DNA from: Deltaproteobacteria bacterium
GTDB lineage: Bacteria; Desulfobacterota; Desulfarculia; JACQYL01
Length of the DNA: 64,000 nucleotides
NCBI GenBank assembly: GCA_016208165.1
Contig: JACQYL010000001.1
Coordinates: 8,099-72,098, forward strand
Direction: 5' to 3'
The number at the start of each line of letters is the position of its first letter. Within the stretch, counting starts at the first letter, position 1. The notes below the pieces were generated by a model. The model was not told where the DNA came from, did not search any database, and saw nothing but the letters and a program-made list of their open reading frames with translations. The position numbers and the translations under genes were made by a program. Of the stretch, positions 1 through 64,000 are shown piece after piece.

Positions 1-441
1 TGCCGTACAGTCCTCGGACTTCGGAACTGAGACCGGTGCCCAACAAGGCGTCTACTAGAAGGTATGCGTGGGCCCATTGCGTCTCCGATGCGGGCAGGTC
101 ATCCTCGGAGAGGACTTCATGGATGGGCACACCCAGCTTTCGACAGATATCGAGATTGATCCGGGCGTCGCCTGTTACCCGGTCCATGCTCGAGAGCAGG
201 AAGACCTGAACCCGGGCTTCATCCTCGAAGAAGTAACGGGCCAGCACAAATCCGTCGCCGCCGTTATTGCCGCGGCCGGCCAGCACGCAAATACGTTTCC
301 CTCGAAACGGCCCGAAACAACGATCCGCGATCTGATACGCCGTCCGACCGGCGTTCTCCATCAGAACCGACCCCGGGACGCCTACCTCTTCGATGGTTCG
401 ACGGTCCAAAATCCTCATTTCTTCGGCCGTTACCACGAGCA
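1..441 (-). CDS. nnr: NAD(P)H-hydrate epimerase, YjeF N-terminal domain; 5' part only, gene runs off the window start
   Basis: Manual minus-strand translation from ATG at 441..439 gives MLVVTAEEMRILDRRTIEEVGVPGSVLMENAGRTAYQIADRC...VLAGRGNNGGDGFVLARY, the YjeF_N hallmark (GxGNNGGDG). Absent from the ORF track because there is no stop in the window. The start abuts the acpS stop. Confidence 0.6.
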
Positions 442-443
442 TG

Positions 444-821
444 TCAGTCCTCCAACACCACCATGGCGACCGCATATTCGCCGTCGTCGGAAAGGCTCAC
501 ATGAGACCTGAGCACGTTTTGTTCGGCGGCGATCTGTTCGGCTTTACCTCGAAGCAGCAGCATGGGCTTCCCCCGGCGGTCGTGACCAACCTCGATATCC
601 TTCCACGCCAACCCCTGCCTAAAGCCGGTTCCCAGAGCTTTGGAAAGCGCCTCTTTTGCCGCAAAACGCATGGCAAAAGACGCGGCCGGGCGTTTTCGTC
701 GTGCGCACCGGGCGATTTCGTCGGGCGTGTACACGCGATTCAGGAAACGGTGGTTCCACCGGTCGAGCATTCTTTCGATCCTGGATATCTTTACGAGATC
801 CACTCCAATGCCAAGAATCAC
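444..821 (-). CDS. acpS: holo-[acyl-carrier-protein] synthase (4'-phosphopantetheinyl transferase)
   Basis: 125-aa ORF starting MILGIGVDLVKISRIERMLDRWNHRFLNRVYTPDEIARC..., the typical AcpS N-terminus. Sits in the conserved pdxJ-acpS arrangement. Confidence 0.9.
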   Translation of the reverse strand: MILGIGVDLVKISRIERMLDRWNHRFLNRVYTPDEIARCARRKRPAASFAMRFAAKEALSKALGTGFRQGLAWKDIEVGHDRRGKPMLLLRGKAEQIAAEQNVLRSHVSLSDDGEYAVAMVVLED

Positions 822-827
822 CCTGGA

Positions 828-1544
828 CTACCCCCGAATAAGCGCGATCATGTCCCGCACCGCTCGTTCGATACCCACCATCACGGCTCGGGCGATAATG
901 GAGTGGCCGATGCTGAACTCCTCGATTTCAGGAATTCCGTCGAACCGTTTTACATTCTGATACGTCAGACCGTGGCCGACAGCCACTCGAAGTCCCAAGT
1001 CCGCCGCGTTTCGCGCCGCGTTCAGCACTTCTTCGAAACGTTCCGAAGCCTCATCCTCGGAAGCGGCGTCCGCATACCGGCCCGTGTGAATCTCGACGAT
1101 GTCTCCACCGGCCTCCTTTGCCGCAGCAATCTGATGGAACGCGGCGTCTACGAACAGGCTTACGGCCGGCCCCCCTTTCTTGAGCTGCGCCACCGCGCGG
1201 GACAACGAATCGAAATTACCGGCAATATCGAGTCCGCCCTCCGTAGTCAGTTCTTCCCTCTTTTCCGGAACCAGCGTGACCATATCGGGACCTACCTCTC
1301 GGGCGATTCGAATCATTTCTTCCGTGGCCGCCATTTCGAGATTCAGTTTTGACGTGACGACCTTTCTCAACAGGGATACATCGCGATCCTGGATGTGCCT
1401 GCGGTCTTCCCTGAGATGACAGGTGATGCCGTCCGCTCCGCCCAATTCCGCCAGCACGGCCGCGGTCACCGGCTCGGGTTCGAAGGTTCTTCTTGCTTGC
1501 CGTATAGTGGCGATGTGATCGATATTCACAGAGAGTTTCGGCAT
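828..1544 (-). CDS. pdxJ: pyridoxine 5'-phosphate synthase
   Basis: ORF 828..1643; the PdxJ-like sequence begins at internal Met ([19 protein letters not shown]...GHGLTY...). An approx 239-aa product fits the family; the upstream 33 codons are probably not translated. Confidence 0.88.
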
Positions 1545-1876
1545 GGCTTCTCCTTGAAGGGACAACGGTTTTCCGAAAAGCAAAATGGGCGCGCGAGGTC
1601 TTTGCCGGCTGCGTCGAAGGTTCTTTCTTATCGCAAAACGCATTCAATTGAAACTGAAAAACCGTGGAAACGCGAGGCCGCGGCAGGCCTGGAACGGTTT
1701 ACGCGGTTGGGAGGCCGGGAAGAAAGCAGCGAAACGTTGCTCCGCCGGCGCCGGACGCTTATAATCGTCGGGAGGGAAGCGTTTCGATTCGCCGGGCCGT
1801 ACATGTTGCGTTAGGCTCCCTTTGCCCGCTGATTCAACCTACTGTTGGTCTTATATCGAAAGACAGGAGCAGCCAC

Positions 1877-2467
1877 ATGCGTCAACTGATCAAATTCGGA
1901 AAAAAGATCGTCGAACAGGGACTCACCGGAGCTTTTTTTGGAAATGTAAGCGGCCGTGAAGGCGATCGCATATGGATCAGCACCAGCGGGAGTATGCTGG
2001 ATGAGCTGGAACATGAACTGGTTCAGGTGCATGTGAGGGATCCCGGGCCCGAGGACTCGAGGGCCTCTTCGGATCTGGTGCTGCACCGAGCCGTCTATGC
2101 ACGGACGAAGGCTCGCTATGTGTTTCACGGGCATCCTACCTACTCGGTGGTTCTATCGCTCATTAACAAGGCGGGAGATCGGCTCGAGCCGGACGACATG
2201 GAGAGCCGGCACGTACTGAAGGGGATTCCCATCCTCGACGGCAATGTGTCGAGAGAGGAATTGGCTCCCGTATTGGCGGAAACCTTGGCGGACGCGCCTG
2301 CGGCTATTGTGCGGGGGCACGGCGTTTTTTCGGCGGGAGCGGATCCGGTGGGAGCCTTTGCGTGCCTGTGCGCGGTCGAGCATGCGTGCCGGGTTCTATA
2401 TCTGGTAAGCATGAAGAGGCGTTTGGATTCGAAGGTTAAGCGGTCATCTACCCGGTCTTCCTTATAG
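1877..2467 (+). CDS. class II aldolase/adducin-family protein (fuculose-phosphate aldolase-like)
   Basis: The internal-Met start MRQLIKFGKKIVEQGLTGAFFGNVS...FHGHPTYSV...VRGHGVFSAG matches the class II aldolase fold motifs. The Arg/Gly-rich 5' extension of the ORF is probably non-coding. Confidence 0.7.
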   Translation: MRQLIKFGKKIVEQGLTGAFFGNVSGREGDRIWISTSGSMLDELEHELVQVHVRDPGPEDSRASSDLVLHRAVYARTKARYVFHGHPTYSVVLSLINKAGDRLEPDDMESRHVLKGIPILDGNVSREELAPVLAETLADAPAAIVRGHGVFSAGADPVGAFACLCAVEHACRVLYLVSMKRRLDSKVKRSSTRSSL

Positions 2468-3279
2468 ACTTCCATTTGACAGATAAGAGTCGAAATGTTA
2501 AACAAATAGCCGGTCTTGGCGAAAGTATTCCGGGACATCAACTTACGATCGGGCGATTCGTTGCAGTCCTTCCACCTCTCGGGTCGATCGTGGCGAATCT
2601 GATAGTCCTGATGACCTTGAGCATATCTTCTTACTGCACATCGGCGTGCGCCGACGGTGCTTACGAAATGCCGGCATGCGCATACGTGCGGCCCCCGATT
2701 TCCCTTCGCCGATTCCGGAAATTCTCTGAGCGGATACGCCGGGTGCTTGTCGTAGAGTATTCACGATACATCGCCCGGCAAATGCTGCGGGAGCGCGAAC
2801 ACGTGGACGTGCGCCTAAATGGATCTTACGATGCTTTCATGATATCGCCGGCAAGGTCCTCGCCGAGTCTGTAAGAATCGCCTTGCCCCGTGAATTCATG
2901 GTTTTGATCGGAACCTGGTGCCTGTGCTTCAATACCCAGGCGAAGTGACATTCGCACCGGCACGCAGCATGACAAAATTTCCGACAGCGTTCCCCAGCTC
3001 AAGCCTTCCCTGCTTCTGGAAAGTGGAAAGTCAATTGTTACACAAACATCAACAGGCCAACGGGATCGTTTCGCCGGTGATATTGGGGCTCCAGCCTCAT
3101 GCCTGATTACGGGAAATGTCGGGGGTTCGGCTCCTTGATTCAGCTTTGACGCACTTGAGAGCCCGGCGTTCCAACGTCGTGGCGGATGTTAACCAGTGGC
3201 GGGTCGGCATGCGGTTTTGAGTGGAATCCTCGGATGACGCCACGAACACCCAGTCCTCATCCCAGAGGGTGTAGAAGAG

Positions 3280-6039
3280 GTGAAACGAATGAAAGAAGAA
3301 AGGCAAGACAACGCAAAGGGAATAAGCCGGGACAAGGACAAATCGGACGATGGGCGGACGGCGTTTTTGGCCTCCATTGTCGAGTGCTCCGACGACGCTA
3401 TCATGGGCAAGACGATCGACGGGGTCATTACCAGTTGGAACCCTGCCGCCGAATTGATGTACGGTTATTCGGCCAAGGAAATCATCGGCAAGCCTATCTC
3501 CCTCCTCTTTTCTCCCGACCATCCTAGGGAGATGGACGAGATCCTCGCCAAAATCCGCAAGGGACGGCGTGTCGAGCACTACGAAACCCTTCGCAGGCGC
3601 AAAGACGGCTCCCTTATCCACGTTTCCCGAAACCTCGTGAGAGCTTCCTCCATTGCTCGCGACATCTCGGAACGTAAACGAATCGACGAGCAGTTACAGG
3701 CGACGTCCAAATACGCCAGGAGTCTGATCGAGGCTAGTCTCGATCCTCTGGTCACCATCAGCGCCGAGGGGAAAATTACCGATGTCAATGAAGCGACCGT
3801 GAAAGTGACGGGAGTCCCCCGGGACAAGCTCATTGGGACGGACTTCTCGGACTATTTTACCGAGCCGACGAACGCACGGGAGGGATATCGCCAGGTCTTT
3901 TCGCAAGGATTTGTCACGGACTATCCCCTTACCATCAGGCATCGGGATGGGCGACTCACGAACGTGCTTTACAACGCATCGGTGTACAACGACATGCAAG
4001 GCAACGTCCTTGGCGTGTTTGCCGCGGCGCGCGATGTCACGGCTCAGCGGCAGGCGGCGCAGTATGCCAGAAGCCTGATCGAGGCGAGCCTCGACCCGCT
4101 GGTCACCATCAGCCCGGAAGGAAAAATTACGGACGTCAATGAGGCCACCGTGAAGGTGACCGGCATCCTCCGGGACAGGCTGGTAGGAACGGACTTTTCG
4201 GACTATTTCACCGAGCCCGATAAGGCGCGGGAGGGATATCAGCAGGTCTTCCAGGAGGGCTTTGTCACGGACTACCCCCTGACCATCCGGCACAGGGATG
4301 GAAAACTGGTGGACGTTCTGTACAACGCCTCGGTCTACAAGGACGTCACCGGCAGTGTCCTCGGCGTCTTTGCAGCAGCCCGCGATGTCACGGCCGAGCG
4401 TCAGGCGGCCCAGTACGCCAGGAGCCTCATTGAGGCGAGCCTCGACCCCCTGGTCACCATCAGCCCGGAAGGAAAAATCACGGACGTCAACGAAGCGACC
4501 ATAAAGGTGACGGGTCTTCCCCGCGACGGGCTCATCGGCACGGACTTCTCGAACTATTTTACGGAACCCGAGAAGGCCAGGGAAGGGTACCTGCAGGTTT
4601 TCGAAAAGGGCTTTGTCACGGACTATGCCCTAACCATCCGGCACAGAGACGGGAAATTGGTGGACGTCCTATACAACGCCTCGGTCTACAAGGATATACG
4701 GGGCAACGTTCTCGGTGTCTTTGCCGCCGCCAGGGACGTGACGGACACCAAACGGGTCATGCGCGAGTTCTCGGAAACAAAGAACTTCCTGGATAACATC
4801 CTCGAGAGTTCGACCAAATACTCGATCATCGGAAAAGATCTGAACCACCGTATCCTCTCATGGAACGAGGGGGCCCGGCGCAACTACGGCTACACGGCGG
4901 AGCAGATCATAGGCAGAGACTCGAGCATCCTACACACGCCCGAGGACCTCGAGTCGGGCATCGTGGACAAGATGCTGGATATGGCCTATGAAAAAGGACT
5001 GGCCGAGGCCGAGTTTCAGCGGGTTCGCAAAGACGGCTCCCGTTTCATGGCGAGCGTGGTTGTTACACGCCGAAACGACCCTTCAGGTAATCCCCTCGGC
5101 TTTCTGCTCATGAGTAACGACATCTCGGAAAAGAAGGAGGCTGAGGAACAACTCCGCGAGGCTTCGCAGTATGCCAGGAGCCTGATCGAGGCCAGTCTCG
5201 ACCCCCTGGTCACCATCAGCCCCGAAGGAAAGATTACGGACGTCAATGAAGCGACCATCAAAGCTACCGGCTTTTCCAGGGACAAGCTTATCGGAACGGA
5301 CTTCTCGGACTACTTCACCGAGCCTGAGACTGCACGCAAGGGATATGAGCAGGTATTTCAAAAAGGCTTTGTCACCGACTACGCGCTGACTATCCGCCAC
5401 AATAACGGTCAGCTCACCGATGTTCTTTATAACGCCAGCGTGTATAAAGACACCCGCGAGAACGTGATTGGGGTTTTTGCCGCGGCGCGCGACGTCACGG
5501 CCCAACAGCAGACTTCACAATATGCCCGAAGTCTGATCGAATCATCCCTCGACCCGCTGGTGACGATCAGCATCGACGGCAAAATCACGGACGTCAACGA
5601 GGCTACGATTCGGGTCACGGGCGTCGGTCGCGACCAGTTGATCGGCACCGACTTTTCCAACTATTTCACGGAACCCGAAAAAGCTCGCGAAGGCTATCAA
5701 CAGGTATTTGCCAAGGGCTTTGTTACCCACTACGCGCTGACCATTCGCCACAACAACGGCCAACTCACCGATGTTCTTTACAACGCCAGCGTGTACAAAG
5801 ACACCCGAGAAAACGTGATAGGCGTCTTTGCCGCCGCGCGCGACGTAACGGCGCGTAAACGCGTCGAGGAGGAATTGTTCGAACAGCGTCGGAGAGAGCT
5901 GGACCGGCTGGCGGAGCTTGAAAAATTCCAGAAACTGACGGTGGGGCGCGAACTCAAGATGGTTGAACTGAAGAAGGAAATCGAGGATCTAAGAAAAATC
6001 AATGAAGAATATGAGCGCAAATTAAGCCAGAGGGTGTGA
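3280..6039 (+). CDS. multi-PAS domain signalling protein (seven PAS units, five of them near-identical tandem copies) with C-terminal coiled coil
   Basis: A 919-aa ORF. The block YARSLIEASLDPLVTIS.EGKITDVNEAT.KVTG...GTDFS.YFTEP..AREGY.QVF..GFVTDY.LTIRH..G.L.DVLYNASVY.D..GNV.GVFAAARDVT recurs five times with a 357-360 bp period, plus one divergent PAS unit (NFLDNILESS...). The C-terminus LTVGRELKMVELKKEIEDL is coiled coil. No kinase domain. Confidence 0.85.
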   Translation: MKRMKEERQDNAKGISRDKDKSDDGRTAFLASIVECSDDAIMGKTIDGVITSWNPAAELMYGYSAKEIIGKPISLLFSPDHPREMDEILAKIRKGRRVEHYETLRRRKDGSLIHVSRNLVRASSIARDISERKRIDEQLQATSKYARSLIEASLDPLVTISAEGKITDVNEATVKVTGVPRDKLIGTDFSDYFTEPTNAREGYRQVFSQGFVTDYPLTIRHRDGRLTNVLYNASVYNDMQGNVLGVFAAARDVTAQRQAAQYARSLIEASLDPLVTISPEGKITDVNEATVKVTGILRDRLVGTDFSDYFTEPDKAREGYQQVFQEGFVTDYPLTIRHRDGKLVDVLYNASVYKDVTGSVLGVFAAARDVTAERQAAQYARSLIEASLDPLVTISPEGKITDVNEATIKVTGLPRDGLIGTDFSNYFTEPEKAREGYLQVFEKGFVTDYALTIRHRDGKLVDVLYNASVYKDIRGNVLGVFAAARDVTDTKRVMREFSETKNFLDNILESSTKYSIIGKDLNHRILSWNEGARRNYGYTAEQIIGRDSSILHTPEDLESGIVDKMLDMAYEKGLAEAEFQRVRKDGSRFMASVVVTRRNDPSGNPLGFLLMSNDISEKKEAEEQLREASQYARSLIEASLDPLVTISPEGKITDVNEATIKATGFSRDKLIGTDFSDYFTEPETARKGYEQVFQKGFVTDYALTIRHNNGQLTDVLYNASVYKDTRENVIGVFAAARDVTAQQQTSQYARSLIESSLDPLVTISIDGKITDVNEATIRVTGVGRDQLIGTDFSNYFTEPEKAREGYQQVFAKGFVTHYALTIRHNNGQLTDVLYNASVYKDTRENVIGVFAAARDVTARKRVEEELFEQRRRELDRLAELEKFQKLTVGRELKMVELKKEIEDLRKINEEYERKLSQRV

Positions 6040-7775
6040 GAATGCTTTCCCGCAACGCCGGGCCGAAGGCCCAACCCGTGGAACTGATCCTGGATGCCAC
6101 GGATCAGGGGATCTACGTGCTGGATGCCGAAGGACGGTGCACACTGTTCAATCGGGCCGCTTCCGTCATGACCGGCTGGGGGTCCGAGGAGGGGTTGGGT
6201 CGAAGCATTCATGAGCTTATCCACCACACCCGGCCGGGTGGATCTCCTCATCCCCCTTCCGAGTGCTCGGTCCTCGGCGTGCTGCGCACGGGCGAAGGCG
6301 TTCACAAGGACAGCGAAATCTATTGGCGTAAGAACGGCACCCCGTTTCCCGTGGAGTATTCCTCATCACCGATTATCGAGGACGGCAGGACCATCGGTGC
6401 GGTGGTTGTCTTTATCGATATCACGGAACGCAAGAAGGTTGAAAAGGCCCTGAGCGATCGGGAAGAAGAACTGCGGCTCATCTCGGATGCCGGGCCGACG
6501 CTGATTTCCTATGTCGATTCCGGCGGCCTGTACCACTGGGTCAACAAGACGTACGCCGAATGGGTGGGCCTCTCGGCCAGGGAAATACGGGGACTGCACG
6601 TCCGTGAAGTGCTGGGCGAGACGGCCTGGCTGGCCGTTGAGCCATTCGCCGAGCGTGTTCTGGCCGGTGAAGCGGTCACCTACGAGCACCAGTTGCTGAT
6701 GCGGGATGGACCCCGCTGGGTGCGTGGAACCTGTACTCCCGACCTGAATGAAGCCGGTCAGGTGCGGGGATTTGTCGAACACGCGTTGGATATCGGGGAG
6801 CGCAAGGAAGCCGAAGAGACTTACCGTGCGACCTTGAACATCCTCGAAGATTTCGACGAAGAGAAGGCCAACCTGCAAAACCTCCAGCTGGCCACGATGA
6901 ACCTGCTGGAAGACCTCGATGAAGAGCGTCTTAATTTTCAACAGATCCAAAAGGCGACCTTGAATCTTCTGGAGGATATGAATGCCGAGCGGGAGAAATC
7001 GGATCAGACGCAGCGCGCCCTTATGAACATCCTGGATGATGTGGAAGTGGAACGCGTCAAAGCTGAACAGGCCAGGGCGCTCTTGGAATCCGTCAACAAG
7101 GAGCTGGAAGCTTTTTCCTACTCGGTTTCCCACGACTTGCGGTCGCCTTTGCGCGCCATCAGCGGATTCACCCAAGCATTGATGGAAGATTGGGCGCCGC
7201 TGCTGGACGATGATGGCAAGCGCTATCTCGCTCTCGTGCAGGAAAACGCCCATAGGATGGGTCAGCTCATCGACGACCTGTTGACGTTTTCGCGGCTCGG
7301 GCGGCAGACCATGACCGTGACCGAAATCGACATGGCCGACCTGGCGCAATCCGTGTATGATGAACTTGAAACCCGGACCTCGGGGCGCAACATCGCTTTC
7401 ACGATGGGTGCGATTCCGCCGGCCCAAGGAGACAAGGCGCTGATACGTCAAGTCCTGGTGAATCTGATTTCCAACGCCGTAAAGTTTACCCAAACCAGGG
7501 AACGGGCCCTGATCGAGTTCGGCTATGAAACCCAAGGGGGGGACGGTGCTTACTTCATTCGGGACAACGGAGTAGGCTTTGATATGCGGTACGTCGACAA
7601 GCTCTTCGGGGTGTTTCAGCGGCTGCACTCGGTGACGGAGTTCGAGGGCACCGGCGTGGGACTCGCGCTGGTGTACCGTATCGTCACCCGTCACGGCGGT
7701 TCGGTTTGGGCGGAGGGCCGTCTGGATCGAGGAGCCGCCTTTTACTTCAGCTTGCCGCAGAAAGGCACAAGATGA
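6036..7775 (+). CDS. PAS-domain sensor histidine kinase (HisKA + HATPase_c)
   Basis: A GTG/ATG start overlaps the stop of the upstream gene. Two PAS-like segments, then four 21-aa repeats (LN.LED.DEE...), an H-box FSYSVSHDLRSPLRAISGF and an ATPase G-box GTGVGLALVYRIVTRHGGSVWAEG. Confidence 0.9.
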   Translation: MRMLSRNAGPKAQPVELILDATDQGIYVLDAEGRCTLFNRAASVMTGWGSEEGLGRSIHELIHHTRPGGSPHPPSECSVLGVLRTGEGVHKDSEIYWRKNGTPFPVEYSSSPIIEDGRTIGAVVVFIDITERKKVEKALSDREEELRLISDAGPTLISYVDSGGLYHWVNKTYAEWVGLSAREIRGLHVREVLGETAWLAVEPFAERVLAGEAVTYEHQLLMRDGPRWVRGTCTPDLNEAGQVRGFVEHALDIGERKEAEETYRATLNILEDFDEEKANLQNLQLATMNLLEDLDEERLNFQQIQKATLNLLEDMNAEREKSDQTQRALMNILDDVEVERVKAEQARALLESVNKELEAFSYSVSHDLRSPLRAISGFTQALMEDWAPLLDDDGKRYLALVQENAHRMGQLIDDLLTFSRLGRQTMTVTEIDMADLAQSVYDELETRTSGRNIAFTMGAIPPAQGDKALIRQVLVNLISNAVKFTQTRERALIEFGYETQGGDGAYFIRDNGVGFDMRYVDKLFGVFQRLHSVTEFEGTGVGLALVYRIVTRHGGSVWAEGRLDRGAAFYFSLPQKGTR

Positions 7776-8212
7776 TCGATTGTGAAACGGAGATCGTTCT
7801 CGTGGAGGACAATCCGAACGATGCGGAACTCATTACGAGGGTGCTCAAGAAACACGATCTAGGCGACAATTTGGTCATCCTAAGGGACGGCGCGGAAGCC
7901 CTGTCGTTTCTTTTCGGGGAGGACGGCTGCGTCAAAGGATCCCTTGGCCCCCTCAGGTTGATTCTACTGGACTTGAAACTTCCGAAAGTCGATGGAACCG
8001 AGGTGCTGCGTCGAATCAAAACCGATGAGCGCACCAAGAGTATACCGGTCGTCATCCTGACTTCTTCATCGGAGCAGCGCGATCTCCATGATACTTACAA
8101 CTTGGGCGCCAACAGCTATGTGACAAAGCCGATCAAATTCACCGACTTCGCCCAAGTGGTGTCGGACGTGGGATCGTACTGGTTGCGTCGGAACAAATTA
8201 CCCGACCTGTAG
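7772..8212 (+). CDS. single-domain response regulator (CheY-like receiver)
   Basis: Internal Met MIDCETEIVLVEDNPNDAELI...LLDLKLP..DG...KPIKF overlaps the kinase stop (ATGA). Receiver-domain Asp pocket and conserved Lys are present. Confidence 0.8.
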   Translation: MIDCETEIVLVEDNPNDAELITRVLKKHDLGDNLVILRDGAEALSFLFGEDGCVKGSLGPLRLILLDLKLPKVDGTEVLRRIKTDERTKSIPVVILTSSSEQRDLHDTYNLGANSYVTKPIKFTDFAQVVSDVGSYWLRRNKLPDL

Positions 8213-8224
8213 CGGGGGATCCCA

Positions 8225-9904
8225 ATGAACGAGAAGCTCCGAATACTACTTCTCGAAGACAATTTCTCGGATGCAGAGCTGATTCAGCGCGAACTGCGCA
8301 AGTTCGGTTTCGATTTCGAGGTGCGCTGGGCCGAGAACAAGGCCGCTTTTCTTGACGCGTTGGATACGTTTGTGCCCGATATACTTTTAGCGGACTATGC
8401 TCTCCCAGGATTCGACGGCATGGCCGCCCTATCCCTGGCGCGGCGTCGCTTCGAGGATATACCGTTGATACTCGTGTCCGGAGCGATCGGCGAGGAAACG
8501 GCCATTGAGTGCCTCAAGGCCGGAGCGACCGACTATGTCTTAAAGCAGCGGTTGAAGCGGCTCGGGACAGTCATCCGGCGAGCACTTTTGGAATCCGAGC
8601 AATTGACCGAGAGAAAGCGGGCCGAGGAAGCCCTGCGGCAGGCCAAGGACGAGCTGGAACACAAGGTCCGGGAGCGAACGGCCGAGCTGGTTCGCACCGT
8701 CGACACGCTCCAGGAGGAAATCGCTCAGCGCCGTCGGGCCGAGGACGACGTGCGGCTGGCTAACGCACAACTGCAGGAGCGCGCGGTTCAATTGCGGGCT
8801 CTGGCCCGTCAACTGACCGTTGTCGAGAGCCGCGAGCGCAACCGAATAGCCAAGATCCTGCACGATCATCTGCAGCAACAGTTGGCATCCGCCAAGCTTC
8901 AGGTCACCTGGCTGGATCAGCTGACGGGTGACGATCTCGCCCTGGCTGCGGCGCGCATAGAAGATATTCTATCCGAGGCGATCAAGGTCTCACGCTCGCT
9001 CACCGCGGAACTGAGCCCTCCCATTTTGCACGAGGCGGGACTGGAGGCCGGGCTCGAATGGCTGGTCCGCCGGATGCTGGACGAGTACGCCCTTCGGGTC
9101 GATCTGACCGTCGACGACAGATCCGAGCTCGATGAGGACGTGAGAATCATGCTCTTCGAGTCGGTGCGCGAATTGCTCTTCAACGTGGTCAAGCATGCCA
9201 AGGTATCGTGGGCCGAGGTGCGGGTACAACCTGTGGATGAGACCGGCATGCTCATCACGGTCAGAGATGAAGGCGTCGGATTTGATCCCCTCCAATTAAA
9301 GCCGTCTGGAGATAATTATCCCGGATTTGGGTTGTTCACGATCCAAGAGCGGATCGACCTGATCGGCGGCCACTTGAAGATCTCGAGCGCCCTGGAAAAG
9401 GGTAGCTGTTTTTCGTTACTCGTGCCATACGCGCATCAGGCCGCCGCGCCGCTTTCCGGCGCGTCCTACCCCGAACCGGCGCAAACGTGCGCCGAAACGG
9501 TGCTCGAGGATGAGGCGCCGCTAATCCGTGTCTTGATTGCCGACGATCACGCCATTTTTCGCGACGGTATCGCCCGCCTGTTGAACCGTGAAAGGGATAT
9601 CCAGGTGGTCGCCGAGGCCGGCAGCGGGAGGGAAGCCGTTGAGTTGGCGCGTAAGACGGCGCCGGACCTGATCCTCATGGACATCTCGATGCCCGAGGTC
9701 AACGGCATCGAGGCCACCCGGATCATTTGCAGGGAGTCACCGGATATTCGGATCATCGGTTTTTCCATGTACGAAGACGAAGAGCGGTCTCTTGCGATTC
9801 TAAAGGCCGGCGCCGTTGGGCACAAGACCAAGGGCTGCGCGGCATCCGATCTGCTGGAAGCGATCCGCCGGTGCATGCGCGCGAAATCGGTTGGAGGACC
9901 GTAA
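8225..9904 (+). CDS. hybrid sensor kinase: REC - HisKA_3 - HATPase_c - REC
   Basis: N-terminal receiver (LLLEDNFSDAELI...LADYALPGFDG). NarX/LiaS-type H-box (ERNRIAKILHDHLQQQLASAKL), an ATPase domain, then a C-terminal NarL-like receiver (RVLIADDHAIFRDGIARLL...LILMDISMPEVNG) with no HTH. Confidence 0.85.
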   Translation: MNEKLRILLLEDNFSDAELIQRELRKFGFDFEVRWAENKAAFLDALDTFVPDILLADYALPGFDGMAALSLARRRFEDIPLILVSGAIGEETAIECLKAGATDYVLKQRLKRLGTVIRRALLESEQLTERKRAEEALRQAKDELEHKVRERTAELVRTVDTLQEEIAQRRRAEDDVRLANAQLQERAVQLRALARQLTVVESRERNRIAKILHDHLQQQLASAKLQVTWLDQLTGDDLALAAARIEDILSEAIKVSRSLTAELSPPILHEAGLEAGLEWLVRRMLDEYALRVDLTVDDRSELDEDVRIMLFESVRELLFNVVKHAKVSWAEVRVQPVDETGMLITVRDEGVGFDPLQLKPSGDNYPGFGLFTIQERIDLIGGHLKISSALEKGSCFSLLVPYAHQAAAPLSGASYPEPAQTCAETVLEDEAPLIRVLIADDHAIFRDGIARLLNRERDIQVVAEAGSGREAVELARKTAPDLILMDISMPEVNGIEATRIICRESPDIRIIGFSMYEDEERSLAILKAGAVGHKTKGCAASDLLEAIRRCMRAKSVGGP

Positions 9905-9981
9905 AACGCGATCCCTTGAACCGCCATCCGATCCTATATTCCATCCTTGACTTTATCCGGGATTCTGGTTTATTGCGACGC

Positions 9982-10446
9982 ATGATCAGTGATCTGGAAA
10001 AGACCGTTCTATCGGAAATACAGGGCGACTTACCCGTCGAGCCCAGACCGTTTCTGACCATTGCCCGCAAATTGAACCTTACCGAAGAACAGGTGTTGGC
10101 GTGCATCCGTGAGCTGACGGAAAAGGGAGTGATCCGTCGGTTTGGAGTGACCATTCGGCATCAGGTTTCGGGATTCGAAGCCAACGCCATGGCCGCATTC
10201 AAAGTGGAAGACGAGAGAACGGATGAAGTGGGCGCCCTCATCAGCGAGTATCCCCAGGTTACGCACTGTTACCGGCGTACGCCCATGGGTGGGTGGCCAT
10301 ACAATCTGTTCGCCATGATTCACGGCGGCTCTCGGGAAGAATGCGAGCGTGTTGCCGGTGAAATAGCAAAGCGAGCAGGTATTCATCAATATCGGCTGTT
10401 GTACAGCGATGAAGAGCACAAGAAGACCAGCATGAGGTATTTTTAG
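9982..10446 (+). CDS. ahbA: siroheme decarboxylase subunit AhbA/AhbB (NirD/L/G/H family, Lrp/AsnC-like)
   Basis: Internal Met at 9982. The 154-aa product ends ...WPYNLFAMIHGGSREECE...YRLLYSDEEHKKTSMRYF, the characteristic C-terminal signature of the NirDLGH/Ahb family. Lies immediately upstream of hemL. Confidence 0.72.
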   Translation: MISDLEKTVLSEIQGDLPVEPRPFLTIARKLNLTEEQVLACIRELTEKGVIRRFGVTIRHQVSGFEANAMAAFKVEDERTDEVGALISEYPQVTHCYRRTPMGGWPYNLFAMIHGGSREECERVAGEIAKRAGIHQYRLLYSDEEHKKTSMRYF

Positions 10447-10448
10447 CC

Positions 10449-11735
10449 ATGGACTCGACCGTGTCGTCTCGATTGTATGAACATGCGCTTCGGATCATAC
10501 CCGGCGGGGTGAATTCCCCGGTGAGAGCCTGTCGGTCCGTGGGACGCGATCCGTTGTTTATACGAAGAGCCAAAGGCTCGAAAATCTACGATGCCGACGG
10601 AAGGGAATATCTGGACTTTGTGGCTTCCTGGGGGCCTATGGTCCTGGGGCACGCGGATGATCGAGTGGTAGCCGCCATCAAGGACGCCGCCGTGAACGGA
10701 ACGAGCTTCGGCGCTCCCACCGAGCTGGAAGTGAAGATGGCCCAAACCATTGTCGATGCGGTGCCCTCCGTGGAGATGGTTCGCATGGTGAATTCCGGAA
10801 CGGAAGCCACCATGAGCGCCATACGATTGGCTCGAGGATATACGGGGCGCGATCTGGTGGTCAAATTCGACGGCTGCTACCACGGTCATGCGGATGGGCT
10901 TCTGGTCAAAGCCGGTTCGGGTCTGGCGACGTTCGGGATACCCGGTAGTCCCGGAGTTCCCGACGATGTCTGCAAAAACACGCTTTCTCTGCCCTACAAC
11001 GACACAGCCGCCTTCGAAGCGTGCATGCGACAAGCCGGGGCGCGGATTGCGGCCGTCATTGTCGAGCCCATTGCAGGAAACATGGGCGTTGTACCTCCTG
11101 CGGACGGCTTCCTGGAAACGCTGCGCCGCCATACTCGGGAAACGGGCGCGCTGCTGATTTTCGATGAAGTGATCACCGGATTCAGGGTCGGATGGGGCGG
11201 GGCCCAGGAGCGCTTCGGTATCCGTCCCGATTTGACATGCCTGGGCAAGATCATCGGCGGAGGGCTGCCGGTCGGCGCCTTCGGGGGTCGCCAAGAGATC
11301 ATGCGTCGCATGGCGCCCGAGGGGGACATCTATCAAGCGGGTACTCTTTCCGGAAATCCGTTGGCCATGGCGGCCGGTCTGGCCACTCTGGACGTTCTGA
11401 TGGGTGCGGATGTGTATGAAACGCTGGATAGAAAGAGCACCCTGTTTTGGAACGGAATGAAGGAGTGCGTGAAAGAGGCGGGCATTCCCGCTGTTGTGAA
11501 CGCCGTGGGATCCATGGGCGCGCTCTTCTTTACCAGTGATCCTGTAACCGACTTCGTCGGCGCCATGCGTAGCGATAGGGAACGGTTTGCGCGTTACTAC
11601 AGCCTCATGTTGGACCGAGGGGTGTATTTGGCGCCGTCCGCTTACGAGGCCTCGTTTATCTCGATGGCTCACTGCGAATCGGACTTGGAAAGAGCGTGGG
11701 ATGCGTTTCGGGATTCCTTACGGCGACTAAGTTAA
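10449..11735 (+). CDS. hemL: glutamate-1-semialdehyde 2,1-aminomutase
   Basis: A 428-aa class III aminotransferase: ...RIIPGGVNSPVRA...GPMVLGH...VEPIAGNMGVV...FDEVITGFR...CLGKIIGGGLPVGAFGG... The long antisense ORF 10443..11672 is rejected. Confidence 0.95.
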   Translation: MDSTVSSRLYEHALRIIPGGVNSPVRACRSVGRDPLFIRRAKGSKIYDADGREYLDFVASWGPMVLGHADDRVVAAIKDAAVNGTSFGAPTELEVKMAQTIVDAVPSVEMVRMVNSGTEATMSAIRLARGYTGRDLVVKFDGCYHGHADGLLVKAGSGLATFGIPGSPGVPDDVCKNTLSLPYNDTAAFEACMRQAGARIAAVIVEPIAGNMGVVPPADGFLETLRRHTRETGALLIFDEVITGFRVGWGGAQERFGIRPDLTCLGKIIGGGLPVGAFGGRQEIMRRMAPEGDIYQAGTLSGNPLAMAAGLATLDVLMGADVYETLDRKSTLFWNGMKECVKEAGIPAVVNAVGSMGALFFTSDPVTDFVGAMRSDRERFARYYSLMLDRGVYLAPSAYEASFISMAHCESDLERAWDAFRDSLRRLS

Positions 11736-11810
11736 ATAAAACAAAAAAAGAGGTTGACACCTCTGAAAAGGCCGTGATAGAACTCGAAAGCTCTTAATAT
11801 CGCCGGACCG

Positions 11811-12101
11811 ATGGGGGCGCGAATGGCCTTCTTTAAGGGACAGCGGCCGGAGTATATCAGGCTATTGGCCATGGCCAGCTCCATGGGAATTTCAATCGTT
11901 CTGGCCACGGTCATCGGTCTGGGCGTCGGGTATTACCTGGATAACCACGTATTTGGCACATCACCGTGGCTCACGCTGATTTTCCTTATATTGGGAATCA
12001 TAGCGGGCTTCAGAAACATTTACATTATTGGAAAACGAGCACAGGAGAGAGAAAACAAACTCGACAAACGAAACTCGACAGGTACGGCGTCTAAAGATTA
12101 A
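11811..12101 (+). CDS. atpZ: small membrane protein preceding the atp genes (AtpZ / 'F0F1-ATPase gene 1'-like)
   Basis: A 96-aa product with two hydrophobic helices, positioned directly before atpI-atpB-atpE. The family assignment rests on context and topology only. Confidence 0.45.
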   Translation: MGARMAFFKGQRPEYIRLLAMASSMGISIVLATVIGLGVGYYLDNHVFGTSPWLTLIFLILGIIAGFRNIYIIGKRAQERENKLDKRNSTGTASKD

Positions 12102-12450
12102 CAACGGTATTGTCTTGGCGCTGCTCGTTGCGGGATCCGGGCCGGTCGTGGGTACGCGCTTCTCTTTGAGCGTTCTCTGTGGAGGACTCCTGGCCATGGC
12201 GAACTTCCATGTACTGTATGGCACGCTGCGGAGAGCGTTCATCTCGACCGCATCGGCATCCGGCGCCTCCGTGGTCGTAGTGTTCAAATACTACATCCGA
12301 TTGATTCTCACGGGAATCGCGATCTTCCTCCTGCTGAAGTTTGGAAACATTAACCCTGTGGGCTTGTTGTTGGGGCTTTCGACCGTAGTCATCAACTTGG
12401 TTCTGTTCGGATTTTTCGAGTTTTACAAGAATTACATCAAGGAGGCTTGA
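12028..12450 (+). CDS. atpI: ATP synthase protein I-like membrane protein
   Basis: A 140-aa hydrophobic product (..GTRFSLSVLCGGLLAMANFHVLYGTL..) directly before atpB, with its stop overlapping the atpB start. The 5' end overlaps the previous ORF by about 74 bp, so the true start is uncertain. Confidence 0.5.
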   Translation: MENEHRREKTNSTNETRQVRRLKINNGIVLALLVAGSGPVVGTRFSLSVLCGGLLAMANFHVLYGTLRRAFISTASASGASVVVVFKYYIRLILTGIAIFLLLKFGNINPVGLLLGLSTVVINLVLFGFFEFYKNYIKEA

Positions 12451-13145
12451 GCCAGATGGAACACCCGTTTCTGTTTTTATCGAAGCTCTTCGAGTTGATA
12501 GGGCTTGGCTCGTTTGCACACCACTACCCCCACGTTGTCTATTCCTGGTTCATCATGCTGTTCCTGATTGTTGTTGGAAAGCTCTGCGCCGGCGCAGTGA
12601 AAATGATCCCTTCGGGCGGCCAGAATTTTTTTGAAATGGTTATTTCAGGAATCGAAGATTTTCAGATTTCCATCATGGGTGAAGAAGGACGCCCGTTCTT
12701 TCCTTTGATTGCCACACTGGGTCTCTATATCTTGTGCTGCAACTGGATCGGTCTGATCCCGGGCATGTTGTCACCCACCGCAAACATCAACACGCCTCTC
12801 TCGTGCGCACTCGTGGTTTTTGTGGTCACTCATGCGGTGGGGCTTAAAGAGCACGGGCCCAAATACATCAAACACTTCACGGGTCCCATCTGGTGGATGG
12901 TTCCTCTCATGCTTCCCATCGAACTCATCGGACATCTCAGCCGCGTGCTTTCCCTGACCTTCCGTCTCTTCGGAAACATCATGGGCGAGGACTTGGTTTT
13001 GGCCATTCTGTTGTTTCTGGCCGGGAAGTTTCTGGCGCCGGTTCCCATGATGTTCCTGGCCATTTTCACCAGCTTCGTGCAGGCGTTTATTTTCTCGTTG
13101 CTGACCATGATGTACATTGCGGGTTCTCTGGAAGAGTCGCATTGA
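12447..13145 (+). CDS. atpB: F0F1 ATP synthase subunit a
   Basis: ...LSLTFRLFGNIMGEDLVLAILL... contains the conserved essential Arg of subunit a. A five-plus helix membrane protein. Confidence 0.9.
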   Translation: MSQMEHPFLFLSKLFELIGLGSFAHHYPHVVYSWFIMLFLIVVGKLCAGAVKMIPSGGQNFFEMVISGIEDFQISIMGEEGRPFFPLIATLGLYILCCNWIGLIPGMLSPTANINTPLSCALVVFVVTHAVGLKEHGPKYIKHFTGPIWWMVPLMLPIELIGHLSRVLSLTFRLFGNIMGEDLVLAILLFLAGKFLAPVPMMFLAIFTSFVQAFIFSLLTMMYIAGSLEESH

Positions 13146-13224
13146 TTGAATCTGAATCGTTGGCTGTGCCAGCCTTTGTGGAAGAAGGCGAAACATATAA
13201 TATCTTAGGAGCTAGGAGGAAGAA

Positions 13225-13602
13225 ATGAACAGGAGAACTTTCCGTCTGACCATGCTGAGTACGTTTTTTGTGTTGGGCATGGCGACATTGGCGTTCGCCG
13301 AAGTCGATCCCACGGTAGCAGCCTCGGGCATGAAGCTGTTCGCAGCCGTTGTTACGGCGGCCGGTTTTGGAATTGGTATTGCCGCTTTTGGAACGGGCAT
13401 CGGCCAAGGTATCGCCATCAAGGGCGCGGTCGAGGGAACGGCCCGCAACCCGGAGGCTTCCGGTAAGATTACGGTGACCATGCTGATCGGTCTGGCCATG
13501 GTCGAGTCTCTGTGTATCTACGCGCTCGTCGTGGCCCTGATTCTGTTGTACGCCTATCCTATGGCGGCGCCGGTGGCCAAGATGATCGGCCTGCCCTTGT
13601 AA
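13225..13602 (+). CDS. atpE: F0F1 ATP synthase subunit c, with a signal-like N-terminal extension
   Basis: ...[30 protein letters not shown]...[24 protein letters not shown] is a c-ring hairpin with the conserved carboxylate (E in MVESL). The first approx 40 aa ([25 protein letters not shown]) look like a signal peptide. Confidence 0.88.
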
Positions 13603-13620
13603 ACTGGAAGAACTGCCCAC

Positions 13621-13651
13621 GGGGTTGTTTCAGGGTAACAACCCCGTTTTT
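13621..13651 (+). terminator. rho-independent terminator-like hairpin after atpE
   Basis: GGGGTTGTT-tcagggt-AACAACCCC followed by GTTTTT. Confidence 0.5.
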
Positions 13652-13661
13652 GCCCCACTCT

Positions 13662-13679
13662 ATGTGTTTTCTTTCACAA
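13662..13679 (+). promoter_or_regulatory. candidate Rex operator (ATGTGTT-TTCT-TTCACAA) 19 bp upstream of rex
   Basis: An 18-bp site matching the Rex consensus TTGTGAA-N4-TTCACAA in 12 of 14 half-site positions, with a perfect right half. Its position implies autoregulation. Confidence 0.5.
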
Positions 13680-13697
13680 CACCGGCGGAGAATCTGA

Positions 13698-14330
13698 ATG
13701 AAATACGCGAAAATACCTGGAGCCACGATCACGCGTCTCTCCATGTACTCTCGTGTACTCGAGCGTATCGCACAAGAGGACGTACGGATTGTCTCTTCAG
13801 AGCGGCTGGCCACGCTGTGTGAAGTGAATCCGGCCCAGATCAGGAAAGACTTGTCCTACTTCGGCGAATTCGGGGTCCGGGGAGTGGGTTATTACGTGAA
13901 AGAGCTGCTTTTCGAAATAAAACGCATTCTTGGGCTGAACCGGGAATGGAAAATGGGCATCGTCGGGGTAGGGAACCTCGGTCTTGCTCTGCTGTCCCAC
14001 GAAAACTTCTCCAGACAGGGCTACATCTTTATGGCGGCGTTTGACAACGACCCCCAGAAGATTTCGAAAAAGCTGCCGAACGGCCTGGTCATTCACCATG
14101 TCAACGAGCTTTCACTGGTCGCCAAGGACACGGGCCTCGAGATCGGAGTGATCGCCACTCCCGCCAACTGGGCTCAGGATATTGCCAACCGCTTCATCAA
14201 AGCCAATGTGCCCGCCATCCTGAACTTTGCGCCTACCCAAATTCACGTTCCTGAAGGTTTCCAGGTGGAAAACGTCGACTTCACGGTCAAGCTCGACAAC
14301 CTGGCCTATCATCTTTCTTCCAAGGGCTGA
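13698..14330 (+). CDS. rex: redox-sensing transcriptional repressor Rex
   Basis: 210 aa. An N-terminal winged helix (TITRLSMYSRVL) and a Rossmann NADH-binding domain (MGIVGVGNLGLALL). Confidence 0.9.
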   Translation: MKYAKIPGATITRLSMYSRVLERIAQEDVRIVSSERLATLCEVNPAQIRKDLSYFGEFGVRGVGYYVKELLFEIKRILGLNREWKMGIVGVGNLGLALLSHENFSRQGYIFMAAFDNDPQKISKKLPNGLVIHHVNELSLVAKDTGLEIGVIATPANWAQDIANRFIKANVPAILNFAPTQIHVPEGFQVENVDFTVKLDNLAYHLSSKG

Positions 14331-14620
14331 TACGGTCCCTGGACACCGGCGGACGCCACCCGTTCCATCGGCGCTCTCCTGCCCGGAATTCCGTATAAAA
14401 AAGAAACAGTTCATTCCGGCGGCCGTATAAGAATTACGCGGTTCCCCAAGCGGCGGTTTACGTCAAGAGGTCGGACAAGCCCAAACTTGTCTTGTAATAT
14501 CAGACTGTTTCCTCATATCTTGAGTTCGGTCATACTCCTGGCACAAACAATGCTTATATTTCATTATAAGAAGGTGTCATAAGACATGACATCATAAACC
14601 CAAACTCAGGGAGATGCGAA

Positions 14621-15112
14621 ATGAAAAGAAGAATACAATGGGGAACCTTAGGATTGATCATGGGCTTCCTATCCATGTTAAGCGTACCGGTGTATGCGGG
14701 TTTCGGACACGGGCCCATTCACACGCGTGGTCCCATGTACGGTGACATCGCCGATTTCGAACTCGTGACCTTCAATGCGACGGTGGATTACGTTCAACCT
14801 CCTGTCATGGTAGTCACCGACGAGCAGACCGTACAGTGGACGATCTATGCGGGCAACGTGCTTTACTGGCAGGATCGGGGCTATGATATGGAAGTGGGTG
14901 ACTCCATAACCGTCACCGGCGCCAGCCTCATGTACGGTACGGGCGTTGGTGGAGGAGGCGGAATGCACGGTGGAGGCGGATTCCCATCGGATGGAGCCTC
15001 ATCCCACTTTGTGGTGTTTTCCATTGATGATCATACGACGGGCCAGAGTATGCAGTTCAGGAATCCGGATACGGGCGCTCCTATGTGGGGCCATTTCGGT
15101 CCGCAACAATAA
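14621..15112 (+). CDS. secreted Gly/Met/His-rich protein of unknown function
   Basis: Signal peptide MKRRIQWGTLGLIMGFLSMLSVPVYA, then GGGGGMHGGGGF and PMWGHFGP stretches. Good RBS (gggagatgcgaaATG). Confidence 0.5.
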   Translation: MKRRIQWGTLGLIMGFLSMLSVPVYAGFGHGPIHTRGPMYGDIADFELVTFNATVDYVQPPVMVVTDEQTVQWTIYAGNVLYWQDRGYDMEVGDSITVTGASLMYGTGVGGGGGMHGGGGFPSDGASSHFVVFSIDDHTTGQSMQFRNPDTGAPMWGHFGPQQ

Positions 15113-15202
15113 GCCGTGTTTTCGGGGAAGAGGAATATCTTCCCCGAATCTTCCCCGACCAACGCCCTACGGCTCCCATGAGGGCAAACCCGGAGGAACA
15201 GC

Positions 15203-15448
15203 ATGAACGCGAAGAAGTTGTATACTCCAAGAGACCCGGTGTGCGGGAGGGATGTCTTCGGAGTGTATCCAACGGCAATCTACGAGGGTAAAATGTACTT
15301 TTTCTGCAGTGAGGCCTGCGAAAAACGCTTTTCAACAGACCCCGAAAGTTTTGTAAGGAGAAAAGGCGTGTTTCGTCGCTTCATGGATCGTTTGGCGGAG
15401 AAAAACGCCGAAAATCCGCCGAAGTGCGGATGCGATTGTTGTCACTGA
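15203..15448 (+). CDS. YHS/TRASH-domain metal-binding protein with Cys-rich tail
   Basis: DPVCGRDV...YFFCSEACEKRF is the YHS motif; the C-terminus is CGCDCCH. Confidence 0.7.
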   Translation: MNAKKLYTPRDPVCGRDVFGVYPTAIYEGKMYFFCSEACEKRFSTDPESFVRRKGVFRRFMDRLAEKNAENPPKCGCDCCH

Positions 15449-15778
15449 TCCTGTTCTATGGTATCTTACAAAAGTGGCCCTCCCTCAGAGGGCTACTGAC
15501 TGCTTTGAGGCGCCTTTAAATGGCGGATTCCTTCCCTATGGAGCGGCTCACAATTCTCCTCCACGGAATCCCTGAGGTTTCAGGTCTCTGAATATCGATT
15601 GAGCCGCACTGAATGAATTCTCCATCCCTCATCCCGGCGCCTCCCGGAAACCGTATGGGGTTTCCGACTCCACACAAAAGGCTTGAGAAATCGAGGCCTT
15701 GCTTCTTGTTGTAAGAATCGGCATTCAAGCTCGAAGATAAGCCGGCTTTCGGCCGGCGGTCTAATACCGGAACCGACG

Positions 15779-16349
15779 ATGGGCATAGGCACCAAGAAAG
15801 GCGACACGGGTCGCACGGGCCTTCTGAGAGGAGAAAGGGTTCCCAAGTACCATTTGGCCATCGAGTTGGGAGGAATCCTCGACGAAGCCAACTCGTTGTT
15901 AGGCTTGGCGAGGGCCTCTTTTCCCGAGAAGAAAGTCAAGCGGATCCTGCTCCAAGTTCAGAAAGGAGTTTGAAGAGGCGCTGTCTCTTCCTCCGGGCTT
16001 TGTGGCGTTCGGTCAGGATGAGACGCCATCCCATATGGATGTCGCCAGAACGGGTATTCGAAAATTAGAGCGCGCTGTCGTAAAGATGAAAGACGAGGAG
16101 ATGATTGAGAACTCCAATATTCTCAAATACCTCAATCGACTTTCTGATCTGCTGTTGCTACTTGCCGCCTTCGAAGAGAAGGACAGCGAGGAGAGGCGGA
16201 AAATCAAGGACACCTATTTTTCATCCCGATTGTTCGAGCCCGCTTTTCGTAAATTGTTTATAGTAGCAGGTTCCATCATTGGAGTATTAATAATTTCGAT
16301 TATTCTCATTCTCCTTTTTCACAAGCCTGAACAGGAGCTTTCTCATTAG
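15779..16349 (+). pseudogene. PduO-type ATP:cob(I)alamin adenosyltransferase, frameshifted and internally shortened
   Basis: The N-part (15779..15973, IGTKKGDTGRTGLLRGERVPKYHLAIELGGILDEANSLLGLA) and C-part (frame 0, ..LPPGFVAFGQ...VARTGIRKLERAVV...YLNRLSDLLLLLA) both match PduO/MMAB motifs but lie in different frames, switching near 15960-15975. About 30 aa of the central helix are missing, and there is an odd C-terminal TM helix. Confidence 0.5.
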
Positions 16350-16409
16350 CAAATGATGGAACACATGCAACAAATGAATGATATTCAAGGACCAAGTCAA
16401 GATTGACTT

Positions 16410-17027
16410 TTGGGCGGTGAAGTCATGAGCAAGGGATCGAAAACAAAGGTCCTGTACACCTTCCTGGGAATGATTGGCGGCTTTGTACTTCTTCACCCTT
16501 ACACGATGATGGTGTACGCGCTGATGCATGTCCGCCGAGGTGCAGCCGGTGTGCATCCGGAATGGGGCGGGATCACTCTTCGGAGCCTCGTGGCCCTCAA
16601 GTCCACGATGTTGCCCATGGCATCCGCGTTCGTGATCTTTGGTGGGTTGATCGGCCTGTTGGTCGCCCTCGTTTTTGAAAGGAAAAGGAAAATGCTTCTG
16701 CTGGAAGTCGAAAATAATAAGAACAAGATTGCCATCCAAACGCTCAAGGAGGTGACGGTTACGATAGCGCACCATCTTTTGAACGCCAACATGATTATCG
16801 GAGGGAAGGTCAGGCAATGCCGCAGGCTGACCTCCGATCAAGAGATCCTTAAGGTCCTCGCGGATATGGAGGAGCAGGGACGGAAGATCGATTCGACCAT
16901 CAAGTCGTTGCGCGAAGTCACCGAAGTGAAGATCATGGATTACACCACGAGCGGTGCGGTGAAGATGATTGATATCGATGATGAGATTAAGGAGCGGATG
17001 GTTCAATCAGGGAAGCAGGTCGATTGA
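16410..17027 (+). CDS. hypothetical membrane protein with coiled-coil C-terminal half
   Basis: Two or three TM helices (LYTFLGMIGGFVLL..; MLPMASAFVIFGGLIGLLVALVF) then a charged coiled coil. No catalytic motifs. The antisense ORF 16287..17006 is rejected. Confidence 0.45.
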   Translation: MGGEVMSKGSKTKVLYTFLGMIGGFVLLHPYTMMVYALMHVRRGAAGVHPEWGGITLRSLVALKSTMLPMASAFVIFGGLIGLLVALVFERKRKMLLLEVENNKNKIAIQTLKEVTVTIAHHLLNANMIIGGKVRQCRRLTSDQEILKVLADMEEQGRKIDSTIKSLREVTEVKIMDYTTSGAVKMIDIDDEIKERMVQSGKQVD

Positions 17028-17184
17028 CGATGTCCCGGCTTGTTTCTTCTTTGAGAGGACCGGGCCGTCACAATGTTTTTTATGTGCGACTTTGCAAAAG
17101 AGAAGATATGACACGGATGTCAAGTCCCGCGTGTTACCGGATTCTTCGTTCGGATGAGCCGCGGACTGTCACGAGGTCGGGAAC

Positions 17185-18243
17185 ATGACGAAGATACCGC
17201 CCGGAACCAAACGGATGTTGCTGGGCATACTTGTATTGGGGATAACCGGTCTCCATTACGGTACGGATATCGCATTGTCCCACCATCATATCTTCTATCG
17301 TGAACTGTACTATCTTCCTCTGGTCCTGGCGGCTTTCTGGTTCGGCGTACGAGGCGCCCTGATCACTTCGTCCATCATCGCTCTTCTGTATCTTCCGTTC
17401 ATTTGGATGAGTTGGGAAGGCTTTTCCGTCCAAGATTTCCACGCGCTGATCGGAATAGCGCTTTACTATGTTATGGCTCTTCTCGTGGGCATACTGAGAG
17501 ATCGAGAACAGGCCAAGCACAAGCGTCTCGTGGAAGCTGAGAGCCTGGCGGCCATCGGAAAGGCGCTTTCCAGCGTTGCTCACGATTTCAAGACCCCGCT
17601 CATTGCTATAGGAGGCTTTGCCAGGTGGGTCCAGAAAAGGATGAGAAACGATGACGCCTGCTACGACAAGCTCGATATCGTTATTGGAGAAGCCCGGCGA
17701 CTGGAGAATATGGTGAATGAGATGCTGGACTTCTCGAGGCCTTTGCAGTTGAGTCGATCCACAACAGACCTATCGGATATTGTAAAAAAAATAGTAACCA
17801 TATGTCTTGAAGCGGATGGCAAGCGAAGGGTGAAGATTGACATCGAATGTGCGAAAGATCTGCCCACCCTGTTCCTGGACCAAATGAGAATGGAGCAAGC
17901 ACTGATTAATTTAATGTGGAACGCCGTACAAGTTACGCCCGAGGAGGAGACGGTGACCATAAAGACCTCCTCGAGCAGCGGCTACGTAAGGATAGAAGTT
18001 AGGGATTCCGGTTGTGGGATACCCCCTGATCTCCGAGAGAAAGTCTTCTCTCCTTTCTTCACAACCAAAAAGGATGGGACCGGATTAGGGCTTCCTATCG
18101 CCAAAAAGATCATCGAAGCTCACGGAGGAAGGCTGGAAATGAACGATAATCCGGGAAAAGGAACCGTGTTTACGGCTTCTTTGCCTATCCAGACTCCGCA
18201 CGATAGAGCGTGTCGAGAAAATAGTAAGGACTCTGATTTGTGA
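17185..18243 (+). CDS. membrane sensor histidine kinase (KdpD-type transmembrane module + HisKA + HATPase_c)
   Basis: The N-terminal 4-TM module LHYGTD..HHIFYRELYYLPLVLAAFWFGVRGALITS resembles the membrane module of KdpD-type kinases (pattern match). H-box SSVAHDFKTPLIAIGGF. G-boxes DSGCGIP and GTGLGLPIAKKIIEAHGG. Confidence 0.85.
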   Translation: MTKIPPGTKRMLLGILVLGITGLHYGTDIALSHHHIFYRELYYLPLVLAAFWFGVRGALITSSIIALLYLPFIWMSWEGFSVQDFHALIGIALYYVMALLVGILRDREQAKHKRLVEAESLAAIGKALSSVAHDFKTPLIAIGGFARWVQKRMRNDDACYDKLDIVIGEARRLENMVNEMLDFSRPLQLSRSTTDLSDIVKKIVTICLEADGKRRVKIDIECAKDLPTLFLDQMRMEQALINLMWNAVQVTPEEETVTIKTSSSSGYVRIEVRDSGCGIPPDLREKVFSPFFTTKKDGTGLGLPIAKKIIEAHGGRLEMNDNPGKGTVFTASLPIQTPHDRACRENSKDSDL

Positions 18244-18369
18244 GACGGAATGTTGGACGCCGATATTGAACTGGTCTTTCTGACACGGGTAGCATTGTCT
18301 TGGGGGGGATAATTACAAGTTAATAGGGCCATACGTCTTTGCCAACCTATTCCATGGGAGATCGTATAT

Positions 18370-19212
18370 ATGTCCAATAAGATCAAAAAGATATCTGTTA
18401 TCTTCGTTCTCATAGTTATTGTTACCGTGCTTCACTATTCAACCTCTATGAAGAAAGCGCCATTGCATGTTATATACAGGGAATTGTATCTTATACCCAT
18501 TCTATTAGGCGCAGTTTGGTACGGTATGAAGGGAGGCTTAATAACCTCAATTGCGTCATCCATGGTATATATTCCATGCGCTATGATGAGTTCTTCTGGG
18601 GCGCCGTCGTTCTTTATGGTAAGTAACATAGCTGAAATAGCGACATTTAATATCGTCGCATTGATCGTGGGTAGGTACTCGGACTTGAGGCGAAAGTTTA
18701 TCTTGGGTGAAAAGCCGGAGAAGGGTACTCAGGAATATAAAGTCAATGAATTGAATGAGTTAGATGCTGGGCGAAACATATTGATATGCCTCGAACCATC
18801 GAACGACACATTGAAAGAGGTTGACTATGTGGCACGAATGCTTACCAAAAATGAACATACAAGGGCCACGTTATTGGGTATCTTTCGTGAGCCGAAAGCG
18901 GATTTATTTCCAAGTGAGAACGAGATGAACGCCTACAGAGCGGAGAAGGAAACAGCGTTGGAAGGGATATTGCTTAAGTCGGCGCAGATGTTGAAATCAT
19001 CGGGCCTTGGCGAGGACCAGGTGATCAGCAAGACCGTACGGTTTCAGCACGGTCATGCGGCGGATCAGATCGTCAGAGAACAGGAAAAAGGCCGATACGA
19101 CACCATTGTTGTCGCCGGCGCGAAGATGCCGAAGCAACAGGAATTCTTGTTCGGGAATCTGCCGGTAAAGGTGATTCGTTCTGTTGACTGTCCGGTAATT
19201 ACCGTCTATTAG
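18370..19212 (+). CDS. membrane protein: KdpD-type transmembrane module fused to a universal stress protein (UspA) domain
   Basis: The N-terminus LHYSTS..LHVIYRELYLIPILLGAVWYGMKGGLITS is homologous to the N-terminus of the upstream kinase. The C-terminus ...YDTIVVAGAKMP...VKVIRSVDCPVITV is a Usp fold. Confidence 0.72.
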   Translation: MSNKIKKISVIFVLIVIVTVLHYSTSMKKAPLHVIYRELYLIPILLGAVWYGMKGGLITSIASSMVYIPCAMMSSSGAPSFFMVSNIAEIATFNIVALIVGRYSDLRRKFILGEKPEKGTQEYKVNELNELDAGRNILICLEPSNDTLKEVDYVARMLTKNEHTRATLLGIFREPKADLFPSENEMNAYRAEKETALEGILLKSAQMLKSSGLGEDQVISKTVRFQHGHAADQIVREQEKGRYDTIVVAGAKMPKQQEFLFGNLPVKVIRSVDCPVITVY

Positions 19213-19253
19213 GCGCCGGATTGTTTCCTAACCCTTGAACGAGGACCCAAATC

Positions 19254-19814
19254 ATGCGCAGGCACTTTCGAATCAGAGGGGTTATTGCGGTTTCCATATT
19301 CTTGGGATTATTCGGACTGAGTCTGGTTGCCTGTCAGCCGGACATAGTGAGAACGGTCGAAGAGACTCCTTCGGATCACCCCCACCGGTTGCCGGACACG
19401 AAAGTCGTTGGAGACCATCACGTGTCGTTTCTTGTGGACCACAGGCGAGGAGAAATCGAGATCTTCGTCACAGACGCCCAAGAAAGGCCGGTTCCGTTGG
19501 AAGAGCCTTTCCTCAGGGGTGTTATAGTGACTCCGGCCGGGGCATCGAGAGAGATCCGTCTCGAGCCGGCTCAATACAGGCGACGACGGCTCGTTGTAGG
19601 TCGAGCCTCGTTGAGGAGACCTGACGATCGCACCAATCCGCGCATCCGTTCCGAGTATGTACCCTATACGGCCGTTTTCTGTTACCAGGCCGAGTGGTTG
19701 ATGAAGGAACATGACTATACAATACAAGTGGAGGTTCCCATCAACAACGTCATGCACAAGGCGAGCTTTGACTTCAGCGCCTCCGAGGAAGAAGACCCAC
19801 ATCATCGCCACTGA
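19254..19814 (+). CDS. hypothetical lipoprotein
   Basis: Signal peptide with lipobox (LSLVAC). His-rich ends and no recognisable domain. Confidence 0.5.
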   Translation: MRRHFRIRGVIAVSIFLGLFGLSLVACQPDIVRTVEETPSDHPHRLPDTKVVGDHHVSFLVDHRRGEIEIFVTDAQERPVPLEEPFLRGVIVTPAGASREIRLEPAQYRRRRLVVGRASLRRPDDRTNPRIRSEYVPYTAVFCYQAEWLMKEHDYTIQVEVPINNVMHKASFDFSASEEEDPHHRH

Positions 19815-20216
19815 GAGAGCAGAGGCTTTGGCCCGACACCGTCCAAAAGGAAGGTGACTTGTGTTTATTCGGGGCATGGTCTTCGAAACCGTTTCTGTTT
19901 TTGGTCGTTCCGGCGTAAGAGGGTCTGCCGGAATTCGTGATCCCGTCCAAGCCCCGTAAAGCAGGGCGCAAACCGGAATCCAGCTCATTGTGGCACGCGT
20001 CTCCATGCCTCTGCCAAGAGTTCGGCAAGGTGGCGAGATCGGGGCGATGGTGAGAAGTTACATGGCTCCGGCTCGGCTTGACCTTGCCGGAAGGAATTGG
20101 GTGGAACCTGAATCCGTGAAGCGAGCACCATCAGTTTGTCGAAGATAAGTATGTAACCAGTTGATAATTGATGCAATTTAGGCAATAGTGTTCTCTGTTT
20201 TGAGTTCACCCAACAG

Positions 20217-21555
20217 GTGGAGGCTATGCAGAAAATCACCATCGAAAGATCCGAAAGTGAGTGTTACACCGCGCATTCGGGTTTGTCCTTGGCGGGACTT
20301 TTGGTCAACCACCACACCGAGTTGTGTCGGAAGTTGGATTTGGCCGTGCCCCGGACGCCGAGCGTGTCTCATTCGGATGTGATGAAGAGCTATCTGGGAC
20401 TGCTTTGCGTCGGCAAGAGCGATTTCGAGGCCGTGGCCGGGATGCGCGGCGCAGCGACTGGTTCAGGGCGGCGCTGGGTATCCGGAAGGCGCCGTCGACA
20501 GAGACCTTGCGCCAGCGTTTTGACAAGAATGCGGGGGTGCTTACGGATATCGTCAACGCGAGCGTCATCGAGATGCTCCAAGGAGTGAAAGCGCCTGTGA
20601 CGGCGGGAGCCATGGGACACGCGCCGCTGGATATCGACGTGTTTCCCATGGACAACTCGGATACCAAGAAAGACGGAGTGTCCCGAACGTACAAAGGCTT
20701 TGACGGGTACGCACCCATAGCGGCATACCTTGGCGAGGAGGGTTGGTGCATAGGCCTCGATCTGCGCTAAGGCGGCCAAAACAGCCAGAATGGGTTTGTT
20801 CCTTTTCTGGATAGGGTGGTTCAACGGGCGCGGCAGTTGACGGAAAAAACGCTTTTGGTGCGCCTCGACGCGGCCCACTGCGCGTTGGAGACCTTGGTGA
20901 CGCTCCGGCAACACGGGAACGTCTCCTTTGTGATTAAGTGGAATCCCCGCAAGGAGGACCCGCCGGCCTGGCGTGACCGGCTGTTCGCCGAAGGCAAGGT
21001 GACCCAACCCAGGCCGGGCAAAAAGGTGGCCGTGATGACGGTGCATGAGACGCGTGAAGTCGAAGGGAAAGAGAAGCGATTCATGCGCGTGATGCGGGTG
21101 ACCGAACGCACCATGGATCGGGACGGCCAAATGCTGCTGGCGCCGCAGGTTAGGCTGGAAGGATGGTGAACCACAACCTGGTTCTGCCCGAGGAACGGAT
21201 CATCCGGTTGTACGGGGGGCATGGGACGAGCGAGCAGTTTCACAGCGAAATCAAGGCCGATCTCGATATGGAGCGGCTGCCGCCCGGCAAGTTCGCTACT
21301 AATGGCTTGGTGCTGACCTGTGCGGGCATGGTCCATAATATGGTGCGTATTATCGGTCAGTTCGGGCTTCTCGGCGACACCTCGCCGGTGTGCCACCCGG
21401 CCAAACGCCGCCGCATTCGTACGGTGATTCAGGAACTCATGACAGTCGCGGGCCGACTCATCCGGACAGGACGTGGCTTGATCTCGCGCCTCGGTCCCCA
21501 CTGTCCGGCCTATGAAGCGTTTACGGATGTGCATATGCGGCTGCCTCCGGGATAA
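20217..21555 (+). mobile_element. IS1380-family transposase gene relic (frameshifted, with in-frame stop)
   Basis: Four successive ORF fragments in frames 0, 2, 2 and 1 (20217, 20261, 20816, 21163) together span about 446 codons and carry IS1380-type motifs (DNSDTKKDGVSRTYKGFDGYAPI; LLVRLDAAH; LYGGHGTSEQFHSEIKADLDMERLPPGKFATNGLVL). There is a nonsense codon at 20768-20770 and shifts near 20260 and 21165. No clear terminal inverted repeats found. Confidence 0.7.
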
Positions 21556-22007
21556 CAAGGGTCCTGATTACCCGTTTTGAAACCGGATGTGAAGATTGAA
21601 AGGATAGTTATGTCCTGAACGCCCTAAAAATCGTTTTTTTGCCGTAACCGGCAGTTGAAAGCACAACAGGGGACTCAGTGCTTTATGGAGTTCCCATCGG
21701 ACCTTGGCAAATATCCGAAAGAATGCTCCCAAAACTGTGCAAAGAACCGTTAACAAAATCAGTTCACTGATTCAGGGAGGTCGCTAAAAAAGCAACACGT
21801 TTCTTGATATTTGAGATGGGGGCCTTTTCTCATGGGTCACGACGGAAAGAAAATCGGCTCTTGCCGGGTGACATGTTCTTTATGGTGATTAATATTAACT
21901 ATCAATAGTTTTGTGAGCGTTTGAAGAGCATTGGTGAGAATCCGGAATGGTGAGCGACGGGAAACTGTAACAAACGAGGTTAACCACGGACAAAGAAGGA
22001 GGTTGCG

Positions 22008-22427
22008 ATGAAAAAGGCTGTTTTAGTATCCGCATTGGTGTTGTGTTCCATGTTGATGTCCTATCCGGCGTTCGCCGGCCAGTGGGAAGGAACGATTCAG
22101 GGGCTCATGTGCACCCTCGAGAAGAAGCCCTGCCCGGTAGGATTTGAGGACGCCTTGACAGCCATGGAACCGAACTTCGTCCTCGTGACGTCGGACGGAA
22201 GTTGGTACATGTTGCCGAATATGGATCGGGCGGTATTGGCTCGCCGTATCAACCAAGATGTCATGGTGGTGGGGGAGAAGAATCCGGAGTACAACTCGAT
22301 TAAAGTGGACGAGCTGAAAGCGAAAGCCGACGGATCTTGGACAACCGTCTGGTCTACCGAGATGGAAAAGGAGCTCAGGAAGATGTTCAAGTGGGGTCTC
22401 GGTGGTTCTCCCGCCCATCCCAAATGA
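22008..22427 (+). CDS. secreted protein, paralog A of a two-member family (conserved MC...C-P motif)
   Basis: Signal peptide MKKAVLVSALVLCSMLMSYPAFAGQ. Strong RBS (gaaggaggttgcgATG). Shares AGQ.EGT....MC......CP...ED...A.......V.TD.G.Y..L.N..R..LAR.......GE....YN.I..D.L.A...G.W...W.T.ME with the ORF at 31293..31727 on the opposite strand. Confidence 0.7.
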   Translation: MKKAVLVSALVLCSMLMSYPAFAGQWEGTIQGLMCTLEKKPCPVGFEDALTAMEPNFVLVTSDGSWYMLPNMDRAVLARRINQDVMVVGEKNPEYNSIKVDELKAKADGSWTTVWSTEMEKELRKMFKWGLGGSPAHPK

Positions 22428-22603
22428 AATGTCCTCAAACCATCAGGTGCTTACTTTCGCAGCTGGTGTCGACCGGAAGCAGGCGGGAAACCGGGAACGG
22501 TTTCCCGCCTGACTTTTTGGGTGGCCGGTCGGCCTCGGGAATGAATGCGGAACCCCGGTGAGCATCGGGGTATCCGGAGAGATGATTGGTATATATGCGA
22601 TGA

Positions 22604-24508
22604 GTGCTTATTGTGGCGAATAGTCTCCAACAACGTTTGATGTTTTTCGTGCTGATTCCGATTGCGTTTCTGCTGTTTCTGATAGGAAGCATCGGCTTTC
22701 TGTACGCGCGAAACACCATGCTTTCAGAATGGCGGGAAGCCGCCGTTTTGAAGCTTCAACGGGGCGCTCACCAGATGGATATGAGGTTGAGCCGGCCTCT
22801 GGAATGGATACGGATGTTCCAGCAGTCCGGCGAGCTGCTCCAGACATCGATTCAGGATTGGCTCATTTCCCGGCTGCAACAACTCGGGGGAGTGGAAAGC
22901 GCCCATATCGAATGGTTCCCTGAGTACGGGGGCGCAGGTGGTACTTCAGGGGATCACATGGGTGCGGGAACGGGCAAGGACATGAATACGGACATGAAGC
23001 CGTTTCAGGAGGGTGGAGTTGCCCGAATAACCCCGCCAAAATTGGATTCCACCACCGGTAAGAAAACGGTGACCATCGAGTCGAACTTACTGGATAGGGA
23101 CAACCGGACCGTGGGTCAGCTTCAAGTGATCATCAGCTTCGAGTATCTGCTGGAGGGTGTGCTCTCTTCGAGTTGGACCGAAGGAGACAAGGCCTGCCTG
23201 GTCGACGAAAATGGCGCTTATCTGGCTCATACGGCCGCCATCGACGCGGGCCGGCGTCGTCTGGGCGGCGCCGGCGATTCCTTGGAATTAGCCATTTTGG
23301 AGGCCCTGAAAGACCGGCCGTTCGGGACGGTACTAGGCCGTGGACATCCTCCCGGCGAGGTGGCAGGGTTCTGCAGGCTGCAAAATGCCCCATGGACCAT
23401 CGTCGTATTTGCTCCAGGGGATAAAATTCTTGGGCCCATCGTACGATTTCGTACCTATTTCTTCGGCTTCGGAATTATTTGTATCGGCATCGTGCTGATG
23501 CTCATAAGACTGACAACCGCGGGAACGGTCCGCTCGATCCAGGAGATCTCCGCTTCCGCAAAGCAGGTCGCCTCGGGAGACTACGGAAGAACGCTTTCCG
23601 TCAGAAGTCGAGACGAGGTGGGGCAACTGACCAGGAGCTTTAACACCATGATCGCGGAGTTGAGGCAAAAGGAACGGATTCGCAATATGTTCGGACGCTA
23701 CGTGGACAAGGAGGTGGCCGAGGAACTGCTTCGGGGGCCGGAATCGACCCGGCTGGGAGGAGAAAAGCGCGAGGTGGTGATCCTGATGTCCGATTTGCGG
23801 GGGTTCACGCCACTGTGTGAGGCCATGAGTCCGGAAATTGTAATCGGGGTCCTGAATCGCTATTTTTCATATATTATCGGAATCATCCATCGATACAAAG
23901 GTATTATCATCGATTTTGTTGGGGATGCCGTCCTCGTCTTTTTCGACCCGATAACCTCGACCGTCGACGAGAAGGCCAAGGATGCGGTGCAATGCGGTCT
24001 TGAAATGCAGTCCGCCATGGAACGGGTCAACGACGAAAATCAGGGGCTCGGAATACCCCGGTTGAGCATGGGGATCGGGATCCACTCCGGCGAGGTGATC
24101 GTGGGAAACATAGGGTCCCAGTCCAGAGCCAAGTACGGCATTGTGGGCGCGCCCGTGAACCTCACGCAACGGATCCAGTCCGTTGCGGAAGGGGGGGAAG
24201 TGGTGGTCTCCGAATCGGTTCGCCGGCGAACCGGGGAAGCTTTCCGGGTTCTCCGTAGCTTCAAGACCCGGCTCAAAGGAGTGCACGATCAAGTAACCCT
24301 ACACGTTGTCGATGGATCGGTAGAAGTGGGCCATTCACGAGACGGTGGGGAACATCCCGTTCAACATGATCACAGGCCTCCGGAGAGAGACGGACAAAAG
24401 AAATCCTCTGTCCTCGAAGGGGGGAAGGATCAAGAACGGTTTCAGCAGGCGGATCGAAGGGATCCTGTTCCTTCTCCCCGTCGAGGACAGGGAGAAGGAA
24501 CAGGATGA
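22604..24508 (+). CDS. membrane-bound class III adenylate/guanylate cyclase with periplasmic sensor region and HAMP domain
   Basis: TM helix, an approx 250-aa extracytoplasmic region, a second TM, then HAMP (VASGDYGRTLSVRSRDEVGQLTRSFNTMIAEL) and a CYC domain (VVILMSDLRGFTPL...IDFVGDAVLVFF...GIGIHSGEVIVGNIG). The last approx 70 codons are low complexity; the true stop may be earlier. Confidence 0.85.
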   Translation: MLIVANSLQQRLMFFVLIPIAFLLFLIGSIGFLYARNTMLSEWREAAVLKLQRGAHQMDMRLSRPLEWIRMFQQSGELLQTSIQDWLISRLQQLGGVESAHIEWFPEYGGAGGTSGDHMGAGTGKDMNTDMKPFQEGGVARITPPKLDSTTGKKTVTIESNLLDRDNRTVGQLQVIISFEYLLEGVLSSSWTEGDKACLVDENGAYLAHTAAIDAGRRRLGGAGDSLELAILEALKDRPFGTVLGRGHPPGEVAGFCRLQNAPWTIVVFAPGDKILGPIVRFRTYFFGFGIICIGIVLMLIRLTTAGTVRSIQEISASAKQVASGDYGRTLSVRSRDEVGQLTRSFNTMIAELRQKERIRNMFGRYVDKEVAEELLRGPESTRLGGEKREVVILMSDLRGFTPLCEAMSPEIVIGVLNRYFSYIIGIIHRYKGIIIDFVGDAVLVFFDPITSTVDEKAKDAVQCGLEMQSAMERVNDENQGLGIPRLSMGIGIHSGEVIVGNIGSQSRAKYGIVGAPVNLTQRIQSVAEGGEVVVSESVRRRTGEAFRVLRSFKTRLKGVHDQVTLHVVDGSVEVGHSRDGGEHPVQHDHRPPERDGQKKSSVLEGGKDQERFQQADRRDPVPSPRRGQGEGTG

Positions 24509-24644
24509 GGGAGTATATACGGACGAACTCCGCAGATGGGTAACTTCTCGACGTGCTTCCAGCACAAGCCGCTTCAGTGTATCGCGGCTGACTCACTAAG
24601 ATGCTTCCAACCTTCCGGTTCTTTGCTCGGACTACCTACGACGC

Positions 24645-25082
24645 TTATCGTGCCTGGTGCATACAGGTGTTTTCACCTTGAAAGACAACCGCGTCATTCT
24701 GGTTCTTAAGAGCAAATCCCCACGTGGTGAAGACTCTTCCCTTGTCCTTGTCTTCCTTCTTGTTCAGGATCTCGATTTCCAGCCCGATCCGGTCGTTTGG
24801 GAAGACCGGGCCTCGCACCTTGAGGTTGTTCGTGCCCACATGCACGTGATCTTTCAATAGATCCCCCGCCAATCCGAAGACGATCGTGAACAGAAACGGA
24901 CCAGGCACCAATCTTCCTTTGAAACCCAGAGCCTGGGCAGCCTCATCGATCAAGAAGGGATCCAGTCTCAGGTCGCCGATCGTGCAAAACATGTCCAATT
25001 CGGTTCCGGTGATGGTTCTTGATCCGCAGTCAAACTTGTCCCCAACATTTCCTTCCGCCAGTGTTCCTGTTGCCATCAGCAT
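24645..25082 (-). CDS. MaoC-like (R)-specific enoyl-CoA hydratase / hotdog-fold dehydratase
   Basis: 145 aa with a hotdog-fold pattern (GDLRLDPFLIDEAAQ...VHVGTNNLKVRGPVFPND). Confidence 0.75.
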   Translation of the reverse strand: MLMATGTLAEGNVGDKFDCGSRTITGTELDMFCTIGDLRLDPFLIDEAAQALGFKGRLVPGPFLFTIVFGLAGDLLKDHVHVGTNNLKVRGPVFPNDRIGLEIEILNKKEDKDKGRVFTTWGFALKNQNDAVVFQGENTCMHQAR

Positions 25083-25741
25083 TCTCCTCTAAATTGATAA
25101 ATAATCGCGGCCATTCATACGATGATTTTTCCACAGATTCAGAGTTCTGTCCAGTTCTTGACGCCCGGTTCACCGGCAGAAGTTTCCGGGTGTCAGTGCT
25201 TAAATGTTAAAAACCGATTCCGCCATGGTAATTCGTTAGAAAACCCGTGAGGGGACCCGATACAAGGCGATCTGATTTCCCACTTTTTCGGTGCATTCGT
25301 CGCTTCCCCGGAACCGAGCGATCACCTGTGCTGTTTGGCGCCCTCTATTCCGGCGGTTGCCGGCCGCCTTCTTCAATCAGGACGCCTGAGAACTTGAGCT
25401 TGACATAAGCATAGTATTAAAAATAGGGTGTGGAAAGTGGCAAAAACGACATTGAACCTCAAGATAGCGTCAAATCGGCACTGCATCATTCACGTGCGAA
25501 CACAGCAGCGGCGCGTTCGGGATCATCAGAAAGGCTTCCGACACCTATCTTTCATGTACATTTTGACTTCCATATCAAACCGAAACGACGCCGAGAGGTT
25601 GTGTGTGATCGTTCACCAATGAGATCATTTTAGGCTCCTTATATGCTTATTGCAAAACCGAGCTTTTTGTAATTCGATAAATGAGTGTAGCATGCTAAAT
25701 GGAACGGTTGTTGGCTATTAGCAATGCTTCAGCCATGATGG

Positions 25742-26725
25742 ATGGATGATATGAAGGTGACCATATTAGCTCTCTACAATACGACTGGAACCAGCGTAAT
25801 GGGTCCCATGGATGTTTTCTTTCATGCCGGCAAACTCTGGAATCACATTAACGGCTTAAAGCCGACACCGTATTTTGATGTTGAAATCGCCGGTATGGAC
25901 GGAAAACCGGTTAAGTGCATCAATAACGTTTTGATTCAACCCCACTGCTCGATTGACGATGTACAAGAAACCGATCTCATTATGATCGCCTGTATCGCCA
26001 ATTTTGGAAAAACAATAGAATATAACGCTAAGGCATTGGAATGGCTTAAGTATCACTATCGGAGGGGAGCAGATATCGCCAGTGTTTGCACGGGGGGATT
26101 TTTTCTGGCCGCAACCGGACTCTTGGACGGAAAAACGGCAACGACCCACTGGGGCTTTGTAAACCTCTTCAGAGAGATGTTTCCGAAGGTCCATCTGAAA
26201 CCGGAACGGCTGATTACGGATGAGGGCAATTTGTACTGCTCGGGAGCATTGTACTCCGGCGTCGATCTTTCCGTTTACCTTGTGCAAAAATACTGCGGCC
26301 ATGAGGTGGCTGTTCAATGCGCCAAAACCCTGATCCACGACATGGACCGAAACTCCCAGGTTCCGTATGCTGTTTTGGAATTTCAGAAGAAGCATAGGGA
26401 CGAAAAGATAAAGAGGGTTCAGCAGTGGATAGAAACTAATTTTACGGAAAGGGTCGATTTTGACGAAGTGGCCAGAGAGAACGGAATGAGCCGGCGCACG
26501 TTCGAACGCCGATTCAAATGTGCAACCGGCGATACGCCGTTATTATATTTGCAGCGAACAAGAGTGGAAACCGCGAGAAGACTGTTGGAGGAACACTTCC
26601 TGACGTTTGACGAAATCTGTCATCACCTGGGTTATGAAAACAGCAACTCCTTTAGAGAAGTGTTTAGAAAGCACACCGGACTTTTACCAATGGAATATCA
26701 GAAAAAGTTCCGTATCATCCCGTAG
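25742..26725 (+). CDS. AraC-family transcriptional regulator with N-terminal DJ-1/PfpI (GATase1-like) domain (GlxA-like)
   Basis: The N-terminal half has the DJ-1 fold with the nucleophile elbow (SVCTGGFFLAATGLL). The C-terminal AraC HTH pair ends ...EICHHLGYENSNSFREVFRKHTGLLPMEY. Confidence 0.85.
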   Translation: MDDMKVTILALYNTTGTSVMGPMDVFFHAGKLWNHINGLKPTPYFDVEIAGMDGKPVKCINNVLIQPHCSIDDVQETDLIMIACIANFGKTIEYNAKALEWLKYHYRRGADIASVCTGGFFLAATGLLDGKTATTHWGFVNLFREMFPKVHLKPERLITDEGNLYCSGALYSGVDLSVYLVQKYCGHEVAVQCAKTLIHDMDRNSQVPYAVLEFQKKHRDEKIKRVQQWIETNFTERVDFDEVARENGMSRRTFERRFKCATGDTPLLYLQRTRVETARRLLEEHFLTFDEICHHLGYENSNSFREVFRKHTGLLPMEYQKKFRIIP

Positions 26726-26798
26726 CCGGCGATCGATTTTGGAATCGCGGCTCGTCCATAGTCCAAGACTTCCGTTTTATGTTTTCACGGATTCGGCT

Positions 26799-28076
26799 CT
26801 ACCTTTCTCTGGAGATCGTTTCCCGGAGGAAAAAAGTCGAAATCACGGAAACGACCGCGCAGCCAAAGAGCACCAGAAAGGCCAGCCGGTATCCCTCCAC
26901 GCTGAACGACCCGTTCGGTTGTACGTGCAGTTGTAGAATATATCCCAACAGCGGCTGAAAGACGGCTCCCCCGGCAAAAGGAAACAGGTTTATCAGGCCG
27001 GTGGATGTTCCCGCCATGTACACGGGAAACAGTTCCTTGGCGGTGGTGAAGCCAATCACAACGATGGCGCTCGAAAAGATGCCGAGTCCGAGGACAAGCA
27101 GGTATAGAGCGGGCACGGGCAGGTGTTGGGTATAGAAGGCCAGGAGGGCCGTGATCCCTAAAAGGATCAGACTCGAGAGCATGATCACCGGCTTTCGTCC
27201 CCGGAACACCCGGTCCGAAAGAAAACTCAAGAGAGGGCTGCCTATGACCATGCCCACCGCGATCATAGAGAGAATGCGGCTCGCCTCACCTTTGGTCAGT
27301 CCGTAAACCTGCATGAAAAAAGGGCCGCCCCAGAGTCCGCCGAAACTGAAAAAGATGCCGAGAGTGAAGAAAAACCATACGCCCAGGAACCAAAAGTAGC
27401 GGTACGTGAGTACTTTCTTGACTCCCTGCAAGAGGCCGGTGGCGCCGCCGGAAGGCGCCCTGGATTCATGAAGCGCGGGCCAACCGAAATCGCCGGGCCT
27501 GTCGCGTACGTACAACCAGACCAATATTGCCAGCAACAGCGTGAAAGCTCCTACCGCCATGAAGGAGGATCTCCATCCGATCCAGGAGCTTAGGGCCGCC
27601 AGCGGGGCTGCGGCGCTGAGAGAGCCCACTCCTCCCATGGCCATGAGAATACCGGTCATGGTGGCGAACTCGCGAGGTCGAAACCATTCGGCCAGAATCT
27701 TCATGGTGGGAACGAACAACATCGAGACCCCGATCCCCACCAGTGTCCGACCGACTATGGCCCAGAAGACCGATGGCGCCAGAGCGAGCAGCACGGATCC
27801 GCCAAACGCCAGACAGAAAAACAACGTTATCGTGCGGCGGGGACCCCAGGAATCGGAGAGCAAGCCGGCGGGAAGTTGCATGAGGGCGTACGGATAGAAA
27901 TACGCCGCACCCAGAAACCCGATCAGAGCACCGCCGGTTTTCAGATCTTTCATCATGTCCAGGGCCAAGACGGCCGGACACAGGCGATGGAAGTACACCA
28001 TGATGTAAGCAAAGGCCAGAATCCAGAAAATGAACCACCGATAGCGCAACGCCTTGGACATGGAATCCGGGGTCAT
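26799..28076 (-). CDS. MFS transporter
   Basis: 425 aa with 12 predicted TM helices and an MFS signature loop (GRTLVGIGVS). The antisense ORFs are rejected. Confidence 0.85.
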   Translation of the reverse strand: MTPDSMSKALRYRWFIFWILAFAYIMVYFHRLCPAVLALDMMKDLKTGGALIGFLGAAYFYPYALMQLPAGLLSDSWGPRRTITLFFCLAFGGSVLLALAPSVFWAIVGRTLVGIGVSMLFVPTMKILAEWFRPREFATMTGILMAMGGVGSLSAAAPLAALSSWIGWRSSFMAVGAFTLLLAILVWLYVRDRPGDFGWPALHESRAPSGGATGLLQGVKKVLTYRYFWFLGVWFFFTLGIFFSFGGLWGGPFFMQVYGLTKGEASRILSMIAVGMVIGSPLLSFLSDRVFRGRKPVIMLSSLILLGITALLAFYTQHLPVPALYLLVLGLGIFSSAIVVIGFTTAKELFPVYMAGTSTGLINLFPFAGGAVFQPLLGYILQLHVQPNGSFSVEGYRLAFLVLFGCAVVSVISTFFLRETISRER

Positions 28077-28160
28077 GCGGCGCTCCTTGATCAGAGAGGA
28101 AAAACAGACGGACTAGATTGCCGTGTGCCTGAAACCGTTCTAGGAAATACGCATCCGATC

Positions 28161-28667
28161 TCATTCCAGATGGGCGATGAGATGAGTGAGTTCAGGTAAT
28201 ATGATTTTCTCCATAGCGAGCCTGCATGCCTTGCTGCTGCCGGGGATACAGAACACGGCTTTGTTATTCGTCACTCCCGCAGTGGCCCTCGACAGAATGG
28301 CGGCAGGCCCGATTTCCTCATAGCTCAATTGAGTGAACAGGGAACCGAAGGCAGTCAATTCCTTGTCCAACAGGGGGTGGAGCGCTTCGACAGTGACGTC
28401 GGTAGGAGTAATTCCCGTGCCGCCCGTCACAACAATCGCGCGGGCCGCCGTACCGAGCAGTCGTCCGAAGGCATTCCGGATGAGGGTCACGTCATCCTTC
28501 ACCATTTCCCGACCGGTTACGCGGTGTCCTCGATCCTCGAGCAGATCCCGAATCAGATCTCCGCTCTTGTCCTGTTCCAGGTTTCTCGAGGTGGACACGC
28601 TGAGAATGGCTACGGCCACACTGGAGGGGGCGTGCTCACGATGGGGATGGTCCGATGGCAGGATCAA
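28161..28667 (-). CDS. moaB: molybdenum cofactor biosynthesis protein B (MogA/MoaB family)
   Basis: ...AIVVTGGTGITPTDVTVEA... is the GGTG motif of the MoaB/MogA fold. Confidence 0.8.
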   Translation of the reverse strand: MILPSDHPHREHAPSSVAVAILSVSTSRNLEQDKSGDLIRDLLEDRGHRVTGREMVKDDVTLIRNAFGRLLGTAARAIVVTGGTGITPTDVTVEALHPLLDKELTAFGSLFTQLSYEEIGPAAILSRATAGVTNNKAVFCIPGSSKACRLAMEKIILPELTHLIAHLE

Positions 28668-28671
28668 AACC

Positions 28672-29118
28672 CTACTGCTCCTTCTTTTTGGCGACTACGC
28701 GCACGTCCGTGATGCGGGTGAACGGATATTGGCCGTTTTCGTCTTTTTCCAGATACTTCACCATGTCCCAAATGGTGTTCAGCGCCGCGCTTACACCCAC
28801 CAATGCTTCCATTTCCACGCCGGTGCGGGCCCGGGCTTTGACCCCGCAACGGACCCGCACATGTGAAGGCTCGATTTCGAACGTCAGTTCCACGGATTCC
28901 ACCGGAAGGGGGTGGCAGTGGGGGATGACGAGATGCGTCTGTTTGACGGCAAGCATGCCCGATGCTTCGGCAAAACAAAACGGGTGACCCTTTTTGATTT
29001 CGTTCCGAAGGATACGATCGAGCGTCTCCGGCCGGAGTATCAATAGTCCCTCGGCCACGGCTTCTCTCAGTATGACGTCCTTCGAGGACACATCCACCAT
29101 GCCCATATTCGAGTCCAT
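28672..29118 (-). CDS. moaC: cyclic pyranopterin monophosphate synthase MoaC
   Basis: MGMVDVSSKDV.LREA...KKG.P...A..AGMLAVK.T..LIP.CHP match MoaC conserved segments. Lies 4 bp from moaB. Confidence 0.85.
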   Translation of the reverse strand: MDSNMGMVDVSSKDVILREAVAEGLLILRPETLDRILRNEIKKGHPFCFAEASGMLAVKQTHLVIPHCHPLPVESVELTFEIEPSHVRVRCGVKARARTGVEMEALVGVSAALNTIWDMVKYLEKDENGQYPFTRITDVRVVAKKKEQ

Positions 29119-29271
29119 CCCGGAAAAGGTTGCGCGTGTTTTGCGGCCTAATCGCCGGTGAAGCGCCGTATGTACAGCGCATACCGGTTCTTTTCCAAAC
29201 AGCGGGTGTTCAGATCGCCCGGACTAAGCCCCGAACACGCCTGAAGACACCGCTCCCCGTCCTACCCGGAC

Positions 29272-31005
29272 CTACTTGCGACCATACAGCGGGTCCGCTT
29301 CCTGCAGTTGGCGTCTCATGACTTTGCCCACCAGGGTCTTGGGCAGTTCGTCCCTGAATTCGATGTATTTAGGCACCTTGTAATGGGAGATGTTCTCCTT
29401 GCACCAATCCCACAGCTCCTTTTCGGTAAGCTTCTCCTTGTAGCCCGGCTTGAGCACCACCCAAACCTTGATGGCTTCCCCCGAAGCCACGTCCGGGAGG
29501 CCGGCGGCGGCCACTTCGGAGACGCCCTCGTGGTTCCCGACGAGTTCTTCGACCTCTTTGGGGAACACCGAATACCCTCTGACCTTGATCAGCTGTTTCT
29601 TCCGGTCGCTGATGCCCACCCTTCCCCATTCGTCCATGTAGCCGATATCGCCGGTCAGCAACCATCGCTTTCCATCGATTTCACGAATGGTGGATGCGGT
29701 TTCCATCGGCTGATTCAGATAGCCCACCATCACCTGGGGTCCGGCCACCCAGAGTTCGCCGGTTTCGCCTGTGGGCATTTCTTTGGTTCCCATTTCGTGG
29801 TCCATGATCTTCCAATCGGTGCCGGGCATGGGCAGGCCGATCTTGCCGATCATGCGAACCCCTTCCGTCAGCGGACCGCAGCACACCACGGGTGTTGCTT
29901 CCGAAAGGCCGTATCCCTCGACGATGATGGCGCCCGTGACCTTTTCGAACGATTCCTGAACCGGTCGGTGAAGAGGGCCGGCCCCGCTTATGCAGCAGCG
30001 GAGTTTCTTGGCAATGGGGTACTTCTCCACGCCGGGAAAGTCCGCAATGCGCTGAAACAGAACTTCCGCTCCCGAATAGTAAGTGTTCCGGTCTTCCCCA
30101 ATGGCGCAGATGGTTTTGAGCAATGCTTCGGTTTCGGGAGGTCTGGGGAACAACATCATCCACATGCCGGCCTTGATGGAAAGGTTCATTACCACGGTCA
30201 TGGCGAAGGAATGAAACAGGGGGAGCACACCCACGCTGCAGGCCCCGGCCCCACCCATGAATACCCAGGCGTCCAACTGGATCATGTTGGAGACGCAATT
30301 GAAATTGGACAACACGGCCGCCTTGGGCACTCCGGTTGTGCCTCCGGTCATAATATACGTGGCGATGTCATCGGCGCTCACATGCACTTTCGGTGGATTA
30401 GGCGGTGTACGGACAAGATCCATATACCGCACGGCTCCCGAGGGAACGGGACCATGGGGAATCTTGCCGAGCTTTTTCCCCAACCATTTCTTGAGGGGAC
30501 TCAACTTAACCTGGTCCACGATGTTGGTGACGATGAGAATCTCGATGGGATAGTCCTTCAGGATGGGCTGAACCAGGGTTTCAATGAGCGAATCCAGCAC
30601 GATGACGGCCTTGACGCCGGTAATTTTGAATTGGTGGAGCACTTCGCCGGACTTGTAGGTGGGGTTTACGCCGGTCACGATCGCGCCCAGCCGCATGCAG
30701 GCATAGTAGGAAATTACGTACTGAAACGAATTCGGCAGCACCAGCGCCACCACGTCGCCCTTCTTGATGCCCCTGGCTGCCAATCCCGCGGCCACGGAAA
30801 GGACGCGCCCGTGCAATTCGCCGAATGTCATAAACGTGTCGAGAAACCAGATCGCCTTATGGCTTTTATACTTGGCCGCCGATTCGGCGAGGACATCATA
30901 CAGACCGATCTTGGGAAACTCGAGATTCTTGGGGACTTCCGACGGCCATCCTGCTTCAGGTTGAAACCAGGGTTTGCTCTCATCAATGTAATACGGACTC
31001 TCCAT
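29272..31005 (-). CDS. fadD: long-chain-fatty-acid--CoA ligase (AMP-dependent synthetase)
   Basis: AMP-binding motifs (YIMTGGTTGVPKAAVLSNFN; GYGLSEATPVV; GWLLTGDIGYMDEWG...DRKKQLIKVRGYSVFP). Start chosen at MESPYYIDE with a strong SD (GGGGGTGGGTTATG). The antisense 571-aa ORF is rejected. Confidence 0.9.
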   Translation of the reverse strand: MESPYYIDESKPWFQPEAGWPSEVPKNLEFPKIGLYDVLAESAAKYKSHKAIWFLDTFMTFGELHGRVLSVAAGLAARGIKKGDVVALVLPNSFQYVISYYACMRLGAIVTGVNPTYKSGEVLHQFKITGVKAVIVLDSLIETLVQPILKDYPIEILIVTNIVDQVKLSPLKKWLGKKLGKIPHGPVPSGAVRYMDLVRTPPNPPKVHVSADDIATYIMTGGTTGVPKAAVLSNFNCVSNMIQLDAWVFMGGAGACSVGVLPLFHSFAMTVVMNLSIKAGMWMMLFPRPPETEALLKTICAIGEDRNTYYSGAEVLFQRIADFPGVEKYPIAKKLRCCISGAGPLHRPVQESFEKVTGAIIVEGYGLSEATPVVCCGPLTEGVRMIGKIGLPMPGTDWKIMDHEMGTKEMPTGETGELWVAGPQVMVGYLNQPMETASTIREIDGKRWLLTGDIGYMDEWGRVGISDRKKQLIKVRGYSVFPKEVEELVGNHEGVSEVAAAGLPDVASGEAIKVWVVLKPGYKEKLTEKELWDWCKENISHYKVPKYIEFRDELPKTLVGKVMRRQLQEADPLYGRK

Positions 31006-31292
31006 AACCCACCCCCTTCGTAAGGACCATGCACACCCGTTATCAGGCTGTTGAAAAGCGCGATCTGCGGCGTTGCGCTTCATCCCTCGTCACTGCGACG
31101 TACTCTATGTACGCCTTCATTCCGCGGGATTTGCGCGCCTTGCATCTCATCGTTTTTCAACGGCCTGTAACAACCCGGCTGTTTCAACGGGCTGTTATCG
31201 TTCCCGGAAACCAAGTGGTCGCAAGTCGAACACCGCCCCAGAGCCACTGTCTTTCTTAGTTCGAGCCGTCTAAAGAGCATTTGTCTTTCGAA

Positions 31293-31727
31293 CTACTTGT
31301 CGCTTTTATGTTGATTCTGTTCTTGTCGCGCTTTTTTTTCGATATCATTTGGGATTTGTCTGATGGTTTCTTCCATTTGAGTGGTCCAAGTCTTCACCCA
31401 TTCACCTTCGTCGTACGCTTCCAAGCTGTCAGCGTATATGGCATTGTACTTGCCTTTTACGTCCCCTGTTATACGGACGGTTCCAAACATATGTCGCGCG
31501 AGTATACGATTCGAAACATTCAAAACAAAATAGTACTTCCCTTCATCCGTGTACACGATAATATGTTCCGCAGTGGCTGCAACAGGGTCTTCCTGGTTGA
31601 TAGGGCAGGATATACCGTAAATGACACACATAAACGGTTTCACGGTTCCTTCGATTTGTCCCGCCAATGCGGGCATACATCCCACTAACAAAACACACGT
31701 CATCAAGGCAATCAGGCTTTTTTTCAA
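31293..31727 (-). CDS. secreted protein, paralog B of the MC...C-P family
   Basis: Signal peptide MKKSLIALMTCVLLVGCMPALAGQ, then the same conserved positions as 22008..22427. It has a longer Lys/Gln-rich tail. Confidence 0.7.
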   Translation of the reverse strand: MKKSLIALMTCVLLVGCMPALAGQIEGTVKPFMCVIYGISCPINQEDPVAATAEHIIVYTDEGKYYFVLNVSNRILARHMFGTVRITGDVKGKYNAIYADSLEAYDEGEWVKTWTTQMEETIRQIPNDIEKKARQEQNQHKSDK

Positions 31728-32384
31728 GGTCTTATCTCCTCATAGAGCATCCTGTGTTGAAGCTACGATCCGACCCCTATCTTCATCGGTCCGAATCCCC
31801 GATACGGCGGGATTATATCGTTATCAACGGGTTGGAGCAAGGGAAAGTCGGACCTTTTCTACCGAAGATTCCGCCTGGGGTCGAATCAGCGGGGGGCCGG
31901 GAGGAATCGTACGGGAACGCATCCGAGCTTTCTTTTCGATTTCATCCGTTGATCCAACCTGTTCCCGTTCGCTCTCTCGCACCGGCGGAGCATGCGATGT
32001 CGCTTGACCGCCCTTTTATTCGGCCGGTATACTGCCTGGGTTCGCAGGGATGGTCGCTCGGCATCGCGGTTTGTATGCGAATTCCTAAATGCGAAGCCGC
32101 GACCATTTCTTTTGCGGGTTGACACACTGCCGTCCGGCTATCATGTTATGAATTATATTTGATGAACTCGTAAAGACTCGAGAGCGACCGTTTTCCGTCA
32201 TTCCGGTGAAAGCAGGAATCCAGTAATTTCATATACTTATGGATGCAGGATCAAGTCCGGTATGACGCCGTGGGGACTTTTTACGAAGGCCTCAAATTTG
32301 AGACAGCCTTGGCAGGGGCCCCTTCGGGAAGACACCTCGCCGGATTCCGTTTTTTTGACGACCACGAACGATTTGAGTGATCCC

Positions 32385-33632
32385 ATGGGTAATCGTAGTT
32401 CTAGTCCTGTGTTGCGCGTGTTGAACAATGGCGTGCGCGTTTGTTTCGAACCTTTCGAAGGGGCTCAATCCTTTGCCATGTGTCTCCGGTTTGTGGGCGG
32501 CGTTGGGGATGAGCCCGCCGAGAAGCTGGGTCTGGCCAATGTAACGGAACTGGCCGTGATGAAAGGGACGGATAGAAAAGACGCGGCGGGTGTTTTCGAT
32601 GCCCTGGACAGCCTCGGCGTCTCCCGATCCGTCAACGCGGGAGCGGAAGCATTCACCTTTCGAGCCCATCTGTTGCCCGCCAAGGTAGGGGAAGCGCTTC
32701 TGATTTATCGCGAAGTGTTCGAGTCGGCCGCCTTCCCCGAGGACGAGGTGGCGCTCGCAAAAAGGCTGACCCTCGAACAGATCAAAAGCCTGGAAGACCA
32801 GCCTCAGCGAAAAATCGTGCTCACGTCTTTAAGGGCCGCCCTGGGATTCCCATTGGGCAGGCCCAAGCCGGGAACCGAAGCATCGGTAACGTCCCTCGAT
32901 CGAGACGACGTTGTCCGGTTCTGGGATCGGATCGCCCATCCGGCCGCACTCATCCTTACGGCAGCCGGGGGCATGGAAGAGGGAACATTTTTCGAGGCTG
33001 TGGAGAAAGCGCTTTTGGGCTGGCATAAGGCCGGGGCAGTGCCGGACGCTCATCCGGTCCGCATCGCTCCCGGTGTGGTGCACGAACTCAAGAAAAGCGA
33101 ACAGGCTCATATTGCTGTCATTTATCCGGGACCTCCACGGGACGCCGGCGATTTCTATGCGGCCCAGGTGGCGGCCACCGTGCTTTCCGGAAGCGGCTCG
33201 AGCCGTCTTTTTACCGAGGTTCGCGAGAAGAGGGGTCTCGTATACACCGTGAGCACGGCCTACAGCCCCTTTCGATCCGGGGCGATTACGCTTCTGTACG
33301 CAGGCACCCGGGCCGATCGCACGGACGAAACCCTCAAGGTATGCCTGGCCGAAGTGAACCGTCTGGCTGAAGACATCTCCGCCGAAGAATTCGAGCGCGC
33401 CAAATCGGTCATCCTCGGAAGATTGCGAACCGTGGGAGAACTCGTGGCCGCGCGTTCGTCCTCGTTGGTGGATGACCTTTTGCTTCAGGGGACGCCCCGC
33501 TCCTTGGAGGACATACTGGACGGCGTATCCTCCGTAACCCTGGAACAAGCCCGGGCCGCGGCCCGACATTACACACCGACCCCACGCACCATCGCGGTGT
33601 TAGGGCCCCAAGAGCCCGGTGAGACTCGATAG
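32385..33632 (+). CDS. M16-family peptidase, non-catalytic partner (no HxxEH)
   Basis: M16 fold in which the zinc-site position reads ANVTELAVMKG instead of HxxEH. Paired with the downstream catalytic subunit. The start is uncertain (32262 is also possible). Confidence 0.7.
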   Translation: MGNRSSSPVLRVLNNGVRVCFEPFEGAQSFAMCLRFVGGVGDEPAEKLGLANVTELAVMKGTDRKDAAGVFDALDSLGVSRSVNAGAEAFTFRAHLLPAKVGEALLIYREVFESAAFPEDEVALAKRLTLEQIKSLEDQPQRKIVLTSLRAALGFPLGRPKPGTEASVTSLDRDDVVRFWDRIAHPAALILTAAGGMEEGTFFEAVEKALLGWHKAGAVPDAHPVRIAPGVVHELKKSEQAHIAVIYPGPPRDAGDFYAAQVAATVLSGSGSSRLFTEVREKRGLVYTVSTAYSPFRSGAITLLYAGTRADRTDETLKVCLAEVNRLAEDISAEEFERAKSVILGRLRTVGELVAARSSSLVDDLLLQGTPRSLEDILDGVSSVTLEQARAAARHYTPTPRTIAVLGPQEPGETR

Positions 33633-33641
33633 GAAAACGTC

Positions 33642-34877
33642 ATGGCGGGAAACCCGTTTTGGAGCACCAAACTGGAAAACGGACTGTCGTTGGTTTTTGA
33701 AAGCATCCCTCGGCTCGGTTCCACGGCGGTGGGATTTCTCGTGCGCACCGGATCCCGGGACGAACCGAGAAACCGTGCCGGTATGTCTCATTTCTTGGAG
33801 CACATGTGCTTTAAAGGCACGGCCGGGCGTTCCTGGGATCAGATCAATCGGGAGGTGGACGATCTTGGCGCATTGTGGAACGCGTATACCTGGTGGGAAG
33901 GCACGGCTTACTTCCATTGGGTTCAAGCCGAACGTGCGGAGGATTCCATCGACATCCTCGCGGATATGATGCGTCCTAAATTGGACGAAGCGGATTTCAA
34001 CATGGAAAAGGGCGTGATCCTCGAGGAAATCGCCATGTACAATGACAATCCTTCGGCTCTCATTGCCGATCGACTGATACAGGCCGCCTTTGGAGATCAT
34101 CCCTTGGGAACCAGCGTTTTGGGCACCGCGGAGACTGTGACCGCCGTGAGCCACAGCGATATGACGGCTTATTTTCGACGCCGTTACACCCCCAATAACA
34201 TGGTATTCCTGGCCACGGGAGCCATTGAAAGGGAACGGCTCGTGGAAACAGTCCGGCGTCATACGGCGACGTGGACCTCGGGCGAAACGGGAAGATCCCA
34301 ATCCGTCCCGGTGTTTCACTCCGAAACCCGGCCGGCGCACCGTCCGGAGGTTGCACGTGAACATCTGGCCCTGGCTTGGCCCGGACCGGAAGTGGGAAGT
34401 CCGTGGGCGCCCGCCGCACGCGTGCTGGCCCGCTATCTGGGGGAGGAGGAAAACAGCCGTCTGTACTGGTCGGTCAAGCAAAAAGGCCTGGTGGACCGGG
34501 TGAGCGCCTCCCATGTGGGCTTCAACGATTCGGGACTGATGTACGTGTACGCTTCCACCGCTCCGGCCAGAGCCGGAGAAGTCCTGGGGCTCATTCGTGA
34601 GGAGATGGCAAGAGTGCATCGCCGCATCGACGAGGCGGCCCTTTCGAGGTCCAGGATAAAGGCGGAGTCCGCCTTGGTGCGCGAGGCGGAGCACGGCCTC
34701 AGCCGCTGGAACCAGCTGGCGGAAATCGAAAACGCCGGAGCCGCCAGAAAAACGGTGACCCAAGCCATGAAGGATATCGAGGACGTAACGGTGGACCGGG
34801 TAAGGGACTTCCTCGACGAATTTCCTCTGGACGGAGAACCGGCGTTGGTGCCGCTGGGGCCCCTCGAGAGGATCTGA
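33642..34877 (+). CDS. M16-family zinc peptidase, catalytic subunit (HFLEH motif)
   Basis: GFLVRTGSRDEPRNRAGMSHFLEHMCFKGT carries the inverted zincin HxxEH motif. The antisense 543-aa ORF is rejected. Confidence 0.85.
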   Translation: MAGNPFWSTKLENGLSLVFESIPRLGSTAVGFLVRTGSRDEPRNRAGMSHFLEHMCFKGTAGRSWDQINREVDDLGALWNAYTWWEGTAYFHWVQAERAEDSIDILADMMRPKLDEADFNMEKGVILEEIAMYNDNPSALIADRLIQAAFGDHPLGTSVLGTAETVTAVSHSDMTAYFRRRYTPNNMVFLATGAIERERLVETVRRHTATWTSGETGRSQSVPVFHSETRPAHRPEVAREHLALAWPGPEVGSPWAPAARVLARYLGEEENSRLYWSVKQKGLVDRVSASHVGFNDSGLMYVYASTAPARAGEVLGLIREEMARVHRRIDEAALSRSRIKAESALVREAEHGLSRWNQLAEIENAGAARKTVTQAMKDIEDVTVDRVRDFLDEFPLDGEPALVPLGPLERI

Positions 34878-35640
34878 TCCGGGATCATGATCGACAAAAC
34901 CAACATCATCGCAGCGTTGCTGGAGAGATTGGACAACACGCCCATGGGGCATCATCCGGATATCCGGCCGTATAAAAGAAACTGATCGGTCGTGGTCGTG
35001 CGAAGGACCGAAACGGTTTATGAAATCATTGAAGAAGGATTCTTCTGCGACCGTTTTTCCGTGGAGGCCTCCGGGTTGAAGAAAAGCCTGCGGGTAATGA
35101 TCAAAAAGGAGTTTCCGCGAAGCCACAAAATATGGGTGTACGCCATGGAGCCGTATCCGCAGGAAGAACCGCACGGCACGGAGAGAAAGAAGATTTGAGG
35201 ATTGTTTCACAGATGGTCCGCTTGGGGCCACGGAAAGAGAGGCTGTTGGGTAAGCTAGAGAATCGGAAAGAAGTCAACATGCGGGCTTGCCCCCCGACAC
35301 AGTCCTCTCTCGATAAAATGATATGATTCCGACCTCCTTCCGGGAATTCTTTCCAGAAAGTCCTAAGCTTGCTTCTCTTGGCTTTTCTGGCTATAAATAT
35401 CGACGAATACGGGCTAATAATACAGCAAGGCCTTTTGCATAAACTCTTCATTAGGTTAGGAGCGTCATCGGGGGCAGCGAAGTAAGGAAGATCGTCCTTC
35501 TTGAAGTGATGCGATGTTCAAGGCGGGTACTCTGAAAAGACTGAACAATCTGTTCATCTACCGGGAGCGAATCGCCAAAAAGCTGTTTGTCTCGGAACTC
35601 TGTTACAACCGATCCCTTTAATAGAGCCAGGGGAACGCAC

Positions 35641-36816
35641 ATGAATCGATTTGAAAACCTTCAAGAATTAGAAATAGACACTGAATCGGCATGCTCCGAT
35701 TCCGCCCCAGAAGACGGTGGTGTTGAACCCGAGGAAGTGGAGGGAGACGAGCCCATAACACAGCCCTTCGATCCCACAAAGACGCAGATCATCACTTCAT
35801 GGCCGACGGTTAGCCTCTTGGTGACGAGGATACAAGAGGGAGAAATCGATCTGTTCCCAAGTTTTCAGAGAAAGGCGGACCTCTGGTCGCCAGCCCAGAA
35901 AAGTCGCCTGATAGAATCATTACTGCTTCGCATGCCCCTGCCCTCTTTCTATTTCGACGCCACTGACGACGAAAACTGGGTCGTAGTGGATGGACTGCAG
36001 CGTCTTTGGACGTTACAGGAGTTTCTCCTAAGCGACATGAGGCTTCATCACCTCGAGTTTTTGATTAATTACGAAAATAGCATGTTCAAAGACTTACCCC
36101 GACACCTGCAGAGACGTATCGGAGAGACGCAGGTCGTTGCGCATCTCATTCAGCCGGGCACACCACCCCAGGTAAAGTTTAACATATTTAGGCGAATCAA
36201 CACGGGTGGATTAGTTCTCTCGGCCCAAGAGATCAGGCACGCACTGAATCAAGGGAATGCACCCCAATTCCTAAAGAAACTCGCGTGCTCGAAGGCTTTC
36301 TTAGAGGCGACCCAAGGGAGCGTGCGCCCCGATCGTATGGAAGATCAGGAATTTGTACTTCGTTTCATGGCTTTCACGATCGTTCCGTACCCTCAATATA
36401 AGGTAGCAGATCTTGATGGGTTTCTGCATGAACAAATGGCTAGATTGAACACCGTCGGAAATGATGAGCTCGAAGACCTAGAGGTGAGATTTCAACGGGC
36501 TATGAGAGCATCAAGGCTGATCTTTGGAAGACAGGCCTTCAGGAAAAGCCTTAGGGATGGGGTTTCGGCCTGGAGAAATCCCATCAACAAGGCCATCTTT
36601 GAGGTCTGGTCCGTCACTCTGGGCCAACTCACTGAAGATAAATTAGAACATTTAATCCACCGAAAAGATGACGTCATCAGTAGATTTATTGAGGTTTTGA
36701 ACACTAATGACGAGTTTGTCGCCGCGGTATCTCAAGGAACTGGGGACGTAAAGAAAGTGAAGCAGCGGTTTAAAACCGTTGCCAAACTTGTAGAGGATAT
36801 CCTCAATGCAAACTAA
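35641..36816 (+). CDS. DUF262 (ParB-like/GmrSD N-terminal nuclease-like) domain protein
   Basis: ...FQRKADLWSPAQKSRLIESLLLRMPLPSFYFDA....WVVVDGLQRLWTL is the DUF262 DGQQR-type motif. Acidic N-terminal extension. Start at MNRFENLQ with SD GGGGAA. Stop overlaps the next gene. Confidence 0.8.
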   Translation: MNRFENLQELEIDTESACSDSAPEDGGVEPEEVEGDEPITQPFDPTKTQIITSWPTVSLLVTRIQEGEIDLFPSFQRKADLWSPAQKSRLIESLLLRMPLPSFYFDATDDENWVVVDGLQRLWTLQEFLLSDMRLHHLEFLINYENSMFKDLPRHLQRRIGETQVVAHLIQPGTPPQVKFNIFRRINTGGLVLSAQEIRHALNQGNAPQFLKKLACSKAFLEATQGSVRPDRMEDQEFVLRFMAFTIVPYPQYKVADLDGFLHEQMARLNTVGNDELEDLEVRFQRAMRASRLIFGRQAFRKSLRDGVSAWRNPINKAIFEVWSVTLGQLTEDKLEHLIHRKDDVISRFIEVLNTNDEFVAAVSQGTGDVKKVKQRFKTVAKLVEDILNAN

Positions 36817-37927
36817 TCACCTGCAGGCCATCCATCTAATGAATTTTAAGTGCTTCGAAGACCAGAAGGTTTCGCTTGCTCCGATTACCCTCCTCACAGG
36901 TCTCAACGGCATGGGTAAGTCAACAGTATTACAGAGCTTGTTGCTGCTTCGACAATCGGCCATGCGGAACGTGTTGGAACACTATGGTTTGCTACTGAAC
37001 GGCGATTTGGTGAATCTGGGCAGGGCAGGCGATGTGCTGTTCGAAGGTGCTCGAGACGAGCATATTGTTCTTGAATTGACCGTTGGCGGGATGCAGGAGT
37101 CCTGGAAATTCAGGTATGAGGATCCCCATGCGGACGTGCTGATGCTGGAAGAGGGACCAAAGGTCTTGCCTGAATGGGTGGTTTTCGGCAATCGATTCCA
37201 TTATTTGGCGGCTGAGCGCATGGGGCCACGAGAAATCTACGAGATCTCTGCCTACTATGTTCGCAAATTGCGACAATTGGGCGCAGATGGGCGATTCGCG
37301 GTGGCCTATCTTGAAGAATACGGAAAAAGCCTGCGGTGCCTCCAAGGGTTGCTGCATCCGAAAACCTCTGACTCGACGGAGGAAAATCTTTATTCACAGG
37401 TTAACTTGTGGCTGGGAGAAATCAGTCCTGGTGCGCGATTGGAACCGATTTCCTTCCCGGACATAGGCAAGACTTCGTTGAGGGTTTCCTTTCCTTCTTC
37501 TACCAAGGGGCTAATGTCCAGACCATATTCGACGCCCAATGTCGGCTTCGGTTTCAGTTATACGCTCCCGGTTCTTGTGGCCGTTCTGTCGTCTTCTTCA
37601 GGAGATTTGGTTCTCATGGAAAATCCGGAGGCACATCTGCATCCGCAGGGACAAGTGGCGTTGGGGCGACTGTTCGCACTCGCCGCGTCTGGCGGGATAC
37701 AACTCATTGTGGAGACTCACAGTGATCATATACTGAACGGAGTACGCGTAGAAGTGAGGGATGGTTGTATTGCCAGCGAGGATGTGCGCATTCATTTTTT
37801 CCAACGGAACCAGCCTGGTGGGCAGCATTTTGTGGAGTCTCCTCGGGTGGATAAGGATGGACGAATCGATAACTGGCCGGAAGGATTTTTCGATCAAACA
37901 GAGCGTCTCCTAATGGAATTGATTTAA
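36806..37927 (+). CDS. AAA/ABC-type ATPase (AAA_21-like) with DUF3696-like C-terminal tail
   Basis: Walker A (LTGLNGMGKSTVL), Walker B/D-loop (LVLMENPEAHLHP), H-loop (VETHSDH). C-terminal ...NWPEGFFDQ. Overlaps the upstream gene by 11 bp. Confidence 0.78.
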   Translation: MQTNHLQAIHLMNFKCFEDQKVSLAPITLLTGLNGMGKSTVLQSLLLLRQSAMRNVLEHYGLLLNGDLVNLGRAGDVLFEGARDEHIVLELTVGGMQESWKFRYEDPHADVLMLEEGPKVLPEWVVFGNRFHYLAAERMGPREIYEISAYYVRKLRQLGADGRFAVAYLEEYGKSLRCLQGLLHPKTSDSTEENLYSQVNLWLGEISPGARLEPISFPDIGKTSLRVSFPSSTKGLMSRPYSTPNVGFGFSYTLPVLVAVLSSSSGDLVLMENPEAHLHPQGQVALGRLFALAASGGIQLIVETHSDHILNGVRVEVRDGCIASEDVRIHFFQRNQPGGQHFVESPRVDKDGRIDNWPEGFFDQTERLLMELI

Positions 37928-37945
37928 GGCCGCAGGGTTCCCCGA

Positions 37946-38902
37946 TTGCATCAGATATTGAACGAGTTGTCTTTCCAGAAGGTCTCTACGAGCGTAAAGG
38001 ATGCCCAGGAACGCATGCATATGCTCTTGCTCGTTTTCAAGGCCGTTGCTGATTGCGGTTCTGAGAAGATCCTTCGTACCAAACGAAACCTTATGTCCGA
38101 ATTGGTTGCTTCCCAATATACTGTCTCGCACTGGCTTCAGGACAGACGCGTGAACCGGGACGAACGGTTATTATTCAAGACCGTAGCAACGAAAGCCCCT
38201 TTTGTCGAGGAACTCTGGAACAAATTGGAATCAGACGACTTGGGCCTGCACGAATTCTATTTCCAAGGTCAAAAAGCTGAGGGTTTGGGCGTGGCTTATC
38301 TTGACGATACATGTGCTCTTTCCCTTGGAGGTGATCAGAGGTTCGAACAGGATCCCATTCAAGTCGTGTATCAAGTGATGTATGCCCTAAATAGTAGATT
38401 GGGATCCGAAACTGTGGAAGTCTGCTCTTTGAGTAACTTAGACCATGTATGCCGCCGTTGCGTATGGATTGGTGAACGTGCTCAAAGACAGGTCGTCGAT
38501 GGGGTCTCACTCTGGGAGCAAAAGGAATCTCTATTTCCTCGTCTCGCGTTTCTCCCTGCAACCAAGGCGCAAATTCAACAGTTATCGGGGCGTGAACCTC
38601 ATTTCCGCCAAGTTCTTAAACATCTTTTCATACTGAACAGTGCGATGAAAAAGTGGGCTGGAGGGCCGTACAACCCGGAAGGCATCGAATGGTCCGCAGA
38701 AAGCCTGTCTACAAGGACCAGCAAGAAACTTGCGGACGCCCGCAGGTTTTCTAATTCTAACGGTAACTTCGCAGTATATAATTACCACACGAAGATTAGA
38801 GGCATCAACTGGCGCATACACTTCCATCCTGATACTGAAAAACAGATCGTGACCATAGCATACATAGGACGACATCTGCCAACAGCCAGACACGGAAAGT
38901 AA
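37946..38902 (+). CDS. hypothetical protein with RelE/ParE-toxin-like C-terminal segment
   Basis: 18 bp downstream of the ATPase. The last approx 45 aa (GNFAVYNYHTKIRGINWRIHFHPDTEKQIVTIAYIGRH) follow the RelE/ParE pattern (..Y.lRi.g.yRiiy.vd.e...v.vl.igHR). The N-terminal 270 aa are unrecognised. Confidence 0.55.
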   Translation: MHQILNELSFQKVSTSVKDAQERMHMLLLVFKAVADCGSEKILRTKRNLMSELVASQYTVSHWLQDRRVNRDERLLFKTVATKAPFVEELWNKLESDDLGLHEFYFQGQKAEGLGVAYLDDTCALSLGGDQRFEQDPIQVVYQVMYALNSRLGSETVEVCSLSNLDHVCRRCVWIGERAQRQVVDGVSLWEQKESLFPRLAFLPATKAQIQQLSGREPHFRQVLKHLFILNSAMKKWAGGPYNPEGIEWSAESLSTRTSKKLADARRFSNSNGNFAVYNYHTKIRGINWRIHFHPDTEKQIVTIAYIGRHLPTARHGK

Positions 38903-39197
38903 AAGCAGCCGACTCAAGTTCAAGACTTCCATTCTTTTTTTTGCAGAAGCGGAACAGCTATTCGGTTTCCGATTGGGATCTCAATATTTACCTGCCAGGA
39001 TCATGATCCTTTTCTCCCCCACTGCGGCCGCATTTTTTAAATAGACGACCACCGGATTTCGTTCTATATTCAGGTACATCCTCTTCTAAAGGGAGCTCTG
39101 GAGGTTCATTCGTCGGGGAGCGGGCCTGGTGGCGCCGGCTGAGCAGGTAGGAAGTTCCCCCGGCGGACCGGGCCGATTCGAACCATGGGATGACCCT

Positions 39198-39875
39198 ATG
39201 CACGAAAGTCATGTGTCCATCGAAGTAGCGGGTGCGGGCGGCGTGTCGGGTATCGTTTCCATGCCGGGCGATTTCCGCCCGGGTACGGGGACTGCGGTGG
39301 TCCTCGCCCACGGAGCGGGCAATGACATGCACAACCCGTTGCTCGAGGCCGTGGCTTCGGGACTGGCGGATGCCGGGTATCCGGCGCTACGGTTTAATTT
39401 TCCTTACAAGGAACAGGGGCGCAAGGCCCCGGACCGCCGGGAAATCCTCGAGTCGGCCTGGCAATCCGCGTTCGAATTTATGGAAGAACACGACGAAATC
39501 AGACCGGAACGCGTGGTGGCCGCCGGAAAATCCATGGGCGGCCGCATCGCCGCCGAGATGGTGTCCGCCGGCGCACTGCCCGCGGACCGGCTCGTCTTTC
39601 TGGGATATCCGTTGCACGCGCCCGGCGAGAAAGATCGCCTGCGGGATGCCCGTCTTTATGATATTTCGGTTCCCATGCTGTTCTTCGCCGGCTCAAGGGA
39701 CTCTTTATGCGATCTGAAACTTCTCAGGAGCGTGTTGTCCAAACTGAGAGCGCCCTGGGACCTCGAGGTCATTGATGGGGGCGACCATTCCTTTAAGTTG
39801 CCCAGAGCGTCCGGGATTTCAGAAACCGATGTATTTGCCCGTATCGTGAGCAAGATGCTTGACTGGCTCACTTAG
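39198..39875 (+). CDS. alpha/beta hydrolase (dienelactone hydrolase/KANL3-like)
   Basis: Nucleophile elbow GKSMGG and the spacing of Asp/His pockets (DSLCD; GGDHSF). Internal start at MHESHVSIEVAG. Confidence 0.72.
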   Translation: MHESHVSIEVAGAGGVSGIVSMPGDFRPGTGTAVVLAHGAGNDMHNPLLEAVASGLADAGYPALRFNFPYKEQGRKAPDRREILESAWQSAFEFMEEHDEIRPERVVAAGKSMGGRIAAEMVSAGALPADRLVFLGYPLHAPGEKDRLRDARLYDISVPMLFFAGSRDSLCDLKLLRSVLSKLRAPWDLEVIDGGDHSFKLPRASGISETDVFARIVSKMLDWLT

Positions 39876-39971
39876 GCTTTCAGCAACATCAGGCAGGTGT
39901 ATCACGGAATTTTGGCCAAGAACCCGTTCAACAAGCATCCGCCACTCAAAAGATAGGGACCACCACCCACC

Positions 39972-41066
39972 ATGCCGAATACAGACAAGAAACGTTTGAT
40001 GACCCGGTTGCTGAGCCTGACAGGAGCGTTGCTGCTGCTTTTGCTCCTGGGGCTCTGGGTGACGAGGGCGTTCAATGAAAAGATTGCGCCGGACAAAATT
40101 CCTTTGTCCGAGGCCCGCATAGGACCGGGGGATACTCCGGCGGCTGTTGAATGGACCGAAATGCCCCTGGTGGCGGAGGCTGTGGGAACGGTGAGGGCCA
40201 AACACAGCACGCTGATCGCGAGTAAACTCCTCGAACGCGTGGAAAAGGTCAATGTTTATGCAGGAGATCTAGTGAAAGCAGGGGACCTTCTGATCGAGCT
40301 GGACCGCGGGGAGCTCGAGGCCAGGAAGGCGGCGGCCCGGGCAGGCTACGAGTCCGCCAAGGCGGAAGGCATGCTCCGGTCACGGGAATTCCGTCGGGTC
40401 AGCGAACTGTTGGATCGGAAGTCCGCCAGTGAGCAGGAATTCGATCTGGCGAAAATGAAAAAGTCCGCGGCCGAAGCGAATGTCGACAGAGCGTTGGAAG
40501 AAATCCAGGTGGTGGAATCGTCTTTGAAATTTACCCGGATTCCTGCACCCGTCAACGGCAGAATTATCGAACGCATGGTGGAGCCGGGAGATATGGCCGT
40601 ACCCGGAAAAACGCTGCTCACCATGTACGATCCCGCCAATCTGCGACTCGAGGCGACGGTTCGGGAATCGCTGCTGCCGTTCATCCGCCTTGGAATGGAG
40701 CTCGATATGCGAATTGACGCCGGCGATTGCAGTTGTCGGGGCCCCGTCGAAGAAATCGTTCCCCAGGCTTCCGAGACGAGCCGCGCCTTTACGGTGAAGG
40801 TGGTCCTTCCCTATCGTGAGGGGCTTTTCCCCGGTATGTTCGGTCGGCTGTATGTACCTCACGGCGCCACCCACCGGCTCCTCGTTCCCGCATCCGCGGT
40901 CCGACGGATCGGACAGGTTGAACTCGTGGACCTGGTGCGTCCGGACGGGACGGTCGTGCGGCAGGAGGTGCAAACGGGCAGACGGTTCGGGGACCGGCTC
41001 GAGGTCCTTTCGGGAATCGAGTCTCCCGAGCCGGGAGCCCCGCTTCAGCGGGTTCTGCTGCATTGA
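39972..41066 (+). CDS. RND efflux periplasmic adaptor subunit (MFP/HlyD family)
   Basis: Single TM/signal, then a lipoyl/coiled-coil/beta-barrel organisation (VYAGDLVKAGDLLIELD...). Confidence 0.85.
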   Translation: MPNTDKKRLMTRLLSLTGALLLLLLLGLWVTRAFNEKIAPDKIPLSEARIGPGDTPAAVEWTEMPLVAEAVGTVRAKHSTLIASKLLERVEKVNVYAGDLVKAGDLLIELDRGELEARKAAARAGYESAKAEGMLRSREFRRVSELLDRKSASEQEFDLAKMKKSAAEANVDRALEEIQVVESSLKFTRIPAPVNGRIIERMVEPGDMAVPGKTLLTMYDPANLRLEATVRESLLPFIRLGMELDMRIDAGDCSCRGPVEEIVPQASETSRAFTVKVVLPYREGLFPGMFGRLYVPHGATHRLLVPASAVRRIGQVELVDLVRPDGTVVRQEVQTGRRFGDRLEVLSGIESPEPGAPLQRVLLH

Positions 41067-41100
41067 TGCGAGACAGACTTTGATAACGTTGAGGTGACGA

Positions 41101-44100
41101 GTGTCTGAAGTGTCTCAGCAAAGGGATGGCGTGATCGGAGGTGTGGTCCGGGCCTTCATCAGCCGGAATCTGTCCGTTCTGCTGATCCTGTTCGCGCTGG
41201 CCGCCGGTATGGGCGCTCTCCTGATGACCCCCCGAGAGGAAGATCCCCAGATCGTAGTCCCCATGGCGGACGTGTTCGTCCGCATGCCCGGTTTCAGCGC
41301 CGGCGAGGTCGAGCGACTGGTGGCCACGCGTCTCGAAAAACTGCTCTACCAGATCGACGGAGTGGAATACGTTTACAGCATGTCCAAACCCAACCTGGCC
41401 GTGGTGACGGTTCGGTTCTATGTGGGCGAGGATCGGGAAGACAGTCTCATTCGTTTGTACAACAAGATTCAGATGAATGTGGATTTTATTCCACCGGGAG
41501 TTACGGGATGGGTCGTAAAACCGGTGGAAATAGACGACGTTCCCATTCTGTGCGCCACGTTGTTCAGCCGGCGATACAAGGAGTACGAACTCCGGCGGGT
41601 GGCGGAAGAACTGGAAATCGAGCTTCAGGCTATTCCCGATACGGGCGTAACCAGAATCGTTGGGGGACTCCGGCGCCGACTCAACGTGCGTTTGGATGCG
41701 GAGGCCATGGCCGCTCATGGTCTGCAGCCTTTGGACCTGTCCCGGGCTCTTGCGGCCGCCAACGTTACGTTAAGAGCCGGTTCGTTTGACTCGGTCAATC
41801 GGGAACAGGTTGTGGACGCGGGCGATGCACTGGCTCGTCCGGAAGACGTCATGAACCTGGTGGTGGGCGTTCACGAGAGCCGGCCGGTGTACCTCCGGGA
41901 TGTGGCGCGGGTTTCGGATGGTTCCGACGAAATCGACAGCTATACCCGTTTCGGTTTCGGACCGGCGGCGGACCCTCGATGGACCGGTTCGGACCATCAG
42001 GCTTCCCCGGGTCCTTATCCTTCGGTTACCATTGCCGTCGCCAAGAAGAAAGGCGCCAACGCCATAAGCGTCTCCCGGGCCGTTCAGGCTCGACTGGAGG
42101 AGCTCAGGAGCACGGTTCTGCCGGACGGAATGGACATCGCCATTACCCGGGATTACGGCCGGACAGCCAACGACAAGGTGAACGACTTAGTGGAATCCCT
42201 CATCGTTGCAGGGATTATCGTGGCCGGGCTGATTCTGTTTTCCATGGGGTGGCGCGAAGCCTTCATTGTAGTTACCGCGGTGCCCATAACGTTCAGTTTG
42301 TCGCTTCTGGTCAACTACCTGGCCGGCTATACCATCAATCGGGTGACCCTTTTCGCCCTGATCCTGTCTCTGGGATTGGTGGTGGACGACCCCATCACCA
42401 ATGTGGACAACATCCAGCGGCACATACGCATGCGCCTGCGCAAACCGTTGGACGCCACGATTGCCGCGGTGCAGGAGGTGTTGCCGCCGGTGATTCTTTC
42501 CACGCTGGCCATCATTGTTAGCTTCACGCCCATGTTCTTTATCACGGGCATGATGGGTCCTTACATGAGGCCCATGGCGATCAACGTGCCGTTGGCGGTG
42601 ACGTTCAGCACTGTGTGCGCCCTTACCATCGTGCCCTGGCTCAGTTATTATCTGCTGCGAAAACAGGGAGAGAGCGAGTCGGCCGAAACCGTTCCTCGAG
42701 ATGTGACGCCGGCCTGGCTGCGCAAAAGCTACAGCCGGATTATGCGTCCGTTTCTATCCTCGTCCTATTGGCGTTTCCTGCTGCTCGCCGGGACGGTGGT
42801 TCTGTTTTTCGGAGCCGTGTCTCTGGCCGCCCTAGGGCTGGTACCGCTCAAGATGCTGCCGTTCGACAACAAGAATGAGCTGCAGATCGTGGTGGACATG
42901 CCCGAAGGAACGACCCTCGAGCGCACGGCGGAAGCCACGGACGCCATAGCCGGGTATCTGCCGAGTGTACCCGAGATGACCGATTATACCACGTATGTGG
43001 GCCTTTCGAGCCCCATGGACTTTAACGGTCTGGTGCGGCACTATTATCTTCGGGAAGGCAGCAATGTGTCCGACATCCGAGTGAACCTGATCGACAAATA
43101 TCACCGCGAGCAGCAGAGTCACGCCATCGCGCTGCGGATCCGAAAGGATATCGAGCACATAGCCGAACGGTTCCATGCCAATGTTAAAATCGTGGAAATT
43201 CCGCCGGGACCGCCCGTTATCGCCACCATAACGGCCGAAATATACGGAGCGCCTTACAGCACCTACCAAGAAATGATCGAAGCCTCGGGCATGGTTCGGG
43301 ACATGATGGCCAAGGAGCCTCTGCTCGTGGATCTGGACGTTTCGGTGGAATTTCCTCAAACTCTGTATGTGTTCAAAGTGGACAAAGTGAAAGCCGCTTT
43401 GAACGGCGTTTCCACCGAGGATATTGCCCGTACGGTGCAGATGGCTCTGGGGGGAGCGGACGCCGGGGTGGTGCATCTTCCACACGAAGCGAATCCGTTC
43501 AACATCTATCTGCAACTTCCGATGGCTCGAAGATCAACGTTGCAGGACCTCAAGGCGCTTTATGTCCGGGGGAATCCGGGCGTGCCGGTGCAGATTGCCG
43601 AACTGGGTCTTTTCACGGAGTCGACCGTGGATCAGACGATCTACCATAAGAATCTCCGCCGCCTGGTGTACATTTATGGTGAATTGGCGGGCCGACCGCC
43701 GGCGGAAGCGATTTTCAGCATGCAACGGAAGCTCGAACGAAACCCCTTGCCGGAAGGATTTCAGGTCGAATGGACGGGTGAAGGAGAATGGAAGATCACG
43801 GTGGATGTGTTCAGAGATCTAGGAATCGCCTTCGCCGTTGCGTTTTTGGGTATATACATTCTCCTGGTGTACGAAACGAGGAGCTACCTGATTCCCTGCG
43901 TATTGTTGATCGCGGTGCCTCTGACCATCATCGGCATCATGCCCGGCTTCTGGCTGCTCAACGCGGTGACGGGAGGACAGGTGGGAGGTTACCCGAATCC
44001 GATTTTCTTCACGGCCACCGCGATGATCGGGACCATTGCCCTGGCGGGCATCGTGGTTCGCAACTCCGTGGTGCTGATCACCTTCATAAGGGACGAACTC

Positions 44101-44355
44101 GCCGAGGGACAGTCCCTCGAGGCCGCCATACTATCGAGCGGAGCCGTGCGCATGCGGCCCATTTTCCTGACGGCCGCGACTACGGCGCTGAGCGCCTGGC
44201 CCATAACCCTGGCCCCCATATTTTCCGGTCTGGCCTGGGCGTTGATCTTCGGGCTGTTCGTGTCAACGGCGTTCTCACTAGTAATGGTTCCCGTGGTCTA
44301 TTTCATGATATATAGGAAGCGGTTCGGAACGAGTGGAGCATACGGGGGATCGTGA
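41101..44355 (+). CDS. RND efflux transporter (AcrB/HAE family) inner-membrane pump
   Basis: 1084 aa with 12 TM helices and two large periplasmic loops. The antisense ORFs are rejected. Confidence 0.9.
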   Translation: MSEVSQQRDGVIGGVVRAFISRNLSVLLILFALAAGMGALLMTPREEDPQIVVPMADVFVRMPGFSAGEVERLVATRLEKLLYQIDGVEYVYSMSKPNLAVVTVRFYVGEDREDSLIRLYNKIQMNVDFIPPGVTGWVVKPVEIDDVPILCATLFSRRYKEYELRRVAEELEIELQAIPDTGVTRIVGGLRRRLNVRLDAEAMAAHGLQPLDLSRALAAANVTLRAGSFDSVNREQVVDAGDALARPEDVMNLVVGVHESRPVYLRDVARVSDGSDEIDSYTRFGFGPAADPRWTGSDHQASPGPYPSVTIAVAKKKGANAISVSRAVQARLEELRSTVLPDGMDIAITRDYGRTANDKVNDLVESLIVAGIIVAGLILFSMGWREAFIVVTAVPITFSLSLLVNYLAGYTINRVTLFALILSLGLVVDDPITNVDNIQRHIRMRLRKPLDATIAAVQEVLPPVILSTLAIIVSFTPMFFITGMMGPYMRPMAINVPLAVTFSTVCALTIVPWLSYYLLRKQGESESAETVPRDVTPAWLRKSYSRIMRPFLSSSYWRFLLLAGTVVLFFGAVSLAALGLVPLKMLPFDNKNELQIVVDMPEGTTLERTAEATDAIAGYLPSVPEMTDYTTYVGLSSPMDFNGLVRHYYLREGSNVSDIRVNLIDKYHREQQSHAIALRIRKDIEHIAERFHANVKIVEIPPGPPVIATITAEIYGAPYSTYQEMIEASGMVRDMMAKEPLLVDLDVSVEFPQTLYVFKVDKVKAALNGVSTEDIARTVQMALGGADAGVVHLPHEANPFNIYLQLPMARRSTLQDLKALYVRGNPGVPVQIAELGLFTESTVDQTIYHKNLRRLVYIYGELAGRPPAEAIFSMQRKLERNPLPEGFQVEWTGEGEWKITVDVFRDLGIAFAVAFLGIYILLVYETRSYLIPCVLLIAVPLTIIGIMPGFWLLNAVTGGQVGGYPNPIFFTATAMIGTIALAGIVVRNSVVLITFIRDELAEGQSLEAAILSSGAVRMRPIFLTAATTALSAWPITLAPIFSGLAWALIFGLFVSTAFSLVMVPVVYFMIYRKRFGTSGAYGGS

Positions 44356-44867
44356 AAGGGGACAAAATCCGACCGATCGAGATGAAAGAAACAGACGCTC
44401 CTGATCCGGAAGCATTTTCGCCGTCCGGGAGTGCGACTGACGGCGCCTCGCGCCGAAGCGTGCTGTTTCTGATTTGGGCCCTTGTCCTAATAGTTTTGGC
44501 GGTCATGCTTCGAAGCATCTCTGCTTTCCTGGCGGCAAGCGGGCCGAAGGAAAAGGTACGATATCCCGTGCCCATGCCTGAGCGGTTCCCTTTCAAAGGA
44601 GCCGAATTCTGGCTGGACCGCGACGACCAAGGCCTGTTCGCGTTCCTGGATCGTTGCCCTCATCTGGGGTGCAAACCCGTTTACTATCCGGATCGGAAGG
44701 AATATGTTTGTCCCTGCCACGGAAGCCGTTTCTCGGAAGGCGGAATATACGAGTCCGGTCCGGCCCGAAAGAGCATGCAACGGATCCTGGTCCGCCGTGG
44801 GCGGGATGACGAACTTATGGTCGATCTCCGAGAAAACGTGTCCGAGTCCTACCGGGTAGGCGTGTAG
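44352..44867 (+). CDS. membrane-anchored Rieske [2Fe-2S] protein with Tat-type signal
   Basis: The CPHLGC...(17)...CPCHGS Rieske boxes. N-terminal SRRSVLFLIWALVLIV is a twin-arginine motif plus TM. The GTG start overlaps the RND pump stop (GTGA) with SD GGGGGA. Confidence 0.75.
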   Translation: MKGDKIRPIEMKETDAPDPEAFSPSGSATDGASRRSVLFLIWALVLIVLAVMLRSISAFLAASGPKEKVRYPVPMPERFPFKGAEFWLDRDDQGLFAFLDRCPHLGCKPVYYPDRKEYVCPCHGSRFSEGGIYESGPARKSMQRILVRRGRDDELMVDLRENVSESYRVGV

Positions 44868-45013
44868 CGCATGAGCGCTTTACCGCCCCTTGAAGCCTCT
44901 CCCGAATCGGTATTTCCCGCCTGTTTCAACAACCATGGTCTATGACGCATTCCCGATGCCATGGGATTGAATCGACTTTGGTTCGTTGCAGAATTTTCGT
45001 TTCAGTACCCTTT

Positions 45014-45937
45014 TCAAATGAAGTTCCTGTAGTCAAATGTCTCGAGGTACTGCCAGGTCCGGATGCGGATCTCCTCGCGCTCTTCGACCGATAGTTCGGC
45101 GGCGGTAGCCTTGTTTGCCTCGGGTGTCGCCTTTTTGATGGTCCCCCACGGGTAGACCTCCTCGAGGGGTATTGAATTGAACGTCGGTTGGCCAAGGCTG
45201 TGGGCCGACTCGAGACCAAGCTTCTCACAGATTGCTCCGAGCGTCTTTTCAGGGGAAGCCATCACATCCTCGGTCCGCACTATGTGAAGCCTTCCCGGAA
45301 ATTTCTTCCGGCCCAGGAGCGCAAAATGCTGGTTGAGGTTCCAGCCCAGGATGTAGTTCGCCAAGCTCATCGGGACCGGCCTCTTCTTGGTATCGGCGTA
45401 CGCTGACCATGGATTTCGAACAACATGGAGAAAATGTGCATTGGGGAAATCATAAAAAATCTTCTCGAAATCCACAACGACTATCGGACTGTATCCGACG
45501 TATAAGGTCCGTTTCCCATTGTGCCTGTAGTCTTTCCACGCATCGAAGGTGGACTTGAAGAATGCCGCTATGTTTGTCGACCTCGACCTGCCTGATTCCC
45601 TGATATAGCTCTGATAGATTTCGCGGCGATTGTCGTCGGAAAAGTCGAAGGGCATATGGCGAAACTTGCTCGCATGAGGCGTTCGTGCTCGAATCTTGCA
45701 CTCCTCATCGATAATCGCCTTGTAGTCGTCGATGGCCGAGGCGTTGAGTTCAAAAGCAGGCCAACGGTATTTCACGGGGAAAACGGATGAGAGCATATCC
45801 TGGACCAGGCAGGTCCCGATCTGCGATTCGAAAGGATACACAAACATCTGGGGATGACCGTCAAACAGTCGGTGGGTGACGTTTCCTCCGTTCTCATACA
45901 TCGCGCCGATCATTAGCAACCGGAATTCCATTTCCAT
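45014..45937 (-). CDS. sulfotransferase-family protein
   Basis: P-loop-like 5'-PSB region and ..HFLHVVRNPWS.. typical of Sulfotransfer_1/3. Confidence 0.72.
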   Translation of the reverse strand: MEMEFRLLMIGAMYENGGNVTHRLFDGHPQMFVYPFESQIGTCLVQDMLSSVFPVKYRWPAFELNASAIDDYKAIIDEECKIRARTPHASKFRHMPFDFSDDNRREIYQSYIRESGRSRSTNIAAFFKSTFDAWKDYRHNGKRTLYVGYSPIVVVDFEKIFYDFPNAHFLHVVRNPWSAYADTKKRPVPMSLANYILGWNLNQHFALLGRKKFPGRLHIVRTEDVMASPEKTLGAICEKLGLESAHSLGQPTFNSIPLEEVYPWGTIKKATPEANKATAAELSVEEREEIRIRTWQYLETFDYRNFI

Positions 45938-46039
45938 GTATTCTTGCGCCTCGCGTCGAGGTTTTCCGATGGTGAACTCCGCGTCGGAAAAAAACCTTTC
46001 GGCATCAATTGCGAAGGTATTTCGCCGGGCGGAACTCGG

Positions 46040-47227
46040 TCAGGTTCTAAAATTATAGAAAAGTTCCTCGATCTCCACTTTCCGGGTCCTGCCATTTCCC
46101 GGCAGGGGAAAACCTGAAACGCAGCCGGCGGGCAGCCATTCGATGGAAAAAACCTGGTTCCCGTGTGGCCAGATGAGGCTCCCAATGATCTCTCCCGACC
46201 TTACATCCACCATGTGAATGCCGCATATACTACTCTCGATATCCAGTCCCGGAGCGTATTGGCCGAAACGGGGAATGACCTTCGATGTGCCCAGGAATGC
46301 AATATCTTCATGGAAGCAAAGTCCCCGTGTCCAACCGTTCAGTCTTACCACAGCCTCGAATTTTCCGTCGTCTATGAAGCCCATCTCGCCGTACCCGCTG
46401 TTATCGACCCATAACCGGCCCCGGTGAAGTCGCGCCGAATGCGGCCTGGTAAGACCTCGCGCCACGGGCTCGCCCGTTTTCCCGGAGAAGATCACACCTC
46501 TTCCTTTAACCGGGAAATTCCTGTGACCAGGACGCCTGGATGAGATACGCTCCGATGAGGCCGAGAAAAAGGATTCGTTGATGGAGTTCCCGGCGGCTAT
46601 GGAATTCAACTGGAGATAATTTATCCCCAGAGAGGGTTCCGACCCGGTTTCGATGCACCGGGGCCACCAGACGTGCTCGAACCTGCCGTCATTTCCCAGG
46701 CGAATCACTGAGTTGTTTCCCACTGAATTGGCGTGTAGTTCCCGGCCGATGAGTGCTATGTCGTGAATATACAGACAGCCGGGGAAAAACCTGGAGCCCA
46801 CGGGCACGAGGCTCTTATCGCCACCGGTCCCGCGCCATTTCGCTTCCTTGCGTTCCTGCCGCCCGCGAGCGGGAAGGAATTCGAAAATCTGGTTTGGATT
46901 CCGAGTGCTTGCTACATATAGTCTGCAGGCTTGTCTGTCCACGGCCAGGCCGGAAGGATGAGGAATCGGCCATCTGGTGACCCGTCCATTCCCTTTTCCA
47001 TCGGTCCCCAGGGCGATCAGCGAGTGCTCGTATTCCCTGCTGACGATGAGGGTTATTTCCGCGGATTCCAGAGTGTCCCACCACTTGCCGCTTACGTAAA
47101 ACTCGAGAAGCCTTGGATCGATACTACCGGCCCCGTCCCACAGTCCCGCAACCTGGGCCGGATTTCTCCAAAGAGCTTCGTTTCTGCCCCACAAACCGTC
47201 CGGTTCGGTCCATGAAACGCCTTTCAT
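46040..47227 (-). CDS. conserved hypothetical protein of the TIGR03032-like family (glycan-cluster associated)
   Basis: 395 aa, beta-propeller-like. The family call comes from overall pattern and its recurrent neighbourhood with sulfotransferases and glycosyltransferases. Confidence 0.6.
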   Translation of the reverse strand: MKGVSWTEPDGLWGRNEALWRNPAQVAGLWDGAGSIDPRLLEFYVSGKWWDTLESAEITLIVSREYEHSLIALGTDGKGNGRVTRWPIPHPSGLAVDRQACRLYVASTRNPNQIFEFLPARGRQERKEAKWRGTGGDKSLVPVGSRFFPGCLYIHDIALIGRELHANSVGNNSVIRLGNDGRFEHVWWPRCIETGSEPSLGINYLQLNSIAAGNSINESFFSASSERISSRRPGHRNFPVKGRGVIFSGKTGEPVARGLTRPHSARLHRGRLWVDNSGYGEMGFIDDGKFEAVVRLNGWTRGLCFHEDIAFLGTSKVIPRFGQYAPGLDIESSICGIHMVDVRSGEIIGSLIWPHGNQVFSIEWLPAGCVSGFPLPGNGRTRKVEIEELFYNFRT

Positions 47228-47919
47228 TTGCGACCTCCGGGCGAATTCAGGTAAAATCCAAAGGCCCCTCCGTACATTCTCAGCGCCGATAAAATGCCTG
47301 TGGTGCTTTTTCCTCCGTGCCGGGGCGTCAGGTTAATCGGGAATTCCACTATCCTGTACCCATTCATGGTGCACCGGAAAATAAACTCCATGTCGAAGAG
47401 GTCGCCGTCCTCGGATAGTGTAAGCAGGTGCTTAAAATCCCTGGGAAATAACTTGGGGGTACCGTTTATGTCCCAAACCGGAATGTCGAACAGCATCCGG
47501 CATTGGATATTATAGAGGATGGAGCCCAGCCTGCGCAGGGCAGTTTCGCGAATTTTGCGATTGGCCTTGACCACGATTCCGGGGTTGTCCAAAGCGAACT
47601 GGATTGAAAACAGGAGATCGTCGGCCGTGGTACGGGCGGAATTGGTGAAGCACAGAAGATTGCCGCCCGCGGAACTCATGCCCAGTTTTACGGCAAGCCC
47701 CCAGCCACCGGTGCGACTGACAATCAGGCGGACATTCTCGCGCCTCTCCGCGAGGTCCCGGCAGAGGGCCTCCGAGTTGTCACGGCAGCCGTTTACTACC
47801 AGTATGATTTCATAAGGGACGGTGAGCTCGGCGAGCTTCTCCGCGTACTCGTTTACAACGGTTCGGATGTGATCAGCCTGATTGCAAATGGGAAGAACTA
47901 TAGAGCAGAGCGTGTACAT
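47224..47919 (-). CDS. family 2 glycosyltransferase
   Basis: Internal Met MYTLCSIVLPICNQADHI...ILVVNGCRDNS is GT-A with a DxD-type motif. The stop overlaps the upstream gene start (ATGA). Confidence 0.8.
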   Translation of the reverse strand: MYTLCSIVLPICNQADHIRTVVNEYAEKLAELTVPYEIILVVNGCRDNSEALCRDLAERRENVRLIVSRTGGWGLAVKLGMSSAGGNLLCFTNSARTTADDLLFSIQFALDNPGIVVKANRKIRETALRRLGSILYNIQCRMLFDIPVWDINGTPKLFPRDFKHLLTLSEDGDLFDMEFIFRCTMNGYRIVEFPINLTPRHGGKSTTGILSALRMYGGAFGFYLNSPGGRK

Positions 47920-48141
47920 CGGTACAAGTCCAGTAATGTAAGAATGGCGCCGGCCGGTTCGTCGGAGGCGCGGGATTAGAGGCACAAATACCGGTCTCGG
48001 GAGCGCGGACACGAATGGAACAACGCCGAGCATTTGCAGAACTTTCCGCCGCCCCCGCTTTGCAGGTGCATTCAATTTCGACTAAATTCCGTCTTACCAT
48101 GGGGGTAACTCGGTTGGGAAGCGGTTTTCCACGGTGATTCG

Positions 48142-48195
48142 CTTCTATCTTAATATCTAGGTGACAACATTAGCTTATCCTAATATCTGGTCAAC
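48142..48195 (+). repeat. direct repeat CTTaTCyTAATATCTrGgT-AAC x2 (30-bp spacing) in divergent promoter region
   Basis: Seen directly. The TAATATCT cores lie at 48151 and 48181. Confidence 0.5.
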
Positions 48196-48614
48196 TTCCT
48201 CACGGTCGTGTATAAAGGGCGCCTCATGACACTTCAGCCGGAGGTTCCCTGCTTTGAACTTTCGGGAAGTCTTTGTTAGACTTGTTGTGCGACGGGAAGA
48301 GCAGCCCTATCATGAACTGAGGGGTAAACATCGCGAAGGACTGTTACACCCCAAGAAAGCAGGTACCCTGTCCCAAGAAGGTGATGAAGAACCTAAGCGC
48401 ACTAAGACCATAGAACCCGGACGCTCAAATGTATTGGACGCCATCGGCGCGTTGCGCGAACCATCGCAAGTACTCCCGAGGGCTCGTCCACGAAGCCAAA
48501 AGCGGTCAGGTCATGCTCAGGAAATTCGAGGGATACTCGCTTCCGGCGGATCCTTCTCCGTAGAACCAATTAAGTTCCACTGCAGCTGCTCAACACGGGT
48601 ATCGAGGTGCGATA

Positions 48615-49940
48615 TTGGACCGGAGCATATACAACAAAGCGGTGCTGGGCTGGAGCCTGTACGATTTCGCCAACTCGGCGTTCGCCACCACCATCCTCGC
48701 CGTGATCTTCAACAAGTATTTCGCCCAGGTGGTGGCCGGTGGGGAGACCGGTGTCCTGATCTGGGGGGTACGAATCCCTGGCGCGGCATTGTTCGGCTAT
48801 GTGCTTTCCATGAGTTACGCGGTGGCGGCGTTCATGGGTCCCGTACTGGGCGCCATAGCGGATGAAACCCGCGCGAAAAAGAGGTTTCTCGGCGTCTTCT
48901 GCTGCCTGGGAGTGGTGTGTTCCGCCCTGCTCTATTTCGTGCACACCGGAGACGTCCTGTTGGGAAGCACGCTGTTCATTCTGGCGAATGTGGGCTTCGG
49001 TGGAGGGATGGTTTTCTACAATGCATTTTTGACTGAAATTTCGAACGAAGACAATGTGGGCCGTATCTCCGGGATCGGATGGGCTCTCGGTTACATAGGA
49101 GGCGGGCTCCTGCTGGCGCTGAATCTGGTGATGCTCGAATTTCCGCATTGGCTTGGATTTCCCGCCAAAACCTTCACTGTGGGTCATTGCTTTGTTTCCG
49201 TGGCTGTTTGGTGGGGAGTATTTGCGTTGCCGTTTTTCTTCTGGGTGAAGGAAAGGCGGGACTGCACAACGGCGCGGCCCGGTTCCGGATACCTTCGCCT
49301 CGGATTTTCGAGGGTGTTCGAGACCCTTCATCATATACGCCAACACAAGGAATTCACGAAATTCCTAGTCGCCTATCTCCTGTTCAACGACGGCATTGAA
49401 ACCGTCATTGTGTTCGCCTCGATCTTCGGAGCCGCCGTGGTGGGCATGGAGACGCACGAGCTGATCCTGTTCTTCCTGGTGATTCAGGGGACGGCGTTTT
49501 TCGGATCCCTCCTTTTAGGCTTTCTATCGGATCGCCTCGGCCAGAAAGGTACCCTTATGGCTACCCTGTTCGTGTGGACGGGCGTGGTCCTGTGGGCCTA
49601 TTTCATGGGATTTTGGGACCTTAAAAAAGAGTACTGGATCCTGGGGATCGTTTCGGGCACGGTGCTGGGCGGCTCTCAGTCCATAGCCCGTTCGATGGCA
49701 GGAAGACTGATTCCTACAGGACGCAGCGCCGAGTTCTTCGGTTTTTACGCCATCAGCGGCCGTTTTGCGGCCATCTTCGGCCCCGCCCTTTACAGTTCGG
49801 TCATCACCGTGACGGGCAGCATGCGATCGGGAGTACTCTCGCTGGGCATACTCTTTCTGGCGGGTATGATCGGTCTGTCGTGGGTCCGGGTCTCGAAAAA
49901 AACCGGGGCGGCTCGATTCGAGGAAACTTTGAGCGCCTGA
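48615..49940 (+). CDS. MFS transporter (UMF1/Atg22-like subfamily)
   Basis: 441 aa with 12 TM helices. N-terminus AVLGWSLYDFANSAFATTIL. Confidence 0.8.
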   Translation: MDRSIYNKAVLGWSLYDFANSAFATTILAVIFNKYFAQVVAGGETGVLIWGVRIPGAALFGYVLSMSYAVAAFMGPVLGAIADETRAKKRFLGVFCCLGVVCSALLYFVHTGDVLLGSTLFILANVGFGGGMVFYNAFLTEISNEDNVGRISGIGWALGYIGGGLLLALNLVMLEFPHWLGFPAKTFTVGHCFVSVAVWWGVFALPFFFWVKERRDCTTARPGSGYLRLGFSRVFETLHHIRQHKEFTKFLVAYLLFNDGIETVIVFASIFGAAVVGMETHELILFFLVIQGTAFFGSLLLGFLSDRLGQKGTLMATLFVWTGVVLWAYFMGFWDLKKEYWILGIVSGTVLGGSQSIARSMAGRLIPTGRSAEFFGFYAISGRFAAIFGPALYSSVITVTGSMRSGVLSLGILFLAGMIGLSWVRVSKKTGAARFEETLSA

Positions 49941-50208
49941 TCGTCGAGAACGAGGCCGAGAATACAAAAAGCAGTCCGATGGCCGCTCCCGCCAGAGGAT
50001 CCGTACCGGATACCAGCCCAAAAAACGAATGCCGGAACGACGAAAAATACGATCGACTCCTTCCCAAAGGCGGCCCATCCCAATGCCAATACCAACAGCT
50101 GCATACCCAGGATCAGCAGAAGGGAATGCAGCAGATTCAGAATCCTGTGCTCGGAAATCTTGGAGGAATCCAGTTCCATGACGTACCAGGTGTCCCGAGT
50201 AGGTTAAA

Positions 50209-51813
50209 TTATTCGAAACGGATGTCGTCGACGTTGATGTGACCCCAGCCGCTGCTCGATTGATCCACAATGCGGATTCGGGCGGTCCGGCCCAGGAAAG
50301 GCCTCACGTCCCAGACCAAGCTCTCCATGGTCTCATTGCACTTGCCGGCGGCCTTTCTTTCCACTTTGCCGCCAACCAGCAGTTCCATGCGCACCTTGGA
50401 TTCATCGCATCCTCCGCCGATCCGAAATCGGATATTCGGCTCGGTGATGGTAAAGGGGTCCGAAAGGAGTGTTCCCTGGGGCCCATCTCCCTGGACCGCC
50501 CCCGGTGGATCCGATGGACGGGGCCGCTTCTCAAATCCCCCTATCCAGTAGTCGCCTTCATGGCCGGACGGCTGTCCTCTCCGTCGGGCCGTGGGGTTGT
50601 CCCCATAGGTGGGCTGATGGGTAAACGCATTACCCGTCTTCTTCCATCCGGGCAGCTGCGGATTTTCGAAATCCCAACTGATTTCCGCGGAGCCGGGAGA
50701 CGCTAAAGGCTGGGCGCCGACGTCTTCCCCGGATTTCGGAGCTTTACCTTCCGAGGCCGGTCCCAGGTCAAGGAAGCGGACGTCGTCAAAATTGATGTGC
50801 CCCCACCCTGCGCTCGACCCGTCCACCAGTCGTATGCGCGCCGATTTCCCCTGGAATTTGGAGACATCCCAATAGACGCGCTGCATGCTCTCGTTACAAT
50901 TTCCGGTGGACGCCCGGACAACGCGCCCATCTACAACGAGTTCCGCGCGCGCGGTAGTCATGTCGCAGCCGCCGCCCAAGAGAAAGCCGATACCCGGTTT
51001 GGCGATGACAAACGGCGACGAGGTGAGGGTTCCCTGCGGGCCATCCCCTTGTATCGCTCCGGGCCGGTCAAAAGGTCGGGGACGCCTTTCGAATCCGCCG
51101 ATCCAATAGTCTCCTTCGTGCATGGACGGCTGACCTCGGTGGCGGGCCGTTGGGTTGTCTCCGTAGGTGGGCTGGGATAGGAAAGCATCTCCCGTTTGTT
51201 CCCATCCCGACAGGTCACCGGTCTCAAAATCCCATGTAGTTTCCGTGGCTTCCTCGGTTTGAATCGGCTCCTTTTCTCCGCCGGTGGTTTCCGCCTTGGC
51301 CGGCGGCGTTACTGAAACCGGGGGAACTTCCGTTTTTTCCGTTCCGAGAAGCCCTCCTATCAGGGTGCGAGTCAGGGTAGTGAGGAGATTCAGATCGTTG
51401 CCGCTCACGTTGCGCCCCAATTTGGCCTCTCCGGTTTTCACGTCGATCATCCTCGAGTTGATGGTATAGGCCGTGCCGATTTTGACGACCGAACCCACGA
51501 TGATGAGATCCGCGCCCAGAAGCTTGCCGAGTTCCACGGCGCTGCGGTCATCGATCACACCGGACATCTGAAGTTCCTGTTCGGAAAGGGCCCTTCTGAT
51601 TTGAGCGCGTTCCACAACGCGAAATTGTTGGGTGCCCACCAGTTCGGTCCGCATGATCTCGGCTACCGCTTTTCCGAGGTATTCCTCGGAGCCGATGCTT
51701 TCGAAATCCAGAACGGCAACGGTTGGTTTATTCTCCGCGATTCCGGTGCAAACCACGAACAGCATGGCGAGACAGACCACACTGGTGATCTTTGAAAAGA
51801 ACGAGGGCTCCAT
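50209..51813 (-). CDS. lipoprotein: CsgG/LpoB-like N-terminal domain followed by two tandem approx 165-aa beta-rich repeats
   Basis: Signal peptide with Cys (LFVVCTG). TVAVLDFESIG...RVVERAQI..AL.EQELQMSG is CsgG-like. Then WDFE.G.L.GW..TG.AF..QPTYGDNPTAR.RGQPS.HEGDYWIGGFE.RPRP.D.PGA.QGDGPQGTL.S.PF.I...I.F..GGGCD...RMEL.V.G.V...A.G.CNE.M....WDV..F.G..ARIR.VD.SS.GWGHIN.DD.RF occurs twice. Confidence 0.7.
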   Translation of the reverse strand: MEPSFFSKITSVVCLAMLFVVCTGIAENKPTVAVLDFESIGSEEYLGKAVAEIMRTELVGTQQFRVVERAQIRRALSEQELQMSGVIDDRSAVELGKLLGADLIIVGSVVKIGTAYTINSRMIDVKTGEAKLGRNVSGNDLNLLTTLTRTLIGGLLGTEKTEVPPVSVTPPAKAETTGGEKEPIQTEEATETTWDFETGDLSGWEQTGDAFLSQPTYGDNPTARHRGQPSMHEGDYWIGGFERRPRPFDRPGAIQGDGPQGTLTSSPFVIAKPGIGFLLGGGCDMTTARAELVVDGRVVRASTGNCNESMQRVYWDVSKFQGKSARIRLVDGSSAGWGHINFDDVRFLDLGPASEGKAPKSGEDVGAQPLASPGSAEISWDFENPQLPGWKKTGNAFTHQPTYGDNPTARRRGQPSGHEGDYWIGGFEKRPRPSDPPGAVQGDGPQGTLLSDPFTITEPNIRFRIGGGCDESKVRMELLVGGKVERKAAGKCNETMESLVWDVRPFLGRTARIRIVDQSSSGWGHINVDDIRFE

Positions 51814-52149
51814 GTCAGGACTCCGTTTCGATTGGGTGACTTTAACCTGCCTGTGTTTCTGGAGACGTCTCACCTGCGCGCCGGGAATTCGGACCCGTCT
51901 TCCACGGCTTGGGAGAGCCCCCTGACCGGGGACTCTCTTCCCGCAGTGATCGTGTCCAGTCTTCTATACCTCTTGTCAAAATTCAACCTTTTTGTCCGGT
52001 TTCGGCTGAACCCGTACAACAAGCGATTGCAGAGAAAGCATCCGGGTGCCGTAAGTATTAACGGGGGGAAAACTTTTCAAAAAACTCTTGGAATGTCTCA
52101 CGGCATAGCCCGAGCTTGACTGGTCGGGCTATTTTATATATGAAAAACT

Positions 52150-52740
52150 ATGGGTAAAAAATCCAAGAAAAACCGGAAATCAAAGAAAGGAAAACCAAAC
52201 CACCAAAAACGGCCCATATCAAACCAATCCGAAAGGCGCAAAAAAGTTCAAGAAAAAAACTTCTCAAAAATATCAATAGTTCCAAAAAAGTTAATTGCTA
52301 TAATCTGTACTCTCTCAAGTATAATAGCATTTGTCTTTTTGTTTTTCCCAAGAGTGGCTCTCGAAATTGGACCAATATTAAAACCAAATGATCCATTCAA
52401 GAATATTTTATACCTTTCAAATAATGGGTATTTCCCTATTTATAAAATATCTTGTTCGGTATATATCGTAGAGGCAAAAGGTGAAAATGCCAATTTCAGC
52501 CGTAATAATGTCTGGGATGTAAAAGGATTAAATTTACCTAAAATATCACCAGACGATAAAGCTCCATTAAGGCTTGAACATGTACTTAATATACAACCAT
52601 TCATTTTAGATCGTATTAAAGTGAAATTAACTATAAATTGTAAACTTTGGCCGATTCCGTTAAATTTTACTAAAGTTTTCCATATAGAGGCCAAGCAAAC
52701 CTTTGATAAGAAGTGGATTTGGATTCATTCAACGGAATAG
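52150..52740 (+). CDS. hypothetical membrane-anchored protein encoded in an AT-rich islet
   Basis: Local GC is far below the flanks. Lys-rich N-terminus (MGKKSKKNRKSKKGKPNHQKRP), one TM helix, and an approx 130-aa domain with no recognisable motif. Confidence 0.5.
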   Translation: MGKKSKKNRKSKKGKPNHQKRPISNQSERRKKVQEKNFSKISIVPKKLIAIICTLSSIIAFVFLFFPRVALEIGPILKPNDPFKNILYLSNNGYFPIYKISCSVYIVEAKGENANFSRNNVWDVKGLNLPKISPDDKAPLRLEHVLNIQPFILDRIKVKLTINCKLWPIPLNFTKVFHIEAKQTFDKKWIWIHSTE

Positions 52741-52787
52741 ATATCTACCGTAAAATGGGACATTCCGAAACGATGAAAAAGTCCGGC

Positions 52788-53852
52788 TCAGGGTTCCAAA
52801 TTCAGCGAAGAGGCATGCTTGCGATAGAGCCCCCGGAACTGGTGGTAGGTGAGGCCCAGAAGCTCGGCCGCTTTATGCTGGCGGAAGCGGGCCTCGAGGA
52901 GGGCCCGCTGAATCAGTCGAATTTCAAGATCGGCCACCTGCCGGGTCAACGGGGTGTCCAGGGCTAGGGCGGGTTCAAGCGGAGACTGGACCGCCGAATC
53001 AGCGGTCTGGCTCTGTTCGGAAGGGGGCGCCAAAACGGATTCAGGGAACGGATCGAAGACGATTTCTTTAATGGATTCAGAGTCGGATCGGTAAACGGCG
53101 CGTTCCACTACGTTCTTGAGTTCGCGTACATTTCCGGGCCAGGAATAGGCCTCAAGGGAGATCATGGCCTCTCGAGTGAACACCGGCAGGGCGTCGTGTC
53201 CCAATTCCTTTGCGATGCGCGAAGCGAAGTGACGCGCGAGAAGAGACACATCTCCCGCCCTGTTCCTGAGCGCCGGCAACAGCAGTACTTCAAAGGAGAG
53301 CCGGTCGAGGAGGTCGCGTTTGAACCGGCCTTCGCGCGCCAGGGCCGGCAAGTCCGCATTGGTGGCCCCGATGATGCGGACATCGACCATTACGACGTCC
53401 GACCCTCCAACCCGTTCAAAAGTGCCGTATTCCACGACGCGAAGAATTTTCTCCTGGGCTTCAAGGGGAATATTGCCGATTTCGTCGAGGAAAAGCGTAC
53501 CCCCGTGAGCGGCCTCGAAGCGCCCTATTCTTCGTTTGACGGCGCCGGTAAACGCCCCCGGCTCATACCCGAAGAGCTCGGATTCGATGAGGCCCGGAGA
53601 GAGGGCCGCGCAATTCAGAGCAAGCAGGGGACTCCTCCAACGGTGGGAAAGATAATGGAGACGGGAGGCGGCCAGTTCCTTACCGGTTCCTCTTTCTCCG
53701 ATGATGAGGATTGGGCGGTCCACACGTGCGGCCCGAGATAGACGCTCCTGGAAATCCAGAAAGGATTCCGACTCACCAAGGCCTTCCTGGGAAGCGAGGG
53801 CGGGCATGTCGGTCTGGTTGCGAGTGAAGGATGACATGGTGTATATTACCAT
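52788..53852 (-). CDS. pspF: sigma-54-dependent activator PspF (AAA+ domain + HTH, no receiver)
   Basis: GERGTGKELAASRLHYLS...ESELFGYEPGAFTGA (GAFTGA motif). C-terminal HTH. Divergent from pspA. Confidence 0.85.
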   Translation of the reverse strand: MVIYTMSSFTRNQTDMPALASQEGLGESESFLDFQERLSRAARVDRPILIIGERGTGKELAASRLHYLSHRWRSPLLALNCAALSPGLIESELFGYEPGAFTGAVKRRIGRFEAAHGGTLFLDEIGNIPLEAQEKILRVVEYGTFERVGGSDVVMVDVRIIGATNADLPALAREGRFKRDLLDRLSFEVLLLPALRNRAGDVSLLARHFASRIAKELGHDALPVFTREAMISLEAYSWPGNVRELKNVVERAVYRSDSESIKEIVFDPFPESVLAPPSEQSQTADSAVQSPLEPALALDTPLTRQVADLEIRLIQRALLEARFRQHKAAELLGLTYHQFRGLYRKHASSLNLEP

Positions 53853-53969
53853 ATATAGGCTAAAATAGCCAGTATTTTGCTAAAACAGCCGGATTACGTT
53901 CAGCCGGCGGGTCTCTGATTCACGTACAACTCGTTGATATTGCTTAGCTAGTATGGATTTTGCCCAAGT

Positions 53970-53984
53970 TGGCCCGGTTGTTGC
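53970..53984 (+). promoter_or_regulatory. sigma-54 promoter (TGGCCCG-N4-TTGC) upstream of pspA
   Basis: -24 GG / -12 GC elements with correct spacing, about 40 bp upstream of the pspA ATG. Confidence 0.5.
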
Positions 53985-54023
53985 CCACTTTCATGGCAAC
54001 CAAGCCACAAGAGAGGTGACATC

Positions 54024-54707
54024 ATGGGCGTTTTCAGCAGAGTTCGAGATATCGTGAGTTCAAACATCAATGCCATGCTGGACCGGGCGGAAGACCCGGA
54101 GAAGCTGGTCCGGCTCATGATCCAGGAGATGGAGGACACCCTGGTGGAAATCAAAGCCTCGTGCGCAGGGGCTATGGCAGCCAAAAAACAAACGCAGCGG
54201 GCTTTGGAAGACCACCGGGAGCGGACCCGTTCGTGGGAGCAGAGGGCGGAGCTGGCCGTTGGAAAGGGGCGCGAGGACCTGGCCAGAGAGGCGTTGCTGG
54301 AAAAACGCCGGTACCTGCAGCGCGCGGAGACCCTGGAGGACGAAATGGGTCAGACGCAGGCCATCATTGCCCAATACCAGGAACAGATCGCCCAGCTCGA
54401 GGAGAAGCTGGCCACGGCCAGAGAAAAGCAGCGTCTGCTCGTTCAGCGACACGTTCATGCCCGTGATCGGAAACGAGCCCAGGAAGACATTCGGCGCTTC
54501 GAAACTTCCGATGTGTTCCTGAGGTTCGAGCAGTTCGAGAACCGCATCGAGCGCATGGAAGCCGAGGCGGAGATGGTCAATCTCGGTCGCACTCCGTCGC
54601 TGGACGACGAGTTTGCCCGTTTAGCGGAAGGCGAAGAGATCGAGCGAGAACTCGAGACGTTGAAAGCCAAATGTGGACGAAGGGGCGAAGAACACCGACC
54701 GATGTGA
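54024..54707 (+). CDS. pspA: phage shock protein A
   Basis: MGVFSRVRDIVSSNINAMLDRAEDPEKLVRLMIQEMEDTL is the classic PspA/IM30 N-terminus. An all-coiled-coil 227 aa. Confidence 0.9.
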   Translation: MGVFSRVRDIVSSNINAMLDRAEDPEKLVRLMIQEMEDTLVEIKASCAGAMAAKKQTQRALEDHRERTRSWEQRAELAVGKGREDLAREALLEKRRYLQRAETLEDEMGQTQAIIAQYQEQIAQLEEKLATAREKQRLLVQRHVHARDRKRAQEDIRRFETSDVFLRFEQFENRIERMEAEAEMVNLGRTPSLDDEFARLAEGEEIERELETLKAKCGRRGEEHRPM

Positions 54708-54754
54708 TCGGGATGAAACGGACAAAGCTGAGTTGATCTGCATATGGAGGAAAG

Positions 54755-55000
54755 ATGAGTGAGGTTCTGTTGGCCTTCGTGCTGATCCTGGGTCTGCCCG
54801 TCCTGATCGTGGCGGGATTCTTCCTGATTTGGGTTTTGAAAATCCTCACACGTGGGGGCCCGCATAAGCGAGATGAGGCTCAAGCCGAGGAAACCCGTTT
54901 GATCCAGGAACTCCACCAGGGCCTTTTGAAGATGGAGGAGCGCATCGAGGCCCTGGAAACGATCTTGCTCGATGCGGAAAAAAAGGAAGATCGAAAATGA
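54755..55000 (+). CDS. pspB: phage shock protein B
   Basis: 81 aa with a single TM, then a coiled coil. Position and the 4-bp overlap with pspC support the call. Confidence 0.8.
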   Translation: MSEVLLAFVLILGLPVLIVAGFFLIWVLKILTRGGPHKRDEAQAEETRLIQELHQGLLKMEERIEALETILLDAEKKEDRK

Positions 55001-55401
55001 ATAGAGCGAACGAGAGATCGAGAACCGGTTTGTACCGTTCGCGGCGCGGTGTGATTTTAGGCGTTTGTCGCGGAGTGGCGGACTACTTCGACATATCCGT
55101 ATTCTGGACCCGCGTCGTGTTCGTTGCCGTACTGCTGTTTACAGGCATTTGGCCTATAGCAGGGCTGTATCTGGTGGCCGCCGCATTGATGAAGCCGGAG
55201 CCGGTGGTTCCGTTTCGAACGGAAGTCGATAGGGAGTTCTATAATTCGTATACGGCTTCCCGAGAATTGGGCCTTCATCGTTTGAAAGGCGCCTTCGACC
55301 GGCTCGACCGGCGATTGCGACGCATGGAAGACCTGGTGACCGCTCGGGAGTTCGACTGGGATCGTAGGTTCAGGGGTCCGGATTCGGGTAGAGGTCGATG
55401 A
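54997..55401 (+). CDS. pspC: phage shock protein C
   Basis: LYRSRRGVILGVCRGVADYFDISVFWTRVVFV is the PspC domain. Confidence 0.85.
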   Translation: MNRANERSRTGLYRSRRGVILGVCRGVADYFDISVFWTRVVFVAVLLFTGIWPIAGLYLVAAALMKPEPVVPFRTEVDREFYNSYTASRELGLHRLKGAFDRLDRRLRRMEDLVTAREFDWDRRFRGPDSGRGR

Positions 55402-55631
55402 GGCGCCCCGGCGTTTTTATGGCGGGTCCCGTTTTACAAACTCCGTAGATTCTGATAGAGTATCATATAACCACAAAAAAAGAGCACCGCGCACGTCGAA
55501 TCCGAGGCGCCAGGGTGGTGTCCTTTCCTTTGAAAATCCAGCCCTTCGCGGCTGCATTTTCCACTTCTTTTTCTCGTCGCGAGGGGCTGGAGTCGAATCG
55601 ACCTGCGGGCTGTTCGATCCGGAGTGAACCC

Positions 55632-55994
55632 ATGGTGAGACGGCTTTCGTTTACCAAGTACGAGCATGAAGTCCTTCCTGACTTCAGACAAAAAATCAAC
55701 ATGGCGGAATCCACCAGAGACGTCAGGAACTCCTTCTATCACGCGGCTTCGGAACTCTTCGACAACGTATTCGGAGATGCGGTTCGAATTGATTACGACG
55801 ACATCGAACTCGTGCCGGACTGCGATGATTGTTTTGTCATAAGCGACCGTCTGCGGAAGTCCACGGACTTCGCAACCATATGGAAAGATTCGGATCTGCC
55901 CAACGTTGTTGCTCGGATGGCGAGATCCGCAACGAATCGCTGCAAGAGACTGGAAAAACATTCTGAGAAGACCGACGCCAAAATCAGGATGTAG
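55632..55994 (+). CDS. hypothetical acidic cytoplasmic protein
   Basis: An ORF with moderate GC3 and no recognised motif. The antisense ORF 55434..55997 is about equally long; strand choice is low-confidence. Confidence 0.35.
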   Translation: MVRRLSFTKYEHEVLPDFRQKINMAESTRDVRNSFYHAASELFDNVFGDAVRIDYDDIELVPDCDDCFVISDRLRKSTDFATIWKDSDLPNVVARMARSATNRCKRLEKHSEKTDAKIRM

Positions 55995-56200
55995 CAACGG
56001 TTACGCACTCGGCTGATTCCGGCGCGAACAGCGGCCGGCCGGGAAGCCCTGAGTCACGAAAGGGGTCGGCTGCCGAAAGGGAGAGGTGTGGATGCACAAC
56101 GCCCGGTCGGTAAAGTGGTCGGTGCGCCCCGGCGCATGCTCGATCCTGCAGCACGGAGGTCGCCGGCTGCTTAACTCGGGATGCGGTAGGGTGTCGCGGA

Positions 56201-57805
56201 TCAGATACCGAAGATTTCTCGTATTCCGAACAGCAATTTGTCTCTGATCGACGCCTCTTTCCTCCCTCCGGTCAGCGCTTTGAGCCGGACCGATTCGCTC
56301 TCCATATATTTTTGGTCGGACAGCTCGACCGCGCGTTCTTTCTCCGCAAGGCGCGTCGCCAACACAGAACTGATGTTTTCCGCAAGAGCGGGATGGCTCT
56401 TGATGATGTGTTGAAAACTCTTCCTATGTAAGACAAATACTTCGCAATCCGTTTCGGCCGTCACGGTTGCCGAGCGCTTTTCTCCGGTCAGGACGGAAAG
56501 CTCTCCGAAAAAGTTTCCGGCAGTGAGACAGGCTATTCGAGTCCGTTGCTTCTGCGATGAATCCGCATACACCTCCACGCTTCCCGATCCGACGATGTAA
56601 AAGGATTCTCCATCGTCACCTTGCCTGATCAGGGTTTCCCCCTGGGAATAGTACTCGACGTACACTTCGCCGCTCAAGAACCGGAAATCATCATCGCTGA
56701 GGGGGGACAGGAAGTCGATGGATCGAAGTATCTTTTCAACGGCGCTCTTTCTTTCTTCCGGGGTGACTTCGGGTTGCACCCGCACGTCACGAACGGGATA
56801 AGGAATTTTGATGCCGTTCCGCTTAAATTGATACCAGATCCGGCGAAATACCTTATCTTCTATGGCGCGAACCCTATCGTAATCGGTGATCCAAAAACGA
56901 AGCTGGTAAACGATCGCGAAGTCGCCGTATTCAATCAAAAACACGGTGGGAGGGGGGGTCTTCTGGACTTCATCGATACCGAGAGCGCTCTGTATCAAAA
57001 CGGCGGCCGCTTGATTCGGCGGGTGATCGTACGAAACGCCGATGTTCTTTCTGCAAAGATGACTTCTCCAGGGAGCGGAGTAGTTGACAAGGCTCGATTT
57101 CGCAATCGCGTTGTTCGGAACAACGATCATGTCCTCGGATCGGTCCACGAGTTTGACCGAACGCCAGTTGATTTCAATCACCCTGCATTCTTTGCCTTCG
57201 ACGAGCACCCAGTCTCCTATCTTGAAGGGATTGTCCATCTGAATGGACAATCCGGCGAACAGATTTCCAAGCGTATCCTGGAGCGCCAAGCCGATGATCA
57301 GAGAAAATATGGCCGAGGTAGTGAGCAACGAGGTGAAATTGACATTGAAATAGACTCCCAGAAGCCAGATAACAATGATGAGATATAGAATGACTTTGCC
57401 GCTGTCCCGAACCAAAGCGGGTATTTTATGTTTGGACGGTCGACGTCGATAGTGCGCTTCCAGAAAAAGACTCACGGTCCCAATGGCGATATAAACGGAT
57501 ATCACCGCCAGAAGGATCTGTACTAAGGTCGGAACATGACCGGTGTACCCCTGCAGGAAGAAGGCTAGGTGGATGCTCGCCAAAATAGTGGCTATGTGCA
57601 CGACGGACAAGAACCTTCGGTTGGTGGTCTTGAACTGGTCCCACACGTCTTTGAACACCGCTGGAAGAATACGCCTCGTCAGAACCAGCGTCAGGATACG
57701 AACCAGAAGATAGAAGAGGACGCCGCAACCCACGGATAGCGCCATTTGCTCCAGAGCGTTCAGGTTTGAATAGAACGCTCGAATCGATGTTATATAAGGC
57801 TTCAA
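56201..57805 (-). CDS. mechanosensitive channel MscS-family protein with C-terminal cyclic-nucleotide-binding domain
   Basis: TM3/beta-domain MscS motifs (LIIGLALQDTLGNLFAGLSIQMDNPFKIGDWV). C-terminal cNMP domain (FGELSVLTGEKRSATVTA). Confidence 0.85.
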   Translation of the reverse strand: MKPYITSIRAFYSNLNALEQMALSVGCGVLFYLLVRILTLVLTRRILPAVFKDVWDQFKTTNRRFLSVVHIATILASIHLAFFLQGYTGHVPTLVQILLAVISVYIAIGTVSLFLEAHYRRRPSKHKIPALVRDSGKVILYLIIVIWLLGVYFNVNFTSLLTTSAIFSLIIGLALQDTLGNLFAGLSIQMDNPFKIGDWVLVEGKECRVIEINWRSVKLVDRSEDMIVVPNNAIAKSSLVNYSAPWRSHLCRKNIGVSYDHPPNQAAAVLIQSALGIDEVQKTPPPTVFLIEYGDFAIVYQLRFWITDYDRVRAIEDKVFRRIWYQFKRNGIKIPYPVRDVRVQPEVTPEERKSAVEKILRSIDFLSPLSDDDFRFLSGEVYVEYYSQGETLIRQGDDGESFYIVGSGSVEVYADSSQKQRTRIACLTAGNFFGELSVLTGEKRSATVTAETDCEVFVLHRKSFQHIIKSHPALAENISSVLATRLAEKERAVELSDQKYMESESVRLKALTGGRKEASIRDKLLFGIREIFGI

Positions 57806-58291
57806 TGAAGTACTCTCTCGCGACAGGACCGGTTCTTACTGAAAGCGACTCGAACGGCCAGGGGTAAAGGATGTTTTGTCTCTTCTGAAAACCATCGCCG
57901 GCTGTTTCGGGAGCTGGAGTGAAAACGAGAGAACAGACCGACACGCACTGAAACCTACACTGAGGAACGGATGAGTGTCAATGATATGGTTTGCATACGG
58001 ACGCCACGCACGAGTGGAAGAATCGATGACCGCCGGCGGCTGTCCAAATCCCGGCATCGCGAGGAGCACAACCCGCCCGCGCGTATGGGCGACGGGATGG
58101 AGAGCGTCGGACAACGGAACGTCTGTGTGGCGAATAGATCTTTGCGGGCGCTTTATGATAGATAGGATTGATGCATGCATAGACGGCGCTGCAGAAGGTT
58201 CTCACAAAACTGTTTTCAAGGCGGTTCCGCGGGCGCCGAAATCTTAAACAGGCTTGGCTCCGGGAGCCTGTTCCCCTCGGAAGGATACCAC

Positions 58292-58555
58292 ATGGCTAAG
58301 CATTCTCATGATTTTGTTGAAACGTACGTTGATCTGGTCGGATTCGGTATGGATCGGGAAATAGACGAAGCCACGGTTATCGTCATGCTGCAGAAACTCT
58401 CGGATGACGCGCTCATGGATCTGTTGCGGCATCGTCTTTCCGACGAGGAACTGAAGGACTTGTTCGAGATGGTCTCAAATTTGCTGAAAGAACACTTGTC
58501 CGAGGAAGAATACCATACGTTTTTTTTGAAGGACCGGGAGGAGGAGTCCCTCTGA
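58292..58555 (+). CDS. small acidic hypothetical protein (87 aa)
   Basis: ORF with RBS AAGGA; no motif recognised. Confidence 0.4.
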   Translation: MAKHSHDFVETYVDLVGFGMDREIDEATVIVMLQKLSDDALMDLLRHRLSDEELKDLFEMVSNLLKEHLSEEEYHTFFLKDREEESL

Positions 58556-59188
58556 ACGCATGCATTCCCGTTTTTTCCCGCCGGGATCATCTCCTTCGTT
58601 CAGCGTCGGCTGTCAGAACTCCATGGGTTTGGCGGATAACTTGTCAATCGTTTGACACACGGATAAAATATGAACAGAAGACGGGTAAGATGAGCAATGG
58701 CCGTATAGGAATACAGGATTGTTCTTCGATGAACGGGAAAGAAAAGAGGTTTCTTTTTTCCAGGAGCATCTCCGGTAAAGGTCCGTTCACAGGACGAGAA
58801 GCAAGGTGATGCCTGAGGTCTGTTCAGAGGGTCGAAATCGGCGTCTATTCGAGTTCTCCTGCAGCCCTCGTTCAGCCCACCGACGAGGGCCGGCAGGTCC
58901 CGTAAGGGCGGGTTTGAAACCCGCTCCCAGATCATGATCCGCCTTCACTTTTTCGGACGCGGGTAACCCTTGGTTCCCCTCCAATCAGGATGAGGCGGGG
59001 CGTGAGGAACTGTCGTAGTACGAGCCGGTCTCAGTATCAGACCATTCTTGGGATATCCGGGAGGTGTCGTGTTGGCGGGGCGACGGATTGGCGCATTTCA
59101 AAAGAGGCTTTCGAGCGAGCCTATTGGCACATAAATTGCTCGGTTTAGGGAAAAGCATGTTCCACGCGCCCGATAGACAAGTAAGAAA

Positions 59189-61018
59189 ATGGTGAATAAG
59201 ACCATGACACTCAGTCATATTATCCAAGAGGCGAACCGGAAGCTTGAAACCGAAAGGGACGAACTGGTCAAGGTCGCCAAGGCCGAAAAATACCGGGGTA
59301 CCGTTGATGAAATCATGGAATTCCTGGATCAATACGACGGCCATTTTCAAGACACCAATGTCCAGGTGGTGAAGGCGGCTTTGGAAACGTTTCTCAGACG
59401 TCTTTCTCCCCCTGCGCTTAAACTGACGATGGCTTCCATGAAGCGCCAGGTAGGTATACAACTGGGCTCGGCAACCCAGGAGCCCTCCAATTCAGCTTCC
59501 GGAGGTGGCTCAGTGATCTCTCAAAGCGATATCGACGCTCTGCTCAAGGGGGCCAACGCTTCCGAGGAATCTACAAGCGCTTTCGAACAATCAGAGATCG
59601 ACGCGCTTCTCGGGGAGATTGAGGAACTTGGCCCGCAGTCAGGGAAAAGGCCTTCGGGCACACCGGCGAAAAAGCCGTTGGAAAGGTCTCCCCAAGCATC
59701 CACCGATCTGGGAGATCCAGACTTGATCGTGGATCAATCCGCCATTGATGCGCTTCTTGCCGGAGTAAAAGAGGACGCGAGCGCCAAAAGAACGGCCGGT
59801 ACGCCTTTGGTTGCGAAGAAAACGCCCGGCAAGAGCGTTGGACACGAATCCCGCACAACGGAACGTCCGTTTTTTGAGGAAGAAATAGTCAGTCAAACGG
59901 ACATCGACGCCCTTCTTTCTCAGGGGATGGTGTCCAAAAAAGAAATCGGCGTGGAGGCGGAAAGAGCGCTGGATCCTTCGCTGGTGGAGGAACTGCTGGC
60001 GCAGATTCAAACGGATGCGAAGCCTGAAGAATCAGCGGTGGTGGAAGACGCATCGGACCTCTCTCCCGAGACGGGATTTCCGACATCAGAGGATACGAAT
60101 ATAGATCAATCCTCCATCGACGCTCTTTTTTCGCAGGAAGCGGGGTCGCAGAAAGCACTCGAGGCCGAGGCCCAGGCGGCGCTGGATCAGACTTCCGTGG
60201 AGGAGCTGCTGGCGCAGATTGAAACGGATGCGAAGCCTGAAGAATCAGCGGTGGTGGAAGACGCATCGGACCTCTCTCCCGAGACGGGATTTTCGTCGTC
60301 GGAGGATACGAATATAGTTCAATCCTCCATCGATGCTCTTTTTTCGCAGGAAGCGGCGCCGGAAGAAAAGGACCAACTTGCCGATAGGGATTCATGGCTC
60401 GTCAATGGAACATCCGGTATAGAGGAAGCAGAAGCTCTGCTCGCGCCCGAAGGAGGGCCGATGCAGGCTTTCCCGGAAGAGGAGATGCCGGCCGCCGGAG
60501 AGGCGGCTTCCCCGGAATCTGCGGAGATTCCCATGGCTCCGGATCTGGAAGCAGGCGACGTGCCGTTGGAGATTGAATTACCGCTTATTGAACCCGTGCC
60601 CGATCAGCAGCGTGTGGTGGACGCCATCGTCGAGGCTACACGGAAAAAAGTGTCACAGAATCTTCCGCCCGCCGGCAAGAATCAACCCTCGCCCGGTGAG
60701 CATGTCCAGGGCGCAGTCGTCGGCAAGGAGGCTGCATTCCGTTCGCAAGACATAGGCAGGGAGCGCATTTTAGAAGAAAGAGGCGAGGCGAAAGTGCTGG
60801 ACACCTTCTATCGGATCTATGCCTGCGTCAACGGAAGCTATGAACTCCTATCGGAATCGAGCAGCGCGGAAGAGACGAAACAAAAACTGATGACCGCATG
60901 GATGGATCACGCAGGGAAAGATATTGTAATCAAACGTGTAACCCGAAAAGAGGTGCTGGTCATTAAAGAGGACCTCGATGACGTTCCGGTTCGCCTGGAA
61001 GTCACGTTGGATTCCTGA
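59189..61018 (+). CDS. protein with six tandem FliM-N-terminal-type CheY-binding peptides (xSQ[ST][DE]IDALL) and an unassigned C-terminal domain
   Basis: Motifs VISQSDIDALL, EQSEIDALL, VDQSAIDALL, VSQTDIDALL, DQSSIDALF, VQSSIDALF between roughly 59500 and 60360, including a near-perfect ~210-bp tandem duplication. Stop is 28 bp before fliN. Confidence 0.7.
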   Translation: MVNKTMTLSHIIQEANRKLETERDELVKVAKAEKYRGTVDEIMEFLDQYDGHFQDTNVQVVKAALETFLRRLSPPALKLTMASMKRQVGIQLGSATQEPSNSASGGGSVISQSDIDALLKGANASEESTSAFEQSEIDALLGEIEELGPQSGKRPSGTPAKKPLERSPQASTDLGDPDLIVDQSAIDALLAGVKEDASAKRTAGTPLVAKKTPGKSVGHESRTTERPFFEEEIVSQTDIDALLSQGMVSKKEIGVEAERALDPSLVEELLAQIQTDAKPEESAVVEDASDLSPETGFPTSEDTNIDQSSIDALFSQEAGSQKALEAEAQAALDQTSVEELLAQIETDAKPEESAVVEDASDLSPETGFSSSEDTNIVQSSIDALFSQEAAPEEKDQLADRDSWLVNGTSGIEEAEALLAPEGGPMQAFPEEEMPAAGEAASPESAEIPMAPDLEAGDVPLEIELPLIEPVPDQQRVVDAIVEATRKKVSQNLPPAGKNQPSPGEHVQGAVVGKEAAFRSQDIGRERILEERGEAKVLDTFYRIYACVNGSYELLSESSSAEETKQKLMTAWMDHAGKDIVIKRVTRKEVLVIKEDLDDVPVRLEVTLDS

Positions 61019-61046
61019 ACACGAATCGATGGTAAGGGCATAGGTT

Positions 61047-61496
61047 GTGGAAGAGAACGGCGTCAATACAACGGAAATGGACGATGCCTGGGAAGCCGCC
61101 CTGCGGGAGCAGCGGGACGCAGAAGCGGGTGTAACGCCGACCCAGGCTCAGGAAGACGAGAAAAGCCCGTCTCACCCGGTCCAACAGAGGGAACAGCGGC
61201 TTGGGGACGCTCTTGCGCCGTCACCCGGTACGGCAACCGTTGGTCTGGAACTCCTATTGAGTATTCCCGTTGAGGTGAGTGTCCGCTTGGGCGAGACAAA
61301 ACTGGTGGTGAACGATCTGATGCAGCTGGGCCAAGGAAGCATTGTCGAGCTGGATAAGTTGGCCGGCGCCGATTTGGATCTGATGATCAACGATGTGGTC
61401 ATGGGAAGGGGCGAAGTGGTCGTGGTGAACGATCGCTTCGGACTGAGGGTGACGGAGATCGTTTCACCGGAGGATCGAATCAAGGGACTCGGCTAG
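61047..61496 (+). CDS. fliN: flagellar motor switch protein FliN (SpoA domain)
   Basis: LLLSIPVEVSVRLGETKLVVNDLMQLGQGSIVELDKLAGADLDLMINDVVMGRGEVVVVNDRFGLRVTEIVSPEDRIK is the FliN/SpoA signature. Confidence 0.85.
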   Translation: MEENGVNTTEMDDAWEAALREQRDAEAGVTPTQAQEDEKSPSHPVQQREQRLGDALAPSPGTATVGLELLLSIPVEVSVRLGETKLVVNDLMQLGQGSIVELDKLAGADLDLMINDVVMGRGEVVVVNDRFGLRVTEIVSPEDRIKGLG

Positions 61497-61497
61497 C

Positions 61498-61938
61498 CTA
61501 ATAATCGTTTTCCGCCTCGGCTAAGCTTTGAAACAGCTCCGGGTACTGTTGGGCCCACTGAACAAAAAGAGCGAAATTAACGTAATCTCTGTAATAGACC
61601 ACGAGATCGTCTTGAAAGCGTACGAGCGTGCTACCCGGAACCGTCGCTTCCACACCGTTGTTGAATACCCCTCTCGCCTCCCATTCAACGAAAACCTGGT
61701 TGTCTTCCTGAACCGAGTTCATCACAAGATTCGGGGGAATGGTTTCGGCTTTCCAGATCAAGCGGGCCAGCTTGTTTCCTTTCCGAAGAAGTTGAAGAAC
61801 TTCTTTTCTCCCGAAGGTGGTAAGGTTATTTGCGTCCACGTAGGTCACGTCTTCGGTGAAGATTTCCTCCAGGCGAGCCCAGTTTGCATCCGGCAGCCAC
61901 TGCTCAAGAAAACGCTGAACGATTTCTTTCAACTGCAT
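61498..61938 (-). CDS. NTF2-like/SnoaL-like domain protein
   Basis: Approx 147 aa with a cone-like alpha+beta pattern. Weak assignment. Confidence 0.5.
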   Translation of the reverse strand: MQLKEIVQRFLEQWLPDANWARLEEIFTEDVTYVDANNLTTFGRKEVLQLLRKGNKLARLIWKAETIPPNLVMNSVQEDNQVFVEWEARGVFNNGVEATVPGSTLVRFQDDLVVYYRDYVNFALFVQWAQQYPELFQSLAEAENDY

Positions 61939-62076
61939 GTATGGTTCGCCTTTGAAAAGGAACAAAGTGCTTGTTTTGAAGGAAATCCTGCCTCGGGCTC
62001 GCAGCAGAATGAAGGATTCTTGATCACCGCCTCGGCTGCGTTCCCTTCAATGGTTCGATAACAAGAAGCACTCGCG

Positions 62077-62169
62077 TCTCGGTTCCCCCCATCGGGCGAA
62101 CGTCCAGGTGCTTTACCCTGCGGGAGAGCAGGGAGGGCGGGTTGGACGCGCCCGATGGGGGGAACCGAG
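62077..62169. repeat. perfect 22-bp-arm inverted repeat (TCTCGGTTCCCCCCATCGGGCG / CGCCCGATGGGGGGAACCGAGA) enclosing a nested 6-bp hairpin
   Basis: Seen directly. Lies immediately 3' of the mcm small-subunit stop and 5' of the NTF2-like gene. Confidence 0.6.
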
Positions 62170-62178
62170 ATTCCGGAT

Positions 62179-62580
62179 CTAGGAACTTTTCACGCGAGAT
62201 TGAATGTATTGGACAATTTCGGAGGTATACGTTCCCGGACCAAATATTCTGTCTATGCCTTTACTCAAGAGGCCGGGAATATCTTCCTCTGGGATGATGC
62301 CTCCGCCCAAAACAATAACGTCTTTCATGCCCTTCTCTTCCAGGAGTTCCATGATTCGGGGAAAGAGATAGTCATGAGCGCCTGATAATATGCTCAGCCC
62401 AATCACGTCTACGTCTTCCTGGAGGGCCGTTGTGGCGATTTGTTCGGGAGTCTGACGCAGGCCGGTGTATATTACTTCCATCCCCGCGTCTCGAAGCGCC
62501 GCTGAAATGACTTTGACACCACGGTCATGACCGTCCAGCCCCGGCTTTGCGGTCAAAACCCGGATTTTGCGTTCCGACAC
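62179..62580 (-). CDS. methylmalonyl-CoA mutase, B12-binding (small/C-terminal) subunit
   Basis: [35 protein letters not shown] is the DxHxxG cobalamin-binding motif. Confidence 0.85.
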
Positions 62581-62592
62581 GGACTATTCCTC

Positions 62593-64000
62593 CTATATGA
62601 TCGCGCTAGGCTGGTATTCGCCGAAAACACCCCTCAGAACGTCACAGATCTCGCCCAACGTGGCGTATGCTTTAACGGCATCAAGGATCGGAACCATGAG
62701 GTTTTCGTTCCCACGAGCCGTCTCCTCGAGGTTCTTGAGGGCCGTTGCAGAGGCATTGGAATCGCGTTCCTTCTTTAATTTCGTGAGCTTGGCTATCTGC
62801 CGGTTTCTCACTTCAGGATCCACCCTCAACAGGTTCGAGGGTTTTTCGCTGTCGGTCTGGTAGATGTTCAATCCAACCACGCTTCGATCTCCGGATTCGA
62901 TGGCCTTCTGGTAGCCGTATGCCGCGTTCTGGATCTCTTTCTGGATGAATCCCTGTTCGATGGCTGGGACGGACCCGCCCAACTCGTCGATCCTGTTTAT
63001 ATAGGCTACCGCTCCCTCTTCGATCTTATTGGTCAGCGACTCAATGTAATACGACCCCGCCAAAGGATCTATGGTGTCGGTCACCCCGGTTTCGCAGGCA
63101 ATCAGTTGTTGAGTGCGAAGGGCGATCTGCACCGCTTCCTCGGTGGGTAATGAAAGCGCTTCATCCATGGAGTTGGTGTGCAGGGACTGAGTGCCGCCGA
63201 GCACGGCGCTCATGGCCTGGAAGGCCACCCGCACGATGTTGTTGGGCGGTTGCTGGGCCGTCAGTGTGCAGCCCGCCGTTTGTGTGTGGAAGCGGAGCAT
63301 CATGGAGCGGGGGTCCTTGGCCCCGAAACGCTCTTTCATGATCCTCGCCCAAAGCCTCCGGGCGGCGCGATACTTGGCGATTTCTTCGAGAAAATCCAAG
63401 TGGGAGTTGAAAAAGAACGAAAGCCTGGGTCCGAACTGGTCGACATCGAGCCCGGCATCGATGGCAGCCTGGACATAAGCGATTCCATTCGCCAGTGTGA
63501 ACGCCACCTCTTGGACGGCGGTGGAGCCCGCCTCGCGGATGTGATACCCGCTGATGCTGATGGAGTTCCACTGAGGAATCTGGTCCGAGCAATAAGCAAA
63601 AATGTCCGTGATGATTCTCATGGAGGGACGTGGTGGAAAAATATATGTGCCGCGGGACGAGTACTCTTTCAAAATGTCGTTCTGGATCGTGCCGCGGAGG
63701 TCCGCCTGCGCTACCCCCTGCTTCTCGGCGACCGCGATGTACATGGCCAGAAGCACCGACGCCGGAGAATTGATCGTCATGGATGTGCTCACCTGGCCGA
63801 GGGGAATACCGCTAAAAAGGGTTTCCATGTCCAGCAAGGAATCGATGGCCACACCCACCTTGCCCACCTCTCCCAACGAAAGTTGGTGATCCGAGTCGTA
63901 TCCGATCTGGGTAGGAAGATCGAAAGCCACGGAAAGGCCGGTTTGGCCCTGCCCGAGCAGGAATTTGTACCGCTCGTTGGTTTCTTCGGCGCTGGCGAAT
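62593..64000 (-). CDS. methylmalonyl-CoA mutase large (catalytic) subunit, 3' part; gene runs off the window end
   Basis: The MCM N-terminal TIM-barrel domain (..[55 protein letters not shown]..). The reading frame stays open to position 64000. Confidence 0.9.

Follow-up and report, generated by a model that had tools for sequence, protein, structure and literature searches.

What might a soluble protein that displays the same short peptide six times along one disordered tether be doing directly upstream of a stand-alone fliN? At the N-terminus of FliM and FliY and at the C-terminus of CheZ, this peptide is a docking site for phosphorylated CheY (CheY-P), and FliM's one tethered N-terminal copy is believed to act by making CheY-P locally more concentrated at a flagellar switch that is a textbook example of ultrasensitive signaling. 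The reading that we favor, at a probability of roughly 45%, is that the locus specifies a soluble accessory of the flagellar switch, a FliN-associated protein that presents CheY-P with a multivalent array of docking sites. Published work identifies EIDAL as the motif through which CheY-P docks on FliM (PMC6946799; bioRxiv 10.1101/2022.04.21.489128); our literature search found the motif in single copy, with CheY and FlhG as its partners, and no description of tandem arrays.

The array protein is encoded by one open reading frame of 609 amino acids in the ORF listing of the window, by which we mean the whole 64-kb stretch of DNA analyzed here. The NCBI annotation starts from Met6 and names the product hypothetical protein MBI4772619.1. 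Its hosts are uncultured relatives of sulfate-reducers. Two predicted folded domains are joined by an acidic tether of ~430 residues with a net charge of −58, and this tether bears copies of a helix motif of the form [hydrophobic]-[S/D]-Q-x-x-I-D-A-L-[L/F] (Table 1). All six occurrences of the core Q-x-x-I-D-x-L-[LF] in the 64-kb window, translated in six frames, fall in this ORF, and 20,000 shuffles of the 609-residue protein yielded a mean of 0.004 and a maximum of 1 match to a stricter pattern, bearing out the six copies that an earlier note on this DNA had reported. Besides these six there are three degenerate copies absent from that list, the third of which (DQQRVVDAIVEA, at residue 472; SQQSAVDALLEDA in the homolog P0005) forms the second part of a linear segment conserved in the clade. 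A pseudogene or frameshift reading of the ORF was rejected, as intact homologs keep the stop codon and the C-terminus. The C-terminal truncation of one homolog, P0003, was also discounted: it comes from a long-read contig prone to errors, and P0012, from its cluster, is intact.

Table 1. Sequence features of the array gene, the neighboring fliN and their upstream region (window coordinates; bits are scores on the FliM-N matrix)
Feature	Position	Strand	Details
Small conserved upstream ORF	58292..58555	+	87 aa; homologous ORFs in L001 and L011
Putative sigma-54-type promoter	59125..59140	+	TGGCAC-N5-TTGCT, 64 nt upstream of ATG; consensus match
Array-protein gene	59189..61018	+	N-domain, acidic tether bearing the motif array, C-domain; ORF call, homologs
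Conserved N-terminal domain	59189..59470	+	aa 1 to ~94 (~90 residues); predicted five-helix bundle
Motif 1, ISQSDIDALL	59516..59545	+	aa 110-119; 20.3 bits
Motif 2, FEQSEIDALL	59582..59611	+	aa 132-141; 12.7 bits; Q134 invariant
Motif 3, VDQSAIDALL	59729..59758	+	aa 181-190; 16.0 bits
Motif 4, VSQTDIDALL	59888..59917	+	aa 234-243; 14.8 bits; 213-nt repeat unit starts here
Tandem repeat	59888..60361	+	period 213 nt (71 aa); repeat search and direct comparison
Degenerate motif, LDPSLVEELL	59969..59998	+	aa 261; 6.9 bits
Motif 5, IDQSSIDALF	60101..60130	+	aa 305-314; 5.6 bits, weak
Degenerate motif, LDQTSVEELL	60182..60211	+	aa 332; 9.9 bits; in 27-nt repeat family D2
Motif 6, IVQSSIDALF	60314..60343	+	aa 376-385; 7.7 bits
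Clade-conserved linear segment	60536..60637	+	APDLEAGDVPLEIELP ... DQQRVVDAIVEA; alignment A1
Conserved C-terminal domain	60752..61015	+	last 88 aa (~85 residues); predicted beta-hairpin/beta/alpha/beta-hairpin alpha/beta fold
fliN	61047..61496	+	149 aa; SpoA domain aa 69-139 (PF01052, E = 8.6e-23); N-terminal MDDAWEAALREQ motif

Does the resemblance to the FliM N-terminus reach beyond the IDALL core, as the earlier note had assumed for all six copies? Because HMMER is unsuited to such short peptides, we used a gapless position matrix built from 64 Desulfobacterales FliM N-termini and that of E. coli FliM, with 60,429 windows as background. Motifs 1–4 score 12.7–20.3 bits against 12.7 bits for the top background window, and the likeness of motif 1 (SVISQSDIDALLKGA) to E. 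coli FliM (SILSQAEIDALLNGD) extends past the core; motifs 5 and 6, both ALF variants, fall inside the background range. On this matrix the likeness holds for the first four copies and not for the last two. The curated FliM and FliY models (TIGR01397 and NF005995) gave no match to the six motifs presented as 30-residue fragments, a length to which HMMER is insensitive; the N-terminus of E. coli FliM, run as a control, matched the same models at E = 3e-5 and 0.005, and a related array protein, P0008, matched the FliY model at positions 3–37 (E = 0.0025). A 17-position HMM of FliM N-termini (hmmsearch --max) did not separate the motifs from shuffles. The only match that phmmer gave for the array region among PDB sequences, to ApoE, was dismissed as spurious. 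At its C-terminus, E. coli CheZ has a peptide (ASQDQVDDLLDSLGF) of this motif class too, SQ-x-x-(I/V)-D-x-L-L, which makes the motif a portable CheY-docking peptide that also operates outside FliM.

Conservation singles out the same peptides. Of the 18 invariant columns in a 7-sequence alignment of the family, 16 lie inside the four N-proximal motifs; the tether varies in length and sequence, and the motifs are its only invariant parts. Unchanged in the homologs are S111, Q112, D114, D116, L118 and L119 of motif 1, Q183, I186, L189 and L190 of motif 3, and V234, Q236, D240 and L242 of motif 4. The survey of copy number that the earlier note had proposed found 2 to 9 motifs across the family. 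As for how copies arise, the tandem duplication described for the end of the array is real, with a period of 213 nt and ~2.2 units at the DNA level to ~2.4 units of 71 amino acids, taking in motifs 4, 5 and 6; calling it a near-perfect duplication of ~210 bp was an overstatement, as the two copies as then delimited are 85% identical. The near-identical part is a block of 166 nt (59983–60148 versus 60196–60361, 93% identity). A TRF run on the array ORF reported no repeat.

Could the protein simply be a FliM or FliY that has come apart? FliY of Bacillus and Thermotoga joins an EIDAL peptide, a CheC-like phosphatase domain and a SpoA domain, and the earlier note had entertained an unusual split FliY, or a standard one once its C-terminus was modeled. 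On this account a FliY or FliM would have split or degenerated, with its N-terminal portion left as the ORF and its SpoA domain as a fliN gene in its own right; EIDAL motifs followed by SpoA across the two genes do mimic the order in FliY and FliM, and arrays fused to SpoA exist elsewhere (P0040, below). However, neither Pfam (E ≤ 1) nor NCBIfam (E ≤ 10) returned any domain for the array protein, which therefore has no FliM middle domain (PF02154) and no CheC, as the earlier note had stated, and, lacking a CheC-like domain, no predicted phosphatase. The Pfam scan did not find SpoA (PF01052) either, hhalign gave a probability of 1.6% when the profiles of the C-domain and of FliN were aligned, and the AlphaFold2 (AF2) model of the C-domain is an alpha/beta fold rather than SpoA. 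The protein has N- and C-domains of its own, conserved and unrelated to switch proteins, and comparisons by sequence or structure found no known relatives of either; the stop codon is kept in intact homologs; and the FliN encoded downstream is complete and has an N-terminal region of its own, similar to that of E. coli FliN, its gene being read in a different frame. The domain and fold tests effectively refute a split FliY or FliM, and we regard it as barely tenable. What is shared with FliY is the pairing of an EIDAL peptide with a FliN-type SpoA module, which FliY holds in one chain and this locus divides between two adjacent genes; by that analogy, it is plausible that the array protein and FliN handle CheY-P at the C-ring as FliY does.

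The second gene of the pair needs less interpretation. The SpoA domain and the 28-bp interval from the array gene's stop to the fliN start were both confirmed. The product passes the fliN equivalog-domain model (TIGR02480, 91.5 bits versus a cut-off of 84.05) and aligns by BLASTP with E. coli K-12 FliN over residues 7–148 (38% identity, E = 1e-29), including the N-terminal MDDxWxxALxEQ motif; the FliY model NF005995 matched, among the two genes, FliN only, via its SpoA part. By these sequence comparisons, the gene encodes an orthodox, full-length FliN. Its pairing with the array gene is strict within the closer clades: in each of the 10 Thermodesulfobacteriota-type loci covered, the array gene is followed immediately by fliN (the window, L001, L002, L007, L008/L012, L011, L019, L020, L021 and L022), across 34–100% protein identity, and the FliN orthologs P0161–P0168 come from the same contigs as the array-protein homologs. 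In the sister clade (L007, L008 and L021), and only there, fliL follows next after fliN.

This pairing also bears on whether the array is anchored at all. One could picture a free cytoplasmic CheY-P buffer or sink that sets the level of free CheY-P or the kinetics of the response, with the fliN neighborhood reflecting co-regulation only. Such a sink would suit a multivalent array in a long disordered tether, no known motor-binding domain was found in the protein, and two distant family members, P0056 and P0034, keep the folded domains and the array with no fliN beside them. Set against this are the adjacency preserved in all 10 loci over so wide a range of identity, the array–SpoA fusions of other lineages, and the two conserved folded domains, which imply specific partners. 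We consider an unanchored buffer distinctly unlikely.

The wider surroundings are less helpful to a motor function. A homology search with 31 flagellar proteins and a methyl-accepting chemotaxis protein (MCP) drawn from two flagellar clusters, together with E. coli CheZ, found no other homolog in the 64-kb window, in agreement with the earlier note; E. coli CheY as query matched only two receiver-domain ORFs, at 7583–9901, ~50 kb away. Likewise, neither cheY, cheA nor other flagellar genes were found within ±10 kb of the related loci, and the fliN genes there, as in the window, sit outside any flagellar gene cluster. Among the best 120 FliM and FliN matches listed, nothing else came from the same large contigs.

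Immediately upstream of the array gene, 59125–59139, with TGGCAC as its −24 and TTGC as its −12 element, is the single exact match to TGGCAC-N5-TTGC in the 64-kb window, where 0.08 would be expected by chance. With the window, three loci carry such a site at equal distance, L002 (TGGCATATAAATTGCT) and L011 (TGGCATAACTCTTGCT) matching at 10 of 11 positions; L001 has a weaker variant (CGGCACGGGTTTTGTA), and in L008 none was found. Array gene and fliN appear to be transcribed from a putative sigma-54 promoter, which lies between the array gene and the 87-aa ORF. That ORF, which has no family match in Pfam or NCBIfam, has an ORF of equal length in its place in L002 and is replaced by an unrelated ORF in L008; its membership in the cassette is uncertain because it is a neighbor in the window clade only.

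Does this isolation mean that the cassette has nothing to do with flagella? The motif might be a generic amphipathic helix that binds some other receiver-domain protein or an unrelated one, FliN might be a paralog in a non-flagellar assembly, and the hosts may lack flagella. At every locus searched, the cassette stands away from the remaining flagellar and chemotaxis genes, the FliNs that accompany arrays are a subgroup of their own, set off by an N-terminal DDxWxxALxEQR extension missing from canonical Desulfobacterales FliNs, and the family occurs in only two GTDB species, both uncultured. It is nevertheless a quite improbable account, considering that this FliN clears the equivalog-domain cut-off and aligns end to end with E. 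coli FliN, that fliL adjoins in the sister clade, that an MCP gene lies 10 kb off in L001, and that the same arrays occur on proven flagellar components.

It is these other carriers that tie the arrays to the motor. The earlier note's remark that the peptide normally occurs once per protein is true of characterized proteins and does not extend to metagenomic ones, in which arrays of 4–19 motifs recur in unrelated protein clusters, of which there are at least 83. P0067 is a true FliM carrying five motifs, encoded in an operon fliE-flgBC-fliFGHI-fliM-fliY-fliP; P0040 joins ~15 motifs to a FliN SpoA domain; and at least 50 proteins combine an array with a transmembrane helix and a FliL-related domain, two of them seen in full flagellar clusters. 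Two members of another alignment, A3, matched Pfam CheZ, possibly through the motif matching CheZ's C-terminal peptide only; a fused phosphatase in these proteins was accordingly not entered as evidence. In P0008-type proteins, P0067 and P0040, as in the window protein, the array occupies a cytoplasmic acidic tether with a flagellar association. The anchors differ: a membrane FliL-related domain in the P0008 type, FliM or SpoA in P0067 and P0040, and two private soluble domains with a neighboring fliN in the window family.

The same survey raises the question of which partner the motifs hold. In Shewanella and Bacillus-type systems, FliM/FliY's EIDAL motif is required, and also suffices, for the interaction with FlhG (bioRxiv 10.1101/2022.04.21.489128). 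The motifs could then recruit or sequester this MinD-like ATPase rather than CheY-P and, with FliN, tune flagellar number, placement or C-ring assembly instead of chemotactic switching. Arrays of the P0008 type, the largest array family, are encoded directly after flhF-flhG-fliA; some other array proteins carry TPR or FIMAH domains, recalling the FimV/HubP polar hubs; and in L003 the array motif ISQSDIDALL departs from the FliM N-peptide of the same genome, ILTQNEVDSLL, a hint that partner or affinity is not the same. Yet neither the window locus nor its relatives have an flhG nearby, FliM itself can carry the array (P0067), a place where the canonical role is to dock CheY-P, and the motif is common to the C-terminus of CheZ, which binds CheY and is not known to bind FlhG. 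On balance an FlhG docking array seems unlikely.

We therefore return to the CheY-P docking array associated with FliN. One of the two folded domains would bind FliN, a proposed contact that would fasten the protein to the C-ring's base, and the tether would serve CheY-P as a multivalent capture array, making its local concentration at the switch higher, its capture radius wider or its dwell time longer, much as the single tethered FliM N-peptide does but several-fold. Both CheY-P binding and the location at the motor are inferred. The closest parallel is the FliM N-peptide (LSQxEIDALL), which shares the motif and its flanks (a hydrophobic residue, S/D-Q, two variable residues, I-D-A-L-L, often x-G), likewise lies in a flexible segment, and in E. 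coli belongs to a gene adjoining fliN. FliM has one N-terminal copy, whereas the EIDAL peptide here takes the form of internal copies, six in the window protein and up to nine in its family, without PF02154 or SpoA and outside any flagellar operon. CheZ carries one copy on a phosphatase helical bundle, and Pfam finds no CheZ domain in the array protein. The HubP/FimV polar hubs are similar in their long acidic tether and tandem repeats that dock motility and chemotaxis proteins, but the array protein has no LysM, TPR or FIMAH domain (Pfam) and no hydrophobic or transmembrane segment, and its repeats are EIDAL rather than HubP-type. Against the preferred reading we have counted the silence of the curated FliM/FliY models on the motif fragments, the background-level scores of motifs 5 and 6, the absence of fliN beside P0056 and P0034, the second partner known for the EIDAL motif, and the lack of flagellar or che genes within the 64-kb window and ±10 kb of related loci.

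A broader and bolder proposal is possible rather than probable: that tandem EIDAL arrays are a widespread, previously undescribed module carried by FliL-type proteins, FliN, FliM and a soluble FliN-partner family, forming a multivalent docking cloud for CheY-P (or FlhG) around the motor. The window protein would then be a new switch-complex subunit on FliN, tuning the gain, range or kinetics of switching through array valency, which would evolve fast by repeat expansion.

What the locus offers, then, is a pair of new conserved domains, without relatives by structure or sequence, for which FliN is the candidate partner, and a family in which 2–9 peptide copies are the sole conserved features of the tether. 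Such a family would be a natural experiment in how a motor captures its signal multivalently, a case made stronger by the arrays that FliM, FliN and FliL-type proteins carry in parallel. Since copy number differs between close relatives, it makes gain, adaptation or CheY-P buffering accessible to test; should FlhG be the partner instead, the arrays would speak to what determines the number and placement of flagella.

A new protein family, paired with fliN, carries a conserved tandem array of the short FliM/FliY N-terminal peptide that docks phosphorylated CheY (CheY-P), here called the EIDAL motif. The six copies of x-[S/D/E/V]-Q-x-x-I-D-A-L-[L/F] that an earlier note had read in the array protein are present (see the table), against an average of 0.004 matches in shuffles of the protein, and the core Q-x-x-I-D-x-L-[LF], found six times in this ORF, appears nowhere else in a six-frame translation of the whole window. 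Three more copies are degenerate (LDPSLVEELL, LDQTSVEELL and DQQRVVDAIVEA). The NCBI gene call, labeled hypothetical protein from a "Deltaproteobacteria bacterium" MAG, begins at Met6. The interpretation first placed on the array is borne out in part. The tandem duplication is real, repeating every 213 nt (71 aa) across motifs 4 to 6, but "near-perfect" overstated it, because identity reaches 93% over a 166-nt block and only 85% within the repeat limits proposed at first reading. Resemblance to FliM past the IDALL core was scored with a gapless position matrix of 64 distinct Desulfobacterales FliM N-termini plus E. coli FliM, which starts MGDSILSQAEIDALLNGDSE, as compared with SVISQSDIDALLKGA in array motif 1. 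Judged by these scores (best of 60,429 background windows, 12.7 bits; best over 200 shuffles of the array protein, 15.9 bits), the likeness reaches past IDALL in the four N-proximal motifs, each of which equals or exceeds every background window, and is weaker in the two duplicated ALF copies. The curated FliM/FliY HMMs recognized the E. coli control but none of the fragments from the window, HMMER being poor on 10-residue motifs; P0008, a related array protein, matches the N-terminus of the FliY model, and ASQDQVDDLLDSLGF, the C-terminus of E. coli CheZ, is a motif of this class too.

Homolog alignment divides the array protein into three parts, an N-domain, a tether and a C-domain. A Pfam/NCBIfam scan of all 609 residues returned no domain, in agreement with the reported absence of a FliM middle domain and a CheC domain. 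Modeling did not uphold a SpoA-like or CheC-like C-terminus: AF2 predicts an alpha/beta fold, and hhalign of the C-domain to the FliN profile gives a probability of 1.6%. The "standard FliY" and "split FliY" readings fail because the C-domain is not SpoA-like and CheC is absent; the latter, in which the array protein and fliN would together constitute one divided FliY, also has to contend with an orthodox downstream FliN, and we regard it as scarcely tenable. A seven-sequence alignment has 18 invariant columns, of which 16 fall within motifs 1–4 (these residues include S111, Q112, D114, D116, L118, L119, Q134, Q183, I186, L189, L190, V234, Q236, D240 and L242) and the inter-motif spacers vary in length and sequence, as would be expected if the motifs were functional short linear motifs carried by a disordered tether. 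The first motif lies 15–20 residues past the N-domain in all family members, and copy number, for which the earlier note had proposed a survey of homologs, spans 2 to 9 among them. The close homolog P0012 repeats another unit, of 85 aa, three times and thus represents an independent expansion.

The downstream gene begins 28 bp after the array gene, as first read, behind a GGTAAGGG-like ribosome-binding site, and its assignment as fliN is confirmed by matches to PF01052 (E = 8.6e-23) and TIGR02480 (above cut-off). Over residues 7–148 the encoded protein is 38% identical to E. coli K-12 FliN (E = 1e-29), the N-terminal MDDxWxxALxEQ motif included, and is, by its sequence, an orthodox FliN. Array-paired FliN orthologs form a distinct group, whose next-best matches are canonical Desulfobacterales FliNs aligned over the SpoA domain only. 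All array-paired FliNs carry one to three N-terminal copies of DDxW(A/E)xAL(x)EQR (E. coli FliN has one), which is absent from canonical 104–116-aa Desulfobacterales FliNs; it was found in 6 among the 120 FliN matches listed, all 6 being array partners.

A word-indexed search turned up just seven relatives; searching all 1.84 billion representative proteins with an HMM added members with both folded domains (P0015-18, 34, 37, 56, 57, 68, 71, 83, 139). In genome contigs, the family falls in two GTDB species, both uncultured MAGs (Thermodesulfobacteriota or "delta proteobacterium"). At protein identities of 34–100%, fliN lies immediately 3′ in the window and at the compared loci L001, L002, L007, L008/L012, L011, L019, L020, L021 and L022; it is missing at the distant members P0056 and P0034, and P0057, whose contig ends at the array gene, is excluded from the count. 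In the sister clade (L007, L008 and L021), the next gene is an oppositely oriented fliL that scores above the Pfam threshold; in the window, L001, L011, L019 and L020 a SnoaL-like (NTF2-fold) gene, convergent with fliN, holds that place. A homology search found no further flagellar or chemotaxis genes in the 64-kb window, where the earlier note had already seen no other flagellar gene, or in the flanks of related loci; an MCP gene lies 10 kb from the cassette in L001.

Upstream, TGGCACATAAATTGCT is a perfect sigma-54 −24/−12 consensus and the sole exact match in the window (0.08 expected); L002 and L011 have similar sites equally far from the start codon, and L001 has a weaker variant. No terminator-like site was found between the array gene and fliN, and we infer from sequence that the two are probably co-transcribed in a sigma-54-dependent manner. 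About 630 nt, including this site, separate the array gene from an acidic 87-aa ORF without a family match, which is conserved upstream in L001 and L011, has a same-size counterpart in L002 and is absent from L008. Window 50209-57805 is syntenic with L002, a long-read contig with a DDE transposase after pspC, where the window has unannotated ORFs only. In L002 the genes for methylmalonyl-CoA mutase, aspS and hisS are fragmented, as is the C-terminus of the homologous protein P0003; this is consistent with indel errors, and the apparent truncations are not to be taken as biological. All receiver domains detected in the window belong to a signaling cluster ~50 kb from the array gene; besides a single-domain receiver, this cluster encodes a hybrid kinase with a pair of receiver domains, a PAS histidine kinase and a 919-aa protein that has seven PAS domains.

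Coordinates of the features discussed (window unless a locus is named; aa, array-protein residues)
Feature	Position	Strand	Detail
Signaling cluster	3280-9904	+	
Single-domain receiver	7583-8209		
CsgG-like lipoprotein	50209-51873	-	
Sigma-54 activator	52788-53852	-	
pspA/pspB/pspC	54024-55401	+	
Unannotated ORFs	55434-55997		
MscS-type channel with cNMP-binding domain	56201-57805	-	
87-aa ORF	58292-58555	+	MAKHSHDFVETYVDLVGFGMDREIDEAT...
Sigma-54-type site	59125-59140		
Array gene	59189-61018	+	609 aa
N-domain	aa 1 to ~94		conserved; AF2 five-helix bundle, pLDDT 75
Tether	aa 95-520		variable length/sequence; net charge -58; rich in E, D, A, S, P
C-domain	last 88 aa		conserved; AF2 alpha/beta, pLDDT 84
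Motif 1	aa 110		20.3 bits (FliM-N matrix)
Motif 2	aa 132		12.7 bits
Motif 3	aa 181		16.0 bits
Motif 4	aa 234		14.8 bits
Motif 5	aa 305		5.6 bits
Motif 6	aa 376		7.7 bits
Duplicated block	59983-60148, 60196-60361		
fliN	61047-61496	+	DDxW motif, 61047-61130 (N-terminus)
SnoaL-like gene	61498-61965	-	
FliN, L007	2297-2860		DDxW motif
FliN, L008	9360-9875		DDxW motif
FliN, L021	10272-10853		DDxW motif
FliN, L022	396-899		DDxW motif
P0009, L003	10001-11371		array + FliL-related
P0040, L015	8001-9818		array + FliN SpoA
P0067, L017 and L018	8001-9530 (both)		FliM

The HMM search also returned 134 unrelated proteins, 83 of them with at least four motif copies (maximum 19). At least 50 array proteins combine the array with one transmembrane helix and a FliL-related domain; this uncharacterized family (P0008, P0009, P0010; ~50 clusters) has 4–13 EIDAL motifs, and P0008 and P0009 lie in complete flagellar clusters directly 3′ of flhF-flhG-fliA. 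In the P0009 genome, the array motif ISQSDIDALL is nearer the E. coli FliM consensus than is the organism's own FliM, since the N-peptide of the latter is ILTQNEVDSLL. P0067, a genuine FliM that has both PF02154 and SpoA, bears five EIDAL motifs in tandem on an N-terminal extension of ~220 residues and is encoded in the operon fliE-flgBC-fliFGHI-fliM-fliY-fliP; its neighbor labeled fliY, 323 aa with a C-terminal SpoA, has no EIDAL motif. The 605-aa P0040 fuses ~15 EIDAL-like motifs to a C-terminal FliN SpoA domain, and its gene adjoins an SLT/LysM lytic transglycosylase gene outside any flagellar cluster. Further array proteins bear TPR or FIMAH domains, a likeness to FimV/HubP. Taken together, the FliL-type, FliM and FliN–SpoA proteins show that tandem EIDAL arrays are a recurrent module on motor components, which in the window family comes with soluble domains of its own and with fliN as a separate gene. 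A literature search for tandem arrays of this peptide found no paper describing them.

Published work gives the EIDAL motif a pair of partners: CheY-P, whose docking serves switching, and FlhG, a MinD-like ATPase (PMC6946799; bioRxiv 10.1101/2022.04.21.489128). FlhG could be the ligand of the array, which we consider unlikely; somewhat less probable is an array protein that buffers CheY-P without any anchor, and a role for the array protein outside the flagellum seems quite improbable. Our tentative preference, at a probability of roughly 45%, is that one folded domain of the array protein would dock onto FliN, whereupon the multivalent array would capture CheY-P close to the C-ring base; binding, anchoring and localization are all conjectural here. 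The interest of the family is mainly that arrays recur across many motor-associated proteins, which makes motor-proximal multivalency experimentally testable.
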